Made by a program: the position numbers and the translations under genes. A DNA stretch of 63,101 nt, counting the filler, from Vannella sp. (lineage: Eukaryota), in the NCBI GenBank assembly GCA_023345925.1. It is 7 parts of 7 records of this genome, joined end to end, with 100 filler letters (N's around TTAATTAATTAA, not from the genome) between each part and the next. Parts side by side here need not be neighbours in the genome. Positions count along the whole stretch, not along the records: positions 28,394 to 36,278 come from JAJQQN010001458.1; 6 more parts are not named here. One strand, 5' to 3'. This document shows positions 1 to 63,101 of the stretch, in pieces. The notes beneath the pieces are model-generated. The model saw only the letters and a list, made by a program, of their open reading frames with translations. It made no database searches and had not been told where the DNA came from. Positions within the stretch are counted from its first letter, which is position 1, and each line of letters opens with the position of its first letter.

Positions 1-907
1 GACTTGGGCCTGAATCGGGAAGCAGACAGGATCGGAAGACTGTCGTTGGTCTTCTTCTGCGATGCCTTTAACGATAGTAAGCATTCGAGGACTATCTTGA
101 ATGGGATCATCGTCCAGTGTGATGCAGAGACGGTAGATCCCGCTGATAGGGGCCGAATAAGTGATATTGTAGCAGCAATCCTCATAAATCCTTTCAACAG
201 AGAACTCGACCACTTGTTCCTCTTCCAACGTTTCATAGTGAGCCAAAGTATGTCGGAATTCAACATCAATTGTTGGCTCCACTGCAGTCTGGAGGAAGTT
301 GCCGGGATTCACCAAAACAGGATTTCCCAAAATGTCGGCTAATATCACTTGGAAGGTACTGGGTGTCTGACTAACCCCTCCAGTGCTTCCTTTCCCTTCT
401 AGCCAACATCCCATAGAGTTGATGTTCCCTGTAGGGTGCTCCAGATCAATACAAGACCAAATCATCACCTTAAAACTGCTCACCTGCGCGGACTACCAAC
501 TGGATAGTCTGGTGGATGCTCGTCCCGGGAACAGATAGAAGTAATTGGTAGGGAGAAGCAAAAGCACAGCAGAAGGAGACTTGGTACAGGAAGCTGGACG
601 ATTCGGGAGGAGTCGCAAGAAACGTTATCTCTGCAAAGAAGGGTTCCGGTTCATCCCGGTGGCCCATTTGAACTGGAAGTAGCAGATCCATCCGCGGTGA
701 GACGATCACTTCGATATCACGGCAGTTCTCAGGCTCTGGTGGGTGTGGAAGGTCCAACTGATTCACTTCAACAAAGAACTCTCCCGGATAGCCCGCCACA
801 CATCCCCCCAGACCATCTCCATACACCCTCACCATTCCCCTCGGCACAATCATCCGCTCATCCTCATCCTGGAGCTCCACCACGCCCTCCCACTCGCCCC
901 CAACCAT
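1..907 (-). CDS. Filamin/ABP280-type Ig-repeat protein, 3' end runs off the window
   Basis: Exon 1 has VRVYGDGLGGCVAGYPGEFFVE. After a GTGAG...CTACAG intron (~430-482) the frame continues GCWLEGKGSTGGVSQTPSTFQVILADILGNP. Both match the filamin-repeat start motif. Confidence 0.65.
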
Positions 908-998
908 CCTCCCCGTCCCAGGGTTCCAACAAATGGCCGTTCCCGGCTTTCCGTTCCATTTAACCTTAAAAAAGAGGGAATTTGGAAGTCATTTAAAG

Positions 999-2140
<1,142 letters not shown>

Positions 2141-2300
2141 ATGGGTTCGGCCTAAAATTGACTTACAGTACTCGAATGGAACGGCATTCAAATCGACATC
2201 CTCCGCTTCGAGAAGGAGAGCCTCATGACAATTGAACTCTTTGGATGAGGCAAAGGGGAAGAGGACTTGGCAGGATGCAAGAAACTGAAAATAATGTCTT

Positions 2301-3353
2301 TTACATGAACCCAAGCGGATGGGCTTGTTTTCGATAGGCTTTCCCTCCATCATCAAACCCAAGCATGAAGCCGCACATTGTGAAGAGCGAGTCCAAATGA
2401 GGATGCTCCTTGAGAAGAGCCTCCTTTGCGTTAAGCCAGATGGCTAACGGATGGTAGACACTTTCTCCCGGCCGCCCTTCCTTTTCAAAGCGGTCCCACG
2501 CTTCCTCAATCTCCTTCTTGAAGCGGTAGTTGCATGGATTGGTGCCTCTGGTATAGTGAATAGACCGCACTCGCTTGGGGTCCCACTCTTCAGGCCTCGT
2601 AAAGAACACATTGGCATTGGCACCGTCGTACTTGTAGTCTATTTCCCTCCATTGGTTCTTCCAGTAATGGTTCTGGAAGGGCTGGTCGCCTCCTGTGGGA
2701 CTGAAGAACAACGAGCTGTTCCCAGTCATGTAACAGAATGTCTCTGCCCCAGGAGTGATCACCATGAAGCCTGCATTGAAGAAGGAGGGATCAGTCCAGT
2801 CCCCTTCTGTAGAAGCAAAGTTCCTGCCCGCATACACAGGCCCAGGGAGGTGGCAGAGGTCGTCTGAGTTGCGAGTGTAGACAAAGTCCGAGTCCGAGTA
2901 GATCACCTTCTTGTAGTCGGTCAGTTGCCAAGCTCTAAGCTTTGTGAAGTTGTCTTGCAAGTGCTTGCGCTTGATGGTGCGGTTGGGGTTCGCTACAGCG
3001 TCGATACGGATGACGATCACCCCCAAGCTCCTCACGGCTTCGGCTACTTCTTCCCAGATGTTCGGAGTGATCATCACTACGATGTCGCTCGCTGTTCCTG
3101 TCTTCTGTAGGGAGTGAACGGCAACAGCAAAGCACGGGAAGAAGTCATTCGACGAGAGGAGAAACAGAAACGCGCAGTCTGATTGCCTCTGAGCCGCAGG
3201 AACGTGCATCGCGCTCTTCTCCACCACGCATTCTCTCTCCTGAGAAGAGTTAAATGTTAGGACTAGCAGCAGTAGCCCACAGAGGATGATCGACCAAGCT
3301 ATCAACGGGGCCTTCTCCCTCTGGGCAGGACGAGATCGCTGAACCCCTCCCAT
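2301..3353 (-). CDS. Glycosyltransferase family 8 (glycogenin-like), type II membrane protein, intronless
   Basis: N-terminal TM helix; motifs FTKLRAWQLTDYKKVIYSDSD (DxD), FNAGFMVITP, GGDQ and IHY. Confidence 0.85.
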   Translation of the reverse strand: MGGVQRSRPAQREKAPLIAWSIILCGLLLLVLTFNSSQERECVVEKSAMHVPAAQRQSDCAFLFLLSSNDFFPCFAVAVHSLQKTGTASDIVVMITPNIWEEVAEAVRSLGVIVIRIDAVANPNRTIKRKHLQDNFTKLRAWQLTDYKKVIYSDSDFVYTRNSDDLCHLPGPVYAGRNFASTEGDWTDPSFFNAGFMVITPGAETFCYMTGNSSLFFSPTGGDQPFQNHYWKNQWREIDYKYDGANANVFFTRPEEWDPKRVRSIHYTRGTNPCNYRFKKEIEEAWDRFEKEGRPGESVYHPLAIWLNAKEALLKEHPHLDSLFTMCGFMLGFDDGGKAYRKQAHPLGFM

Positions 3354-3719
3354 CACGATATGGTTCCTTATCAACGCCCGGTTTGGCTTCTAAATCCAAC
3401 GACTAAAGATCTTCAGGTTCCCAGCCAGAGACCAGCACTGGAAACGCCGGCAGCATGGAGGAGTGGTGGAGGCACGTTGATCACGCTCATCAGACTCGCT
3501 AACTTCCTCGCAAGAGCTTCTCCTGTCAATCCAGTGCTTCTCGTGTTAAGAAACGAGTTGGAGTGGACCATTTTCTCGAAAAAAAAGAAAAAAAAGAACT
3601 TGATTCGCAAAAAAAGAAAACCCGTTTAGTCACCAGAACCTCTTTGAGACGAAAAATATTTCAGTTCCAAGGGTCAAATCTTGTGACTCACAAGGTCCAC
3701 GGTTCAGTTTTTGCTAAAC

Positions 3720-4571
3720 ATGTTTGGCAGCCCCTGCTCTCACAGCTTTCTCATTGAGGACTCGGCTCGAACTCTCTGGTTCAGTAGTGGCTCGCCCCTC
3801 TTACCACTTAGACAGATGCCTCAGGCTCTCAAGGTGAAGGGGGCTGCTTTTGCGGGCACATTTTGTGTCCTTGTGGATGCGGAGGGAAGCGCTTACAAGA
3901 CGGACAAAGAGTTTACCACCCTGCTGCCTCTGGAGGGGCTTCCAGGGGTGAGGATGGTGGCAGCTGAGGGCACCACAGTGTTAGCAGTGGACTTTCAAGG
4001 CGTGGTTTGGCTAATTCACCAAACAGGAGCGGCCACTATCGACCAAAGGCTGTCACATCTTCGCATTTACCAAATCACTCGCGGTTATCGCTTCCTCCTC
4101 GCCCAGGACGAGGAAGGAAAGCTTTGGAGTTGGGGCACTAACTCCCACGGCCAACTGGGAGTGCCAGGCGTGGCTAAACTCAAGGAGGTCACTCACACCA
4201 AGGTTGAAGGTCTCCCTACTGGTCCGTTTCGATGTCTGTCTGCTGGATGGGACTTTTCCTTTCTCATAGACTGCGAAGGAGGCGCTTGGGCATGCGGAAA
4301 CAACGAGTTTGGCCAGATGGCGAACGGCTCTCTCCAAAAGGTGGAGACATTCACAAAGATGCCTTCGCTACCTCCACTGGAGAGTGCGAGTGTGGGTGGT
4401 AGGCATGTGCTTGCAAAGGGCGAAGAGAAGGAGACGTGGGTGTGGGGCTGTAATGCTGGACGTCGTCTAGGATTGGAGGAAGTGACGCCTCGAACGCTGC
4501 AACACACGTCTCTCAACCAATCCATTTCGAACGAGTGCAGGGCGGTTCTATTCTCTGATGGCAGTGTCTGA
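3720..4571 (+). CDS. RCC1-repeat beta-propeller protein (3' end uncertain; may be frameshifted and continue to ~4672)
   Basis: Repeats LWSWGTNSHGQLG, AWACGNNEFGQMA and TWVWGCNAGRRLG. Confidence 0.8.
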   Translation: MFGSPCSHSFLIEDSARTLWFSSGSPLLPLRQMPQALKVKGAAFAGTFCVLVDAEGSAYKTDKEFTTLLPLEGLPGVRMVAAEGTTVLAVDFQGVVWLIHQTGAATIDQRLSHLRIYQITRGYRFLLAQDEEGKLWSWGTNSHGQLGVPGVAKLKEVTHTKVEGLPTGPFRCLSAGWDFSFLIDCEGGAWACGNNEFGQMANGSLQKVETFTKMPSLPPLESASVGGRHVLAKGEEKETWVWGCNAGRRLGLEEVTPRTLQHTSLNQSISNECRAVLFSDGSV

Positions 4572-4972
4572 TGGCATTGTCTCCTTCCACGGGAATCAGG
4601 ACAGCACAGACGAGGAGTGGCCGTCATTTTTCCTCACCGCACCCAGCAGGATGAAAAGCGCCCGCAGTTGAGGTGAATGGATGGGTCTGAATCAACACCA
4701 GACATCCCTCCGGCCCCTGGCGGGCCGGACCGCCATCTGATGAGATCTCTTGCATAAAGATTGAACAGGTTCCTCCTTGTTGATCAAGCAGACACCTCCT
4801 CGAGCCTGAAAGCCCCAAGTACAGGGAGAGGACCCCAAAGTACTCCAAAGGGCACCCGTTGGGGGACTTAATCTCCCTCTGACTTGGGAAGGATGGTGAT
4901 TCCCAGGAACATGTTATAACTAGGAATGCTCCTAATTCTACGCGGGAAATCATTTTTGGGCATTCCTTGGGG

Positions 4973-7900
4973 ATGGACGTGACCCTGACTTCGGCGGAGG
5001 GCCTCCAGACGTTCCAGAATCGCTTTGGGGAAGAGGTTACTGTTGGGGAAGTCTTGTTTTGGTTGCAGTACAAGGCAGGCTTGGCCAGTGAGAGGCCTCT
5101 CCTTGTAGATGAGGAAGGGACACCGATCGCCCTTTCAGAGCGAGCCAGTCCTGTGATGTACTACACATCATCCCAAGGCCTTGCAACCAGTGCTTCCACT
5201 GCTCGGGTCTTCCCTAAGCAGATGGAGATTGCTCAGGAGCTCTTTAACACAGCCAAATGGATCCTTGAGCAGGAGAGCGGAGTTCCCATCTCAGAACAGT
5301 TCGACGGCATTGAGTACGTGGTGTGCGTACCTTCTATGAAGAACCTAGTATCTCAAACAAAGGTTCGCATGAGAGACTTGAACTTGGAACCCAACGTACT
5401 CATGTATATGATGAACGGAAGCCACCTACAGAAGATGAAGACTCTGCATTGCCGCATCAAGCACAGTCCACGCACACTCTTTATCATGGTGGCAGATGAG
5501 TGTCATTGGGGTATTGGTTTACCAGAAAGCCAAACGGACAGGGACGGAGCCGCACATATGTTCTTGAACCCTCCAGAGTTATGCGAATGCTCTAATTTCC
5601 TGATTCTGGGAGTCAGTGCGACCCCTTACAACGTTCTGACAAAAACTTCGCGACTTCCGTTCCTGTTTGAGCTCCAAGAAGACTACCTCCAAGCCTCATT
5701 GTCGAAAGGAGACCTATTCAGAGTGCTAGAAAGAGGGAATATTTGGAGAGGGCGCGTGGAAGGACAAACTAGGGAAGTAGAGTTACCTCCAGAGTTTCTT
5801 TTGAAGCAAAAACACAAACACATCGTCTCTTGGGTAAGGAATGTCACCCGAGAGAATGGACTTTTGGACCATCAGATGGACGAAGCACCTTATCTACGAA
5901 TTGAATACTTCCTTCGCTCTATCAACACCCCAACACCTAAGATACGGATGGACGCCGATTTTGAGCGCTTGGCAGACGATTTGAACGAGTCCCTGAGCAA
6001 TGGATCGTATCAGGATCTTATAATAGCAGAGTATGTCTTAGCAGTGCTCTTTGCTGGCTTCATTTACTTTGGTGAAGACCCAAAATCCTTTTGGACAGAG
6101 GTTAAGCAGATTGCAAAGTGGGAAGTTCCTGGAGAGTTTCTCCTTCAAATGAAAAAGACTGGGGACAATGCCGATTATCTGGCCCGAATTCAGCGCCATG
6201 CTGACTTGATTGTAAATGACTGGATTGCGAAAACGAAACTCTCTGGAGCTCAAGCCGGCCAGGAAATAGATGATGCCTCCATCCGTGCTAGAATCATTCA
6301 AGAGAAGAGGGCTGGGCGTGGAGATTGCTATACGACAGCAGACAGAGCCCTTCGAAGAATAGTATATTTGAGGGAAGCTGTTGCTATCCGCATTAGTCCC
6401 AAAGAGGATGCCTTTGCTCTATCCAACATGCTCCAAATAGCCAGGGAGCGTTGTCAGCACTCTTTAGAAACCAAATTTGCGATTGTTTGCAACACTGCAC
6501 AGCGAAAGCTGATCGATTCATCCGAATTCTTACTGCAGCCTCTGGTGTCCGATGCAAAGCGCAAAATGAACGAACGCAACAACCGTAAAAGAGCGAAAGT
6601 GAGCGCGGTTCTCACCCTTGAGCAGTTGGATGTACCATGCTTGCTCATTCTTATTAATATTGGGAAAATGGGAGACACCTTCCCTTGCAACTTTCGGATG
6701 TTTGATCTTCGGGCTATGTATCGCTCTAGAAAAACCAAACCAGCTTTATCAACGTTTATTCAATCCTTGGGACGCATGTGCAAGTATCTGAAGGAAGATG
6801 ATTGCCCTTCTGCCTTTCTGAGTGAGCCTCTTTACAATTCTGTTAAAGAAGCCGTCACAATTCGACAGAGTGACCCAGACAAACAGCTCACTCTACAGCT
6901 TCCTTTTTTTATTGATGGCAAGATAAGCACTCATGACAAGGCTTCTCAGACGTATGAGAGACATGGAGGATTCACAGGGGTGGTGGACGCAACTGAAAAA
7001 TCGTATGACTTTGAGAATTCAATAAGCCATTGTCGCCGTATGATTCTACAAGCCGAGCCGCAAGTGGGAAAGACAACTGCATTCTTATGGTTCCTTAAGC
7101 TCCTCCAAAAGCACTTAGGAAGTCCAAGCGAGGAGTGCATTAGCCCCGAAGAGTCAGAAGCGCATGAGAATCTACCCGGTCGCCTGACTGCCATTCCATA
7201 CTGGAATGACCTTGTCAGGATTCCACCTTCTTCCAGTAGCATCACTCCTCTGTCCAAACTAACAAAAATATACAGACAACGTCTCAAGTGGCTCACCCAA
7301 GCAGGTAACACCAAAGACTGGCTTTCACAGTACCTTCAGCTTGTTCGAGGAGTAGCCAATTCACAAATGGATATCGGAGAGGATGTACTATCCCCAAGCC
7401 TCCGGGCAAAGTTGGATAGACTTCTGGTTAACTGGGGAGATTTAACAAATCCTACAGTGGAGCCGGATTACCCAGAGCTTGCCTGGCGACTGGCCAATTG
7501 GGATGGACGCCTTGATAGAGTCAAAAAGGAAGTTCAGATAGACCAAACAAAAGCTTCCCCACCAGAGAGCAACAAGACTATTGGTTGGGTTAATTTCCTT
7601 CCTCCGATTTCCAGCAAAGCCCTTTCAGTCCGGTCTGCTACTGCAGTTGCAAGCTCTCTTTCTTCTGTCTCCATGAAAACACTCCGCTTGGATCTCACAG
7701 CCATCTCCCGTCAAAACGAATTTGGAGTCCATCTTCAAAGGTCTCATGCACGCCTTTCTGTACCAGATGTAACTCAGTTCCAAGGAGTTAGATCGCTTAA
7801 TGACCTATTTGTCTTCTCTCCATCTGAGGCTAATCGAATTATAGGTTGCAATCCAGCGCATTTAGAACAGTTAAACGTGAACAGAAAAGATTTTTGGATC

Positions 7901-9592
7901 TTTTCGCCCTCTTACAGTGGCACTAATGCCCGTGAACCCAGACTTGACTTCTTCCCAAACATTCCGCATGGACAGCGCCCCATTCATGTTGTTGTTGTGC
8001 GATCTGAAGAGTTCCAAACGTACCAAACGCTCTGGGGCACCCAAAAACTTATCTTGGAGTTGCCAAATCAACTGACAGTCCATGGGCGAGTTATTTCTCC
8101 TCTGATTGGAAAGACAGGTTATGCTCGCTTCTTTATCCAGCTGACTGCCTTCATCTTAAAGCTGCCATCTATCTGGATGGTGGATGACAACATTCTATAC
8201 ACTATCCGCCAGTTCCCAGGAGAAGAGCCTTTCCCATGTCCAATTCGGGAGCCTATGGCATTTATTGAGTCCTTGTTGAGTCCGATACCCGAAGACACTT
8301 GGCAGGAAATGAGAAAGCAAGTTGTCAAGTTGCCTGCTCTGCCCAAGGGAGGAATCTTTGGGGCATTTGGTAATGACACATTTGAGAAGCCTTCTTCATT
8401 TGACTATAGTGGAGATCCGTTTCAAGACTACGCTGCTATTGGCCTTGCAAGAAACACAATGGCATCGTTGAAGCATTGCCGTTATTCCCCCTGGCAATCC
8501 ACTTCCAACTTCTCTTCCTTCATGCTATTGAATGTTGGTGCTATTCCTTTGGGGATAAGGTATCCTTTCAAGGATATCTGGGAGGAGGAAGACTTTCTTT
8601 GGCATTGCCACGAGAAAAAGGAAAGCCCTCTCCGACAATTAGCTGTTGTCCAATGTGGGCTGTTCCATTTCAGCAAAGTGGGAGGAATAGAGATTGTTCC
8701 ACGGACACAAAACGGTCTTCTTCGATGGCATCACAATCTCACGTTCTCTGAGCATGAATGTTCCATCCATGCCAAGCACATTTCTCTCTTCCATCAGTGG
8801 AAGAACGCCCGTGGGATTACAAAAGTTACCGCCACTGACACAACTTCAATCCCAGAAGAAGTCTTCAAACTCGTTACGAAGAACTCTGATCCAACCATGG
8901 CCAAGTGGGCCAAGTTAGTCAAGTTAGCACCCTGTTTGTCCGTTTCTTGGACAAAAGAGGAATTGAGAGACTTGGCCAATGTAGAGCTTTCGCAGATTTA
9001 TGTGTTTGCTGACCTGGGAGCAGCACCTTCTTCAGGACATGCCTTGGAGCTTGTGGAAGGCCAAATCATTCGGCCACTCTTTGCTGGGTTAAGTCGTCCT
9101 ATCAAATCATTTGCAGTGGAAAGTGCGCATTTGTTGGCTGATAATGATCTCTCCATCAATTGCCGGGGCCCCACCTTTTGGCATCGCCTTGCATTAATCA
9201 CTGTCACTTTACGGAAACCTCCTCGCACAGAATCTTCACAAGAGGCAACTCCGAAAGTAGTGGGAGATAGGACACCATCTCCATCAGATGATCATACCTT
9301 CCCAACAGTAGATGAACTACGCCGTTATGGTAAACCAGTGCCACTAACAAAGGATGATTTAAAGAATCTTCCGGAATTCAACGAGTCACCAACTCGCCAG
9401 TACATCAAAGACCGGAGACTCTACGCGGTGTATAAGAGCCAAGTATTTCTTGTTATCAGAAGGCACAGCAAAGAGGCTCTCCAAGTCGAATCCCCCGGCA
9501 ATAAGATATCCTATCCTTCTCCAGGGAAAACGGACCTTTTCCATTTCACAGGAGCCAAGTCCATCCCCTTCGAACTCGACAGAAAGGACTAA
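4973..9592 (+). CDS. GREB1-like protein: circularly permuted SF2 helicase plus C-terminal TAGT/GT-A glycosyltransferase, intronless
   Basis: Motif Ia VCVPSMKNLVSQT, II DECH (5495), III SATP (5615), V GKMGDTFP and VI QSLGR (6761) all precede Walker A AEPQVGKT (7052). The C-terminal part has FSPSY, HVVVVRSEEFQTYQTLW, GYARFFI, IWMVDDN (8171) and EEEDF, as in GREB1/JGT-like glycosyltransferases. Confidence 0.8.
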   Translation: MDVTLTSAEGLQTFQNRFGEEVTVGEVLFWLQYKAGLASERPLLVDEEGTPIALSERASPVMYYTSSQGLATSASTARVFPKQMEIAQELFNTAKWILEQESGVPISEQFDGIEYVVCVPSMKNLVSQTKVRMRDLNLEPNVLMYMMNGSHLQKMKTLHCRIKHSPRTLFIMVADECHWGIGLPESQTDRDGAAHMFLNPPELCECSNFLILGVSATPYNVLTKTSRLPFLFELQEDYLQASLSKGDLFRVLERGNIWRGRVEGQTREVELPPEFLLKQKHKHIVSWVRNVTRENGLLDHQMDEAPYLRIEYFLRSINTPTPKIRMDADFERLADDLNESLSNGSYQDLIIAEYVLAVLFAGFIYFGEDPKSFWTEVKQIAKWEVPGEFLLQMKKTGDNADYLARIQRHADLIVNDWIAKTKLSGAQAGQEIDDASIRARIIQEKRAGRGDCYTTADRALRRIVYLREAVAIRISPKEDAFALSNMLQIARERCQHSLETKFAIVCNTAQRKLIDSSEFLLQPLVSDAKRKMNERNNRKRAKVSAVLTLEQLDVPCLLILINIGKMGDTFPCNFRMFDLRAMYRSRKTKPALSTFIQSLGRMCKYLKEDDCPSAFLSEPLYNSVKEAVTIRQSDPDKQLTLQLPFFIDGKISTHDKASQTYERHGGFTGVVDATEKSYDFENSISHCRRMILQAEPQVGKTTAFLWFLKLLQKHLGSPSEECISPEESEAHENLPGRLTAIPYWNDLVRIPPSSSSITPLSKLTKIYRQRLKWLTQAGNTKDWLSQYLQLVRGVANSQMDIGEDVLSPSLRAKLDRLLVNWGDLTNPTVEPDYPELAWRLANWDGRLDRVKKEVQIDQTKASPPESNKTIGWVNFLPPISSKALSVRSATAVASSLSSVSMKTLRLDLTAISRQNEFGVHLQRSHARLSVPDVTQFQGVRSLNDLFVFSPSEANRIIGCNPAHLEQLNVNRKDFWIFSPSYSGTNAREPRLDFFPNIPHGQRPIHVVVVRSEEFQTYQTLWGTQKLILELPNQLTVHGRVISPLIGKTGYARFFIQLTAFILKLPSIWMVDDNILYTIRQFPGEEPFPCPIREPMAFIESLLSPIPEDTWQEMRKQVVKLPALPKGGIFGAFGNDTFEKPSSFDYSGDPFQDYAAIGLARNTMASLKHCRYSPWQSTSNFSSFMLLNVGAIPLGIRYPFKDIWEEEDFLWHCHEKKESPLRQLAVVQCGLFHFSKVGGIEIVPRTQNGLLRWHHNLTFSEHECSIHAKHISLFHQWKNARGITKVTATDTTSIPEEVFKLVTKNSDPTMAKWAKLVKLAPCLSVSWTKEELRDLANVELSQIYVFADLGAAPSSGHALELVEGQIIRPLFAGLSRPIKSFAVESAHLLADNDLSINCRGPTFWHRLALITVTLRKPPRTESSQEATPKVVGDRTPSPSDDHTFPTVDELRRYGKPVPLTKDDLKNLPEFNESPTRQYIKDRRLYAVYKSQVFLVIRRHSKEALQVESPGNKISYPSPGKTDLFHFTGAKSIPFELDRKD

Positions 9593-9816
9593 ACATCTGA
9601 CTCACTACCTCGAAGCATTTCCTTTGTTAGATCATCACACCCGGACTGCAAGTTTCCAGTACTAAATCTGGTTTAGCGGGAGTTTCCTTGTACTGAAAAT
9701 CCACGAGTGAAGGGGAAGAGGGGGCCGGATTGCCCCACTAAACCACGTCCGCTGGCCTTGGTTGAAAAGTGCCTCTCAATTCGACGTCCAAAAACTCAAA
9801 TTCCTCATCCACGAAA

Positions 9817-9918
9817 GGAATGTTGAGGTATGGTGGAATGTTCGCTAACATTCCTCACATTCCTGTCGGAAGGAATGTGAGGAATGTAAGGAATGTAAGG
9901 AATGTTCGCATACATTCC
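9817..9918. promoter_or_regulatory. Cluster of nine GGAATGT/ACATTCC motifs (MCAT/TEA-domain-like sites)
   Basis: GGAATG at 9817, 9835, 9872, 9881, 9890 and 9899; CATTCC at 9849, 9858 and 9913. Several are at 9-bp spacing, ~130 bp upstream of an ankyrin gene. Confidence 0.45.
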
Positions 9919-10048
9919 TGGCGGAAGCCATTTTTGATGAATCCTTCTTCATCCGGAAAAGACATGTCCTGCCCCTGCAGTAGCTCGCTTTCTTGCATTG
10001 CTTTTCGGCCTAAGGGACGATGGGGGCACATTCAGTCGACCCCTTCTG

Positions 10049-10480
10049 ATGACCACTTGGAACCCCCTGATCCGGCTTCTGGTTGGAAAACCCTTCTGTG
10101 AGGAGGAGATGAACCTCCTAAAGTCCCACATTCACTCAGAAACAGTCTTGGGAAGCACTCCTCTCCATTTTGCAGCCTTAAGAAAGGACACGCGGTTCCT
10201 CTCATTTTTACTGCGCCATGACGTTGACATCAACACTCCCAACTACTACAACGAAACCCCCCTTCACTGGGCCGTCAAGGGAGGACACAAAGAGACGGTC
10301 GAGTTCCTTCTCTCGTGCGGAGCCAAAGTCGACCTTTTAGACTCCGAACACAAATCTGCCAAAGACTGGGCTGTTGAAGAGGACCATGTCCATCTCCTTC
10401 CACTGTTCCCTAAGCGAAGGAAACCCCATTTCTTCGTTCCCCTCTTGCATCATCGCATCCCTGAACTGACTCTCTCGTAA
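10049..10480 (+). CDS. Small ankyrin-repeat protein
   Basis: Repeats STPLHFAA, ETPLHWAVKGGH and LDSEHKSAKDWA. Paralogous to the genes at 36526 and 37512. Confidence 0.85.
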   Translation: MTTWNPLIRLLVGKPFCEEEMNLLKSHIHSETVLGSTPLHFAALRKDTRFLSFLLRHDVDINTPNYYNETPLHWAVKGGHKETVEFLLSCGAKVDLLDSEHKSAKDWAVEEDHVHLLPLFPKRRKPHFFVPLLHHRIPELTLS

Positions 10481-10890
10481 CACATTGAGGAACTGACTCT
10501 CTCGTGACGTATGGAGGGGAACTGGCTTGTTATCCAGCCTGCGACTCATTAAACCTCTTCCAATGGGTCATGTACGAGTTCTGAGAGTTACTCTTGGCCA
10601 GTCTATCCTCAAGTCGGTGTAGGTTCGCGGTTCTGACTGGGATAGTCCATTGGGAGGAAGTTCCAGCAGTCTCCTCGCTTTTCTGTCCACTTGTTGAACA
10701 AGAGACGACGCAAAGAGTCGAATCTCGAAGGATTAGGACGTCTCCAAAGCAACACGAAGGAGAAACGCCTCCTTACCGAAGAGAAGGACGGAACTAACGC
10801 GAGGGAGGACTCTTTGGCTCGCCCTTTCATGCTTTATCAGTGCTGGTGCATGTGTGAGGGGAGTCCTTGGAAGGTGGGATCACTTGTTTG

Positions 10891-11821
10891 ATGGAGTGGG
10901 CGTTGTTGGCGGGGTCGGTGGCTGTGGGCGGGTTGTTCTGGTTGAATGCGAGCCCTTCGTTGGAGAAGACGTTTAGAGGGCGCAAGGTTCTGTTGAGTGG
11001 CGCATCTGCAGGTATTGGAGCGGCTCTGGGAAAGAAACTGGCCGCTTTGGGGGCGGAAGTTTGTCTTGTTGCTCGTCGAGAGGACCGCTTACTCGAGTTA
11101 CAGGTTTGTAACCACTCTCAATCGATGAGAGAGACAGATACTCACTCCCGTGAAGGCTCTGATTCACGCAGAGACTCCAAACAGCCGAGTACATGTGATT
11201 GTGGGGGATGTTGGCGAGAGAACAGACTGCAAACGCATCGTTGAAGCTTCTGCAGAGCTCATGGGAGGCATAGATGTACTCCTATTGAACGCTGGTATCG
11301 GCTGTTTAGTAGAGCTAGAGAAGGTGCCCGAAGAGGACCTCGCAGTGGCTCAAGAGGTGATGAATGTCAACTACCTGGCGAACGTGCACCTCTCCTTCTA
11401 CGCGCTCCCCCTTCTACGAGTCTCTCGTGGTATGATCATCGTCAATAGCTCTCTAGCTGGGATTGGATGGAGCCCAGGAAGGTGCTTTTACTCCGCCAGC
11501 AAGCACGCACTTCGTGGTTTCTTCAACTCGCTGCGCTGTGAGGTGGGCCACGAAGTACAAGTCACTATGACCTATCCCGGCTTTGTAATGTCGGAGATCC
11601 ACGACCGCGCCTACCATGAGAAGGGCAAACCACTCCAACGCAGTGGAGACTTCATGAGCGCGGAGCGTTGCGCTGAGTTGATCTTACAGGGAGCTGCCAA
11701 AGGTTCCAGAGACTATTGTATGACATGGCTTGGCAGTTTTGCTCTGAAGACCACGCCGTTCCTGGGATCTTTGAACGACATTCTCGCCATCCGCAAGGCC
11801 AACTCTGGAATTAAGCAATAA
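10891..11821 (+). CDS. Short-chain dehydrogenase/reductase (11-beta-HSD/DHRS7-like), 2 exons
   Basis: N-terminal TM; motifs SGASAGIG, NAG and YSASK; intron ~11104-11155. Confidence 0.9.
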
Positions 11822-12041
11822 TCAGATCTCAACCACACTCCCCTTATCTCCTTCTTCATCGATACCTGTCCTCACCAGACTAGACTAGTATCTACCTCGA
11901 ATCAGAGTACTCTTAATGAGATAGTCTCTTGAGGGTTTGGCCGATAGTGGAATACCTTCATTGATGAAGGCTGGGATGTTACCTTCAACCGTGAATGAAG
12001 AAAGTACGCCAAAAAGGGTTGAGAGAAACGACGAGAGACAG

Positions 12042-12141
12042 NNNNNNNNNNNNNNNNNNNNNNNNNNNNNNNNNNNNNNNNNNNNTTAATTAATTAANNN
12101 NNNNNNNNNNNNNNNNNNNNNNNNNNNNNNNNNNNNNNNNN
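12042..12141. other. Artificial contig linker (N44-TTAATTAATTAA-N44)
   Basis: 100-nt N run with a six-frame stop linker, repeated identically six times in the window. Confidence 0.98.
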
Positions 12142-12148
12142 GGCGAGG

Positions 12149-14793
12149 ATGAGCCGAGGGAAGACCCTGCGGGAAGTGTGGCCCGTGTTGGAAGCTTCTG
12201 TAGCACAGGTGATCAAACGGCAGGAAGAGGGTATTTCAGAAACCGACTGGATGAACCTCTACACGTAAGAATACCTTCCTCACCACCTCACCACCGGACT
12301 TCGCCCCTCCGACGGTCACATCAAACTGACTCTCGTGACTTGCAGTGCTGTTTATGATTACTGTACAAATGGCGCTCCAGCTGCGCCTACAACGTCCGTA
12401 AGGAGTCAAGGTGGAGCTACCTTTGGAGGAGAGGAACTCTACTTCAAGCTTGAGGCATTCTTGAAAGACTACATGAAAGAGATCCTCAGTGTAAGTCTCC
12501 CTGACGTCCTCTGTCAAGTCTAGCCTATCGCTTACCGTGGTTGTTCAGGCGGCTGAAGCGTACATGGGTACAGACTTGCTCATCTACTTCCGTAAGCAGT
12601 GGGAGAAGTTTGCTTCTTCCATGATCAAGGTCAATCGCATGTTCAACTATCTTGTGCGCCCTTTCCTCTCTTCTCTTCCCTTCTCTTCACTCATCCTTTC
12701 CTCGCACCTGACAGAACCGCCATTGGGTCAAGCGGGAGGCTACATCAAACAAGAGAGAGGTCTATGAGGTCTATCCAGTACGTTCTCTCTTCTTTGAGTG
12801 CCTCCATGATCTCCTGACCACGGGGGGCAGCTTGGCCTTGTGCTCTGGAGAGATCACTTCTTCAAACATCTCAAGACCCGACTGACAGCAGCCTTACTTG
12901 CTCTGATTGAGAAGGAACGCAACGGCGAGCAGATTGACGTGTATCTCGTGAAGAGTGTGGTGAACTGTTATGTCAGTCTGGGCATAACCAGAGAGAAGCC
13001 TGAGGAAACGAACTTGATCATCTACAAGAACGGCTTTGAAGAGGAGCTCCTCCACCAGACAGAGACCTACTACGCACAAGAGGCCCAGCAGTTTCTCATC
13101 ACCAACAGTGTTGTAGACTTTGCAAGGAAGGTAGAGGCTCGCCTCGGTGAGGAGGAGCACAGAGTCGATCAGTATCTTCACAATACTACACTCGATGATC
13201 TCAAAAGACGTACTGAGACGGTTCTCATCAAGAGACACCAGCATATACTCAGCAATGAGATCAACCAGCTCCTCAGGGACTTCAAGGAGGAGGGTATGTT
13301 GCTCAAGAAGGGATCCTACGAAGATAGCTCATCTTCTCTCAGATCTAGCGCGAATGTATCGTCTCCTCTCTCGGATCAAGGACGGACTGGTCCCTCTGCG
13401 TGAAGGCTTTGAGAGCCATGTTCAAAGGGAGGGAATCAGTGCGTTCGAGAGGGTTGCTGTCGAGTCAGAGAAGGATCCAAAAGCATACGTGGAGGCTCTC
13501 TTTGGAGTGATTAAGTGCCAAAAGGATGTGGTGGTTTCCTGCTTTGCGAATGATCTCAGTTTTATTGGGGCATTGGATAAGGCCTCTCGTCGCTTTATCA
13601 ACGACTCTTCCCTTGGGAAGAAAGAAGGAGACACTAGCAACAATGTACCTCGCGCGCCAGAGCTGCTGGCACGGTATTCTGACCGCCTTTTGAAGAGAAA
13701 TGCTCAGAATCCGGAAGAGGATGAAATGGAACAGGCTCTCGTCAATGTGATGACTATCTTCAAGTATATTGAAGAGAAGGACGTCTTCATGACTTTCTAC
13801 TCAAAGAGTTTAGCAAAGCGACTGATACAAGGGACCTCTGCTTCTGAAGATACGGAAAGTAATATGATTGCCAAGCTCAAATCTGCCTGTGGCTTTGAGT
13901 ACACAGCGAAACTACAGAAGATGTTCACCGATATATCTCTTTCGAAAGAGCTTCAGGAGTCCTTTAGAGGCTTCCTATCGGATCATCCGGAACTCAACAG
14001 TGGATGTGACTTCAACGTCCTAGTCCTGACCTCGGGAGCGTGGCCTCTAGTGCCACCCACATCAAGCTTTACTCTACCCAGGGAATTGGCTTTGTGTGAG
14101 ACGAACTTCCAGAACTACTACTCCAAACAGTTCGTAGGTCGTAAGCTTCAATGGCTGCATCAGCAGTCCAAAGGAGAGCTAAAATCAAATGGTTTTGTGG
14201 ACAAGAAAGCATACACGTTCCAGTGCTCCGCCTATCAGATGGGTATTCTCGTCCTCTTCAACGACAAGAGCCGAATGTCGTATTGTGACATTCGAGAGTC
14301 CACACAACTTACGGATGAAGTGCTCAAGACTACTTTGAAGACACTCATCAAGGTGAGGGTACTTGCAAGTGACCCCAAGCTTTCCACAGAGCAGCCCAAC
14401 CTCACAGAGAAGCATCGATTTGCAGTCAATCCCCATTTCAAGAGGTTAGTATTCCAACCACTCCTCATGGCATATCCTTACCTTGCTTTCAGCACGCGAA
14501 TCAAGGTGAATATCAACATCCGCTCCGATTTGGAAAAGGACACAGAACGCACCCAAACGGTCGTCACCATTGACACGGACCGTTCAATGCAGGTTCAAGC
14601 TGCCATTGTCCGCATCATGAAGATGCGACGCGAGCTAGCTCACCAAAGCTTGATTGCCGAGGTTCTGGAGCAGCTTCGGCCCCGGTTCAATCCCAAAATC
14701 CCGTTCATTAAGAAGTCCATTGACGACCTCATCGAGAAGGAGTATCTCGAACGCGCCTCTGACCGCAAGGACTTTTACCACTACCTTGCTTAG
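12149..14793 (+). CDS. CUL1: Cullin-1, multi-exon
   Basis: WMNLYT/AVYDYCT, LIEKERNGEQID, APELLARYSD, DKDVF..FY.K.LAKRLI, CGFEYTAKLQKMFTD and the neddylation domain AAIVRIMKMRR...IEKEYLER. Confidence 0.93.
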
Positions 14794-15128
14794 CCTCATT
14801 TAGCTTGCCAATACATGAAATGACTCTTCCGCCTCGGTAACAGCCATCAACTCACTCAGACACTTTTTGGCCCGTCTGTCTGGGAGGTGGTTTCGCAGAG
14901 CTTTTGCTAATCTCCTTGATGCTTGTGACTGGTAGAGGGCTTGGTAAGATACACCAAAGGTGCGGGATCTTCATCCAGAACCCTTTGTTGTCGACTCGCC
15001 CTTCGGCAACGAGGAGGATGGACCGCTTTTGGTACTCAACTGGTGCGAAAGAGAGTACTAACACACGTTACTTTGCGGTAAGCATGCCAAGAGCTACTCT
15101 GTGGGGAGCAAGAAGGAGTTATGGAAGC

Positions 15129-17476
15129 ATGGAGGTCATTTCCCTGCCGTCCATGCCTTCTCCGCAAGAACTCGCTCGGTGTGGGGCGATCCCTCTCTCT
15201 GCATTGGAGTGCAAAGAAGCATTTGAAAGACTGGATGCGAAGGAGCGACTCTACGCTCACTTCCTCTCCAAAGCATCGTGGGCTGGCGCGCCCATCGTCC
15301 TAGAGCAGACCAGCTTGGAGTCTCCGGCTATTTTTGACCTCTTCCTTACTCTCTTCAGGGGCGTGGATGTGGAGGATCTCCGGTAAGCTTGCTACTCTCT
15401 TCTATGGACGATGGAGCTGACTTTCTGGCAGGTTGAAGAGTCTAGCAAGCGGTATCAGCGAGGAAGAGTGGGATTGCCTTATGCACTACGTTGTTAACTT
15501 CTTTGGCAACATGGGAAACTATCTAAGGCACGTACCCTCGGCTTATCTCCCCTCTTTCCTAACAACCTTGCAGCTTTGGCGACACCAAGTTCCTCGTAAG
15601 CGCTCCTTAAGAGACTACAAGTGTTGTTAATGGAGAGAACTGACTATTCCCTTTAGCCTGATCTCTCCCCGGAAGCCTTTGGGAAGATCGTCGCTGCCCG
15701 AGGGGAAGAGAGCCTGAACGCTAAGTATGAGGCGGTAAAGGAGGCTCTTTACAGTCTATCTGAGAGCGAGAGGGCTTTGAACATCCCTCCGCAAGGCATC
15801 TCTGCTTACTACTCTCCAAACATCCTCATGACCGACATCGAACTCGTCCAAAGGTTCATGCAAGCTCACAAGATCAACGGGTACAACACTCGCCTCTTCA
15901 AGAAGTCTGAAGGGAGCTACGAACTACGTCTCGCCTCCTCCCTGGCAGGAGAGACGGAGGAATTCACATTCGAAGAAGTCACTATTCAAGTGACTCGCGG
16001 GGACTACCAAGCTCGCATGGCCTCCGTTGTTGAATACCTTCAGCAGACTCTTGCTCACTGTGCTAATGAGAACCAGAAGGCGATGGTTGAGAAGTACATT
16101 AGTCACTTCGAGAGTGGTGACATTGACGAGCACAAGGATGCCCAACGCTACTGGATTAAGGACAAAGGGCCTGTTGTTGAGAGCAACATGGGATTCATCG
16201 AGTCTTATCGCGATCCGTATGGGGTTCGTGGTGAGTTTGAGTCCTTTGTTTCAATGGTGGACAAAGAAGCAAGCAAGAGGTTGGAGAGTTTAGTGGATAA
16301 CGCGGAGAGGCTTCTGAAGATGCTCCCGTGGGGCTCTGACTTTGAAAAGGACTCATTTACTCGTCCGGACTTTACTTCTCTGTCCGTCCTTACCTTTGCC
16401 AGTAGCGGGATCCCAGCGGGAATTAACATTCCCAATTATGATGATATCCGACAGGTGGATGGCTTCAAGAATGTGAGTTTGGGGAATGTGCTCTCGGCCA
16501 CTCCCATGGACAAGCCGGTTCCATTCCTATCTCAAGAGGACGAAGTGCTCTTCAAAAAGCTGAAAGCGCGTGCTTTTGAGGTCCAAGTTGCCCTCCACGG
16601 TAAGCTGGATTGTTACAGAGGTGAAAAGGCACTTATAGTCCCATCAGAGCTTCTTGGCCATGGATCTGGCAAACTATTCATGGAGGACGAGGCAGGGAAT
16701 CTCAATTTTAGCTCTCAATTGGTCGATCCCATCTCACGCGATAAGATTGCTTCCTGGTATAAGCCAGGAGAGACCTACGATGGTGTTTTCAAGAGTTTGG
16801 GCTCTGCTATGGAGGAATGTCGCGCAGAATGCGTTGGACTTTGTCTGTCCGTTGTCCCCGAGATCTTAGAGATCCTGGGAGTTCCTGGAGCCAATGCAGA
16901 GAGTGCTTGTGACGAAACGTAAGAGAATAATGCCTTTGATTGGGACTAACAAGTTCCAGCTATGTCAATTGGCTCCTTCTGATCCACGGCGGTCTGCGGG
17001 GACTGGAATTCTATTCTCCTGAGACAAGCAAGTGGCGACAGGCTCATATGCAAGCTCGCCATGCCATTATGAGGGTTCTCCTCCAGGATCCAAGCGTTCT
17101 TCGAATTGAAGAGTCTGATGGAGAGGCCATCATCCACTTGAACCGAGCAAACCTCCTTTCTCGCGGACTTCCTGCGCTCCAAGACTTCTTGAGAAAGATT
17201 AGTAAGTCATTAATGAGATTAGTATGCTGCTAACACTCTCCAGTGGTGTTCAAGGCCACTGCAGACATCACCAGAGCGAACGAGCTCTTCGACCAATTTA
17301 CAGGAGTCGACGATAGAATGCTTCGCCTTCGAGAATTGGTGCTCCAGAAAAAGCAGCCTCGTCCAGTCTTTGTCCAAGCCAACACCCAACTTTCAGGAAG
17401 CGGCACCGACGCTTCCATTCAGACTTATCCTGCCACACCCCAAGGAATGATCCAATCTTTCTTGGACCGTTACTAA
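15129..17476 (+). CDS. DPP3: Dipeptidyl peptidase III (M49), multi-exon
   Basis: GFIESYRDPYG, GIPAGINIPNYDDIRQ, HELLGH zinc motif (split by an intron at ~16599-16647), EECRAE and WRQAHMQAR. Confidence 0.95.
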
Positions 17477-17951
17477 TCACAAACAGCTCTCCACAAGTTG
17501 TATTCTTGACAGGGAGATAAACGCGCTCACCAAACGCGTTCTCGTTTTTTTCCGCATTCTCGTTCTTTTCTTGCCAGTGACCCATAAGTGATCTTCCTGT
17601 GATTCAGAAGGCTTTATGATGGGGAGCTTGATGAGTAGAACGGGGACTAGCAGTGCAATCATGTTTAATTGTTACTTCGTATCAACTCAATCGTTCGTAA
17701 CTTCAGGACTTCCAATGGTCCTATTGCTCTGCTGTCATCGGTCCCTTTGGGACAACTCACCGTTCGTGCTGCTTCAGGAGTCATTCTTGAGGTGGCTGGA
17801 CAACCCCCCTACACCCCTCCTCTCTGGTTATCTTAACCAGTACCACAGTCAGACTGCAATAGACGCCGTCACTGCCTCCCCAACCCCCTTTTTGTCCCAG
17901 ACTGAGGTGAGGGATAGATGAAATGAACTCCAATCTTTACTATTGTAAGAC

Positions 17952-20330
17952 TTACTTCTTTGCCACTCTTCTGGCAATCTTCACGTCGTTGGGCAGAGTA
18001 ACAATGATTGCCTTGTCCTCTCCAAACTTGAATTGCTCATCAACGATGTTATCGCTGTACTGCTTGATTTGGTATTGGTCCAAGATACCCCGGGTCACTT
18101 TACGGAAATCCCAAGTGATGACAAAGGGTCCAGTAGATGTGACAATCGAGTTCTCATTGCCTTGGTAGTCGCGGTTGAAGTGAGCTACTGTAAAACGCAC
18201 TACACCACCCATTTCCCAAAGGTGTTCACGACTTAGTTCCAGGCGGCGTCCAGGAAGGCGGTGACTTCCTGTGAGTGAGCGCTCGAAGCCATCTACTCCA
18301 TCCACCTTGACTGGAATGATCATCAGATAGGTTTCGCAAGTCGCAAGAACCCAAGAACCATCTGCAGTAACATCCACACCGATAACTGGGTCTCCAGCTA
18401 AACGAAGCTGATTCTTAGCCTTGGTCTTCATCATGTCTGCCTTGTTGGTCTCGGTTATTTGTCGGCTGTTGAACAGACGAACATCGCCCTTATTGCTGCC
18501 CATGATGAGGTCCCCATTCATTGTGGTTGCCGCACAGCTGAAATCTGGTGCAGTGGAGCGTGGGTAAAGGAATCCGACCTGATCCACTTGTTTGGTTCTT
18601 CCAGACACTCTCGGGTCAATACGGAAAGCTCCTGCACCATTCGTGCCGACGAATGTCTGAATGTCTTCCAGCTGAGCAAGGCGAGATTCCGGAATGATAT
18701 TCCGGACGATTCCGCCCACATCAGCTGTCCTCCACTCTTCAATGATCTCGCCGCGGTTCATGTCCATGCAAAAGATGGAATTAGTGTTTCCCTCGCTAAG
18801 CATCAGCATCTTGTTGTCCTGCTGATGAAGCATCATCTGGGAGGGGGTCTGGAATTGCGAGACGCTTCCTGATGGCGCGGCTAGTTTGTCAATGGTAGTA
18901 CTGTACTCGAGTTGATTGTTCTCTGTGATCTTGAACACTCCAATTCTCTTTCCTCGTGTCACAAAAGCGCGGTCAGTCACGAACCTGTGCCGAATTAGCT
19001 CTGAACAGAAGGAAAAGAAAGTGCATTACCCAACAGCCAAACCAGTGTTCTTGTCTCCATCTGCAGGATTCGACTTTCCACCGTCAGGATCCTCCTCCTC
19101 TTCTTCCTCCTCCTCCTCAGAGCCTTCACCATCTTCTCCCTGGTCCTCCAAATCACTGTCCGCTTCAAAGTCGTATCCCTCCTCTCCCACTTCATCTTGC
19201 TCTGCAACAGTGGAGCTACGGCGCCCTTCTGCATATGTACCAAGAATGAAAGCTTGGTCGTCCTTCTTCAAAGAGGAGAAGGCTGAGCGGTTGCGCATCT
19301 CCCAGTCGAGCATAGTACACCGCTTTCGAAGATTGTCGAATTGTCCAGCGGAAAGGACCAGTTTCATCCCCCACACTTGCCCATTTTCCTTCCCAATCCA
19401 CTCAACGGAGGAATCCTCTTGAATGAAAGCCATGTGCTGTCCTGATGCCAGTTGATGATTGAAGAACAAGTTCTTCTCCTTCCCTGCGTCTTCTGCGCGG
19501 CTGAGAGTGACTTGGAAGCGATAACGATCCTCAGAGACCACTTGGAATATCACTTTGGCCTGTTTTGAGTAGCTCTGAGTCGCACTCTCGTATCTATAAA
19601 GCTGCCCGCTGGCTTGGACATCTTCAACTGGTGTTGTTCCCACCAAGAAGTAGAATGCCTTCTTTTCTAAGACGAGGAATGGACCTGCGGAAGTTTTGCA
19701 GACGCCTGTTGAAGCTTTCACATCAGTAGGGACCTCCTCCGACTCTTCATCGTCGCTGAGAAGGCAAATAATGTCGTCTGGGTCGTCAGCGGCTGGGTTC
19801 TCCTCCTCTTCAGAGCTTTCCAAGGTACAAAGTATCTCTGCATCTTGATAGTCTCCTTGCAAGTCTCCTTGAGGCTCATTGTACTCCTTAATGCGATCGA
19901 GAATGCGCTCATACCGCTCCACTTGAGCCACAGTGTCGCTGTCTGTCATCTCAAAGAGAAATCTGAGCACGTCTCCAGTATCCTGTGATCTACCAATGAA
20001 CGAGAGACCAAGAGAAGAGCAGGGGGTCTCTGTTTCTTCCGCAAAGTTCATCCCCTCTCCCAAGAGGAACTGGTAGTTACTGGCCTCCTCATCTGCTTCC
20101 TCGCCTTCCTCAAAGACTCGTTTGAATAGAAGTGCTTCTCTATCATTGACAGTCTCAATCGTACACACGCAGTTGATAAGCCTGCCCGGCGATCAGTCAA
20201 CCGCCCCTTTCCTCCTCAAGAGTACTCACAAGCAAGTCCATTGCTGGTGGCGACTTGTCAACGTATAGAAACGTCCCTCCAGTATCTCATCTCCTTTCTT
20301 CCCAGCAAAGACGCTCCGAAGGAAGTTCAT
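17952..20330 (-). CDS. VID27: Vacuolar import and degradation protein 27 (PH-like plus WD40-like)
   Basis: Start MNFLRSVF; acidic linker; DRAFVTRG..IGVFK, GEIIEEW, RIDPRVSG, GDPVIGVDVTADGSWVLATC and TSTGPFVITWDF. Confidence 0.9.
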
Positions 20331-20443
20331 TGCAAGCCCCGAGGCTCTGAAAGGGAAATGAGCTTTCCTCGCGAAGGTAAAGATCTTGAATCCTCAATTT
20401 CATCCATTTGTATAAAAAATAGTCAAAGTTGCTGTTTCCCGCA

Positions 20444-20516
20444 TTTCCTTCATTTCCCCGCTTTTCCTTCATTTCCCCGCTTTTCCTTCATTTCCCCGCT
20501 TCTCCTTCATTTCCCC
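20444..20516. repeat. 19-bp tandem repeat (TTTCCTTCATTTCCCCGCT), about 3.8 copies
   Basis: Three perfect copies plus one partial copy upstream of VID27. Confidence 0.9.
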
Positions 20517-20587
20517 TTGGCGTGAAGACGGGCTAGCTCAAGTGGACAGGGGACCTCGATATGATTGCACTCTTGTTCTTGATGAGG

Positions 20588-20687
20588 NNNNNNNNNNNNN
20601 NNNNNNNNNNNNNNNNNNNNNNNNNNNNNNNTTAATTAATTAANNNNNNNNNNNNNNNNNNNNNNNNNNNNNNNNNNNNNNNNNNNN
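20588..20687. other. Artificial contig linker
   Basis: N run with TTAATTAATTAA. Confidence 0.98.
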
Positions 20688-20816
20688 CTTTTGAGTAAAT
20701 CTGTTCTCTCCACGAAGTCACTCAAGGTGATGAACAGTTTGAGCTTCTGCATCGATCCCTGTCCTCATTCCTACTCCGCAATAATCGTATCATTATCATT
20801 AGGCTTCGGGTTGCTG

Positions 20817-21218
20817 ATGGCAGAAGCCGGACCAAGGAAGGTTCTTCGATTGACCAACAAAGAGTGTGAGCTGATCCCAAAGGTGGAGAGCGCCCTTCGA
20901 GAGATCTTCGCGCGCTACGATGTGGACGGAGACGGAGCTTTGAATGATGAAGAGTTGGACCACTTTGCTATGAAGTGCAACGGGAAGGAGACCGGCTTTG
21001 ATGCAGTGGAGAAGGAGGAGATCAAAGAGAACTTTGAACTGACGGAGGAGGGCTTCCTCTCCTTGAACGGCTTCCTCCAACTCTACCAGCTCCAAACGAT
21101 GAGCGAAGAGGAGGAGACTTGGAAGGACTTGAAAACACACGGTTATGATGAATACCTTCAGCTCACAACCGTCAGTGCATCCCTGGGAGGACAGAAAGAG
21201 GAGCCCTCTCAGCCATAA
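20817..21218 (+). CDS. EF-hand protein (Miro-like EF-hand pair)
   Basis: LREIFARYDVDGDGALNDEELDHF is a canonical EF-hand, followed by LSLNGFLQLY..EEETWKDLKTHGYD. Confidence 0.8.
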   Translation: MAEAGPRKVLRLTNKECELIPKVESALREIFARYDVDGDGALNDEELDHFAMKCNGKETGFDAVEKEEIKENFELTEEGFLSLNGFLQLYQLQTMSEEEETWKDLKTHGYDEYLQLTTVSASLGGQKEEPSQP

Positions 21219-21407
21219 ACCCGACTAAACCCTAAACCCTACGCACGGGTCTTCACACTTGCTTTTGCAGACCAACTCTTCGAGCGAACAAGTCTCATTT
21301 TAAGAACGTCGTCGAGCACAAGTGGGCTTACTTGGGGGCGATCGTGTCGTTAGCAGCCATCCTTGTCCTCCTTCAAGCACCCAATCTGGGGTGCGACGTT
21401 GGGGACT

Positions 21408-22247
21408 TGAATGCGGAGAAGAGGATCTTCTTCCCTCCTGTCCTGAGCCCGTCGAACCTCCTCGTCACATCTCTGAACATGGCTGGAGTGTGAGTCGACG
21501 TTTGCGGGTTGCTGAAGGAAGTTAACGCGGGCGTAGGGGCTCGTATCACCAGGCAACTAAGAGAGTTGACCGTTACTTCCTTTGTGGCAATAGCTCTCTA
21601 TCAATCAAGCTCCGTAGCTTGAAGAGGGTCGAGATCAAGATAAGGGATGACCGACAACTCGACTCTCCAGAGGCTGTTGAGTACTGGAGGAAGTTTAGAC
21701 TCACAGAAAGGACCAAGGAGCCAACCTGGTCAAGTGTTGAAGAGTCTCTCCGGCAATGTAACCACTTTTCGTGGATTCCTGAGACTGGAGCTTGTGATGT
21801 TGGTCCACCTCTTGCCTTTGACCTTTGCTGAGTACCTAGGAACTTTCTAGATGAAGCTAGTAGTGGACGTAACCAAGCAGACCAAGAAGAGCCGCGTTAA
21901 CCTCGGAGCATTCCCCGAGCTCATTCGCAGTCCACTCGAAAGCTGCTTGGGACAGTCCCCTGAGGGCATCTTCGCCACTTTTGAGGTTCGAAAGGGCTTT
22001 AAACGTCCCACCTGAGGGCCTGACTTCTTCGTAGTACACTTTAGGAGAGGTCATCATCCACCTTATGGACGGACCTAAGACCATTAACCGGTTCAACTCC
22101 ATCAATGTTGAAGGAGCACCTGAAAAGGCGCTTTTTTGTGCAATCCAGCAGTTACAGACCTTCTTGCAGAAGAATTCGGAGGCATCCTACCCGGACTACT
22201 TGCACCAAATAGTGTCAGAATACTCTTCCACTCACAGTCTCACTTAA
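21408..22247 (+). CDS. Putative CYTH-like (triphosphate tunnel) protein, multi-exon; start uncertain
   Basis: Spliced translation gives EKRIFFP...RVDRYFL..SIKLRS..VEIKIR..EYWRK...VDVTKQTKK...SINVEG...SYPDYL, resembling the CYTH-family residue pattern. Confidence 0.45.
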
Positions 22248-22465
22248 ACCTTTGTCTTCCGTTCTCTTCCCTCACTGACTTGCTGCTGTCGTGTCCATAA
22301 GATGGATGTGGCCATTCTGCGCACCCTTTGGTTAATCTATGAGGCGGAAGATGAGAGGAATGGCGTCTCCATGACTTCGAGATCTTCTCGTCCGAGATTG
22401 GAGAACGACTTGCTACAACTGTGACAGGAGTGGGTGATTGGGAATATCGTTTATTTGAGCCTAAT

Positions 22466-25400
22466 TCACTCCAACTGCAAGTCTAACTCCCCCTCGGAGT
22501 CAGTGGCGATGGAGAGAACCTGAGAACTTTCTGTGATCTCTCCGGATTCGTTATTTGTTGATCTTTCTCCCTCCTGGGAACCACTTTCTTCCTCTTCCAA
22601 TGAAAGGGGGGAGGACTCAACAGCAGGGCGATCGGGGAGCTCACAAAGATTATGATCAATCGCCCACTGGATGCTCCAAATAGCAAGAGGGCGCATGTAG
22701 GCATAGGAGCGATAGCGGCCATATTCATCCCAGGCCTCTGGCGTTTGGTACCAATACCCAAATCTCTCATAAACACACTCGTAAAGACACTTGGCAGTTC
22801 TCCAGCCTTCCTCGACCAGGCCTTCTTGCATTAGATTGGCGGCCAAAGCATAAGTAGTGCCAGTCCACACTTCATAAGATTGCATGGACGTATAGTCGGC
22901 CGTATTGAAGCGTTTGTGGAATCCGTTGACGGCACCAAGAGTCCCATCATGGAATTTCATCACATTATGCTCGAATACACACGAGAGAGCCTTCTTAATG
23001 CTCTCTGGATCACTTATCGGATCCAATCCTGAAGCTCGAGCGTACCATTGCCCGGCCAACTGGTCAGCCATGATAATGTCGTCATATTTGTCACTGGAAT
23101 CGTATCGGAAGAACTCCCCGTTGAAAAGAGTGGCGTACACCTCCGATGCTTTTGATAAAAGGGCGGAATAGTACTCATAGTCATCCTCTTTCTTAAGAAT
23201 GCTAGACATCTGGACCATAGCACTCAATGCAGCAACCCAAAGACCTCCACAATATGCACTTGGCCCCGTTGCCGTCCAAGTATCGTAGGTCTGGTCAGGG
23301 AAGCCGGAATTCTCAATCATCCCATCCCGGTCCTTGTCAAACCTTGTGAGGTGTGAGTACTTTTTGGAGAAGAAAAGGGAGCTTGTCTCACATTTCCAAG
23401 TAGTGCATACACTCCCAGGCCATGGGGTAACATTCCTCAAGGAATTTGAGGTTTCCAGTGGCAATATAATCCCGATAGAGCTGTAAAGTGAACTTGCTGT
23501 TCAAGTCCTTCCAGTTATTAACATCGTGGATACAATACGAATTGACAGAGTACAAAGGATCTCCTGACGGAGTGCCCACATCATGAGGGACGGCTCCACG
23601 TAATTTTTTGGGTCTCATTTCGCCTGAATGAAGCGTCATGTGGATTTCTGATGGCTGGTGGATGAGAATAGACTTGGCAATGTTTCTCTGAAGGTTCAGC
23701 TGTAACTCAGGCCACAACGAAACTAAGGCGAAGCTGGCGTAGAAGTGGACATCGAAGGTGTTGTACATCAGATACTCTTGCCCTTCCAGATACAAATAGA
23801 TTCCGAACTCGCCATAGTCGAAGAGAGACTCTTCGGCTTCAGAAGCCAACTCGTCAGCAGGCGAAAGGCCTTCAATATCAACCTTATTGTCTGCTGATGG
23901 CTTTACAGGAGAGAGTGTGAACCCTGTCTCGCTCTTGGTGGTGTACAGTGTGATGCGGTCGGCAAGATGAACGACTCCTTCCCGGGACTTGTGCACAGAG
24001 TTGCCGTTTTTGGTGACATAGTTGACCTCCGCCTCAATCTCGTCAGGAGAAAAGATGATTCGGCCAGTCAGGGGACTATCTTGGTGTTTGAGCATAATCC
24101 CTTCGCTGTCACCATCTGTGAGAAGAATAAAATCGTCCAGAATCTTTCTGGCCACCTCTTTGTCGTTCTTGAGAGTATAAAAAGAGGAATAGGCCTTGCT
24201 CTGGCCCTTTAAGGCAATGAGATGGCTCAAACGACTCTCTTGAGACTCTTCCTGGTCGACCCACAGTGACCCGCCAGCAACAATGTAGTAGAGTTCGTTG
24301 AATAGAGCGGATTTGTACCATTCTGGCAGCTTTGGGTTGTCGAGGATTGGATTCTGCCAGGCATTTATCGCTGCTTCCCATTGCCTCCACTCTGCCAAAG
24401 AGTCGGCGCAGATATTCTGAACGGCATTCCCTTCAATGCCGTAGAAGCGAGTGTATCGAGGATGGACTCCGCGTCCCTCCCCAAAGCGTACGATCGGCCG
24501 GTCCCACGCAAGAGAGAAGACAATCTCCACCGTGGTGCCTGGCAACACTGTCACCTTATTGGCCACGGCTGCACCAATTCCCACCCCCTTGGCTGAGGTG
24601 CTCACAGACTTCTCTGGTACAATGGCCTTGCCAGTGAGTGAGAAGGAGCGCCAAAGAGTGTCGCCATGGCCAGTGGTCTGGAAAGTAGTCGCACTGCTCA
24701 AGTGACTCTCCAAAGAGCGGTAACTTCCGTCTGCTTGCTTCTCCTGGGCCACAGAAGTAGCTATACCAAAGGATAGAGGGTCTCTATATGCCTTTCGCTC
24801 CTTCCCTTCAACGCAATGCGTCACATTGTTGTGAACGAGCTCCACTCCCACAAGACCAGACTCTGCATTCTGATTTGCGCGGAATGGCTGGTTGTGGTGC
24901 CCTCCACAGTAATCAGACATCTCCCCTGTTCCATTCTGAAAGGTGAGCATGAGGGAGATGTCGACAGAGCGCTTAGGGTGAGTGTTATGGACGGTATAGA
25001 CGAACACGCCCACTGGATAACTTGATTCCTTGTAGTTGTGGGGCGTCACGGGTGACAGTTGCTTGCAGGTGATCTCTAACCTCTTGTCTACCTTACTCAG
25101 ATCGTACGTCGTCCACGCTCGTGGGAACAGGCCGGCATATTCCCCTGCAGGTGCTTTCCAGTTCCACCCATCCAGAGCGTCCTCTGGGTTGATGTATTGA
25201 GGCTTTGATCGAGCACCTCTCTTACTCGGCACTTCCTTCTTCTTAGAATCGCTAGGAGCGGCTTCAGGAAGGCGTGAGTCTGTGTCGGGTTCAGTGATGT
25301 CGGGAGATGGGGGAGATTCCGGGCCTTCTTCCGCTTCTACAAGATCTATGGTGGTCTCTGAGTCAAGCATTGTTGTGAGTGAAGCGGGTAAGGGCTCAGC

Positions 25401-25859
25401 ATGGGGCATATCGATGATCCCCTCGGAGGGAGAGGTTGGAGCGTCGTTGTCTGGTTTAGCCACTCCGGACGGGGATCCCAACACAAACGCTTGAGAGGGT
25501 AGCCCTTCTCGCTTAACATACAATGAGAACTGGTTGGCTTTGACGGTGCCCAACGTAGGTCGGCCAGGCTTGAGGCAGAAACCGTTGAACTCTCCGTTCC
25601 AAGAGCGCGTGATAGAGCCACAACCGATTCCTCCAAGAGGAACACCACGATCTGTACGCACAGAGCCACCTGAAAAGGGGTCAATGAAGGGCTCTTTGCC
25701 TTCCCGACGCATGCGAGCGACGAATTTGTTCATCCGAAGGCCCAAACCAGCCAGCTTCACCATCTGTCCGAGCCCCACTTGGAACTGGATAGACTCGTGG
25801 TTCACCTCCTTCAAGTTCCGCCTCCAGCAAGCCAGGGGGACCTCGTCCTCGCCCTCCAT
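22466..25859 (-). CDS. GBA2: Non-lysosomal glucosylceramidase (GH116), 2 exons
   Basis: GVPLGGIGCGSITR, SALFNELYY, YLEGQEYLMYNTFDVHFYAS, WKDLNSKF, DQTYDTW, EVWTGTTY and YMRPLAIW. Confidence 0.95.
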
Positions 25860-25910
25860 CGCCTCCTGGCGGTCAGCAAATGGCCTCGGGCTTCATTTCC
25901 TGGTTTCCTC

Positions 25911-26473
25911 ATGAGCGGGGCTGATCAGTACGCAGAGGGATGTGTTAACGATACTACCGTGGAGATGGCGTGGGCCACGCAAGCGTACAAGCACGCAGAG
26001 ACTTACATGAAGCTGTTGACGATTGCTCGAGACTTATCGACTTTGCGGCTCACTCCGTGAGTGCGAGGGGGCGAGATTGGGTAGTGAGATGGGCTAATGT
26101 GATGCAGATACGATACGACACTGTATTCTGAGTTCCGTGCGTTGTTCCCAGAGTTAGACGTCAGAATCATCAACGAGGACGAGCTAAAGTCGATGGAAGC
26201 GAAGGCGATTTGGCGTCCTTTCCTTATGAAGTGGGAGAAGACCATTCGTGACTTCAATCATGGTACTCTCCTACGCTTGGATGCCTCCAAGGACTACGAA
26301 CAAGACAACACTTGCCTTGGTTAGTCTCCTTCTCCCTCTCTTCTTTCTCCCTTCTCTGTTTCTGGTCACTGATCGTATGCTGGTTGGTATTAGTACCTCG
26401 CACGCAGTTCTATTGCATTGAGATCGCCCGCAACCGAGAGAACATCAACCAAAGCTTGAAGACCTCCGCTTGA
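25911..26473 (+). CDS. PBDC1: Polysaccharide biosynthesis domain-containing protein 1, 3 exons
   Basis: EMAWA..A.KHAETY, LRLTP, ELKS..AK..WRPF, DFNHGTLLRLD and VPRTQFYCIEIARNRE. Confidence 0.9.
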
Positions 26474-26566
26474 TCTGCTTCAAGAAGGAGAGAGAAGCCC
26501 AATACTACTTCTCTCATCGAAGACAAAGCCATCAGGGGTTTACTGGTGGGAGGGATGAGCTTCTCC

Positions 26567-27245
26567 TCACTTCAGGAGGACGTGGGACCTCCAATAGTCG
26601 ACGGACTCGTTGTACTTGCTTCTCTCAAGCGCTACGCCGCTACCACCCTCTGACTTGCCTAGAGCATTGCGCAGGATCGTGATAGGTTGCATGGGAGTCT
26701 CATGGGGCTCATCCTGAGCCTTAATCGAGACAATGCCCCACTCGACCCCTTCGCTAAGGGTGAAGTCCTCCTTCATCTCCTCTGACTCTTTCTGCACCTG
26801 CTCTCTCGAGTAGAGGATCACATCCAAGTACTTGGCTTTGGGCTGTTCAATGGCCTCTACAGGGATCCAGCGCTCCAACACGGGAAGCTCCTTCTCGGTG
26901 CGGCTGAGGTAGTCCGTCCTGCTCGTTCGTTAGCCCTTACTGGAGTGAGATAGCATAGAATAGGACTGTACTTGATCAAACGCGTGTTCTCTGCTGTTAT
27001 CTGCACAGCCTGGACTGGAGCGTCGGTAAAGTTCTCGCAGAAGAAGTGCTTGCAGAAGGGAGCGTATCTGAGCGGTTGTTAGAGTGTCTGGAGCTTCCAA
27101 TGGACTGTATTCAATGGTTCTACTCACCCATCCTGGAGTACAGGCTTGTCTACGAAGAGTTGGTTAACCTTTTTCACAAAGTCCTCCTTGGAAGCGCCGT
27201 AGAAGGTTGGAACGAAGGCTTTCTCACTAAACGCAACTGCGTCAT
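26567..27245 (-). CDS. DUF3228 family protein, multi-exon
   Basis: YLDVILYSREQ, WGIVSIKAQ, PMQPITILRNALG.SEGGSGV.L.R.KY.ESV.YW. Confidence 0.8.
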
Positions 27246-27385
27246 GGCTTGAGAACACGCTCCCTCGCCTCCTCATCACCTACTCAGCTCCATTGTCAAC
27301 GGGCGAGTCATCAGCACTCCAACGAATGGCTCTACGGCGCTCTATTAGCACTCCCAACCTTCATTGAAGAGTAGAATAGGCATTC

Positions 27386-28293
27386 ATGCTAGCCAGGCGG
27401 CTGGGGAGGGCAGGGGAAGCACTGTTTTCCCGTTCGCGGTCGAGTTGGGTGAGTGATCTGATGCTACCGCGGGCTACAACGACTCCTGAGCACTTTGATC
27501 CTCTCCTTATCAAGCAGACGATCAAGGCGGTGGGTATACGGACGGCTCCTGCGCATGTCGGTCGCGTTCTGAAGGTGTTTGGCTCCGACTTGCTAAAGAG
27601 ACCAGCAGTCAAGTCTGTTTGCGTTGATCCAGAGACCCCGGGCTTGCGAGTCGTGTTACTAGAACCAACCAAGTTCTCTGCAGTGCAAGACGTCGACCAG
27701 CAGCTCAGCAACAAGCAAAGGGAGCTCCTAGAGGAGTTAGGAGACACTTCCGTGGTCACCAGCGACGTTCATCTCGACTTTCGCTCGTTCTCGACCGAAG
27801 AGATCCTTGCTTCCTTGCTCCCTGCAGACATTGCAGCTGTTCGTAGCTTCGAAGGGATCGGACACATCGCACACTTGAACCTTCGCGATGAACATCTCCC
27901 TCACAAGCATCTCATTGGCGAAGTGATCCTGGCGAAGAACCCAGGCTTACGTACAGTAGTTAGCAAGGTGGGGAACATCAAGAGCCAGTTCAGGACGTTC
28001 GAGATGGAGGTAATTGCGGGGGACGACGACACCGAAGCGATTGTTGGGGAGGGCGGATTCCGCTTCCAACTGGACTTCCGCAAGGTCTATTGGAACTCTC
28101 GACTTGGCACAGAGCACCATGAACTTGCTACTTCCTTCCAGTTGGACGACATTGTCTGTAAGTGACCAAAAAGGGGAAATATCTCAAACTGACGAAAGGG
28201 CAAGGCGACATGATGGCTGGCATTGGGCCCTTTGCTATCCCTGCTGCAAAGAAAGTTGGCTGTGTAGTTCATGCGAATGACCTGAACCCAGAG
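27386..28293 (+). CDS. TRMT5: tRNA (guanine37-N1)-methyltransferase Trm5, truncated by contig end
   Basis: [38 protein letters not shown]; the next exon has [15 protein letters not shown]...ANDLNP. Confidence 0.93.
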
Positions 28294-28393
28294 NNNNNNN
28301 NNNNNNNNNNNNNNNNNNNNNNNNNNNNNNNNNNNNNTTAATTAATTAANNNNNNNNNNNNNNNNNNNNNNNNNNNNNNNNNNNNNNNNNNNN
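28294..28393. other. Artificial contig linker
   Basis: N run with TTAATTAATTAA. Confidence 0.98.
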
Positions 28394-30594
28394 CAGTCCG
28401 TCCACGGAAAGTCCATCTCCACGAGGGAGCGGTTGTGCATGAAGCTGGCCAAGAGCATCTTCCAGCCACTAGGAGAGATGTTGTTCCCGTCACAGCGAAG
28501 ACGAAGCAGTCTGGAGTTGTATCTCAGCATGTCAGCGATAGCCGAAGCAGCCTGGTCGCCCATTAAGTTGTTGCTCACATCCAACTCCAAAAGAGTGTTG
28601 TTTGTGCGGCGCATGTACTTCAAGAAGGGGATTGCAACGCTGCCAAACCCACCAGCTATGCTAATACTCTTCACAGATGCCAAAGAGTTGGCCACAGACA
28701 TGAGCGCGGACGAGACACGCTCCCCCGCATACGTGGACTTGTAACAATTGTCAAGAATAAGTGTGTCCAGGGTCTGAGTGGCGGATAGAACGATAGCCTG
28801 TAAGATTCCAATAAGTCCTCGCTCTTTGAACTTGTTACGGGACAAGTCCAGAGTGTGGCAATTGACATTCAGCGACAAACTCTGAGCTAACGATTCAGTC
28901 TCAGACTCGCTGAATTCGTTGTTGCAGAGTGAAAGGCAAGTATTAGAAAGTCTCTTATTGCCCAGGAAAGCCTGGACAATGGCACCTCCGTGTACTCCGC
29001 CCAAGTTACAGTGAGACACATTCAATCTCTTCAAAGTATTACTTTTCTCTAACATAGAGCACAGCAGCTGCACAGCTCGCTGGTCAAGCTTACTGTAAGA
29101 AAGATCCAAGTCCTGCAAATCACTTAGAAAGTGGAAATAAGCGGCGATTGTCGAGAAGGATTGCCCAGTATTGGCCAATCGAAGAGTTTGGAGCCGTGAA
29201 TACTCTGCTGCCTTTGATAACCACGTTTCCAAGGCGATGCTAGCCTGCTCATCAAAGCGATTGTTGGAGAGGTCCAGCTCTTCAATAGTCAGAGACATTC
29301 CGTAGTTGGCAGTGAGACTTTCTGCAATAGAAGCCAGCTGCCTTCCATCCAGGGCACAATCAGAGAGATTGAGAACCTTCAAGCTGTGTGGGAAGTTCTG
29401 CAACGTAATGCAGAGCACGGAGATGCCTTTGGTAATGTGAGTTCCAGATAGATCGATCATTTGAAGCGCGTGGGACCGATTGTACTGCAGTGCTTCCCCC
29501 AGCTCTGTCACGTTCCCTTCTGAGAGCTGAGATAAGGACACCTTGGTGATGCGACTGTTATAGCGAAGAATGTTGCAAAGGGCGAAGAGAATATCCTTCT
29601 TATAGACTTGTACCGCTGAGATAGCCTTAAAGTAGGTGTTGTAACGCAGTGCAGCAGCGATTGGCTCGATATTGAATGAGAACTCGCCCTTAGGTTCGAT
29701 GCCAGGGCAGTCCTGGAAGCGGAACTCGACCACCCCAGCTTCATGCAAGTCCGTGACGTACCGCATCACTTCGCCAGAGATAGCCTGTTTGTAGAAGGTG
29801 CTAAAGGCTCCGAAAGTGAAGAGAAACCCGTTCGCTGGCCCAAAGGCCGAAGGGTCGCACGGTTCCAAAGGGAGAACACTACAAACAGCAATAAAGAGTG
29901 AGCTAAGGATACCCTCCTTGTAGAGCACACTTACTCTTCTTCTTCTACACCAAACAGGCCAGGTAAACGAGCATTGGGGAAGCCGTACGTGAAGAGACGG
30001 ATGGCCGTGCGAATCTGTCGGATGTACTCTGCTACCAACGGCGTGAAGAGGACAAGCGGAGACTTTTGATAGAACTGGAGCTCCAGCTAGTGCTGTATGA
30101 GTCCAGAGGAACAGGGGAGTGGCAGGGAGGGTCCTAACCTGTCGTTTGTTATTCTTAAAGACTGAAATAGAGCGCAATGCGAGGAGATGGAACTTCTTGG
30201 TGATCTACAGGAGAGAAGTAACGCATGTGAGCCATTGAGAAGGTACAACAGGGTGGGAATAGAGCGGAGAGAGCTACCTTGAGGCGAACGGAGCCTGGGA
30301 AGAGGGTTTTCTTCTTCTTGCCGAGCATAGAAGACTTGATGCGCGCCTGTTTGATGATGAAGATCATATACGACCCAATGACTATGATACGCTTGGACAC
30401 CTTCGTGTTCTCCTTCGTTTCACCCCAACGAGCAAAGACTACTTTGTTTTGGTACTCAGAGACGAGTCTCTCCACGCAGTCTTCTCTTCTGTGAGTACTA
30501 GCGACCTCCCTCCATCCCTCTACTCACGTAATTGACCCTCACTAAGCTCATTGGAGCTGCGAGCGCTCGTCTTCTTCTCCACCCGCAGCGGCAT
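28394..30594 (-). CDS. CARMIL: CARMIL-like PH plus RNI-like LRR protein, multi-exon, 3' truncated
   Basis: N-terminal PH-like KRIIVIGSYMIFII; GPANGF..T...F..FY; PIAAALRYNTYF; many LxxLdLSxN repeats; LDVSNNLMGDQAA. Confidence 0.75.
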
Positions 30595-30614
30595 CGCTCA
30601 GAGCGGCCTCAGAA

Positions 30615-32417
30615 ATGGTTCCCTGGCGAGGTACCTTCTTATTTTCGATGCTGCGTGGGGCTGGCGTGGTCCAGGTGGCGAGGAGGAAGCGTCCCGCAGG
30701 GTTTTGGAGAGAGAAGGAGAAGGCGGCCGCCTTTTTAGAGGCGTTGGCGCAGCGGTGGTGCTTGAAGGCTCCTGAGGATTGGGCAGGAGTTACTACTCGC
30801 TGTGTACTCGAGGAGGGTGGAAGAGGGCTGCTGGCGGAGTACGGTACGCTTCGCAAGGCGTTGGAGGAGCTCCGTCCAGAGGCTGTTTGGGACTACTTTG
30901 CGATGGGCAAGTACCCACACGGTCATTGGGACACCCCTGAACATGTAAGACTCTTCATGGAACGCTTAGCGGCTGAGTATCAGGTGGAATCGCCTCCGGA
31001 TTGGAGAAGAGTGACGTGGTCCCAAGTAGACCTCCACGGAGGAGCTACACTGCGCAAGAGGTTCCCCAACTTTGTAGCTTTATTGAAAGGAGCGTTCCCT
31101 GAACAGACAGAGTGGGAGGAGAGCGTGGTTCGAGAGAAACTGCCGCAAGGCTTTTGGGACCTTCCAGACAATCGGAAGCGCTTCTTGGAGCGTGTACGAG
31201 AGGATATGGCCGTGCGCTGCGCGGATGATTGGCGTAAGGTGTCGACGAAGGATATAGTGGCCATGGGAGGCACTGGAATGCTCTCCAAGTATTCTACTTT
31301 TGAAGAACTCTTGAGAAAGGAGCTTCCCGATGAAGGATGGAGCACTTTTGACACTCGCGACCGCGTTTCTAATGGATATTGGACAGCAGAACGTATCAGA
31401 GAACACGTGGAAAGTGTCAGGACCACACTTAAGGTCAAAGAGCTGGATGATTGGTCTTCCATCTCACTTCTCCAATTTCGGAAAGCCTCTGGCAATCGTT
31501 CTTTCCATAACCAGTTCCCTAACTTTGTGGAGCTGTTGCAGTCTGTTTATCCAGAACACACTTTCGATCCATTTGATTGGCAAAGGCTGCCTAGAGGCTA
31601 CTGGAAGAACATTACTAATCAGCGCCGATTCCTGGAGAGATTCGCTTTTGAGCACAATATCCAGGCTCTCTCCGACTGGCGAAAAGTGTCGTACGCCTTC
31701 CTGGAGAGGAATGGGGGCCGTTCCCTTCTAAGACATTACCCTTCCATGCTTGAGATGTTACAATCAGTCTATCCTGAACACCATTGGGACATATTTGATC
31801 GAGATAACGTCTCGGGAAGATACTGGAAAGATCCCCAAAGACAAGCTGGTCTACTAACCCAGATTGCCGAAAAGTTTTGCATCAAAACTCCAGAGGATTG
31901 GTACCGGGTATCCCTTAAGCAGCTGCAATCTATGAGAGTCGCTTCTTATGTCAAGCGTCATGGTGGCCTTTACCAGATTTTGAAGGAATCCCACCCAGAA
32001 GTCCCTTGGGAGCAATCCAAATTCCAGACTAGAGATAAGCGTTCCACCCAACGCTCCATGTTCTTGGCGCTCCGGGACTTGTTCGAAGGAGAAGAGATTG
32101 TAGAAGACTTCTTTCACGAAGAACTCACAAGAGAGAGCGGCTCTGGCATTCAATTTGACGTTTTTGTTCCTCGACTTCAAGTGGCTTTCGAGTACCAAGG
32201 GGAACACCACTTCCGGGACATTCCTGCTTTTGGCACACTGGAGCTGTTCCAGTCCCGAGACAAGGAAAAGGCCAAGCTATGTGAGAACTTTGGAATTCAC
32301 TTAGTTACAGTGCCGTATTGGTGGGACGGCTCGAAACAGCATTTGAGTGACTTGGCCTCCAAACAGCACTTTAGCATTCTCGAAAAGCAGCTCTTACCAG
32401 ACCGCATTAAAGTGTGA
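30615..32417 (+). CDS. Protein with six ~74-aa helical repeats and a C-terminal PD-(D/E)XK (Vsr/DUF559/RAP-like) nuclease domain, intronless
   Basis: Repeat consensus G(F/Y)W...N.R.FLE......DW..V.......GG..LL..Y......L...(Y)PE..W. C-terminus QFDVFVP...AFEYQGEHHF...RDKEK...C...GI.LV.VPYWW. Confidence 0.8.
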   Translation: MVPWRGTFLFSMLRGAGVVQVARRKRPAGFWREKEKAAAFLEALAQRWCLKAPEDWAGVTTRCVLEEGGRGLLAEYGTLRKALEELRPEAVWDYFAMGKYPHGHWDTPEHVRLFMERLAAEYQVESPPDWRRVTWSQVDLHGGATLRKRFPNFVALLKGAFPEQTEWEESVVREKLPQGFWDLPDNRKRFLERVREDMAVRCADDWRKVSTKDIVAMGGTGMLSKYSTFEELLRKELPDEGWSTFDTRDRVSNGYWTAERIREHVESVRTTLKVKELDDWSSISLLQFRKASGNRSFHNQFPNFVELLQSVYPEHTFDPFDWQRLPRGYWKNITNQRRFLERFAFEHNIQALSDWRKVSYAFLERNGGRSLLRHYPSMLEMLQSVYPEHHWDIFDRDNVSGRYWKDPQRQAGLLTQIAEKFCIKTPEDWYRVSLKQLQSMRVASYVKRHGGLYQILKESHPEVPWEQSKFQTRDKRSTQRSMFLALRDLFEGEEIVEDFFHEELTRESGSGIQFDVFVPRLQVAFEYQGEHHFRDIPAFGTLELFQSRDKEKAKLCENFGIHLVTVPYWWDGSKQHLSDLASKQHFSILEKQLLPDRIKV

Positions 32418-33032
32418 GTTATCAACACGACAGGGAACGGAACTCTTTCTGCACTTGGGGAACGTTGAACATGACATCGAGATCCTTCAAGGAGTCCAGT
32501 TAACGTAAGCCTTGCTCCCGAGAATGTCAGATTGAAGGGGAAAGTATCCATCAGTAAACTCAAACTTTCATGCTGAGCTGGGAGTCGTTGCAGTCATTTG
32601 TTGCAGAGGTTGATGTGAGAGTCTCTTACCAGGGAGCAGCAAGCAGAAGCTATGCGGAAGAGTTGGGTCGTGAGAGAGGTCAAGAACATCAAACATACTG
32701 CCGGATACGACCCGAATAGCTTCCTGCTGGATCACACAAAGACACGAAAGACCAGGAAAGTTCTTGATTGAGAAGAACGACAGAATCCAACCCTCCTCAT
32801 GTGGGTGCTTCCGCCACTTCCTTCAAACAAAATGCGTCTTTCTGTTCAGCTGACAGCTCTTGCACTCCAGACAGCTTCCAACCAGAGATTCTGCACCAGG
32901 TGATAAAGTGGTAATTATTGTCTCATTATTTTGGCAGAAAGTTATCGTTGCCTGAGCAATTGTCAAGTTTCCTATGATATTCAATGTTGAAATTTCAAAG
33001 ACCAGAGAGGTTGCTGGGTCATTCTTCCATTG

Positions 33033-35488
33033 ATGGGTGGGCGTGTGTGGGACGGCGGGACCGGTTGGGAGTTGTCTGTGCTGCAAGCTATTTTGGACGA
33101 GGAACCTGAGAAGCTCAACCAAGTGAGGCCCTGTAGTGAATGAGGCGAGCGGTCCTGATGAAAGGGATCGCTTTTTAGTTTGTGAGTGAAGCAAAGAAAG
33201 CTACCGTGGAGCTGACCAACACCTCGTTTAGCATGTTAGTCCTACCTTTCGGCTTTGTCTAAGAGTGCCAGGCGCGAGGGAGAGCGACATCTGAACGAAA
33301 GCCCTTTAGGAAGTAGGTCAAAAGGGATCCCTGGTTGTTGGACTCACTAAACGGCTACGGCTACAGGAAGTAGGCATCAATCATGATGTAATGTTGTCCA
33401 AGGACCTCACCAAAAGGGCTCTTGATTAGTTTGTAAGGCCTGTCGAGGATAGCCAGGCGTGATGCTCACTCACAGATCATTTAGTCTGTAAGAAGTCTTC
33501 AGCTGTTTGATTTAGGATGAATGTAGACCCTGATAAAATGACGGCAGTGGGGAGTGAGTGACTTTGAGCGGAAGATGCTCTCCAGCAGAAAGGCTCATCA
33601 TTGCATTCTAGATGGTAAGTCACATGCCTCTTTGAAGGGCTGAGGGAACAAACCACATCTTTGGAATACCTTTTTACTCACCAGATTCCTCCAGAGTGTG
33701 AGTAACTGATGATTGAGAGGAAGTGGCTCATTGAATCGGTGATCTAGTCTGTAAGTGGCCCATCTCCAAAGAGGAACGCAGCTGGGACTTTTTAGCAAGG
33801 ACTCACCGCCACATTTGAAGAAAGTATGAGTGAAACTGACAATGGAAAGCTCTTAACAATCTGCTTTTTTAGCGCGTATGCTTTATCGTTCAATGGAGGT
33901 CTGGTGTACTCACCATGTTCATTCATAGTGGGTCAGTCACTTCTTACAACGAAATTGGAAAGCTTAAAGCATTCAGACGTTTCTTGGACTGGCGGCTGCG
34001 AAAGGGAACACTGAATTTATCGAAAATTTGCTTTCCCGTCGAACCATCAACATTCATCGAGGAGTGCGTTCTAATTGAACAGTTCCCTGACACTGATTCT
34101 TTTTTAGTCTGTGAGTACCATTCTCGCAAGCAAGATTTTAGTGGAAACAATGCTCATCAGTAATATCGGTGTAGTATGTAAGAAAATGGATCTGCTAGCT
34201 TGAGGGAAGGTGAACTGCGCCTTACTGTGGCCCAATTCAGGATGTAAGTATTTAAGGGAGAATTTCTAGTTCTCACAAACTTTTAAGTACGTGAGAAGCT
34301 TGTCTGTTGAGGTGATATTTGTGACCTCACTCCGCTGGTCTTGTGTAGGTTGTGAGTAATTCGTCAGAGAATAAGATTTTTTCTAACCTTTGTTCTCCTT
34401 CAGGTGGTGAGTCATTCCATATCTTGCCCAGAGAGCCAGTCCATGATTGGTGTCGGAAATTAGAATGTAGGTAAAACACTAAGAAAATTCGGAGGAGCTT
34501 GCTGGTAACAACAGCTTTCAGCGAGTAAGCAAGTGGAAGGGAAGATTCTGTTGATGCATCTCACCAAAACGGGTCTGCAGACAGTGAGTGATTGGACAGT
34601 TTCGAAAAAACATTCTTACTCTTCCTTACAGTTTGTCAGTATCCGTTTACCGACCATCTTCTGTTCTGATTTTTCTCCCCACAGAGGGTAAGAAACAACT
34701 AGAATGGACTTTGAGGCACTCACTGCCAATAGGGTTCAACTTATCGAGTAAGTCAAAATTTCCCTTTCATTGAATGGATCTGACTGGACAGAGAATAGCA
34801 GCCATTGGAACTGGCGTGTAATCCCAAGATTGAGGAGATGCTGAAGAGGGCAGGAGGCAGGCCTCCTTTCATCCCGCCTCTCGATTACGATCACCTGTTC
34901 AAGCTCAAGATCATCGGAGATCTAGGTTGCGGCAGGGGGTGTGTGATTCGCCGATTTGTAGACGACACTTACACGGAGTCCTACATAATTCGCAAATCAG
35001 AAATTTTTGATAAGACCATTGTGGTGAAGGGTAAGTCTATCAAGCTCCAGATACATCTTGAATCAAACGACGGCGTTGAAAAATTCCGGAACGTCGGTGG
35101 TCCAGGCATCTACTATGAAATCCAGGGCATCATCATCATATATGATGTTACAGATCAGGCTTGTTTCTCGAATGTGAAACAGTGGCTGCAAGAACTCGAT
35201 CGATACGCTCCTGACAATGTCAAGAAGCTGCTTGTCGGAAACAAGTGTGATTTGACCACAAAGCGGGAAGTTGAGTTTGACACCGCAAAACAATTCGCTG
35301 ATGAACACAAAATCCCTTTCTTGGAGACCTCTGCCAAGAATTCAGTCAATGTCGAGGAGGTCTTTTCCTTGCTTGCCACTGATATCTATGAGACGGTCAC
35401 TGAGAAAGAGGCCCCAGTTCCTCAGACTTCAACTGTGGGTGTCTCTCCTGGGAAAAAGCAGGGAAAACAAAAGTGCAGAATGCAGTAG
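33033..35488 (+). CDS. Micro-exon gene: ankyrin module with single-codon micro-exon loops fused to a degenerate Rab1-like GTPase (28 exons, 318 aa if all exons are included)
   Basis: Exon 1 33033-33122; 13 micro-exons 33179-33931; ankyrin exon 33977-34063 (TFLGLAAAKGNTEFIENLL); 12 micro-exons 34108-34747; last exon 34799-35488 (QPLELA...Rab fold, NKCD, ETSAK, CRMQ). All 27 introns are GT-AG, 44-80 nt and phase 0. Confidence 0.88.
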
Positions 35489-35640
35489 CTGAAGTACCAA
35501 GATTAAGCAGGACGTAATGAAGCTCTTTTACTCCCGAAGTAGGACTTGATTGTGTTACAAATGAGACCAACAGCTGCTACTTTCAATCATTCGCAGAGAA
35601 TGCGCATGTTGCTCATCTGTCTGACTCGTCGGGGCTCTGT

Positions 35641-35830
35641 CTTTTGGCACAATGGAACTTTTCGGTCTCGACAAGGAAAAGGCCAAGCTACTTGGGAGCT
35701 TTAGGATTCACAAAGCTGAATTGCTGTGTTGGAGACGGCTCGAAACTACATGTAAGTGACTTGGTCCCCAAGCAACAACATTGTTGTTGAACTTCCAAAA
35801 GCAGCTCTTACCTGACTGCATAAAAGTGTA
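35641..35830 (+). pseudogene. Decayed duplicate of the 3' end (32227-32417) of the repeat-nuclease gene
   Basis: Collinear shared blocks CTTTTGGCAC, GACAAGGAAAAGGCCAAGCTA, GACGGCTCGAAAC, AGTGACTTGG, AAAAGCAGCTCTTACC and AAAGTGT, with indels. Confidence 0.85.
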
Positions 35831-36047
35831 GCAACAACCTGTTTAGCTTGAGTTTATGATTATCTTCCGGTTTCACAGCATTTGAGGAAGGACTCTATGG
35901 AGTTATCTAGCCATTTCTGGTGAAGGAGTGAGTCTTGAATGATCAAATCGAACGAGAATCTCGATGCAAAGCCAGCCAAGAGATCTCCGAGAGATCTCCG
36001 GCACAAAAAAGTGAAGGAATCTTCCTTCTGTGTGCCAAGAGGCTTCG

Positions 36048-36098
36048 TCGTGATTGGCTGGCTGATGTTCATTCATTCCGGAGTCGTGATTGGCTGGC
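36048..36098. promoter_or_regulatory. Tandem CCAAT-box-like element (GTCGTGATTGGCTGGC x2)
   Basis: 16-nt direct repeat containing ATTGG. Similar CCAAT/ATTGG boxes sit just upstream of starts near 39018, 48181, 54773 and 62198. Confidence 0.4.
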
Positions 36099-36278
36099 CG
36101 TTTTTTCATTTCACATCCTTGTTCCTATTGATAAAGGTAGACGATGACTTGTTGTGGTGGATGAGAGACTGTTTATTGAGAAGACAGAAACAGCTTAAGT
36201 AGCTGTTCCTGTTAGATTGAAAAGGGGAATTCTGAGAATGGGTACCGATTCTCATGGGTGGTTCGATCGAATGCTTCG

Positions 36279-36378
36279 NNNNNNNNNNNNNNNNNNNNNN
36301 NNNNNNNNNNNNNNNNNNNNNNTTAATTAATTAANNNNNNNNNNNNNNNNNNNNNNNNNNNNNNNNNNNNNNNNNNNN
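36279..36378. other. Artificial contig linker
   Basis: N run with TTAATTAATTAA. Confidence 0.98.
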
Positions 36379-36525
36379 TGATCAGCTTGATTGAGTCCTG
36401 TTGGCACCACGACCCTCACGAACGACCAACATTCAACGAGATCATCAAGCAGCTCAAGGACCTTCGCAAATAGGGCTTCATCCATTCAACTTGAGAGCCA
36501 GAAGGGCCAGAAATAAGCGTTTTTA

Positions 36526-37026
36526 CTATTCAGACTCCAAACTGAGGGCTCTTGGGAAGACTTTGCCCTTTCTGATGGCCTCCAAGGCTCTTTTGGAATT
36601 GTTTTCTTCAGCTATTTGAGGAGGAGTTTGGCCGTATCCGTTCTTAACGCCGGAAGAGCCATCTCCGTTCTGGAGGAGTTCAAAAATAACTTCAGCGTGG
36701 TCATACTCGGCGGCCCAATGCATTGGCGTGTTACTCTCTGAGTCAAGAGTCACCGTGGCGTTGTGTCTGAGGAGAAACCGCACTACGGAGGGGTCCCCTA
36801 CTTTGCAGGCCCAGTGAAGAGATGACTCCTGAAAGATGTTCCGGGCATTCATGTGGGCACCTTTTCCCACAAGATACCGAACGGTTTCTTCGTTGCCACC
36901 CAGAACAGCGTAGTGTAAGGGCGTTGACTCATAGAGGGAGAGAGAGTTCAGATCGCTTAGGAGTTGATCCAGAGAATCCCTTTGAAAGTGGCCACTGACT
37001 GCCGTGCGGAAGATTGGAGAGTCCAT
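36526..37026 (-). CDS. Small ankyrin-repeat protein (tandem paralog A)
   Basis: STPLHYAVLGG, ESSLHWACKVG, NTPMHWAAEYDH and GQTPPQIA. Confidence 0.88.
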   Translation of the reverse strand: MDSPIFRTAVSGHFQRDSLDQLLSDLNSLSLYESTPLHYAVLGGNEETVRYLVGKGAHMNARNIFQESSLHWACKVGDPSVVRFLLRHNATVTLDSESNTPMHWAAEYDHAEVIFELLQNGDGSSGVKNGYGQTPPQIAEENNSKRALEAIRKGKVFPRALSLESE

Positions 37027-37511
37027 CGGACAGGCAAAGAATAGAATGGTCAGAGTATCGGCGTCTATCAGATCGGGTTCCCAGAATCAATCTTGATTTG
37101 TACTTGTGGGAGCAGGTGAATGTTCCCGAAAGGTCTCCGTTTCGTTTGGAAAAGGAAAGATGATCAACAATCGGACTCCTGCGCGCCCTTTTCTGAATCA
37201 GTTTACGACTGAAGACTTCGCCTGAAGATTGTGATAAAGAATCATTGACAGTCTCTGAGATAACTTGGAAAGGGTCTGAATGTCACCATTAATCACTTCC
37301 GTACATTCCAAAGTTCGCTCCTCCTTGATGATAAAGGATAGAAGGCGAAGAGAATCATTCCCAAGGCAACGCAGAGCAATGAAACTCAGTTTGATCCTGA
37401 TCGATTTGTTTGGGAAGGACTCTCTCGACACCTCTCCTGTAAACTGTTGGTTTTGGTCATGAGAGAAGTACCATCTCAAAAGCATCAGAGAAGAAGTTCA
37501 AAAGAAGAGTT

Positions 37512-38018
37512 TTACTTTTCTGTCTTCCACTTAAAGACTGGAGGGGAGCCTTTCCCCTTCTTGAGAGCAACGAGGGCCTTCTTGGAGTCGTTCCTCTCGG
37601 CTAACCGAAGAGGAGTATGTCCATCCTCGTTCTTGATACGACAAGACGGTCTGCCTCCATTGTGTAAGAGTAAATGAATGACCTCATCATGATCGTACTC
37701 AGCAGCCCAGTGCATTGGCGTGTTTCTTTCGGAGTCCAGAGTAACCGAAGCTTTGTGTTGGAGGAGGAAACGCACCACGTTGGGGTTGCCTTCTTTGCAA
37801 GCCCAGTGCAGAACTGATTCTTGGAAGATGTTCTTTGCGTTCAAGCAAGCGCCTTTCTTCACCAGGTATCGGATGGTCTCCTCATCACCACCCAGAACAG
37901 CGTAATGCAAGGGTGTTGATCCGTAGAGGGAAAGAGAGCCCAAGTCGCGCAAGTGAGAGTCAAGAGATTCCTTCCGAAAGACCCCATCGACTGCAAGACG
38001 GAAGATAGGGCAATCCAT
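37512..38018 (-). CDS. Small ankyrin-repeat protein (tandem paralog B)
   Basis: Closely similar to paralog A: MDCPIFR..., STPLHYAVLGG, NTPMHWAAEYDH. Confidence 0.88.
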   Translation of the reverse strand: MDCPIFRLAVDGVFRKESLDSHLRDLGSLSLYGSTPLHYAVLGGDEETIRYLVKKGACLNAKNIFQESVLHWACKEGNPNVVRFLLQHKASVTLDSERNTPMHWAAEYDHDEVIHLLLHNGGRPSCRIKNEDGHTPLRLAERNDSKKALVALKKGKGSPPVFKWKTEK

Positions 38019-39049
38019 AAGACAGCCAAAGAATGGTCGCAACTTGAATCGATGATCAGAATGGGCGCAATCTCGATCGACTTCGAGTAAGCAACCCAAA
38101 CAAGGTAAGGTCGGACTTGCGGCCGTCCAAAAGAAGGTCTTTCTGCAATGTTCTCCATATGAAGAGGACCAGTTTTTGGTTCATTGATCAAACCAACAGC
38201 GAATCCAACCAACGAAGAGGTAGAGAGAACACTTCTGGGGGCTTCTGAGTCTGGGAACGATAACTTCTGGTTTGGCCTCATCGGTCACCGGTGGTTCATC
38301 CATGTTGAGAGAGGTCTATGAAGTCCAACGCCAAGCCCAAAATGAAAGCATTGAATAGAAGCACTCAATGGGGCTCATGATGGTCGGTTGTCGCATTCCT
38401 GGAGTGTGTGGGAGGCTCTGCCCAAGGAAAGCGACTGCTTCCCACATACCAGCGTCTACGACAGGATTCTCTCCTTCTTATTCCTTGCTGTCCTCTTCTT
38501 CCAGGGGTTCTTCTTCCACTTCGGGGCTCATGTGTGAGCTCATCATGCTGTTGATGCGGTCTACGTCGTCGTCCGCATTGAACTCGATCTCATCGTCATC
38601 TGCTAGCTCCTCCACGAGGTTCCACAATGGTTCGAAACTCAGCGTCTCCCTCCTCCTCTTCCTCCTCTCGGTGCTTGTCTCTCCACAGTCGTTCTTCCTC
38701 CTCCTCTTCTTCCTCCTAAGCGTACTCATCATTGGGCTGGATACTCCTCAGAGTAATCTGGTGTGAACTCTCCATCATCTCCGCTGTCGGCTCGGCTCCT
38801 CTCCCTGCCACCGGAGAAGGGAAAGTCATGGGCCGATAAAATGATCTTGACCAACTCAGGGGTGATAGAAATGATTTACTTTGAAAGTTGGTCACAACTC
38901 CTGAATTTTGTCCTCAGAAACGGAGAAACACCCATCGGGAGACATCTGGGGTTAATAAACATATAAAAAAGTTCACTGGTTAAGGTACTGATCAAATTTA
39001 TAATCGCAGTCAATTTGATTGGCTTCCAGTTCTTGTTTCCCACCTGGCG

Positions 39050-42000
39050 ATGATGGCTGGGCGGGCGGGTGTGGTCACACTTCGGCTTCTTCTTGTTGTG
39101 TGTGCCATTGCACTAGTGAGAGGAACACCTGTTCTAGTGGCTCAACGGGGCAACGACAGTGTCGGCTGTGGTAGTCTGGAAAAGCCTTGCGCTTCCATCT
39201 CCTTCGCGGTGAAAGAACAAGAAACCCACTTCAACCGTGACTTGTTAGAAGTGTTGGTAGAACCAGGCAAGTATGAAGAACCTGGGTTTGACATCCGAGG
39301 TTCCTTGTCCCTTGTGTAAGTTCCCTTCCAAAGCCCCTTTTTTCGCTGACCTGACCGTACCCAAGTTCCACCAACGGGAGCCAACAAACAGTTTTGGAGA
39401 TCTCTAAGAACGGAACTCTCTTCAAATGTGAAGGCGGTTTACGCCGGGCTGATGCGAAGATTGTTGGATTCACCCTCAAAGGCGTTTCCATGTCATTCAC
39501 GAACTTTGGTAGGTGACCGTTGACTTACAGTAGGCTCCACTGACTGAGAAGTGTTCAGAGGTGGCTATTGAAGACATAGTGATACAGGAGGCTGATGAGG
39601 ATCATGATCTTCATGTCTTCGACTTTAAAAGGTGTGCAAACGTCACTATTTCTGGGTTGAGTATCCTGAACATGACGCTACTCAAACCTGTAATCACTGT
39701 TGAACTTGTTGATTCTATTAGCATTCGGAATACAACCGTACAGAATAGCAACTGGACCCAAAACGGTGCACTCGTCTACATCATCCCCCCGATAACTGAA
39801 ATAGTTCAAGAATATCTGGATCTCCGAAATCAGACTGAGAGTACGGACTTGTTGCTATCTTTACTGCATAACTCCACCTTAAACGAAATGCTTCCTCGAC
39901 ATGCTTGGGGCTCACTGCAAGATCATTACCCCAAAGTTGACAAGTTGCTAAATTTCGTGCGGAACGTGACACCAGTGACTATGATTTTAGAGGATTTGGT
40001 CATAAGTGGAAGCAAAGGAAGCGGTTACCTCGTTTTGTGTCATCTGTTTACGACGCCACCAACGATTACTGCATCAAGATTGTTCTTCCTGAATAATACC
40101 AGTATGTCCAGGTCCACTATGTTCTCCATCACTGACCATGGCCCAGATGTTATGCTATTCAGAGGTCGGAAACTGTTCCTCAGCTCCAGTACGATACAAG
40201 GAAATAGCTTTACGGATGAATTTGGATCGGGCTCAAGGCTATTCTCTTCTGCGGCCGGCTGTGAATCACAGATATCGGATTGCATCATTGAAGATAATTA
40301 TAACTTTCAGATGGACAGCGTGTGCTTCCTAAAGCACACTGCCAAAGACAATCGCGAGTCCAGGAGTTTAAATGGCTTTCGCTTAAGAGTGATCGGCAAT
40401 TATAATCCTGCAAGAGTGGGAATGTTTTTCTCCACAGATTTTACTCTCGAGTCCTCAATCATTTCTGATAACAGTGGCACTTTTGCAGAAGCCTCCTCAG
40501 CACGTCTCAACTCAAGCATCTTCCGGTAGGAAATTGTGGGCTATTGAATGCGCTGACGTTTCTTCAGAGATCACGAAGGGATAGCTTTACGCTCTACAAG
40601 GATATCCTCTCTCTTCTCGGTTCACAATTGCTCGGTGAGAAAATCTACCAACATCTGATCCATCTCATTTGTCCTTCAGTTTGAGAATTTCACAGGGCAC
40701 TACAGCGATGCAATCATGCTTATCAAGGGTCTGAAAACTCACTCAAGGTCATCACTCATCATCACGGATTCTGTCTTCTCAGGTTTGCTTCCTCTTTATG
40801 AAAGACAACTTCCTTACCTTCGCAATAGGTTCCTCTCAAGACGTGATAACAGCCGTGGGTACCAACAGCTTAATTACTGGAACAACTTTCCGTGATTTGG
40901 CATCAGGGGCTTTCAAATCTTCTGGTGGTGAGGTTCTGATAGAAAATTGCGTTTTTCAGAATATTACCCAGTCAGCTGTTGAATTGGAGACCCTCACTGG
41001 TAAAATCCACAACAAAGCTGAAGCGTTCAACACACCATCAATTCTTAGGAACTGCAGCTTTGTAGATTGTGTATGCAAGAAAGGAGGCGCACTTCATCTT
41101 CACGAGAAAGTGTTTGCGGCACTCGACTCGTGTCACTTTTCGTGAGTAAAGCTTCAGCGCTATCTGTATCCTCTAATCAAATTATCAAATCAGTAATTGT
41201 TCAGCGGTGTACAAAGGAGGAGCGATTTATACTCAGGCAACCAACTTGCGAATTAATTCATCGACATTTTATGGAAACTTCGCATTCTTAGGAGGAGCCA
41301 TTGCCATGGATGATACCCAAGGTGCACTTCATATAGACAGCACTCTCTTTTTCGGCAATAAGGCGACAACATTTGGTGGCGATGTGTTCCATGGTCAAGG
41401 TTCGATGCAAGTCAAAAATACCAACTCCTCCCAGTCCTTTGCTTCAGACGGTGGAGCATTCGCAGTTTTTGGGTATGTCAGCACAAAGGTAGAATTGAGG
41501 AGATAACTAATTATTCTCAGCCGCGCCCACTTTGAAGATGTTAATGTCATGAATTCCAGTTCAGACTCCGGTGGTGCATTGCACTTGGACCAAAGAGGAG
41601 TGGTGATATGGGACAGAGGGTCATTGTCAGGAAACACCGCTTTGAACGGAGGAGGAGCTATTCAAGTGACATTTGGTGCGACTATTTCGTTTAACTTAAC
41701 TGCTTTCAACGATAACTGCGCTGCCAATGACGGAGGTGCCATCTTTGTAGCAGACGGAAAAGTCGCACTCGAGAACTGTATATTCTCCGTGAGTAGCTCT
41801 TTATTCCTTAAGTTGATTTCTTCTAACTGAGTCCTCATAAGAATAACTCCGCCAACTTTGGAGGAGCTGTTGCGTCGTACAGCCGCCTGCCACTATCCAT
41901 TAATTCATGCGAGTTCACTGGCAATCATGCAGGAGTTGGGGGAGCAGTCGTGTTGGGAAGCCATGTGTTAGCTTCCATCAAATTCTCTCGATTTGTTAAC

Positions 42001-42320
42001 AATCACGCTCAGCTCCTTGACGGTGGCGCTTTACATTGCGGAGATTCTTCTCGGATTGATCAATTGTTGTCTTGCACTTTTGCGGAAAATACTGCCCAAG
42101 CCTCTGGTGGAGCTATTAGCATCTCTGACAGCTCATATGTTCGTATTTTGGGCTCTCTTTTTGAGTAAGTTTGCAAGGCAAGTCCTCAGTTCAGTCACTG
42201 ACATCTGGACAGGAAGAACATCGCCAGGCAAGGAGGAGCGATCACTTCCTCACTCCAAACGTTCCTTGAGGTCAAGGACAGCCGATTTATGCTTAACCAT
42301 GCTATTGAAGAAGGAGGCGC
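39050..42320 (+). CDS. Secreted or surface right-handed beta-helix protein with Pmp-like GGA(I/L) and FxxN repeats, multi-exon, truncated
   Basis: Signal peptide; G.D...CGS...PCASISFAV; many FxxNxAxxGGAI repeats. Confidence 0.8.
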
Positions 42321-42420
42321 NNNNNNNNNNNNNNNNNNNNNNNNNNNNNNNNNNNNNNNNNNNNTTAATTAATTAANNNNNNNNNNNNNNNNNNNNNNNN
42401 NNNNNNNNNNNNNNNNNNNN
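42321..42420. other. Artificial contig linker
   Basis: N run with TTAATTAATTAA. Confidence 0.98.
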
Positions 42421-44987
42421 GGAAAGCCTTTAGATGATGGTATCGCTTCTCTATCTCTTGCTCAAGTGATTATCGCTCAATCCCTCGCCCAGGACCAACG
42501 TAGGTCCCTCCCTGTTCGTACTCGGCCTAAGAGCTCACCTGCTGTGGTACAGTAAATGGAAAGTCGGTGGAAGTACTTCAAATGCTCACCTCCTGCTTGA
42601 GCCTGATGACAGAGGAGTTCCAAGAGGCGAAGAACTGCCCCAAACCCTTGGGGGAGGCTGTTCCCGCCCTCAAAGCATACAGCTCAGCCTTCTCTTCGAT
42701 ACAGAAGGCAATTAACCAGTTCAACAAACACAAGGACCAAGCTGTGCAACTCACCGTCTTCCGTCCGACTGGTCCTTCCCCTCTGAAGACCCTGATAACT
42801 CAACTGGCTACGGAGGAGGCCAACTTCGTCTTCTGCCTGGAGCAGATTGTCAACTTCTATCAAACAGGCCTCCGCGATGGAGGACTTATCACCCCCACGG
42901 ATGAGACAACCATCTTCTCTCGTTGCGACCAGATCCTCGCCCTGCACAGGAAGCTAGTGGAAGACATCAAGTCTGATCTTCATAATCTCACGGAGTCGAG
43001 TGAGATTGGGGCGATCTTCCTTCGCTATGTAAGGGAAAGTTCGCTTCCCCCTCTCCGGTTCTCACTCCTCTCCTTTGCAGAAGGAAGAGTTCAATACGTA
43101 CAAGTCGTTCATTGTCAACATGAAAGAGGCTCAGAACTGTCTGGATCGCCTTTCTAAGGACAAGGGAGTTGCCCACTTCTTGAAGAAGGTCTGTCTTCGC
43201 TCTCCCTTCTTCACCTTCAGCAGAGAAGCTTACTGTTGACCACGCAGACTGCTGTTGGTAAAGAGCCTCTGCATGAGCTTCTGAAGGCTCCAATAGCTCG
43301 TGTTGAAGATTATGTCCTTATCCTCACAGTAAGTGCTCCCCTTCCCTCCGTCTCATGTACTGAACGCTCTTCTCCTCAGGAAATATACAAAGTTGAGTCC
43401 ATCCACTCAACAGGAGCGCACACAGCCGACGCAATGGACATGCTTCACGGTCTCCTCGAGTCCATTGACGAGCAGGGATCCGTTGCAGACAATCTATCAA
43501 AGGTGATGGAACTGGGGAACCAGATCGAAGGTCTGAATGAGAACCTGGTGCGTCCTGATCGCCGATACATCCACGACGGCCAGATCAAGATCAGCCCTCA
43601 AGGAGCCAAAAAGCCAGTCGCTGACTATGTGTATCTCTTCAATGACGTTCTTATCTACTGCCAGACCAGTGGTAAGACGACAAACTACGTTGGTCGCTTC
43701 TACATGCACCGAGTCCAGCTGGTAGACAGCGCTGATAAGGAGGCTAGCGACATTCTTTTGGTGGTGGATGAGCGCAACAAGTTCACGCTGGCTGTGAGTG
43801 ATACCTACGAGCGCCGTGAGTGGGCAGTGATGCTCCGAAAGGTAATCCGCGAGGTGGAACGAACCCGGAAGGTGTTTGGCATTCCTCTCTCCACTCTGAT
43901 GAAACGAGAGCTGGAGATGGACATCCCTCCCATTGTGGAGAAGACCATCCACTTCATTTACGAGTATGGATCGGACACAGTTGGCATCTTCCGTCAGACA
44001 GGGCGCGCCACACAGATTGAGAAGCTTAAGGATCAGCTCAATCAGGGTGGCAACGTGTTCTTCTCTGAAGATATGGATGTTCATTCAGTGGCTGCACTCT
44101 TTAAACTATGGCTTCGAGAGATGCCGGAACCACTGTTTACTTGGGAAGCCTACGAGAAGTTCATGGCGACTGTGGTCATCGAAGACAAGGAAGAACAGCT
44201 GAAAACCCTCAAAGAAGTGATGCGCACCCTTCCGTCTATCAACCTGAACACCACACAGCATATGTTCAAGTGTCTGCGCGCTATTTGTGACAATGAAGAG
44301 AAGACGAAGATGAATCCGGGCAATCTGGCCGTCGTGTTTGCCCCCAACATCCTCAAGAACCCTGACCCTAATGCTGATCCCTTCGATCAGAGCTATTACA
44401 CCAACATCAATGTCATCTTCGTTGCTGTAAGTCTCCCTTTGAGAGATCTGATCGTGGCTAACCGCTGATCCGATCAGCTTTTGGACCACTATCACGAAGT
44501 CTTCGATTACATTGAGGAGAAGCGAATTAGGACGAAAGAAAAAGAGGAAAAGAAGAAGCGCTCTGAAAAGAGAAAGTCACTTCGTTCGGTTTCGGTCAGC
44601 ACTTCAGAGACGATCACGAGCGTCGCGAGTGCTTCACTGGAAGGAGCGGTAACGGCCTTTATCAAGAAGAAGTGGGTCATTCGCCATGCCATCATCTCTC
44701 CAGACGCGATCACATTCAAGAAGACCGCTAAAGTAAGTCTGCAACTTGGGAACGACCACATTCTCAAACTCCTCTAGGACAAGAAGGGCAAACGCTGTAA
44801 TCTCATTCCCAACACCACTGTTGGCCCCGCTGCTGGCTGCGAGAAACCATTCGCCCTTTCCTTCCCTGTGGACGAAGAGGGAGTCCGTGTAGAGATGATC
44901 CTGGCACTGAAAAATAGTGATCAACAGGAAGAGTGGATGACTTCCATTAGAGGAGCGCTTCTCCTCCGATCTGAAGGGAGTGTTTGA
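42421..44987 (+). CDS. RhoGEF(DH)-PH-RhoGAP-PH protein, multi-exon, 5' truncated
   Basis: DH: QLATEEANFV..L, LLKAPIARVEDY. PH: RRYIHDG, YVYLFNDVLIY. GAP: VFGIPL, GIFRQTG, LFKLWLREMPEPL, KMNPGNLAVVFAPNIL. Confidence 0.85.
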
Positions 44988-45080
44988 ATAAAGCAGGTGA
45001 GCTGATCATTTGGTACACTTTTATTTGTGAATGAATCCACAAATCGAAGATCGTACAAGCAGCCAGATCAGCAAGAACGT

Positions 45081-45745
45081 TTACCTGTTCTTCTTACGGT
45101 AGATCTTCTTGTTGTAGAACTCGAGCTCAGCACCTTCGAGAATGTAGCCATCAGCACGGCCGCATTGTCCAGGGCGAGAAGAGATGCAAGCCAACAGGCG
45201 ACCAGTGGCGAATTGCTCAGCCAAAGCAGGGTCGAGGACTCGGGTCTTGTTTCTGGCGGTGAGGCGGTTCTGGACGCTCTTGCTGGTCTTATCCTCCTCA
45301 GTAGCGGTTTCTCCTTCCTTAGCCTTCTTCTTGCTAAGCTCAAGGCCGTAGTGTTGCTTGTACCACTGACGGAAGGGAGTTGCATCAACTTGGACGATGC
45401 AGTTCTTCACCAAGGTGTTGGTACGCACCAATTCGTTGTTGGAAGCGTTGTAAAGAACGGTCAAGAGGCGGGTCTTGTTGGTAATGGCCTCGGTAGACCA
45501 GTTGAAGTTTCCTGCATCAAGACGAAGGGCTCTGTACTTGAGGTTTCCTCCACGTCCACGAACGGAGTGAATGCGCTTAGCACCAAGTTTGGTGAGAGCG
45601 GCGGGACGGCCCATCTCGAACTTCCTCTTCTTGCGGATGGCAATTCGCTTGCCACCGGAGGCCCGGCGCTTGTGGGTCGAGTCGCGAGAGATACCTGCCT
45701 TTCACGTTAATTCCCTTCGCGGACAACTTGGCCTCACGTACCCAT
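45081..45745 (-). CDS. RPS8: 40S ribosomal protein eS8, 2 exons
   Basis: [46 protein letters not shown]; intron ~45696-45741. Confidence 0.97.
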
Positions 45746-45846
45746 GTTGCGAGCCGAAAAAAAGGAGCCACAAAGCGCAAGAACGAAAGTTTTGTTCAAC
45801 AGACGCGAAAATTTCCTCTTTAATTATGGTGTGATTATTACTTAGA

Positions 45847-46327
45847 ATGGCGGAGAAGATGCAACAAGACCTGTCCTCTCAGCTTCACACTCACCTTACT
45901 GAGATCAACCGCAATGTGTTTTCAGCAATCCAATCCTTGAAGGTACGTTCGCAGTAGGAAGAGGTTCCCCGGGAGGCTAAGTCCGTTCCAGTTGCCCACT
46001 CGCTCCAATACTTCAACTACTTTAGCCAATAACTTGAACATTACCCTTTGTGCCACTCAAATCGTGAGCAGCTGCCCTGAGCCACGTGCAGGGACTAACT
46101 GACCGCAGATCGGAGCGTCTGAAGGGCTTCTCAGCCTTATTCAAAGCATGCAGCAGCGCAAAATACTGAACGACTGTGAGTCTATCAATGAGGAGGTCAT
46201 TCACTCTGTTCAGGAGTACGAACGACGAACGACGGACATGCTGGGCGAAGTGGAGGAATGTCGAGGAGCATTGGAGACTCTCTTGCAGGAGCTAGAGGAT
46301 CACTATTACTCATCTGCGTACCTGTAA
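45847..46327 (+). CDS. MED22: Mediator subunit 22 (SURF5), 3 exons; not in the ORF track
   Basis: Spliced product ...ATQIIGASEGLLSLIQSMQQRKILNDCESINE...LQELEDHYYSS matches the MED22 pattern ILND...ELEE.YYSS. Confidence 0.75.
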
Positions 46328-47481
46328 ATGCGCCATTTGCTAACATTCAGTTCAATGTCGGTCCGACGGGCTGCGCTGCTGTGTGGGGGGCAGGGGTCAC
46401 AAACTCCCGGTCTGGGAGGGTTTCGGTCGATGCTTGAGAGCTTTCCAAAGATACGCAGCGAAGTTGCATCGGCTGCATACCAAGAACTGCCGAAAGGGCG
46501 CTGGGAAGAGCTGATGGGGATGTTGGACGATGTGGAAGCAATCACTCAGACCCGAAACACGCAACCGCTGCTCTACATGTACAGTTGGACTCTCGGACAG
46601 GTGTTACGATCGGAGAGGGCAGTCTCCTTCCCTTCAGACACGCAGAAAGACAGCCCTGTGTTAATCACTTGTATTCTCGGGCACTCTCTTGGGGAGTTCG
46701 CCGCATTGGCTCTCAGTGAAGCCATTCCCTTTCATGTGGGACTCAGGATGGTGCATCAGAGGGGCGAAGCCATGCACGCAATCTCTCAATCCATGAAAGG
46801 CGCCTTCGCCATGGCAGCCTGTCTCGGATCACCCACCAATTGGGAGGAAGAGCTCACAAGCTTATGTCAAGAAGCAAGCCAAGACACCTCTTTGGTATGC
46901 CAGATCGCCAACGTCAACACTCCCTCTCAGATAGTCATCAGTGGTCACCAAACCGCTGTCACGAGGTGCCTTGAACTGGGAAAGAGCCGAAAGGTTCTAC
47001 GGAGAGCCATCCCTCTAAAAGTGGGGGCTCCGTTTCATTGCTCGTTGATGGAGCCTGTGAAGAAGCACCTCTCTCCCATTCTGGAGAAGGAACCTCCCTC
47101 CGTCCCAACGATCCCTTTCATCTCCACCATCCCCGCACTGACCGTACGTTTCAGTGTGAACTCGAACTCTCCTCATCACAGCGTTGTAGGTGTGCCAACC
47201 CAATGAGATCAGCCAGCACTTGCTCGATCATTGTGTCCGACCAGTCCGTTGGGGAGACAGCATTCGCCACGCTCAAATGGCCTTTGAGATTGACAGCGTT
47301 CTTGAGCTAGGTCTTGGAGGAGTTCTATCAGCCCTGACCAAGCAGGTAGCACCGGAACTGCACACCAGGTTCGCACTTTCGTTACTTAGCCTCATTCTTC
47401 CTACGCTTAACCTCTTTCAGGTGCTTGGGAGACCAATCAGAGCTTTCCTTGTTCCTGTCTTCACCCTGCATTGGTCCATGA
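46328..47481 (+). CDS. MCAT: Malonyl-CoA:ACP transacylase (FabD/MCAT), 3 exons; start 46328 or 46355
   Basis: GQGSQ, TQP, GHSLGE, ANVNTPSQIVISG, GAPFHCSLM and PVRW. Confidence 0.92.
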
Positions 47482-47532
47482 ACGAACACACCAGCGAGGC
47501 GCGGTTTATCGCTTTGGGAGTGAGGTGCACGC

Positions 47533-48142
47533 TTAGAGCTGGTTGCCACAGTTCGAGCAGAACTTGCCGCCAGATGCAGCGGTTCCACATCCGCTGCAGA
47601 AACGGGCCCCACTTGCGGGAGCGCTGCTGAACTTGGCTCCAGTACTTTGGGCCTGATTGACAACAGTAGTCTTGACATTCTTGGCAGTGCTAGAGGGTTG
47701 TGAGGGTGTGCAGAGGTGGGACAATGGGGACTCACTCGGTAGACATGAGGCCACCAGCGCCAGCAGAGAAACCGTATCCCTTGGGCCCGAAGTTCTTGCC
47801 ATGGCAAGACTTGCAGTAGGCCTCTCCGTCATGCTCAGCCAGAGTGGTGCTATCCAAGCGTTTGTTACAGTCTCGGCAGAGCAGGCAGCTCTTATGCCAG
47901 TCCCCTCCAGGTCCCATTGCGCGTTCTATGCCATCCTCATTAGGGAACTCTTTCACTTTGCCCCTGAATGACGGAAAGACATCCTTTTAAACCCCTGCAA
48001 ACCAGCTCCGAGGGATAAGGATCAGATGAGGTTAACTCACCTGCAAAGTAGACAGTCTTCTTGCACCTTAACACCACATCAGTTCACTTAACTTCAATAG
48101 GAGAGTACCATACCGGGGGCACTTGTTGTTCACTGCGGCCAT
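47533..48142 (-). CDS. CRP/LimE-like LIM-domain protein with C-terminal double zinc ribbon, multi-exon
   Basis: C..CKKTVYFA|E...WHKSCLLCRDCNKRLDS...HDGEAYCKSCHGKNFGPKGYG; C-terminal FCSGCG...KFCSNCG. Confidence 0.85.
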
Positions 48143-48284
48143 GTTCAAGAAGAAGGTCAACCAACGAATGCTCAAACCGGCCAATCAGAATCTCCCAACA
48201 AAAAATCTCCCTTCTTTTGATTTCGCCCCCAGGAAGCTTACTCAAATGACTAATTGAATTTCATTTTCCTGTCGCTCAGGCGGG

Positions 48285-49713
48285 ATGGCGTCACCGGGGA
48301 CCGGGTTTTGGAGTTCTCGGCGGGAACCGACGAAGCGCACCACATCGAATGATATACCAACTTCTCGGTCAGATACAGATCGTATCTGTCAGCGGCCAGA
48401 TGTGGGTGGATCTACAGATGGTCGCATCTTTGAACAACCCTCCGACCCGCCCTCCAGCTCGCGGTCGATGCGGTTCCGGGCGCTTCTTGACTCTCCTAAC
48501 GTCGACTTAGGTGAGAGTAACCACTCTACTGCCAGTGATTGGCTAATCAATGCTGGGGATGCAACAGAGAAGCTCAAGGCGTTGGCTTGGTCCGGGGTTC
48601 CTCCGGATATCCGCCCACAGACGTGGAAGATCTTACTAGTAAGTCAAACCAATGCCCCAGCCGAAGGGGAAGGCGCTGATGCAAGCAATAGGGCTACCTC
48701 CCAACGAATCGGGAGCGCCGCGATGCCACGTTGGCCCGCAAGCGGCAAGAGTACTTGGACTTTGTCCCTGAGTACGAGCGTGTAAGGGACCAGCATGCTG
48801 AGGGCACGGTTGATGAGACAGAGGGAACAATCTATCACCAGGTGAGAATGTTGGCATCCGCTGGCTTTTTGGGACTAATAGGGTCGCGCTTAGATCCATA
48901 TCGATGTTCCTCGCACCAATCCTACGTGTAACTTGTTCCAGAACGAGATAGTACAACAGGTAGGCTGCTCTCTTGTCCCATTGGCCCTCCTTCTCATTGG
49001 ATCGGCAGTCTCTCGAGACAATCCTCTTCCTTTGGGCTTTCCGGCACCCTGCAAGTGGCTATGTGCAAGGTATCAACGATCTGGTCACTCCCTTCTTCGT
49101 GGTGTTCCTCTCTGAGTTCCTCCCAGGTGAGTGATGCTTCTTGAGCGGACAATCGGCTTGTAGCTAAAGAATGGGACCAGCTAGCGACATTGAAGCATGT
49201 CACATGGATAGATTGGAGCCCGGAGACCTTCGGAAAGCAGAGGCGGACTGCTTCTGGTGCATGACGAAGTTACTGGACAGCATTCAAGAGAACTACACTT
49301 TCGCCCAGCCAGGCATCCAGCGGATGATCTTCAAGCTGCAAGAGCTAACCATTAAGATTGACAGCGCACTAGCAGCGCACTTGGAGTCCCAGGAAGCTCA
49401 ATTCATCCAGTTTGCGTTCCGCTGGATGAATTGCCTTTTGATGAGAGAGATTCCGCTGCGCTTAATTGTGCGCATTTGGGACACGTATTTGGCAGAGGCA
49501 GAGGAGTTCTCTACCTTTCATGTGTATGTGTGCGCCTCCTTCTTGGCGCATTGGAGCAAACGGCTGCAGCAATTGGAATTCCACGAGCTGATGGTCTTTC
49601 TTCAGAATCTGCCCACTCCTCGGTGGGGCAATGAGGACGTTGACATGCTTCTATCCCAGGCATTCCTTTACAAGTCACTCTACCACGATGCGCCGTCTCA
49701 TCTACGAGAATGA
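48285..49713 (+). CDS. TBC1D22: Rab-GAP of the TBC1D22/Gyp1 family, multi-exon
   Basis: AWSGVP..IRPQTW, IHIDVPRTNP, HPASGYVQGINDLVTPF, EADCFWC, YTFAQPGIQ and QFAFRWMNCLLMRE. Confidence 0.93.
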
Positions 49714-49872
49714 CACTCTTTTGTATTATATGGCCGAGATACATCACTTGAGCCTCCTTCCTCCGTTCCCTCCTCCCGTTTCTGCTTGCATAAGCTCACA
49801 GGAAGTTACACTATCACTTCAGAGCACTCCTCAAAAGGCCGAAGAGACACGGGATTCGTCATTATTTGGGAG

Positions 49873-51216
49873 ATGGACGTTTGGGGCACGGTTGGGGTCG
49901 GGCTGGTTATTGGGCTGTTGGGGAGCTTTCTGGCCTCGTTTGCGAGGAACTACTTCCGCATTCGACGGATTCTACGTGCTTATTACTCGGAAGCGGTTCT
50001 TACGGTCCCGGGGATGAGCCTGGAAGAAGGTAGGCTCGAATGGAGACTTTGGAGCTGGACGATGACTTGAAGGGCAGACGCCAATCAACGTGTGGGGATG
50101 GACAAGTTCCAAGACGAGCTGACCCAGCTTCGCAAAGATACAGACCTCGCCAATGAGTCACGAGCGCGCTTGACTCCCACACTAGTGGAGGAGGCTGACC
50201 GCTTGAAGACCAGAGGGCTTTACGGACCCGAATCCAAGGTTTGGGAGGTCTCACGAGAGTCTGGTTCCTTCTTTGGAGGTGGGCGTGCTGTCTTCTTGCA
50301 GCTGGCCCATCCTTTTGTAGCAGCTGGAGTCCAACAACATTCGAAGGTCGCAGACGACATTCAGGTTCGAGTTCCTGCCTCCTGTAGACCTCTCCTGACT
50401 TAATTTTAGCGTCGATTCAACAATACCTTTCATCATGTCTTCAGAATGAACTTTGGGGACCTGGAAACCGCAGAACGCTCCGCTAAGCAAGTGCGCGCCG
50501 TTCATAATCGTGTATTTGGTCAGCTTTCAGGCGTCCCGCCTTATCCAGAAGGCTCAGAGTACACTGCCAACCACCAGGGAGCTGTAGTTTGGGTTTGGGC
50601 GACACTCGTTGAAACATCAGCACTCATGTTTGATCTTCTTGTGAGGGAGTTGAGACCCGAAGAGTCTGAGTCCTTCTACCAAGACCAGGTGCAATTCGCT
50701 CGCTTCTTCGGAATTGTACCTTCGGAGGTTCCTCCCACTTGGATTGAGTTCCAGCGTTACTGTGCCCGAATGTGGAATAGTGAGATCCTGACGGTTAGTC
50801 CTTCTGCCCAAGAGTTAGAGAAGCTCTTGTTCAGGCCCCAGTCACTATTTCCAAGCCTAGTAAATCATGGGATCCGCCGGATAACCTTTGCGTTGATGCC
50901 TCCTCGACTTGCAAAAGGATTTGGCTTCGAACCCAACGCACTGGACCGAGAAGTGCTCTATGCATTCTTTGCCCTCAGTAGTATGGTGTACTCTCAACTT
51001 CCAGGCTCATTCCGCTATCTGAAGGCCTATTGGGAGGCGGAGACTCGCATTAGAGGTAAACCCATCCATGTGGAGTGGATGGGCCGCTTGTCTGCCGGCT
51101 TAGCCGACATTATTATGAACAAGTTCATTATGGACCCTTCTCAGAATGGTACTACTGCCACTGGTCTGGCCAGTAATACGAATCACTTGGACTCGACTGT
51201 CTTGGAAGTGCGTTAA
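49873..51216 (+). CDS. MpaB/DUF2236 oxygenase-family membrane protein, 3 exons
   Basis: N-terminal TM; GLYGPESKVWEV.RE..FFGGGRAVFLQLAHP.VA.GV.QHS; VRAVH..V.G; Y.AN....WVWATL. Confidence 0.85.
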
Positions 51217-51381
51217 ATGAAGTTCCAACTTCTACCAAGGATGGATCCTTCTCTATTTATGGAGGAATGGCGAATTGGTCGATCGCAACTGAGAACGCAC
51301 TTCCGTGTAGTCAATTGTGACTTCCATCGGTTTCTGTGCGGTTATTTGTTAGCCTTGTTGGAGATATCATTGATTTGAGTT

Positions 51382-54300
51382 TCAACCTACCCCGCGGACT
51401 TGACCTTGAGCACCTGCTGTGATAGGACGGAAGACACGGCTGCGACGGGTTAAGGAATCGTCAAGGCTGCGTTGAACGCGTTCGAGTTGGGCGCTGAGGG
51501 CTTTCTTTTCTTGCTCAGCTCGTTCCAGATGAACCCGGAGGTCTTGGCTTTGGGCAGAGGCGTGCTCAAGATCGGAACGTAGAGCAGAGATGACGCTGCG
51601 TTGCTCAACCACTTCATTCATAACGCTCATGTCAGCGATGGCTGTATCCCTCTCCTTTCGCTCTGCTTCTAGTAAAGCTCTTTGTCTCTCCAACAGACTC
51701 TCCAATTGGGACACACGAAGTTGCTGGTCCTTGCATTGGCCCTCCCATGTGCGGGCCATTTGAGTCGCATTTTCAGCTTCTTCAAGAGCAAGAGAGAGTG
51801 CGCCTCTTTCGGACTGCAGGGCGATCAATTGTTGCTGGTTTGCGCTCCTCTCTTCTTCTAGTTGGGCCCGAAGCCTGTTGGCTGCCAGGGAAGAAGCTGC
51901 CAGAGCAATATCCCGCGCTTGGAGAGAATCTTTCTCGTGGGAGAGCGAGAGTAAAAGGGCCTGCTTCTCCCCTAAAAGAACTTCAACTTGGTCCCAGCCC
52001 AAATCAACGGGAGCGAATGGCGCCAGGTCTGGCAATGGCACATCAGCGCCATTCAGTTGCAAGTGAAGTTCTCGGAGCTTCTCACTTGCGGCAGTAAGGC
52101 GCAAAGAGGAGTCTCTCTGAACTTGAAGTAGCTTTCCTTCGCTCTCTTTCAGTTGATCACGAAGGAGGCAGAGATCCCGCTCCCGTTGTACCACTGTTGA
52201 TTCTGCCATCAAAAGAGTCTCGTTCTTCTTCTCCAAAACGTCTTCCTGTTGGTTTTGGAGAAGGCGAGCCTCCTCACAACGTGCCAAAGCACCTGAAAGA
52301 GAACCCTCAGCCCTTGTGACTTGGTCTTTGAGCTGTTGTTGGTCCTTTCTGAGAGATTCGTTGTCCAAGCGGAGTTGGTCCCGAAGAAGGCGGAGAGTCT
52401 TCAACTCTATCAAATGACTATCCAGCTGAGAATTGGCTGATTCTAAGCTCTCTCGCATTGCAGCCAGTTGCTCCTGGAAAGATTGGGCTGAAGTGGTCAA
52501 GTGACTCTTAAGGGAGTCGATTTGGTCTTGTTTGACGGAAAGATCGCGAAGATTTCGATTCGCCTGCTCCTGGCTGAGAGCTGCTTCACTCCTGATAGCT
52601 TCTAATTGCGCGGAAAGATCCTTTACGAGGGTTTGTTGGACACTTAGCTGCTTCTGGAGTCCTAAAAGGGCATCCTCTTTGGTTTCTAATTGATACTGCT
52701 GTTGCTCTCGCTGCTGAGCAGCTTTAATAGCCGCCTCAGCTTCGGCTAAAGGGTCATAATCATCCGCTTCAATCACCTGTGGCCTTGGCGGTTTAGCTCT
52801 GAGTGGAGTTGAGACTGTTGGCTTAGCAGTGGCCAAAGCAGAACGCTTGGTAGGAGTGGTGGTTGGAGTACCTCGTGCCTTTGTTGCCGCTGGTCGGGCT
52901 GGCGCTGTTGGAGTACGAGAAGAAGGGCGCGCACTGGGAGTTACTGTGCGGGGACTGGGAGCCCGTGAAGTGGAGGAGGCTGAGGCCCGCGTTGACGGAG
53001 CCGTTTTGGTAGGCGTTCTTGTGGTGGAGGTTGTGACTGGCTTGGCCGTTCGAGAAGTCAACTCGGCACTTGTTCTCTTTGCTGGGGTTGACACTGGAAC
53101 TGCTTTGGGTTCAGGAGCAGGAGCTGAAGGCGCCGTAGGAGCTGCTGATGCTTGTGGCTTAGTGACTGTCGTGGAGGTGACTGTTGTGGTGGTTCCTGTT
53201 GGAGTTTGTGGTTGAGAAGGGCGGGCCTGCTCGCTTGGCACTGCCGAATCGACACTTTCTAAACGATCCTGGGTCCAATGAGCATTCTTCCCATTCGTTT
53301 GTGTGGATGGGGTGAACTTTACAGGAAGTGGCGCATCCGGGGCAATCTCTCCTGCTTGCACCGCGCTTATATGGCGTTCAAGACTAGTACAGTGGCGCTT
53401 TAAACGTATCAACTCCACCTTGAGAGTATTGATGATGGCCATGAGCTCCTCAACAGAGCGTTTGACATTCTGTGAGACCTTATTTTGGATGGTTTTTGCC
53501 CTTGAGGAGACCTTAAGTCAGTCTTGGCCACCATATACATAACAAAAACCTACCTGGCACCAAAACGTAGACTTCCGAGGGTCTCTTCTGCATTGAAAAC
53601 GTGAGGAGAAGCGGTAATGACCAAAGTGGTCTTCGTGTTGCCTCCCAGTGACTCTTGGAGAATGCGAGTCAGTTTCGAGTCACGATAAGGAACGTGTCCG
53701 CGATGGGACTCTGTCAGGGCGTGGATGCAATTGCCAAGGGCGGAGAGGGACTGATTGATCTTCTTGGCCTCCTCCAAGAGATTCCCTGTGGCTCCCGTCT
53801 TCCCCACCTTCTCTGAGCCCGCCAGATCGACCAAATTAAGTCTTCCGGTCTTGATGGAGTCGTCTGCAAGGTTCTTCTGCTCCACCTGGATGATGAACAA
53901 GCTGTGACTGCGAGAGCTCCTCGCATTCATCTGCGTGGCAGCCACAGATCGAGACGCTTCACCTAGCCTGATCAACTCTGCGATGTCCTCTTCACTGGAA
54001 ACGTACTCCTCGGTCAAGTGCTCCACGTACACGCCCTTTGTGGGCGACTCTCGAACGGGTAACGTTGGTGTGGCGGGATGGAGAAGGTCTCGGATGTTCT
54101 CCTTGTAGATCTCAAGAAAGGAGGCTTTGATACTGTACTGGATCTCTCGTGGGTCGTCGCGGATCGCACCAAAGAGGTGAGCGGACGCGCGAGGGACGAT
54201 TCCTTTGTCCTCTTCGCATGTGATGTCGTCTGGACCAAACATAGTGTACGTCTTCCCTGAACCTGTCTGCCCAAAGGCAAAGATCGTCCCGTTGTAGCCG

Positions 54301-54627
54301 TTAAGGACATCCCTGAAGAGCATGAGGAGGCGCCCCGTGAGCGGAGGGACGTACGTACTCGATAGTCCTACGGGCGGTGTACTCGTAGACTTCATCCTGA
54401 GGGTTCTATGAGCTGCTGATAGGACGGGGCTTCAGAGGACGTACTTGCGGAGATCCTGGGGGAAAGGCGCGGTCAAAGGTGAGCGGCGGGTTCCCCGACA
54501 GTTCGACCTGACACGAGTTGTGGATAGCCACAGAGAAGTTCCTAGACTCTCCTTCCTTCAGCTCCCGCTCATTGATAGGCCGGAAACGAACAACCACGCG
54601 AACGTTGCAACTGCCATCGTCACCCAT
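51382..54627 (-). CDS. Kinesin (kinesin-1-like motor) with Pro/Thr-rich linker and coiled-coil tail, multi-exon
   Basis: VRVVVRFRP, GQTGSGKT, NARSSRSH, LVDLAGSE, HVPYRDSKLTRILQESLGGN. Confidence 0.92.
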
Positions 54628-54939
54628 CGCTTCGGGTGACGACGAACTGCTCCCAGAGGCCAAGTATGAGTCCTATTTGGTTCATTCCTCTGATGGTAGT
54701 CTACCAGTGGTGCCAACAACATCAAAGGCAACGTTCTATTTCATTGGGTGAACCAAACGCATCCGCCTTTTGATTGGCCGGCCTGGCCGTCCAGTAGGCG
54801 GGTGGTCAGTCAAATCAACCACTTTAGGACTGTTTAGAGGGTCCTTTGAATGTGGATTAGCTTGAAGGAGACCGAAGTAGTGATGGGAACCATGTGCGTG
54901 TGGATGAATGGCTCCGCAATCAGGGAGAATGTGCGGGTG

Positions 54940-56363
54940 TCACCAATAGGGATCGAGTAGTGCCTCGAAATCAGGGGCTACAAACCTGGCATATTCACGG
55001 TTGATATGAACAGAATCTTGGAACTGCTGGATTCCATGAATGACATTCCAGCATGTTCTGTTGGGGCAGATAAACGCGTCCATGTTCAACACAGCATATT
55101 GGTTTTCTTCCCCCGCAGCTGTTAGTTGCTCGCGGGCTTCCCAATATCCGTTTGCTATGGATGCTGGTCCAAAGCAGTCTGGATCGCCGTTCTCTAAGCA
55201 GGGTTCCATTCCAACGCCTACCAAATTGATATGAGGGAGCATGATGACTATTTTCGTTAAAGGAGACACGTTGATGAGAGCTTCCTTGACTCCTTCCCTC
55301 ATTATCTTATTCCATTCGGGAGATAATCGACTGGCCCATGGCCCGTTTGGAACAGAGGCGCTACGGATTTGGCTGTGAGTAGTGAAAGAGAGGCAGAAGA
55401 GGATGATGGACTTGGGAGGGGGCTGGCGATTGATAGCATCCCACAGTCTTTCTTGGTCGAATTCGTTCGTAGGCTCTCCGGCACTCCAATTTGGAATCAG
55501 TTTCATCCAAGGCGTTGAAACTGCCACCAAATGTTCGATCCGTATGGATCTCTTCTTTCTGATTGAGCTAATGACACCGCTTTGTACCCATTCTTGCAGA
55601 TAGGAGTCTCCAAGGAGCAATGAAGGGCCTACCGTTTGGACAGAGGTATCTGACGGAGCACCTCCAGGATGGCCTTCAAGAGTTCCCAGTTGTTCGTTTT
55701 CATCTTCAAACGTGAAGTTTGTTCTCGGAAGGAGTATGAGGATGCTCAGAAACGCGAGAATTGAGATCACAAATCCACAAAAGAGAACCTGGGACGACGG
55801 CAGTCGAAGAGATTTGAGAGGCTTCTCAAGAAGAACATTCGAGATGGCTCCGCAAGCGAAAGTCGCTAAAATCAAGAAGACACCTCGAACCAGATCCATT
55901 TTCGTGTCAAAGGAACGCGTCATTTCGTCCACAAAGATCAGAGGATAGTGCCAAAGGTACATCGAGTAAGAGTACAGTCCAAGCCTTTGAAAAAGGGGAC
56001 CAGAAAGCACTTCTGCAGCAAAAGTCGAAGAGTTGAGCTCGAAGCCGACGATCATTAGGGCCATGCATCCCGTTGCAATCGCCCCTGCTAAAAGTGGCGC
56101 GATTTTGAAAGGGTAAACACTCAAAAGGAGGAAGCACACGAGCCCAGTGTAGGACAAGGTGCTGGAAAGAGCCTCATTTGAGATGAATTGCTTCTTTTCT
56201 GTCCTGGAAAGCTGCCACAACGCCAAGCATGCACCCACTACCAGCTGATAGATACGGAACTGCGTTCCATAATATAACGTGCTCGCAGGAACGCCTTGAG
56301 AGGCGCATGCGAGAGTGAATGCACAGCAAAGCACCAGAAGGCCGATCGCAAAGAGGAACACTC
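54940..56363 (-). CDS. Acyltransferase-3 plus SGNH (OatA/OafA-like) protein, C-terminal half only
   Basis: YYGTQFRIYQL..G, G.YSYSMYLWHYPL, LEKPL; SGNH motifs LLGDSY and DSVH. The 5' half is absent at the junction. Confidence 0.75.
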
Positions 56364-57271
56364 ATTGCTGGTGTATCTGGCGTACAAGCTTGGAGGGAGC
56401 CACCAACGAGTGCTCCTCTTTGCGATCGGCCTTCTGGTGCTTTGCTGCGGGTTCACTCTGGCCTGCGCCTCTGAAGGCGTTCCTGCGAGTACGTTATATT
56501 ATGGAACGCAGTTCCGTATCTATCAGCTGGTAGTGGGCGCCTGCCTGGCGCTGTGGCAGCTTTCCAAATCCGAAAGGGAAGTAAATCGGCAGGGGCCCCA
56601 GCCGGGGCTCGTCTCAAGCGCAATGTCATACACTGGATTGACATCCTTTCTACTTCTCAGCTTGTATCCCAATGAGATCGCGCCTCTGCTGGCCGGAGCG
56701 ATTGCAACGGGATGCATGGCCCTCATGATCGTCGGCTTCGAGCTCAACTCTTCGACCTTTGCTGCAGAAGTGCTTTCTGGTCCCCTTTTCCAAAGGCTTG
56801 GACTGTACTCTTACTCGATGTACCTTTGGCACTATCCTCTGATCTTTGTGGACGAAATGACGCGTCCCTTTGACACGAAAATGGATCTGGTTCGAGGTGT
56901 CTTCTTGATCCAAGCCACGATTGCGTGTGCAGCAGTCACACATGTCGCAATTGAGAAGCCCTTGAAGACGATGAAGATTTCTACGGCATCAGTTCTGGTC
57001 GTTGGGGTGATCATATCACTATTCGTGAGCTCAGGCACTTTCATTCTTCTCTCTGACGCACCAAAGATCGTGATTGAAGAGGACCACGTGATCCTGGACC
57101 CTCCTTCTCATGCTCCTGAGACAATCGATCCTCCCAAAGCGATTGAGATTCTTGATCCTCCCAAAGCTGTTGAGATTCTTGATCCTCCGGCCCAGGCTGT
57201 CGAGGATCATGAAAATCGCGAGACTGTGGAACTTGGACCGACAATGCTGGTAGGAGATTCTTACTTGGAGG
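56364..57271 (+). CDS. Second AT3-SGNH paralog fragment, inverted relative to the first and truncated by the contig end
   Basis: Near-identical AT3 helices; linker with ILDPP(K/A) repeats; ends at LVGDSYLE. Confidence 0.75.
57090..57192 (+). repeat. Coding 27-nt tandem repeat (EILDPPKA-type), about 4 copies
   Basis: GATCCTCCCAAAGC...GAGATTCTT units. Confidence 0.75.
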
Positions 57272-57371
57272 NNNNNNNNNNNNNNNNNNNNNNNNNNNNN
57301 NNNNNNNNNNNNNNNTTAATTAATTAANNNNNNNNNNNNNNNNNNNNNNNNNNNNNNNNNNNNNNNNNNNN
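57272..57371. other. Artificial contig linker
   Basis: N run with TTAATTAATTAA. Confidence 0.98.
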
Positions 57372-58996
57372 CCCAAAGTTGAGGTCCTCACGTGATCTCT
57401 TTGGTTGGCCTTTGTGGGGTTGCATGTACTTTCCCACTCCTTCTTTGAAGGTCTGTCCTTGTGATCCCATCGGATTGCTGAACCACTGACCAAGGCGGGT
57501 CTGCAAAGCTGATCAGAACGATCCAAGTGGTGATCAAGTAGATCCACAAGTGGTTTGGAGTTGCTCACCTCATCTTCCCGTTGCTTCTCGAGCTCTGGAG
57601 TAGATTGCTCCTGTTGCCGTTGTTCTGCAAATGGATCTTTGAAAACAGTTGTACTTATGATCCTGATGTCTTCCTTGATGACCTCATCAACATCACTGGA
57701 TGCTGAATAGACCAAACTTACCTTTGGACGATCGTTCTTGTCCGTGGAGATGCGCTCCATTTTGTCCAGCGTGTCCATTCCTCCCACAACAAAGCCGAAC
57801 ACGGTGTGCTTGCGATTAAGATGTGCTTGTTCCTTGTATAGTATGAAGCTATCGAAAGATAAGCCAGCGAGGTATCATCTTTCAAGAGCTTACAATTGAG
57901 ACCCATTCGTCTTTGGACCAGAGTTAGCCATGCTCAACACGCCTCTCTTGTCGTGGGAGATCTGTTGCTTGAACTCATCGAAAAACTTCTCTCCCCAAAT
58001 GCTGGTTCCGCCTGAGCCTGTCCCGGTGGGATCCCCTCCTTGGATCTAGAAGGGATGAGCGAGTATGAAACAAGGATCAAAGTGTCTCACCATGAAACCT
58101 GGAATGTTGCGATGGAATACAGTCCCGTTGTAGTATCCTTTGTTGCAGAGGCCGAGAAAGTTCTCGCAAGTCTTGGGAGTGAGGTCAGACCTAAGCTCTA
58201 TGTTCAAAGGGCCAAGGTTGGTGAGAATCTGCAGGAGAGCTTTCTCCTTGACGACAAGACCAGGCTTCTCGGCTTCTGAAAGCTGCGTCTCTGGAGCACC
58301 CGAGAATCCAGCACAAGTGAACCCTCCATCGTACTTAAGAGAGGGCGCTACTGGAAGCTTTGGCTTCTTTGGAGCTTGAGTACGTTCAGCTTCCTCCACC
58401 TTTGCCTGTTTGATGTGGTGGTAGTCCGACCAATGGAGAACAGGAGGGTTCTGGGGGTCTTGGATGGTGATTAGATCTTTCCTTCGGAAGGGTTCATCTG
58501 TGAGGAGATCTTTCCAGTGTCTTCGCTTGATGTTGAGCTCTTCAATAGCCTCCCATGAGTAGACATTACCACTTGGTCCAACTGCCACGATATGAGAGCT
58601 CTCGGTGAACTCCTTGTCCATGATGGGACAGAAGAACTTGCCATTGGCGTTCTTATGGAAGTGTAACCGCTTGAGATCCTTGTTCGTCAGGGGCTCTCCA
58701 GAGACTGGATGCACGCCATAGTCAGTTATGAAGTCAACGATTGCTCTACTCGTTGGTGTAAGCACTGGAACAGAAAGAGAGTCTCCCAAGGTGACCTACT
58801 CAAGGTCAAACAAATAGGGGCGGGTACCACAGGTTGTGACAGCTGGCGTCTCAAAAGGTTGGAGCGTCAAGTTGCACACATAGAAAGGAAGCCCTTTGAC
58901 AGCCCTTCCAACATCACCCTCTCGTTTGCCATGAAAGTCATTGATCCATTCACTTTGCGTGATGTAGTTACGATTGGTCTTCTTCCCGCGCCCCAT
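57372..58996 (-). CDS. PPIL2: U-box/RING cyclophilin Cyp60, multi-exon, 3' truncated
   Basis: [47 protein letters not shown]; cyclophilin motifs [14 protein letters not shown] and FGFVVGG. Confidence 0.92.
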
Positions 58997-59083
58997 TCTA
59001 GACGACAATAAAATGGCAATAAATCCCAATAATATGTGGTCCAATGAGTTTGTACTTAAGTGGCTGGGAATATTACAATCTGG

Positions 59084-62000
59084 TTATACTGAAATGCCGA
59101 GTGACTTTTCAAGAGACTTTTCGACGAAGATGTGGTGGAGCATCTCGCACATGCTCTTGCGTGAGTCCGCTGTCTCCATCCATGGGTGTTTTAGAAGCTC
59201 GTCAGCAGTGCCACGGGCTAGTGGATCGATCTGCAGCATCCGAGAAAGGAAGTCTCTGAACTCCTCGGACCATTTGTCTGGGTCATCGAGGGAAGGGGCA
59301 ATGCCAGCGCCAGCCAGGAACATTGCCTTAAGAGCAGAATCTCGATTTGGAGGCTTCCCATGGGCCATTTCCAGGCAGAGGATCCCCAGACTCCATATAT
59401 CAGCAGGAGTTCCATGTTCCTTCCTCTGAATCATCTCTGGAGGTATCCAGAAAGGTGACCCCACCATTCCATTCATTTCTACCGCGCCTACTTCAACGCA
59501 GAGACCAAAGTCAACTTGTTTCGAGTTAGTTGGCACAGGAGAGAGAGAAAGACAGAGGACATACTGATTTTGATATCACCATGGATGCTCAGCATAATAT
59601 TGGCACTCTTCAGATCTCTGTGCGCAAAGCCTTTCCCGTGCATAGAGCGCAGACCTCGCAAGATCTGCATTGTAACGTAACAGATTTGCGCTTCCTCCAG
59701 TTGGAACTTGCTAACCGTTTGACTCAAACTTCCTCCCTCCATGTACTCCATAATCATCTGAGCGGTTCTTAGAATCATAGCCAGTTGGTGCAGGTCTTTA
59801 GATACTTACCCACATCTCGTCGCGGTTGACGAAACAGTTATCATATTTGACGACGCAAGCGTGAGCACATTGCCTCAAGAAGTGGACTTCGTCCAGATTA
59901 CTCCATTGTTCCTTGTCAGTCAGGTGAGGAACTTTCTTAATTGCCACCTCCTTCCTATCTTCCAATCGTTTCACCATCGCTACACTGCCAAATCCACCGC
60001 GCCCCACGTCTTCAATCACCTTAAACATCTTCCTAGGGTTCCCGCTTGTGACAAATGCACCTGTGGCTTGTTCCAGATCTTTTCCGTGCTTGGTGCGACT
60101 GCAAACCACCCTCTTGGCATCAAATTCCGGATTTTCAGCAAACTCTTCAGGCGTGCGATAGATCTTTCGGGTCAAGAACCTCATTACGAACAGGAATGTT
60201 GTCCAGTGCTCGTCAATCAGCTGCTGATGCGTATCTTGGAGGTGAGATTGTTTGATGAGCTTCGCTGCAGAACTTGGGAAGTCGTTCATCGAACGAATGA
60301 CAATAACTTCCTTCTTGGAGTCGTCATCACCACTCTCAGGGCGGCAATTCTTCTCCTGCACAAGCAATCAGTTAGCATGCCCAGGAGAGTATTCCTGAGA
60401 GGCACATACCCGATAGTCTTCGAGGAGGGCCTGCAGTTCTTCGGGTGCCAGGTCAAAGCCAGCGATTGGGTCACATCCATTGTCAAGCAGTAATTGAACA
60501 ACATCCCGGTTCCCATTCTTGATGGCGTAGGCCAGGGGAGTCCTCCCGTGTAACCTTTGGTTCATGTTAGTACATTCCGGCACTCTTCTCTCAGGAGATC
60601 ATACTTGGTCTTCCTGTGAGGGTCTCCTTCATTGCGGAGGAACAAGGTGAGAGCGTTGATCGACCCACAACTTGCCGCTTCATGTAGAGGAGTGGCCCAG
60701 TCCTTATTTCGCTGATTCGCATCAGCTCCAACTTCCAAACAGGCCTACAGAGACATCAGTACCCCCAAACGCGCTATCACGTGGAGTTGGTACCTTAATG
60801 GTCTGCTGGAAGGCAACAACAAGCTTAAGGTTATCTGCTGGAGGTTCTAAACGCGCGAGGAAGTGAAGGGCACTAACACCCTGAGCTGTGATCGAGTTGG
60901 GATCTCCTCCCTCACGGATGAAGCGCCGGATGAACTTTAAGTGTCCCAACCGCGACGCATAGTGAATGGGAGTCCAACCGAACTTGTCTTTGGTGTTGAT
61001 GAGTGACTTTTTGCGCAGTTTGAGTAGAAGCTGCTCCAAAACTAAGGTGCTACCGAAGTGGGCTGCATAATGGAAGGAGTTTCTCCCGTCCTCGTCCTAC
61101 ACCACGTTAGGGGGAGTGAATGGACCATGTATGAGTGTCTTACAGCCTCTATCAGCATGTCTGGCTGCCGTTTGAAGTTTTTAAGGATCTCCTTGACCTC
61201 TAAGAGCTTCTCAGGATCACAAATCGCCTTGCACAGCGCATTGGCAGTATCCGAACGGAAGGTTGGAGCATGTGGGAACAGTACAAGGTCTTCACAGTAC
61301 TTGCTCTTCCTCTCTGCCAGAACCAGCTCGCTCTTTCGTTCGTTAATAGCTTGCGCAATGATACGCGCTGTCTGTAGCCCACCCTCTTCTGTGAGTACCT
61401 CTGTACAAGAGAAGAGAAGAGACTCCACTGACGTTAGAGTCTATCGGGAAAGGTTCAAACGTCAGGGGGCCGTTGGATGTCGACCTGAATGACTCAGTCG
61501 TGCCAGGATAGAGGAAGGTTGTAAGGAGGCCACTGGACTTGGCAAGGTTTTGTAGGAAGCTCACTAACGCACGCTTGGTGCCTGCATAGACTGCTTGGTT
61601 TGAAGCCCCTCGGCCATCTTGATGGGCCGGTGAGAAGAATCCATGTCTCGGACCACCTTAGGGGAGCGCACTTACTTGCGTCGGAGGCTAGGATTGAGAT
61701 GTGACCTCGAGACTTGATGAGTAACGGAAGGGCAAGGGAGATGGCAAGGACAGGAGAGATGAAGTTGTGGACGGTTAGCTCTGGAAGCCTTTGGGTTTGG
61801 TATGAAGCAAAGGGAGAGATATCGAGCACTCCGTGAAAGTAGAGAAAGAGATCAATCTGGCTGGCTAAGAACCTGGTGATGTCCTCCATGATCCTCCTTT
61901 ACAACCCTGGTCAGCCACACCAAAGGATCACTCTATGTAATATACATACGCCCACTCGCTCCTCTGGCCAAGGTTACCAGAGAAGAAGGCAACCGTTGCT

Positions 62001-62167
62001 CCTTGTTCCTGGCATCGGGCACCAAGAGCCTCCTTCCGATACTGGGCGTGGACTTCCACGTTGTCATTGGATGAGACGAAAGCAATCTTCGCCCCTTCCT
62101 TTGCATAGAACAGTCCCACTTCTCGTCCCACCGCTGTTTGGGGTCCCACGATGACAACATGCCTCAT
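59084..62167 (-). CDS. SDR-ankyrin-STE20 (MKC/PAK-like) kinase fusion protein, multi-exon
   Basis: In-frame splicing joins the SDR part (VVIVGPQTAVG, YAGTK, YPG) to about 5 ankyrin repeats and a kinase (GRGGFG, VAIKK, HRDLKSAN, DFG, MVGSPFWIPPEMI). Confidence 0.75.
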
Positions 62168-62273
62168 CAGGTCCCAACAGAGAGTACCCTCGTGTGATTG
62201 GTCCAACTTTATTCACTCTGGCCTTCAAAAGAAATGAAATCCTTTGGGATTTAGCTCTAGTTTAGCATTATTA

Positions 62274-62888
62274 ATGGACCTGTTGGAGGAGGACGTTGGG
62301 GGAGAGGCTCCTTTGGTTGGGAATGAGTTGATTGAGACCACAGAGGGTGTTTTAGTGGAGGATGCGGATGCAGGGGAGACTATGTTGGAGGAAGATGGAA
62401 CGATAGAGGCGGAGATGACGTCCCAGAAGCCACAGCCATTGGATTTGCGGCTCTTAAACAAAGTACAAGCTGCTGCTGAGCACCTGGGGACTGAACTTGA
62501 CGCTGTGATGAGCTCAATGACTACCTCTCTCCATAGTGTATGCTGCAGTCATTTGTATCGGACATGGACCTGACCACTGGCGCAGATCTGCGGGTACACC
62601 ACTGGATATCTCGAGAACTTCTGCCAAGGTTCGGAGCAGCTCGGTACAGCCGTATCTGCAAGTGTAGGAGACATGTATGATTTCATTCAGAAGGTCAAAC
62701 TACTCAATGAAGAGCTTGATGGGGTCGACGCTATACATGAGGAGATGTAAGCACTTACTCCCCTTTATCTCCCTCTTACCTCACACTCTCGCAGCAAAGA
62801 CATCAAGAAAGCCTTAGATACACTAGAACTCATCAACCAACGTCTCATTCAACCTCCTGTCCCCAAGCTGGAGCCTTCATCCCAATGA
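62274..62888 (+). CDS. BORCS6: BLOC-1-related complex subunit 6 (lyspersin)-like, 3 exons
   Basis: Acidic N-terminus, then LDLRLLNKVQ...LGTAVSASVGDMYDFIQKV..LNEEL..V..I.EEIKDIKKALDTLE, the coiled-coil pattern of BORCS6. Confidence 0.7.
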
Positions 62889-63101
62889 AGCCTTTTGGAC
62901 ACTTTTTCATGGCCAAGCGGAAGGGGTCGTCTCCTAATTTCAGCCGAGGAGCAGCTATCAGCACGGACAAGACTGAAGCTGAAGGGAACGCGAAGGATAG
63001 GCATGATGAAATATGAACGACAAAAAATGATTGAAAACAAACATTAAAAAAAGGATGTGACAAATGACTCTCGATGTCACAATGAAATACAGAATACTTT
63101 G

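Follow-up and report, generated by a model that had tools for sequence, protein, structure and literature searches.

A GREB1-like protein of Vannella sp. with a predicted permuted SF2 motor and a variant residue at the glycosyltransferase xED site

Animal GREB1 is published as combining a Zn-binding domain at its N-terminus with a helicase that lacks catalytic activity (PMC7968844). Human GREB1 O-GlcNAcylates ER-alpha, and in vitro the signal was low and showed no donor specificity (PMC7968844, section 9). In our literature search, this protein O-GlcNAcylation was the only activity found for eukaryotic helicase-fused members of the family, and no study of protist GREB1-like activity was found; Iyer et al. 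2013 and Fig. S3A of Shin 2021 may already note variant sites. The characterised relatives of the TAGT domain act on DNA bases, according to PMC7968844 and the relevant parts of a preprint (bioRxiv 2023.12.21.572611). The same parts of the preprint describe an R..DDD..EDY/F signature, including the xED Asp, that is common to JGT and phage DNA glycosyltransferases. Base J itself is placed in kinetoplastids and close algae by the pertinent section of a 2024 review, according to which other protozoa seem to lack it (PMC11065753).

The gene and its family

The GREB1-like gene of Vannella sp. (P0001) lies at 4973..9592 on the + strand, as do all features given below. Positions refer to the window, that is, the whole stretch of 63,101 nucleotides analysed, which consists of seven contigs joined by N-spacers; the contig of the gene covers only 1-12041. 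The gene is a single ORF of 1539 aa, and a frame of 1539 codons without a stop has a probability of ~4e-33 by chance. Runs X1-X3 contain its DNA; they show 10 substitutions within the ORF, and neither a stop nor a frameshift. Six of the 10 strain variants were synonymous against an expected fraction of 0.25 (p 0.02). The initial annotation had described a single intronless ORF. The frame is borne out, and the absence of an intron is likely because the insertions unique to P0001 relative to both close relatives (P0037 and P0038) are only five, of just 6-15 aa each.

The GC3 of the gene (0.47) is the joint lowest among 18 ORF segments (range 0.47-0.66), a deviation too mild to serve as an argument for recent transfer. 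A mobile element was likewise rejected, as no convincing terminal inverted repeats surround the gene and its neighbours are ordinary. Over 1-12041, Rfam gave no match at the gathering score and ARAGORN found no tRNA.

Judged on its sequence, P0001 is a member of the GREB1-like family. The cpSF2-GREB1 profile (PF20692) matches it at 251 bits, above the curated cut-off of 26.2 (E 4e-74). The TAGT profile (PF20691) scores 27.5 bits on the isolated glycosyltransferase domain, equal to its cut-off, and 24.1 bits, below the cut-off, on the whole protein; the domain also aligns with relatives that pass. A weak match to PHROG 842 (beta-glucosyl-HMC-alpha-glucosyltransferase) was observed for the same domain (E 0.0036). 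In the ESM Atlas, the best feature match is the GREB1 cluster (0.94, 210 of 256 features). Further evidence comes from VIA-align comparisons of predicted structures. The AF2 model of the helicase module (pTM 0.76) had SF2-type helicases, remodellers or complexes thereof as 50 of the 50 structural matches listed, the best with Z 10.0 and rmsd 3.7 over 288 aligned residues. The glycosyltransferase domain matched the GT-A fold with Z 13.8 and rmsd 3.1 over 173 aligned residues. An SF2 fold and a GT-A fold are predicted on these grounds. In other words, the GREB1-family layout first proposed (cpSF2 plus a TAGT-type GT-A) agrees with Pfam, the ESM Atlas and structural matches, and the GT-A fold assigned to the C-terminal part is backed by structure comparison.

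Non-animal GREB1-like proteins are widespread, forming 427 clusters at 50% identity. PADLOC and NCBIfam gave no match to P0001, and the sequences of P0001, A5 and A6 had no significant match in the PDB. The glycosyltransferase domain had no phage match by tblastn. Pattern scans, within the limits of the pattern, found no GREB1-like relatives in viral contigs, and one such scan, limited in the same way, found none in prokaryote genomes; these negatives do not establish that such relatives are absent.

The permuted motor and the accessory regions

The circularly permuted SF2 helicase module matched by PF20692 occupies 5204..7120 (aa 78-716). Motif Ia lies at aa 119-133 and is followed by motif II/Walker B, DECH (5495..5506; aa 175-178), whose D, E and H are found in 100/101, 100/101 and 97/101 relatives, and by motif III, SAT (5615..5623; aa 215-217). 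Motif V, GKMGDTFP (aa 564-571), and a D-x-R element together occupy 6662..6712; D578 and R580 of this element are invariant in 136/136 relatives. Motif VI, QSLGRMCK, lies at 6761..6784 (aa 597-604, with QSLGR at 597-601). The Walker A motif, QAEPQVGKTT (7049..7078; aa 693-702), has moved to the end of the module, and among relatives Q697 is kept in 134/134 and GKT in 132/132. Thus Walker A lies C-terminal to motifs Ia-VI (aa 119-604), as had been annotated, and it follows motif VI in all 129 proteins that cover both.

In its helicase half, P0001 keeps every one of the 23 near-invariant positions. DECH, SAT and QxxGR are all present, as initially reported, but motif VI departs from the canonical form in having Lys604 as its second basic residue instead of Arg. 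This Lys is found in the whole clade that P0001 forms with P0037 and P0038, whereas outside the clade Arg occupies the position in 105/136 proteins and Lys in 1/136. The second Arg of motif VI may matter for motor function; a literature search found no paper that supports such a role and none on the Arg-to-Lys change. Lys604 together with GKT-T in place of GKT-G could weaken the motor, which nevertheless appears likely, from its residues, to be an active ATPase. The seven core motor residues are intact in 80 of the 88 relatives covering all seven. Therefore, a permuted and intact motor is, by sequence, ordinary for non-animal family members and nothing special about the Vannella lineage.

Motif III is followed by a predicted SH3-like beta insertion (5657..5830; aa 229-286), common to the clade and not present in P0039 and P0061. 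It matches Pfam SH3_2 with E 0.0041 at 17.2 bits, under the cut-off of 21.8, and 6 of its 7 weak PDB matches (E 0.29-1.2) are Shank1 or ARHGEF7 chains of 59-65 aa. The insertion is modelled as five short strands in a confident all-beta arrangement (pLDDT 88-93), which may point to protein partners.

The N-terminal 76 aa (4973..5200) were modelled with pLDDT <50 for residues 1-76. A ubiquitin-like character had been suggested for the first ~65 aa and finds no support: Pfam matched none of the N-termini of P0001, P0037 and P0038, and a ubiquitin fold was absent among six PDB matches of the N-terminus. The P0001 N-terminus has no significant similarity to that of P0037 (z 1.6) or P0038 (z 0.0), whereas those two are alike (z 9.0). 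Beyond the glycosyltransferase domain, a region of ~180 aa (8693..9232; pLDDT <50) shows weak similarity to P0037 and P0038 (z 5.8 and 4.2, from 200 shuffles), and a C-terminal segment of ~95 aa (9305..9589) is shared with P0038 (z 6.8). Neither matched Pfam.

The glycosyltransferase active site and a variant clade

The TAGT-type GT-A domain spans 7877..8692 (aa 969-1240). The metal/donor-binding DDN (8183..8191; aa 1071-1073) is kept; its DD at 1071-1072 follows a predicted strand, and relatives have these Asp residues in 96/97 and 94/95 cases. R/K1052, N1187 and K1235 are also kept, and metal- and donor-binding are predicted to be retained. The xED residue usually decides the mechanism of a GT-A enzyme. 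This catalytic-base region is remodelled (8573..8596) and reads D1201-I-W-E1204-E1205-E-D1207-F1208, with a predicted helix starting at 1204. When P0001 is aligned in the register of the family (W1203-E1204-[D]1205-x-x-F1208), Glu1205 stands in place of the xED Asp present in 76/78 relatives outside the clade. Seven of 8 near-invariant glycosyltransferase positions are kept, and Glu1205 is the sole loss among 31 near-invariant positions of the protein (30/31 kept). P0001 shows further losses of its own: K1227Q (Lys in 69/78), N1209L and H1178S.

With the helix shifted by two positions, the literal E-D-F at 1206-1208 would reproduce the JGT/phage EDY/F pattern. This register is disfavoured because F1208 and C1212 align without gaps, and because P0037 would have Arg at the +3 hydrophobic position. 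Of the DD and EED motifs first assigned to the GT-A domain, DD stands, while the EED letters at 1205-1207 are out of register and the catalytic Asp is Glu. The claim of intact catalytic motifs fails for this domain, as the xED Asp of the base-J-type signature is Glu1205.

The closest relatives, P0037 (Glu) and P0038 (Gln), also lack the xED Asp. The clade they form with P0001 received UFBoot 100 in an IQ-TREE run on 24 sequences chosen from the 52 with full coverage, and SH support of 1.0, 0.983 and 0.967 with 52, 84 and 89 sequences. Clade-wide traits are the loss of the xED Asp, D1201, D1207, the motif VI Arg-to-Lys change and the SH3-like insertion. D1201 occurs in all three members and in 1/81 proteins elsewhere. 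D1207 is found in all five proteins lacking the xED Asp compared to 12/75 keeping it. P0044, a kinase-fused protein, has lost the same Asp but falls outside the clade. A homolog search returned only 12 proteins, none a new member, and the clade consists of three known sequences. Because Pfam membership rests on profiles, the loss of the Asp marks a variant clade within the family. Within-clade identity is 32-38% in the glycosyltransferase, 39% in RecA2 and 20-24% in the termini. The glycosyltransferase is conserved like RecA2, and it therefore appears constrained rather than decaying. P0038 has Ser-Gln at xED, R1052K and G1157A.

Possible activities and comparison with known systems

What does this small-clade protein do? 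The explanation we prefer, tentatively and with less than even confidence, is that an ATP-driven motor acting on nucleic acid is coupled to a metal- and donor-binding GT-A domain with altered transfer chemistry. The permuted motor would likely hydrolyse ATP on nucleic acid and likely present a nucleic-acid site to the fused domain. The GT-A domain would bind metal and nucleotide-sugar, but its sugar-transfer chemistry would differ, as the usual catalytic Asp is Glu. The base could be Glu1205, or the clade residues D1201 or D1207 standing in for it; alternatively, a base-free retaining mechanism would yield the anomer opposite to base J. Here we infer ATPase activity, continued sugar transfer and an acceptor that is nucleic acid rather than protein. 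A bolder version, in which the clade switched a base-J-type enzyme to a retaining or re-engineered mechanism and the motor places a new sugar mark (opposite anomer or new acceptor) on DNA or RNA, is quite improbable.

Sugar addition by altered chemistry is likely for P0001, and possibly there is none at all. A pseudo-glycosyltransferase, whose GT-A domain would serve only as a reader or regulator that binds a glycan, a nucleotide-sugar or a glycosylated base, leaving the motor as the working enzyme, is an unlikely though substantial alternative. The near-invariant Asp (76/78) is lost in 3/3 clade members, P0001 also lacks K1227 and N1209, and clade TAGT scores are only 24-32 bits. The changes in P0038 and the extra losses in P0001 would fit a pseudo-enzyme equally well. 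However, equally low TAGT scores are seen in many relatives whose Asp is intact, the clade has gained D1201, and DD, R/K1052, N1187 and K1235 are kept. Moreover, active enzymes of the GT-A type that have Glu or Gln at xED are documented: the relevant sections of two papers report that retaining GT-As frequently carry Gln or Glu where the Asp would be (PMC9364030), and that inverting GT43 and GT14 use Glu as base while phosphate-acceptor enzymes have none (PMC7185993).

Does the acceptor have to be nucleic acid? A protein O-glycosyltransferase like human GREB1, which would attach GlcNAc or some other sugar to proteins of the cytoplasm or nucleus and would reach them via the SH3-like insertion or while bound to nucleic acid, is about as doubtful as a pseudo-enzyme. 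The O-GlcNAcylation of ER-alpha, the insertion in the clade, and the kinase, caspase, WD40, ankyrin and OTU modules carried by relatives speak for it. Yet the ER-alpha work itself has the low, donor-unspecific signal noted above, and no animal GREB1 ortholog to which P0001 could be tied was identified among the retrieved sequences. The helicase of animal GREB1 is inactive, whereas the motor of P0001 is intact and therefore implies a nucleic-acid step. A canonical base-J-like inverting enzyme, adding beta-glucose to hmU or hmC made by TET/JBP in host or viral DNA, is improbable. The TAGT and PHROG 842 matches, the GT-A fold, the intact motor and the literal EDF are consistent with it, but all three clade members have Glu or Gln for the family-register Asp, and base J seems absent from protozoa beyond those named in the review. 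TET/JBP matched none of the 29 ORF segments in the seven contigs of the window, a weak negative because the contig of the gene is merely 12 kb. The base-J-like DNA modification and antiviral role once proposed have no direct support.

The clade provides natural variants of the very residue usually deciding GT-A mechanism. Comparing P0001 with a canonical member could tell nucleic-acid from protein modification, and an inverting-to-retaining switch from lost catalysis; the P0001 gene is compact and likely intronless and therefore directly expressible. If it marks DNA or RNA, it would represent a new nucleic-acid glycosylation in eukaryotes other than kinetoplastids. If, instead, the glycosyltransferase is dead, it would be a modest case of pseudo-enzyme evolution.

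GT-As without the xED Asp (retaining enzymes; inverting GT43, GT14 and GT2-DP) likewise have Glu or Gln starting the alpha-F helix, an analogy only, as no sequence relationship was found and mechanism is unreadable from one residue. Animal GREB1 and GREB1L have the same order of cpSF2 and then TAGT-type glycosyltransferase, but P0001 differs from them, as published, in its intact motor residues. No Pfam match to GREB1_N, GREB1_2nd or GREB1_C was found in P0001 up to E 1, and it was compared with animal GREB1 through published descriptions. Kinetoplastid JGT and phage TET-associated glycosyltransferases share with P0001 the GT-A fold and the Arg and acidic DD motifs of the R..DDD..EDY/F type, and P0001 matches PHROG 842 weakly. 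They keep the ED Asp, have a TET/JBP oxidase partner and are not described as helicase-fused in the consulted portions of the sources, whereas P0001 has Glu and is helicase-fused. Protist and invertebrate GREB1-like proteins, such as those of Planoprotostelium fungivorum (PRP75493.1, P0039), Hondaea fermentalgiana (GBG30820.1, P0040) and Cyanophora paradoxa (P0044), agree with P0001 in their domain order, in the permuted Walker A and the intact DExH motor, and in having the DD motif, GYAR, N1187 and K1235. P0001 differs from them in the xED Glu, D1201, the motif VI Lys, GKT-T instead of GKT-G, and the SH3-like insertion.

The gene and the contigs of the window

The frame at 4973-9592 (+) is free of stops and translates without interruption into 1539 aa. 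The single ORF reported here by the initial annotation is a real gene, encoding the GREB1-like protein P0001. A one-base deletion at 4969, immediately 5' of the ATG, in one contig of X1 (depth 4.98, possibly an error) mildly supports this ATG as the start. X1 is one of three DNA runs, all from a single biofilm study, that contain the stretch and may be where it came from. The window consists of seven contigs with six identical N-spacers of short palindromic core between them (12042-12141, 20588-20687, 28294-28393, 36279-36378, 42321-42420, and 57272-57371). Because the spacers separate contigs, adjacency across them is meaningless. The contig of P0001 (1-12041) also has filamin-repeat, ALAD, GT8, RCC1, ankyrin, and SDR genes, and cullin, kinesin, and eS8 genes in the window identify the host as a eukaryote. 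A CARMIL-like protein (best match LRRC16A, E 1.6e-20) is encoded on another contig. Given the distribution of CARMIL, and provided that the contigs come from one genome, this points to an amoebozoan or another amorphean host. With a cut-off of E 0.001, a TET/JBP family was matched by none of the 29 window ORF segments scanned.

A short high-copy dispersed repeat (window about 9640-9790) lies directly 3' of the P0001 stop codon. Its summed contig depth was 43-213 versus about 1-8 elsewhere in runs X1-X3, with many loose ends. The repeat contains a 12-bp inverted repeat (9669-9680 / 9734-9745) and had no second copy within the window and no Rfam match. Short tandem repeats form an imperfect hairpin at 9826-9918, whose arms measure at most 30 nt and are 87% complementary. 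On other contigs, a 623-aa ORF at 30546-32417 (+) has repeated Trp-rich units and, by eye, a PD-(D/E)xK-like nuclease motif at its end; it had no Pfam match at E 0.001, and a partial second copy lies near 35670-35830. An MpaB/Lcp-type oxygenase domain (PF09995, E 7.5e-33) is encoded in this protist at 50410-51216 (+), and at 54940-57327 an acyltransferase-3/SGNH gene is duplicated head-to-head and inverted, with arms 84-90% complementary.

Family membership and the helicase motor

P0001 belongs to a family that is already known. The whole protein scored 251 bits with Pfam cpSF2-GREB1 (the permuted helicase) and 24.1 bits with TAGT (the GT-A glycosyltransferase domain); on the isolated GT domain, TAGT scored 27.5 bits, which equals the cut-off. 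The two halves were modelled with AlphaFold from input alignments of 22 and 28 sequences. The GT core and the helicase module were both predicted confidently; the latter had pTM 0.76, with pLDDT 85-95 for the strand and helix of Walker A. In structure searches, each of the 50 matches listed for the helicase half was an SF2-type helicase, a remodeller, or a complex of either (best Z 10.0, rmsd 3.7, 288 aligned), and GT-A enzymes were top among the matches listed for the GT half (best Z 13.8, rmsd 3.1, 173 aligned). The cpSF2-GREB1 score and these fold matches support the initial call of a GREB1-like cpSF2 plus GT-A protein.

At a cut-off of E 0.001, a representative search returned 427 proteins. 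The family alignment comprised 150 relatives listed by iterated HMM search, and per-column counts refer to covering rows only. Helicase motif roles follow those of SF2 helicases in general. Among the matches listed, Walker A is C-terminal to motif VI in 129/129 proteins, and D175, E176, H178, Q597, R601, K700, and T701 are all present in 80/88. The catalytic motifs described initially as intact are so in the motor, where, on sequence grounds, they are ordinary and not special to P0001; in the GT they are not, since Asp1205 is replaced by Glu. Position 604 of motif VI is non-Arg in 31/136 relatives among the matches listed, and three other arginines (R132, R580, and R601) are invariant in the family. 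As the near-invariant helicase residues are all kept, the motor is predicted to hydrolyse ATP, and probably does.

Accessory domains differ from one relative to another. Those of P0042, P0043, P0044, P0051, P0060, P0092, and locus L004 include ankyrin, protein kinase, caspase, WD40, and FYRN/FYRC, which suggests repeated recruitment of GREB1-like proteins to signalling or chromatin roles. At locus L010, the GREB1-like gene (4035-8456) scores strongly with TAGT (85 bits) and encodes an OTU deubiquitinase domain at the N terminus (E 2.7e-5). The end segment of the next ORF (9103-10950) resembles, by eye, a pattern that we take to be that of a PhyH-type 2OG-Fe(II) oxygenase; Pfam gave no match for this segment. 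A group of closely similar GREB1-like genes (L001-L007, L014; P0003-P0008) occupies long ORFs that run without interruption, and several of these genes have an ankyrin tail. Some copies (L007, L014) are divided between different frames, and L006 has a fragment of a reverse transcriptase near the gene. High PF20692 scores over long proteins suggest duplicated helicase modules in Planoprotostelium P0039 (887 bits, 2887 aa) and Hondaea P0040 (732 bits, 4793 aa).

The GT active site in a three-member clade

P0001 keeps 30 of the 31 positions conserved in at least 95% of sequences outside its clade among the matches listed. The exception is 1205, which is Asp in 76/78 relatives listed and Glu in P0001. 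The EED motif reported initially as intact lies two residues out of register with this family Asp. Evidence for the register comes from the family pattern W-E-D-[ILV]-x-F-N-x-x-C, to which F1208 and C1212 align gap-free, and from a predicted helix beginning at 1204. The available text of PMC7185993 locates the GT-A xED Asp at the start of such a helix, and that of PMC9364030 places a hydrophobic tether three residues past that Asp (positions 180 and 183), which corresponds to F1208. Outside the clade, the Asp is also absent from Cyanophora paradoxa P0044 and the generally degenerate P0113, both of which have D1207.

A small clade with a putatively remodelled GT active site was an unplanned result. 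The closest relatives of P0001 are P0037 (34%) and P0038 (32%), whose xED regions read WEEIDF and WSQQDF. The three group with UFBoot 100 (24 sequences) and SH-like support of 1.0, 0.983, and 0.967 (52, 84, and 89 sequences). All three have D1207 and D1201, the latter found in 1/81 elsewhere among the matches listed. Lys604 is likewise clade-wide (elsewhere Lys in 1/136, Arg in 105, Gly in 17), and the Gly after GKT, present in 119/132 elsewhere, is lost (both among the matches listed). All three members also carry about 55 inserted aa behind motif III, a stretch that looks SH3-like, at a score below the cut-off. A three-member profile matched only the clade's own clusters among stored proteins, partly by construction. 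The clade is absent from the literature found on GREB1-like proteins, a coverage that does not extend to Iyer et al. 2013.

Possible activities and known systems

The P0001 GT retains DD, R1052, N1187, and K1235, and GT conservation within the clade equals that of RecA2; for these reasons it is predicted still to bind metal and donor, and probably does. Retaining GT-As typically have Glu or Gln at the xED position (in the accessible part of PMC9364030), but these residues also occur in inverting enzymes with Glu as base or with phosphate acceptors (likewise for PMC7185993). The intact motor argues for a putative nucleic-acid step. P0001 may transfer sugar onto nucleic acid by altered chemistry, the reading that we favour, though tentatively and at less than an even chance. 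Against it, the clade is few, at three sequences, P0038 appears more degenerate, and K1227 and N1209 are also lost in P0001. A pseudo-GT is nevertheless rather unlikely: judged from the residues, the two clade-wide aspartates beside the site appear to make remodelling somewhat more likely than death.

Protein glycosylation by P0001 is an alternative to altered transfer onto nucleic acid that is about as unlikely as a pseudo-GT. What speaks here against the nucleic-acid reading is that the sole activity in the literature found for a helicase-fused member acts on protein, although the in vitro data for it are weak (PMC7968844, in the text available). Another point against altered chemistry is that a two-residue slip would restore a JGT-like EDF (bioRxiv 2023.12.21.572611, from the portion available); canonical base-J chemistry is nonetheless improbable.

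None of the retrieved sequences was recognised as an animal GREB1, a JGT, or a phage TAGT, so the comparison of P0001 with these was made through profiles and papers. PHROG 842 gave a weak match (E 0.0036). The available text of Shin et al. 2021 (PMC7968844) calls the animal GREB1 helicase inactive and records GREB1-like proteins in choanoflagellates, ichthyosporeans, mycetozoans, cryptomonads, haptophytes, heterokonts, and Naegleria-like heteroloboseans. It also describes the helicase-GT layout of GREB1, and the layout of P0001 was thus already known.

Follow-up and report, generated by a model that had tools for sequence, protein, structure and literature searches.

Two arrays of single-codon micro-exons in a predicted ankyrin-Rab1 gene of the amoeba Vannella sp.

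The locus described here raises two questions: whether a protist splices a receptor repertoire, and how the spliceosome handles 3-nt exons between 50-nt introns. Both are posed by a small gene, 2.5 kb long, in a window of 63,101 nucleotides from Vannella sp. (GCA_023345925.1), the window being the whole stretch of DNA that was analysed. An earlier note on this DNA had parsed part of it without gaps into AG, exon and GT units, and had read the result as a 28-exon gene in which micro-exons build the binding loops of an ankyrin-Rab protein. The features of the gene and of the rest of the window are collected in Table 1. The window is composed of seven contigs joined by spacers, and thus the order of genes across the spacers is meaningless.

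Table 1. Features of the micro-exon gene and its surroundings, in window coordinates.
Feature	Position	Strand	Description
Contig with micro-exon gene	28394..36278
Exon 1	33033..33122	+	90 nt, ATG start, phase-0 donor; possible degenerate N-terminal ankyrin repeat (by eye)
Micro-exon array 1	33179..33931	+	twelve 3-nt exons and one 6-nt exon; 14 residues with all in; starts at 33179, 33232, 33310, 33367, 33430, 33485, 33548 (6 nt), 33612, 33695, 33748, 33821, 33873, 33929
Framework exon, 87 nt	33977..34063	+	helix-turn-helix core, one ankyrin repeat, 29 aa
Micro-exon array 2	34108..34747	+	eleven 3-nt exons and one 15-nt exon (34733-34747); 16 residues with all in; 3-nt exons start at 34108, 34175, 34241, 34288, 34349, 34404, 34464, 34522, 34581, 34632, 34685
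Last-exon start	34799..34900	+	likely ankyrin C-cap and proline-rich linker; conserved in related proteins (alignment)
Rab1-derived G domain	34901..35389	+	P-loop, switch I and switch II altered; G4 and G5 intact
Polybasic tail, CaaX (CxxQ) end and stop codon	35450..35488	+
LRR gene	28394-30561	-	on the micro-exon gene's contig; homologs at 81% identity
Intronless 623-codon ORF	30546-32417	+	repeated W-rich units, nuclease-like C-terminus (by eye)
Two tandem, closely related ankyrin genes	36529-38180	-	on another contig; no array
1569-codon ORF	4883-9592	+	GREB1-type circularly permuted SF2 helicase, E 4e-74
Two acyltransferase-3 ORFs	54940-57327	opposite strands	overlap 56278-56361; one with SGNH domain
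Six identical spacers, N44-12nt-N44	12042-12141, 20588-20687, 28294-28393, 36279-36378, 42321-42420, 57272-57371

The gap-free parse of the earlier note was borne out at every coordinate. All 28 exons were found where it had placed them, with HAG preceding and a GT donor following each micro-exon, and they are separated by 27 GT-AG introns of 44-80 nt. The joined exons (957 nt) form a single open frame of 318 codons and a stop, and the ATG at 33033 is preceded by an in-frame stop at a distance of 15 codons. The earlier count of 23 three-nt exons, one 6-nt exon and one 15-nt exon is confirmed; each of the 25 micro-exon units has a length divisible by three and lies in phase 0, and all 54 splice sites are intact. 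The interval 33123-34798 contains 23 HAG-NNN-donor units, compared with an expected 0.78 +/- 0.86 and a maximum of 5 in 2000 dinucleotide shuffles, and the same interval holds no HAG-donor unit with 0, 1, 2, 4, 5, 7, 8 or 9 nt between the sites. A chance origin of the units is ruled out by these shuffles. In addition, 22 of 27 introns have the branch motif CTNAY at a distance of 11-24 nt upstream of the AG, compared with 3.2 in shuffles (maximum 10; 5000 shuffles). This motif was absent from the parse of the earlier note and thus represents independent support for the gene model. The splice-site anatomy and the open frame are present at the DNA level, and the predicted gene is strongly supported by them.

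Two remarks of the earlier note on the content of the micro-exons stand in part. It is true that no micro-exon is a stop codon, but this carries little weight, since zero stops among 23 single codons would be expected by chance about one time in three ((61/64)^23) and alone proves nothing. The loops had been called rich in aromatic and charged residues; the aromatic part holds, with aromatic residues making up 7 of 25 (p about 0.003).

The introns of the gene are unrelated to each other. Only 5 of 351 intron pairs reach z > 4, adjacent introns resemble each other no more than distant ones do, and the three best alignments shown are short, two of them centred on the branch motif. A tandem repeat or minisatellite is ruled out, since the intron bodies are unrelated and the flank identity is 0.26-0.29. 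A CRISPR-like or other prokaryotic repeat is also ruled out, with unrelated spacers and eukaryotic neighbouring genes. Splice signals kept at 27 introns whose bodies are unrelated imply long selection on each unit, and introns that have diverged to background indicate that the array is old.

Introns of the same size and with the same motifs are present in the LRR gene of this contig, which we take to be CARMIL-like. Its introns measure 52, 56 and about 70 nt; when the two candidates of 52 and 56 nt were taken out, the score of its alignment with a homolog rose from 618 to 904. The 623-codon ORF, which lies directly upstream of the micro-exon gene, had no Pfam match at E 0.01. No second array was found in the window, where 16 plus-strand and 20 minus-strand 3-nt matches outside the gene are scattered at background level. 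Elsewhere in the window, the helicase ORF at 4883-9592 also has a weak match to the TET-associated glycosyltransferase family, which is tied to DNA base modification.

The ankyrin part of the predicted protein is recognized in one place. The 60 best PDB matches of the 87-nt exon are almost all ankyrin or DARPin chains by name, with a best match at E 1e-5 summed over repeats. The top clusters for this exon in the ESM Atlas are ankyrins (score 0.95, a recognition below the tool's threshold), and a Pfam search of its peptide gave no match. Neither the exon 1 peptide nor the cap with which the last exon begins had an ankyrin match in Pfam or PDB searches. Thus, one of three presumed ankyrin elements is detectable, and the other two resemble ankyrin ends by eye. 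Since exon 1 and the cap went undetected as ankyrin, the placement of array 1 in a loop depends on motifs read by eye. The earlier note had put both arrays in ankyrin beta-hairpin loops; the array 1 half of the claim keeps that by-eye standing.

The length of the repeat varies with the content of array 2. Four ordinary ankyrin repeats used for comparison have 32-35 residues. The 87-nt exon gives 29 residues, so 4-5 residues from array 2 would complete an ordinary repeat of 33-34 residues. With the 15-nt exon alone the repeat has 34 residues, with all 16 residues of array 2 it has 45, and with none it has 29. The form with all micro-exons in would therefore probably have an unusually long loop, and the form with all out would probably be too short. 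A weak ankyrin profile, built from the 4 repeats, scored all 2520 array-2 isoforms at 4-8 bits, too little to tell them apart.

The last exon encodes a domain related to Rab1. Its Pfam Ras match has an E of 8e-42, and Ras, Roc and Arf matches are confined to this exon. The best PDB matches of the G domain are Rab1A/B and Ypt1, it is 57-59% identical to Vannella-type Rab1, and the best-scoring named single-domain Rab1 match is from Vannella robusta. Like Rab1 and Ypt1, it has G4 and G5 intact. Unlike them, it has altered G motifs, a CxxQ end and an ankyrin part predicted at its N-terminus. The P-loop departs from GxxxxGK[ST], with the Lys and Ser replaced; the G3 DxxG with its catalytic Gln is missing, and switch I is not conserved. 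The C-terminus is CxxQ, not CC or CxC, whereas Vannella Rab1 proteins end in CxC. A CxxQ end with a basic tail suggests farnesylation and anchoring to the plasma membrane. The earlier note had taken the Rab domain as ordinary, a view that the loss of the P-loop lysine and DxxG and the CaaX end contradict.

Related last exons define a family of six: the Vannella gene, P0006, P0045, P0091, P0208 and P0209. The five relatives share the cap and linker with the Vannella last exon and end in a basic tail and CxxQ, so that this end is found in 6/6 members. WDTAGQ is missing in 6/6, and the P-loop lysine is lost in 2/6, including the Vannella protein. In four members scored against V. robusta Rab1, 13, 11, 8 and 4 of 34 residues are identical in switch I+II, compared with 90, 84, 76 and 78 of 132 (58-68%) in the rest of the domain (Fisher p 0.003 to 6e-7). 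Switch identity is 99.7% in 90 canonical Rab1 matches, which were themselves selected on the switch II motif. Thus, the most conserved part of Rab is the most variable part here. The G domain of the micro-exon gene carries three short motifs that occur together in 20 of these 90 matches, including V. robusta; best matches and motifs thus point to a vannellid amoeba as the likely host. The three-motif set was found in none of nine named animal, fungal or other matches and in neither of two other amoebae checked; one match that has the full set is, however, an entry for a ciliate transcriptome. A quick Rab1 tree gave the family very long branches and did not resolve its placement.

All six family members are in databases as the last exon only, and the entries come from gene callers that do not splice. 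Genes of this kind are therefore invisible to ordinary gene calling. An ankyrin or spliced N-terminal part was absent among the 120 protein matches listed, and a spliced N-terminal part was absent among 36 inspected of 150 further matches. A junction-only protein search matched the Vannella protein itself and nothing else. A family search of viral contigs gave one ordinary viral Rab.

Arrays of the same design were found outside Vannella. The earlier note had called for a scan for repeated units of this kind. A three-unit pattern scan of metagenome contigs yielded at least 120 stretches in at least 118 loci, and 112 loci were left after 6 duplicates or fragments were dropped. Chains of six or more units were present on 90 locus-strands, to which a filter based on spacing and branch motifs, and blind to codon content, was applied; 42 passed and 48 were rejected. 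Thus, 42 of the 112 non-duplicate loci (L019-L136) have chains of 6-39 three-nt exons with branch motifs, which is a lower bound on the arrays present. A comparison of the 118 loci with the exons of the Vannella gene gave no match. Stops occur in 3 of 727 codons of the 42 arrays, compared with 45 expected. In all 22 of 22 arrays whose introns are still similar, which indicates recent duplicates, codon likeness (0.40) is below that of nearby intron DNA (0.69). On prokaryote loci, for which shorter flanks were taken, the same filter passed 2 of 121, both with near-invariant triplets. Stop avoidance, codons more divergent than introns and this prokaryote control together indicate that the design is real, in frame and codon-diversified. 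In most metagenome arrays the introns are still more alike, whereas those of the Vannella array have diverged to background. In viral contigs the pattern matched 19 stretches in 18 loci, and these resemble tandem repeats or chance matches.

Where flanking genes at the metagenome arrays could be identified (63 ORFs scanned), they are NACHT, NACHT-ankyrin or weakly G-domain-like, and these loci would appear to be fungal-type. At L087:1746-5026 (-), L045:2316-5085 (+) and L091:1694-3833 (+), arrays follow a P-loop G-domain-like gene with weak MMR_HSR1/Arf matches (E about 1e-3) and precede a short helical region. Flanks similar to these are seen at L028, L070, L076 and L083, a family link made by eye. 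Loci of the L087/L045/L091 type may represent a fungal-type family of GTPases that carries codon-sized arrays and differs from the nank and HET genes. The NACHT genes at L078:75-4638 (+) and L052:2076-5996 (+) have arrays of 30-32 units. L078 is NACHT-ankyrin, with an array that begins inside the last ankyrin repeat and has 2 stops in 30 codons. At least 42 further arrays in one metagenome scan suggest that the design is far commoner than reported.

The explanation that we favour by a little is that skipping of micro-exons yields a mixture of ankyrin-Rab1 proteins with predicted loops of varied length and sequence. A 3-nt exon is too small for two spliceosomes at once, and introns would therefore leave in sequence, the spliceosome removing the 44-80 nt introns one by one. 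If a donor paired with the next-but-one acceptor, one codon would be lost without a frameshift or stop. A single skip would need an intron of about 100-140 nt, which is plausible, and long skips would be rarer. The arrays would form beta-turn loops, the surface with which ankyrins contact their targets, and loops shorter than the all-in form would be viable, since an ordinary repeat needs only the 4-5 array-2 residues noted above and all 16 lengthen it to 45. The Rab1 moiety may no longer cycle as a normal GTPase and may instead serve as a membrane-anchored scaffold or bait, in a protein that would sense foreign proteins in the cytosol. In Rab1, the switch regions are the binding surface for Rab partners and regulators and for several bacterial Rab1 effectors, according to the accessible portion of PMC8605245, and a bait or sensor role is therefore plausible but unproven. 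The number of distinct loop peptides is 4048 for array 1 and 2520 for array 2, with a product of 1.0e7 as a ceiling. The 2^25 (3.4e7) combinations of the earlier note thus overstate the diversity, the distinct peptides being a third of that number. The predicted repertoire would be at most 1.0e7, and fewer if very short loops fail to fold or long skips are rare; because long skips are expected to be rarer, the real repertoire would lie far below this limit.

The size of the introns, the lack of a spliced N-terminal part among the protein matches inspected and the single detectable ankyrin element count against the splice-diversity reading. Exon skipping across eukaryotes goes with exons that are short and sites that are weak, but it is comparatively low in amoebozoans and usually accompanies long flanking introns (PMC6142364, as far as its accessible text goes). 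The Vannella introns are short, unlike this usual correlate. The micro-exons may thus be real and almost always included, in which case there would be one main protein with two long loops, and diversification would proceed over generations by duplication, loss and mutation of units and not within the cell. This is a tenable alternative, though we consider it unlikely. It agrees with the low skipping in amoebozoans, with most splice sites being near consensus and with the fungal-type arrays, which are tandem copies with divergent codons and show diversification at the DNA level that needs no skipping. However, the Tuber arrays are reported to be extensively alternatively spliced (PMC13449251 and PMC9815663, in the passages available), the mutually unrelated introns imply that recent unit duplication is not what maintains the Vannella units, and the donors of 8 of 25 micro-exon units are other than GTRAG, which would favour skipping.

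Two further alternatives concern the gene itself. It is improbable that the gene model is partly wrong, with exon 1 or array 1 unjoined or the Rab exon expressed by itself from an internal start. No ankyrin similarity could be detected in exon 1, and for the Vannella gene and all its relatives the databases hold the last exon only, as such a model would have it, but these proteins come from callers without splicing. The parse from the ATG to the stop is free of gaps and uses 27 of the 31 donor-like sites in 33123-34798, and the residues before the cap in two relatives (P0045; P0328 with P0329) would read like the end of an intron. Slightly less credible still is a silent or decaying relic, or a locus that is mostly intron-retaining junk. 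The GTPase motifs are degenerate, and in eukaryotes intron retention is commoner than other modes of alternative splicing (PMC6142364, in the same accessible text). Retention of any one of at least 23 of the 27 introns would introduce a stop or frameshift, introns 33313 and 34584 alone being in frame and open. Since nearly every retention breaks the frame or adds a stop, retained forms would nearly all be dead ends. A relic is difficult to reconcile with 54 intact splice sites, an intact frame and kept branch motifs, with a last-exon protein that is unchanged in three database entries from two sources, and with G4, G5 and CaaX motifs conserved across six relatives at 40-52% identity.

If micro-exon skipping does diversify the ankyrin-Rab1 protein, a bolder and doubtful extension is that the amoeba possesses a natural counterpart of a DARPin library. 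Single codons would be skipped stochastically, so that thousands to millions of loop variants appear on a membrane-anchored Rab1 decoy with switches diversified among paralogs. Such an immune-like repertoire would have arisen independently of the fungal arrays and would catch Rab1-aimed proteins of intracellular bacteria or giant viruses. Against the splice-diversity reading in general, the signal of diversifying selection comes from the other, fungal-type loci and not from the Vannella gene, and the divergence of the switches could be mere relaxation.

The closest known system is fungal. Iotti et al. 2012 is said to be the original report of codon-sized, alternatively spliced exons in ankyrin genes of Tuber melanosporum. 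The earlier note knew of no description of such an architecture, but the NACHT-ankyrin (nank) genes of this truffle have tens of alternatively spliced 3-bp mini-exons, as described in the accessible text of PMC4986451, PMC10197012, PMC13449251, PMC3689799 and PMC9815663. In the available part of PMC13449251, arrays of codon-sized exons figure as a lineage-specific peculiarity of NLR genes in truffles. Both systems have runs of codon-sized exons in an ankyrin-domain gene and, on the Tuber side by these partial accounts, a proposed diversification of a recognition surface; the Vannella gene shares the ankyrin (87-nt exon) and the tens of in-frame 3-bp exons (23). The differences are that the host is an amoebozoan and not a fungus, that the partner is a Rab1-derived domain after the ankyrins and not NACHT, and that the Vannella arrays have a framework exon at either end and are stop-free, unlike the NACHT-ankyrin array of L078. 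A Pfam search of the Vannella gene and of ORFs scanned on the same contig found no NACHT domain. The gene lies outside the nank family but would likely work like it.

Other systems share parts of the design. Schistosoma MEG genes resemble the Vannella gene in their variable products and numerous short exons, the smallest of 3 bp, but the products are secreted, the exons range over 3-81 bp and the introns reach 5 kb (PMC10526429, from the portion accessible), whereas the Vannella gene has near-all single-codon exons, 44-80 nt introns, a folded scaffold and a CaaX end. In brown algae, ROCO and NB-ARC-TPR genes are likewise repeat-domain receptor candidates with exon shuffling and alternative splicing, and the ROCO proteins also carry a Ras-like domain (PMC11378527, PMC13449251, in the text available); there, however, an exon is a whole repeat or part of a domain, whereas a Vannella exon is one loop residue. 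The Vannella units, single codons between unrelated introns, are also unlike cassettes of the Dscam type. Dscam is a receptor diversified by splicing with homologous, domain-sized, mutually exclusive exons. LoopDARPins tolerate extended loops. In DARPins the variable positions are the beta-turn loops and the following helices, and in DARPins and LoopDARPins, as in the arrays here, variation is concentrated in ankyrin beta-turn loops (PMC10484509, in its accessible part). DARPins are artificial libraries of 4-5 repeats, whereas the Vannella gene has about 2.5 repeats, varied by predicted splicing.

Literature searches, with incomplete coverage of subscription journals, found no amoebal or ankyrin-Rab micro-exon case among the papers listed. 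Three features of the predicted gene appear to be new: the amoebal host; the two arrays, which lie one before and one after an ankyrin repeat and are bordered by framework exons; and a partner derived from Rab1 whose switches are scrambled and which ends in CaaX. An old, well-kept array in an amoeba, in a protein different from that of the fungal genes, suggests that a device for varying loops residue by residue was invented more than once.

Follow-up and report, generated by a model that had tools for sequence, protein, structure and literature searches.

The ankyrin-Rab gene of Vannella sp., on the + strand at 33033..35488 of the 63,101-nucleotide stretch of DNA analysed here (the window, filler included), has a layout that is real, selected and unusual, and that is a variant of micro-exon-based variation. 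The gene model has 28 exons and an open frame of 319 codons, and its 27 GT..AG introns, which occupy positions 33123 to 34798, are each of 44-80 nt and are all in phase 0 (27/27). Among the 26 internal exons 23 have a length of 3 nt, the remaining three being of 6, 87 and 15 nt. Particular to this gene are the 23 single codons lying in two equivalent loops, the evidence from a second haplotype for selection and for swapped codons, and the fusion with a Rab1 that is both degenerate and hypervariable. Our preferred reading of the sequence, to which we assign a probability of roughly 0.55, is that the product would be a binding protein diversified through in-frame skipping of exons and through codon replacement. 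The features of the gene are as follows.

33033..33122, + strand: exon 1, 30 codons from the ATG (gene model; no Pfam match)
33123..33976, + strand: array 1, introns 1-14, encoding the predicted loop 1 (gene model, chain test)
33179, 33232, 33310, 33367, 33430, 33485, 33612, 33695, 33748, 33821, 33873 and 33929, + strand: starts of the 3-nt exons of array 1
33548-33553, + strand: 6-nt exon of array 1 (gene model)
33977..34063, + strand: 87-nt framework exon, one predicted ankyrin-like helix pair (PDB sequence search, our own HMM)
34064..34732, + strand: array 2, introns 15-26, encoding the predicted loop 2 (gene model, chain test)
34108, 34175, 34241, 34288, 34349, 34404, 34464, 34522, 34581, 34632 and 34685, + strand: starts of the 3-nt exons of array 2
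34733..34747, + strand: 15-nt phase-0 exon, end of the predicted loop 2 (gene model)
34748..34801, + strand: intron 27 with a tandem acceptor, TAG ending at 34798 and CAG ending at 34801 (sequence)
34799..34864, + strand: start of the last exon, a short helix and probable C-terminal ankyrin cap (family alignment; low-confidence model)
34901..35389, + strand: Rab1-derived G domain (Pfam Ras, PDB, motif comparison)
35474..35488, + strand: C-terminal CxxQ (CaaX-like, predicted prenylation) and stop (family alignment)

Splice signals and their conservation in a second haplotype

The first-pass annotation had described 27 short introns with intact splice signals between 33123 and 34798, all of which are recovered in the gene model, while its picture of a single array in which every internal exon is of 3 nt has had to be revised. 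The 87-nt exon splits the micro-exons and thus creates two arrays, the first with 12 single codons and one two-codon exon, the second with 11 single codons. All 26 internal exons are multiples of three without a stop, and 25 of them do not exceed 15 nt. The donors are of the genome-typical kinds that had been listed (GTGAG in nine introns, GTAAG in nine, GTAGG in three, GTATG and GTCAG in two each, GTTAG and GTGCG in one each), the acceptors are TAG in 15, CAG in 10 and AAG in two, and a YTVAY-like branch motif is found near the acceptor in 21 of the 27 introns, compared with a mean of 8.0 and a maximum of 16 in 2000 sets of shuffled introns. The NAGNAG noticed at the last acceptor (34796-34801) is likewise present and is predicted to add or remove one Gln. 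The array donors resemble, and are no weaker than, the donors of a reference set of 31 candidate introns of ordinary type from the window, a comparison which is partly circular because the set was picked by motif, some false calls included; unsupervised intron picking as a source of reference introns was dropped as too ambiguous. TAG acceptors are found in 15 of the 27 array introns and in 5 of the 31 candidate ordinary ones (p = 0.002), and the TAG-rich acceptors are possibly weaker sites.

Units of the form AG-NNN-GT..G number 24 within 1.71 kb, a density of 14 per kb that compares with 0.67 per kb over both strands of the rest of the window. The longest chains have 13 and 11 units, the window has no other chain of at least three units, and an excess of this kind is absent for units with any other exon length between 1 and 11. 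In 2000 dinucleotide shuffles, the control on which the first-pass annotation had staked the array, the longest chain has 4 units and the largest number of units is 9. The arrays are also, as had been argued, not a young tandem repeat: TRF gives 0 rows and there are no near-identical units with a fixed period. Of the faint shared pieces that had been read as traces of old unit duplication, the similarity of introns 5 and 23, the best pair in the array, stands (28 nt at 75%; z 6.7 among 351 pairs), while that of introns 1 and 4 is weak (z 3.3).

It is hardly credible that the arrays are due to chance or represent a tandem repeat, an assembly artefact or a dead pseudogene. Tandem repeats on viral contigs do mimic such chains, with up to 13 units, and are a trap for AG-NNN-GT pattern scans. 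A scan of this kind over viral contigs, used only as a warning control, returned 120 loci, and on contigs L074, L083, L125, L147 and others repeats with a period of about 54-60 nt produce 10-13 false units with near-constant triplets. These chains are read as tandem repeats because their spacing is fixed and their triplets are near-identical, unlike the Vannella locus, where no tandem repeat is present and the shuffle and window controls are exceeded. Moreover contigs from each of three DNA runs cover 27-30 of the 30 bins of the locus, the frame stays open over all 319 codons, and the splice positions are conserved in the second haplotype.

This second haplotype or close paralogue, the two being indistinguishable here, was met on contigs of the three DNA runs, which belong to one biofilm-metagenome study, over 33412-33792, 34223-34483 and 34566-34713. 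Differences were taken from 40 of the 99 rows for the three runs together with all 30 rows for one run, and position 34252 was left out since it lay on a reference-like contig. A single one of 126 splice positions is changed, and it still yields a common donor, whereas 44 of the 619 positions in intron interiors are changed (one-sided p = 0.002), a result that supports the earlier proposal of selection on the splice signals. Micro-exon bases are changed at 6 of 45 positions (p = 0.14 against introns, with full contig bounds). At the level of codons, 12 of 15 are unchanged and three differ, one silently and two by amino-acid swaps: Met to Ser, through two bases, at 33612-33614 in array 1 and Tyr to Arg, through all three bases, at 34288-34290 in array 2, each swap being carried by one contig only, of depth 5.1 or 3.8. 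As to an excess of amino-acid change in the micro-exons, which had been proposed as a check, two of the three changed codons are multi-base swaps, a borderline excess over intron triplets (p = 0.049, or 0.024 with tighter bounds) to be read beside the five adjacent multi-base changes that occur in introns, while the excess at the level of single bases is not significant. Gain or loss of whole units between alleles, which had also been suggested, was not seen, the order being the same over the 14 micro-exons covered by the second haplotype, and none of the indels among the differences listed is longer than 14 nt or falls outside an intron.

In the framework six differences are listed, three in exon 1, two in the 87-nt exon and the remaining one at the start of the last exon; all are synonymous, and some of them come from paralogues. 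The last exon is not uniformly constrained, because one contig of depth 3 over the Rab part has four non-synonymous changes and a 3-nt deletion. Three contig ends run along exon 1 and past the first donor before they diverge, and a fourth does likewise after the 87-nt exon, a pattern that suggests paralogues with the same framework junctions. A joint of 33703 to 34004 was left unused; it had 27 letters on one side, and that piece has a 70% look-alike elsewhere in the window.

The ordinary appearance of donors and branch motifs, the identical exon order of the second haplotype and the trace similarity of introns 5 and 23 would all fit constitutive inclusion of the micro-exons, in which the arrays would be relics of old duplications of an intron together with its codon. 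Such duplications would have extended the two loops to lengths of 15 and 20 residues, and variation would arise by codon replacement over evolutionary time only. Constitutive inclusion is a serious but less probable alternative to a splice-diversified binding protein. It would require 25 additional, error-prone splicing steps to add 25 residues, which is costly if nothing is gained; the acceptors are TAG-heavy; and strict phase 0, although duplication of codon units would also produce it, is a requirement of safe skipping and not of constitutive use.

The window is eukaryotic and gene-dense with short introns. Its N joins at 12042, 20588, 28294, 36279, 42321 and 57272 each consist of a 12-base spacer with a run of 44 N on either side, and gene order across them is uncertain. 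The 3' end of the gene upstream of the ankyrin-Rab gene (32259-32419) has a decayed copy just after it (35670-35833), with pieces of 36-63 nt at 78-89% and a spacing of about 3.41 kb, and this position between old direct repeats hints at local duplication. An ORF of 623 codons at 30546-32417 (+), for which Pfam gives no match, contains degenerate internal repeats, and its C-terminal tail looks nuclease-like by eye. Further away, 4883-9592 (+) holds an ORF of 1569 codons that no intron interrupts, although the genome otherwise has introns, and in which helicase-like motifs can be made out by eye, and 54940-57327 (-) holds two adjacent similar ORFs, by eye membrane acyltransferase-like with a hydrolase-like tail, a possible duplication of a bacterial-type gene.

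The predicted ankyrin-like domain and its two loops

The 60 PDB matches listed for the 87-nt exon, from 140 matched at E up to 10, are without exception ankyrin/DARPin-type or DARPin-complex entries, the best E value of 1e-5 being summed over repeats with no single stretch significant, and in one comparison with an HMM of ten ordinary ankyrin repeats from the window the exon scores E about 1e-4. Pfam gives no match for exon 1 or the 87-nt exon. The isolated 30-residue ankyrin-like piece is predicted to fold as one helix, an uninformative result, and the model of the last exon has a helix at residues 9-19, in a part of low confidence. The 87-nt exon is predicted to encode one ankyrin-like helix pair, exon 1 is probably the N-terminal capping helix of the domain, and a C-terminal cap is probably encoded by the first 22 codons of the last exon. 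With cap-like segments at both ends and the 87-nt exon between them, the arrays would fill both inter-helix loops, and both are predicted to sit exactly between framework helices, at the position of the ankyrin beta-turn and binding face, a placement that the first-pass annotation had missed, as it had the Rab1 fusion. In DARPins this beta-turn, which forms the binding face, is randomised or extended, according to the excerpted text of PMC6977956. Two tandem ordinary ankyrin genes at 36529-37086 and 37515-38180 (-), past the N join at 36279, are 74% alike over 300 nt and are free of micro-exon chains.

The residues encoded by the micro-exons are biased, 8 of 25 being F, W, Y or H against a background of 11.9% (p = 0.007) and none of the 25 being L, I, A or P against a background of 26% (p = 0.0009), four groupings having been tried in these tests. 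With every exon included the loops would be 15 and 20 residues long, and skipping would give ranges of 1-15 and 9-20; if any subset of exons can be skipped, up to 4048 x 1260 distinct loop pairs are available. Ordinary ankyrin repeats in the window have seven residues at this spacing (5/5 matches), and the 33-residue period with its seven-residue hairpin spacing does not arise when all exons are in, seven being reachable only by skipping.

Dscam provides the familiar case of a recognition surface varied by combinatorial splicing, where whole half-domains are swapped from mutually exclusive sets; in the ankyrin-Rab gene the unit is a single codon, and exclusivity is a feature of Dscam. A regulated choice, Dscam-like or clone-specific, of one or a few micro-exons per loop would give mature loops near seven residues, and it gains from the facts that a spacing of seven lies within the range of loop 1 and that this loop offers 642 distinct six-residue choices. 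Loop 2 would nevertheless keep at least nine residues unless the 15-nt exon were skipped too, and introns of 44-80 nt leave scant space for docking or selector elements, and we regard such regulation as improbable.

A degenerate Rab1 in the last exon

The last exon matches Pfam Ras with E 7.9e-42 over 34901..35389, its top PDB match is Rab1A, and its predicted fold confirms a G domain. Identity to canonical Rab1 is 58-59%, the best-scoring named single-domain Rab1 match being that of Vannella robusta (59%). This match points to a vannellid amoeba as the likely source, as does an Rps8 cluster at about 75% with a member labelled Vannella. A ciliate label is carried by the best named Rps8 match (84%), where we suspect contamination by an amoeba because the Rab1 of that dataset groups with a Vannella Rab1. 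The domain resembles Rab1/Ypt1 in its Ras fold and in keeping the NKCD and SAK motifs, and differs from it in an altered P-loop (Lys-Ser is replaced and G1 ends in RG), in the loss of the switch-I Thr (G2) and of DTAGQ (G3), in a C-terminal CxxQ and in the N-terminal ankyrin-like fusion. Six relatives, the metagenome proteins P0006, P0045, P0091, P0123, P0248 and P0249, are 42-51% identical to it and share the cap helix and the CxxQ. Within this family of seven the losses in G2 and G3 are universal (7/7), as is the CxxQ, where three aligned canonical Rab1 proteins have CxC or CC, and pairwise likeness falls to 24% over switch I and II, compared with 79% for G4 and 73% for G5. Such features of Ras proteins predict a guanine-binding, non-switching, prenylated domain with a variable effector-facing surface. 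A family of degenerate Rab1 proteins with hypervariable switches and CxxQ is apparently undescribed, and our quick Rab tree, in which long branches meet, gives no firm origin for it.

The database entries of all seven family members start in the would-be last exon and contain that exon alone; such genes are invisible to gene callers. A metagenome scan with an alignment of the family N-termini gave 70 loci, mostly plain Rab genes by match range and none with a chain above 2, and the viral scan gave none. No spliced ankyrin-Rab product was found among the longer proteins searched, which is weak evidence, nor in 17 of 150 representatives and cluster members or in three more. One candidate, P0457, has a longer N-terminus and was rejected, as it is without a part like the 87-nt exon. 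Contig ends of one run resemble P0006 by eye.

If the splice-diversified reading holds, the binding surface would be carried on a predicted membrane-anchored, switch-dead Rab1, and its likely role would be to recognise proteins that are foreign or variable, either in the cytosol or at endomembranes. As a guess, the Rab part might serve as a decoy against intracellular microbes; the literature search found no host protein of this degenerate-Rab1 decoy type, though it covers pathogens that target Rab1.

Skipping, inclusion and known micro-exon systems

The introns of the arrays are probably defined as introns and removed serially, because a 3-nt exon cannot hold both flanking spliceosomes. In the proposed mechanism they would be excised one after another, and wherever a donor paired with a later acceptor single residues would be lost without a frameshift; as all junctions are in phase 0 and none of the micro-exons encodes a stop, whole residues would be dropped by any skip, whereas retention of an intron would in 25 of 27 cases disrupt the frame or introduce a stop. 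Transcripts would then differ in the length and the sequence of the loops. On an evolutionary scale a lone codon between freely drifting introns could in addition be replaced between alleles or paralogues with the framework untouched.

Micro-exons of plants offer a precedent for the order of removal and, at the same time, a caution. In the portion of PMC8831610 drawn on here, the introns flanking small plant micro-exons (1-15 nt) are removed consecutively and not together, and micro-exons flanked by short introns are included in most cases, their splicing is delayed, and intron retention is commoner than skipping, which counts against assuming skipping in the ankyrin-Rab gene and favours constitutive inclusion. 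For one protist, too, exon skipping is given as rarer than intron retention in the extract of PMC4739763. Plant micro-exons are however conserved and lie in fixed motifs, and the same portion of PMC8831610 has no long arrays of single codons such as those of the ankyrin-Rab gene. Introns flanking plant micro-exons are also described there as often detained, which would suit a splicing timer, in which 27 packed introns would delay or throttle maturation of the mRNA and the residues would be incidental; the computation from the gene model that retention of 25 of the 27 introns breaks the frame or adds a stop points the same way. A timer requires neither the placement in two loops, nor biased residues, nor phase 0 throughout, and we think it very unlikely.

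The Drosophila gene sowah has annotated micro-exons, two of 3 nt together with others of 6, 12 and 27 nt (PMC8042270, in the section consulted), and its 3-nt exons again favour constitutive inclusion. Its two single-codon exons lie about 1 kb apart, whereas the ankyrin-Rab gene has 23 at a spacing of about 55 nt. To our knowledge sowah has no Rab fusion. The micro-exon genes (MEGs) of Schistosoma, which the ankyrin-Rab gene would resemble in its working without being one of them, contain short exons in series, most of them multiples of three, make several isoforms per gene, and have been proposed as a source of protein variation; their exons are mostly of 15 bp, their introns of 0.1-5 kb, and their proteins are secreted with a signal peptide (both from the excerpt of PMC10526429). 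The ankyrin-Rab gene shares with them the run of short exons in multiples of three (26/26), but its introns are of 44-80 nt, its arrays consist of single-codon exons limited to two loops of a repeat domain, and its protein ends in a Rab domain with CxxQ; inspection of exon 1 by eye for an N-terminal signal peptide found no hydrophobic stretch. In combining a constant ankyrin framework with a variable beta-turn or extended loop the predicted protein resembles the DARPin and LoopDARPin libraries, as these are presented in the available part of PMC6977956. Those libraries are randomised artificially, whereas here a natural gene has a single full repeat between caps, with variation that we infer. 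In the open literature we found no account of such single-codon arrays in protist ankyrin loops, subscription papers and bioRxiv supplements lying outside the search.

Even if every micro-exon is included constitutively, 23 exons of three bases between minimal introns form a natural substrate for studying how small an exon can be and in what order spliceosomes assemble. More tentatively, and with less confidence than we attach to a diversified binding protein as such, the amoeba may make a natural loop-randomised ankyrin library by combinatorial skipping of single residues, each binder mounted on a hypervariable Rab1 decoy, which would be a form of intracellular anticipatory recognition outside animals. 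If skipping is real, millions of loop sequences that differ by single residues would be within reach of one gene of 2.5 kb on an ankyrin binding face. A unicellular eukaryote would then have, through splicing, a counterpart of an antibody or DARPin library, and the finding would bear on how protists recognise variable intracellular invaders.
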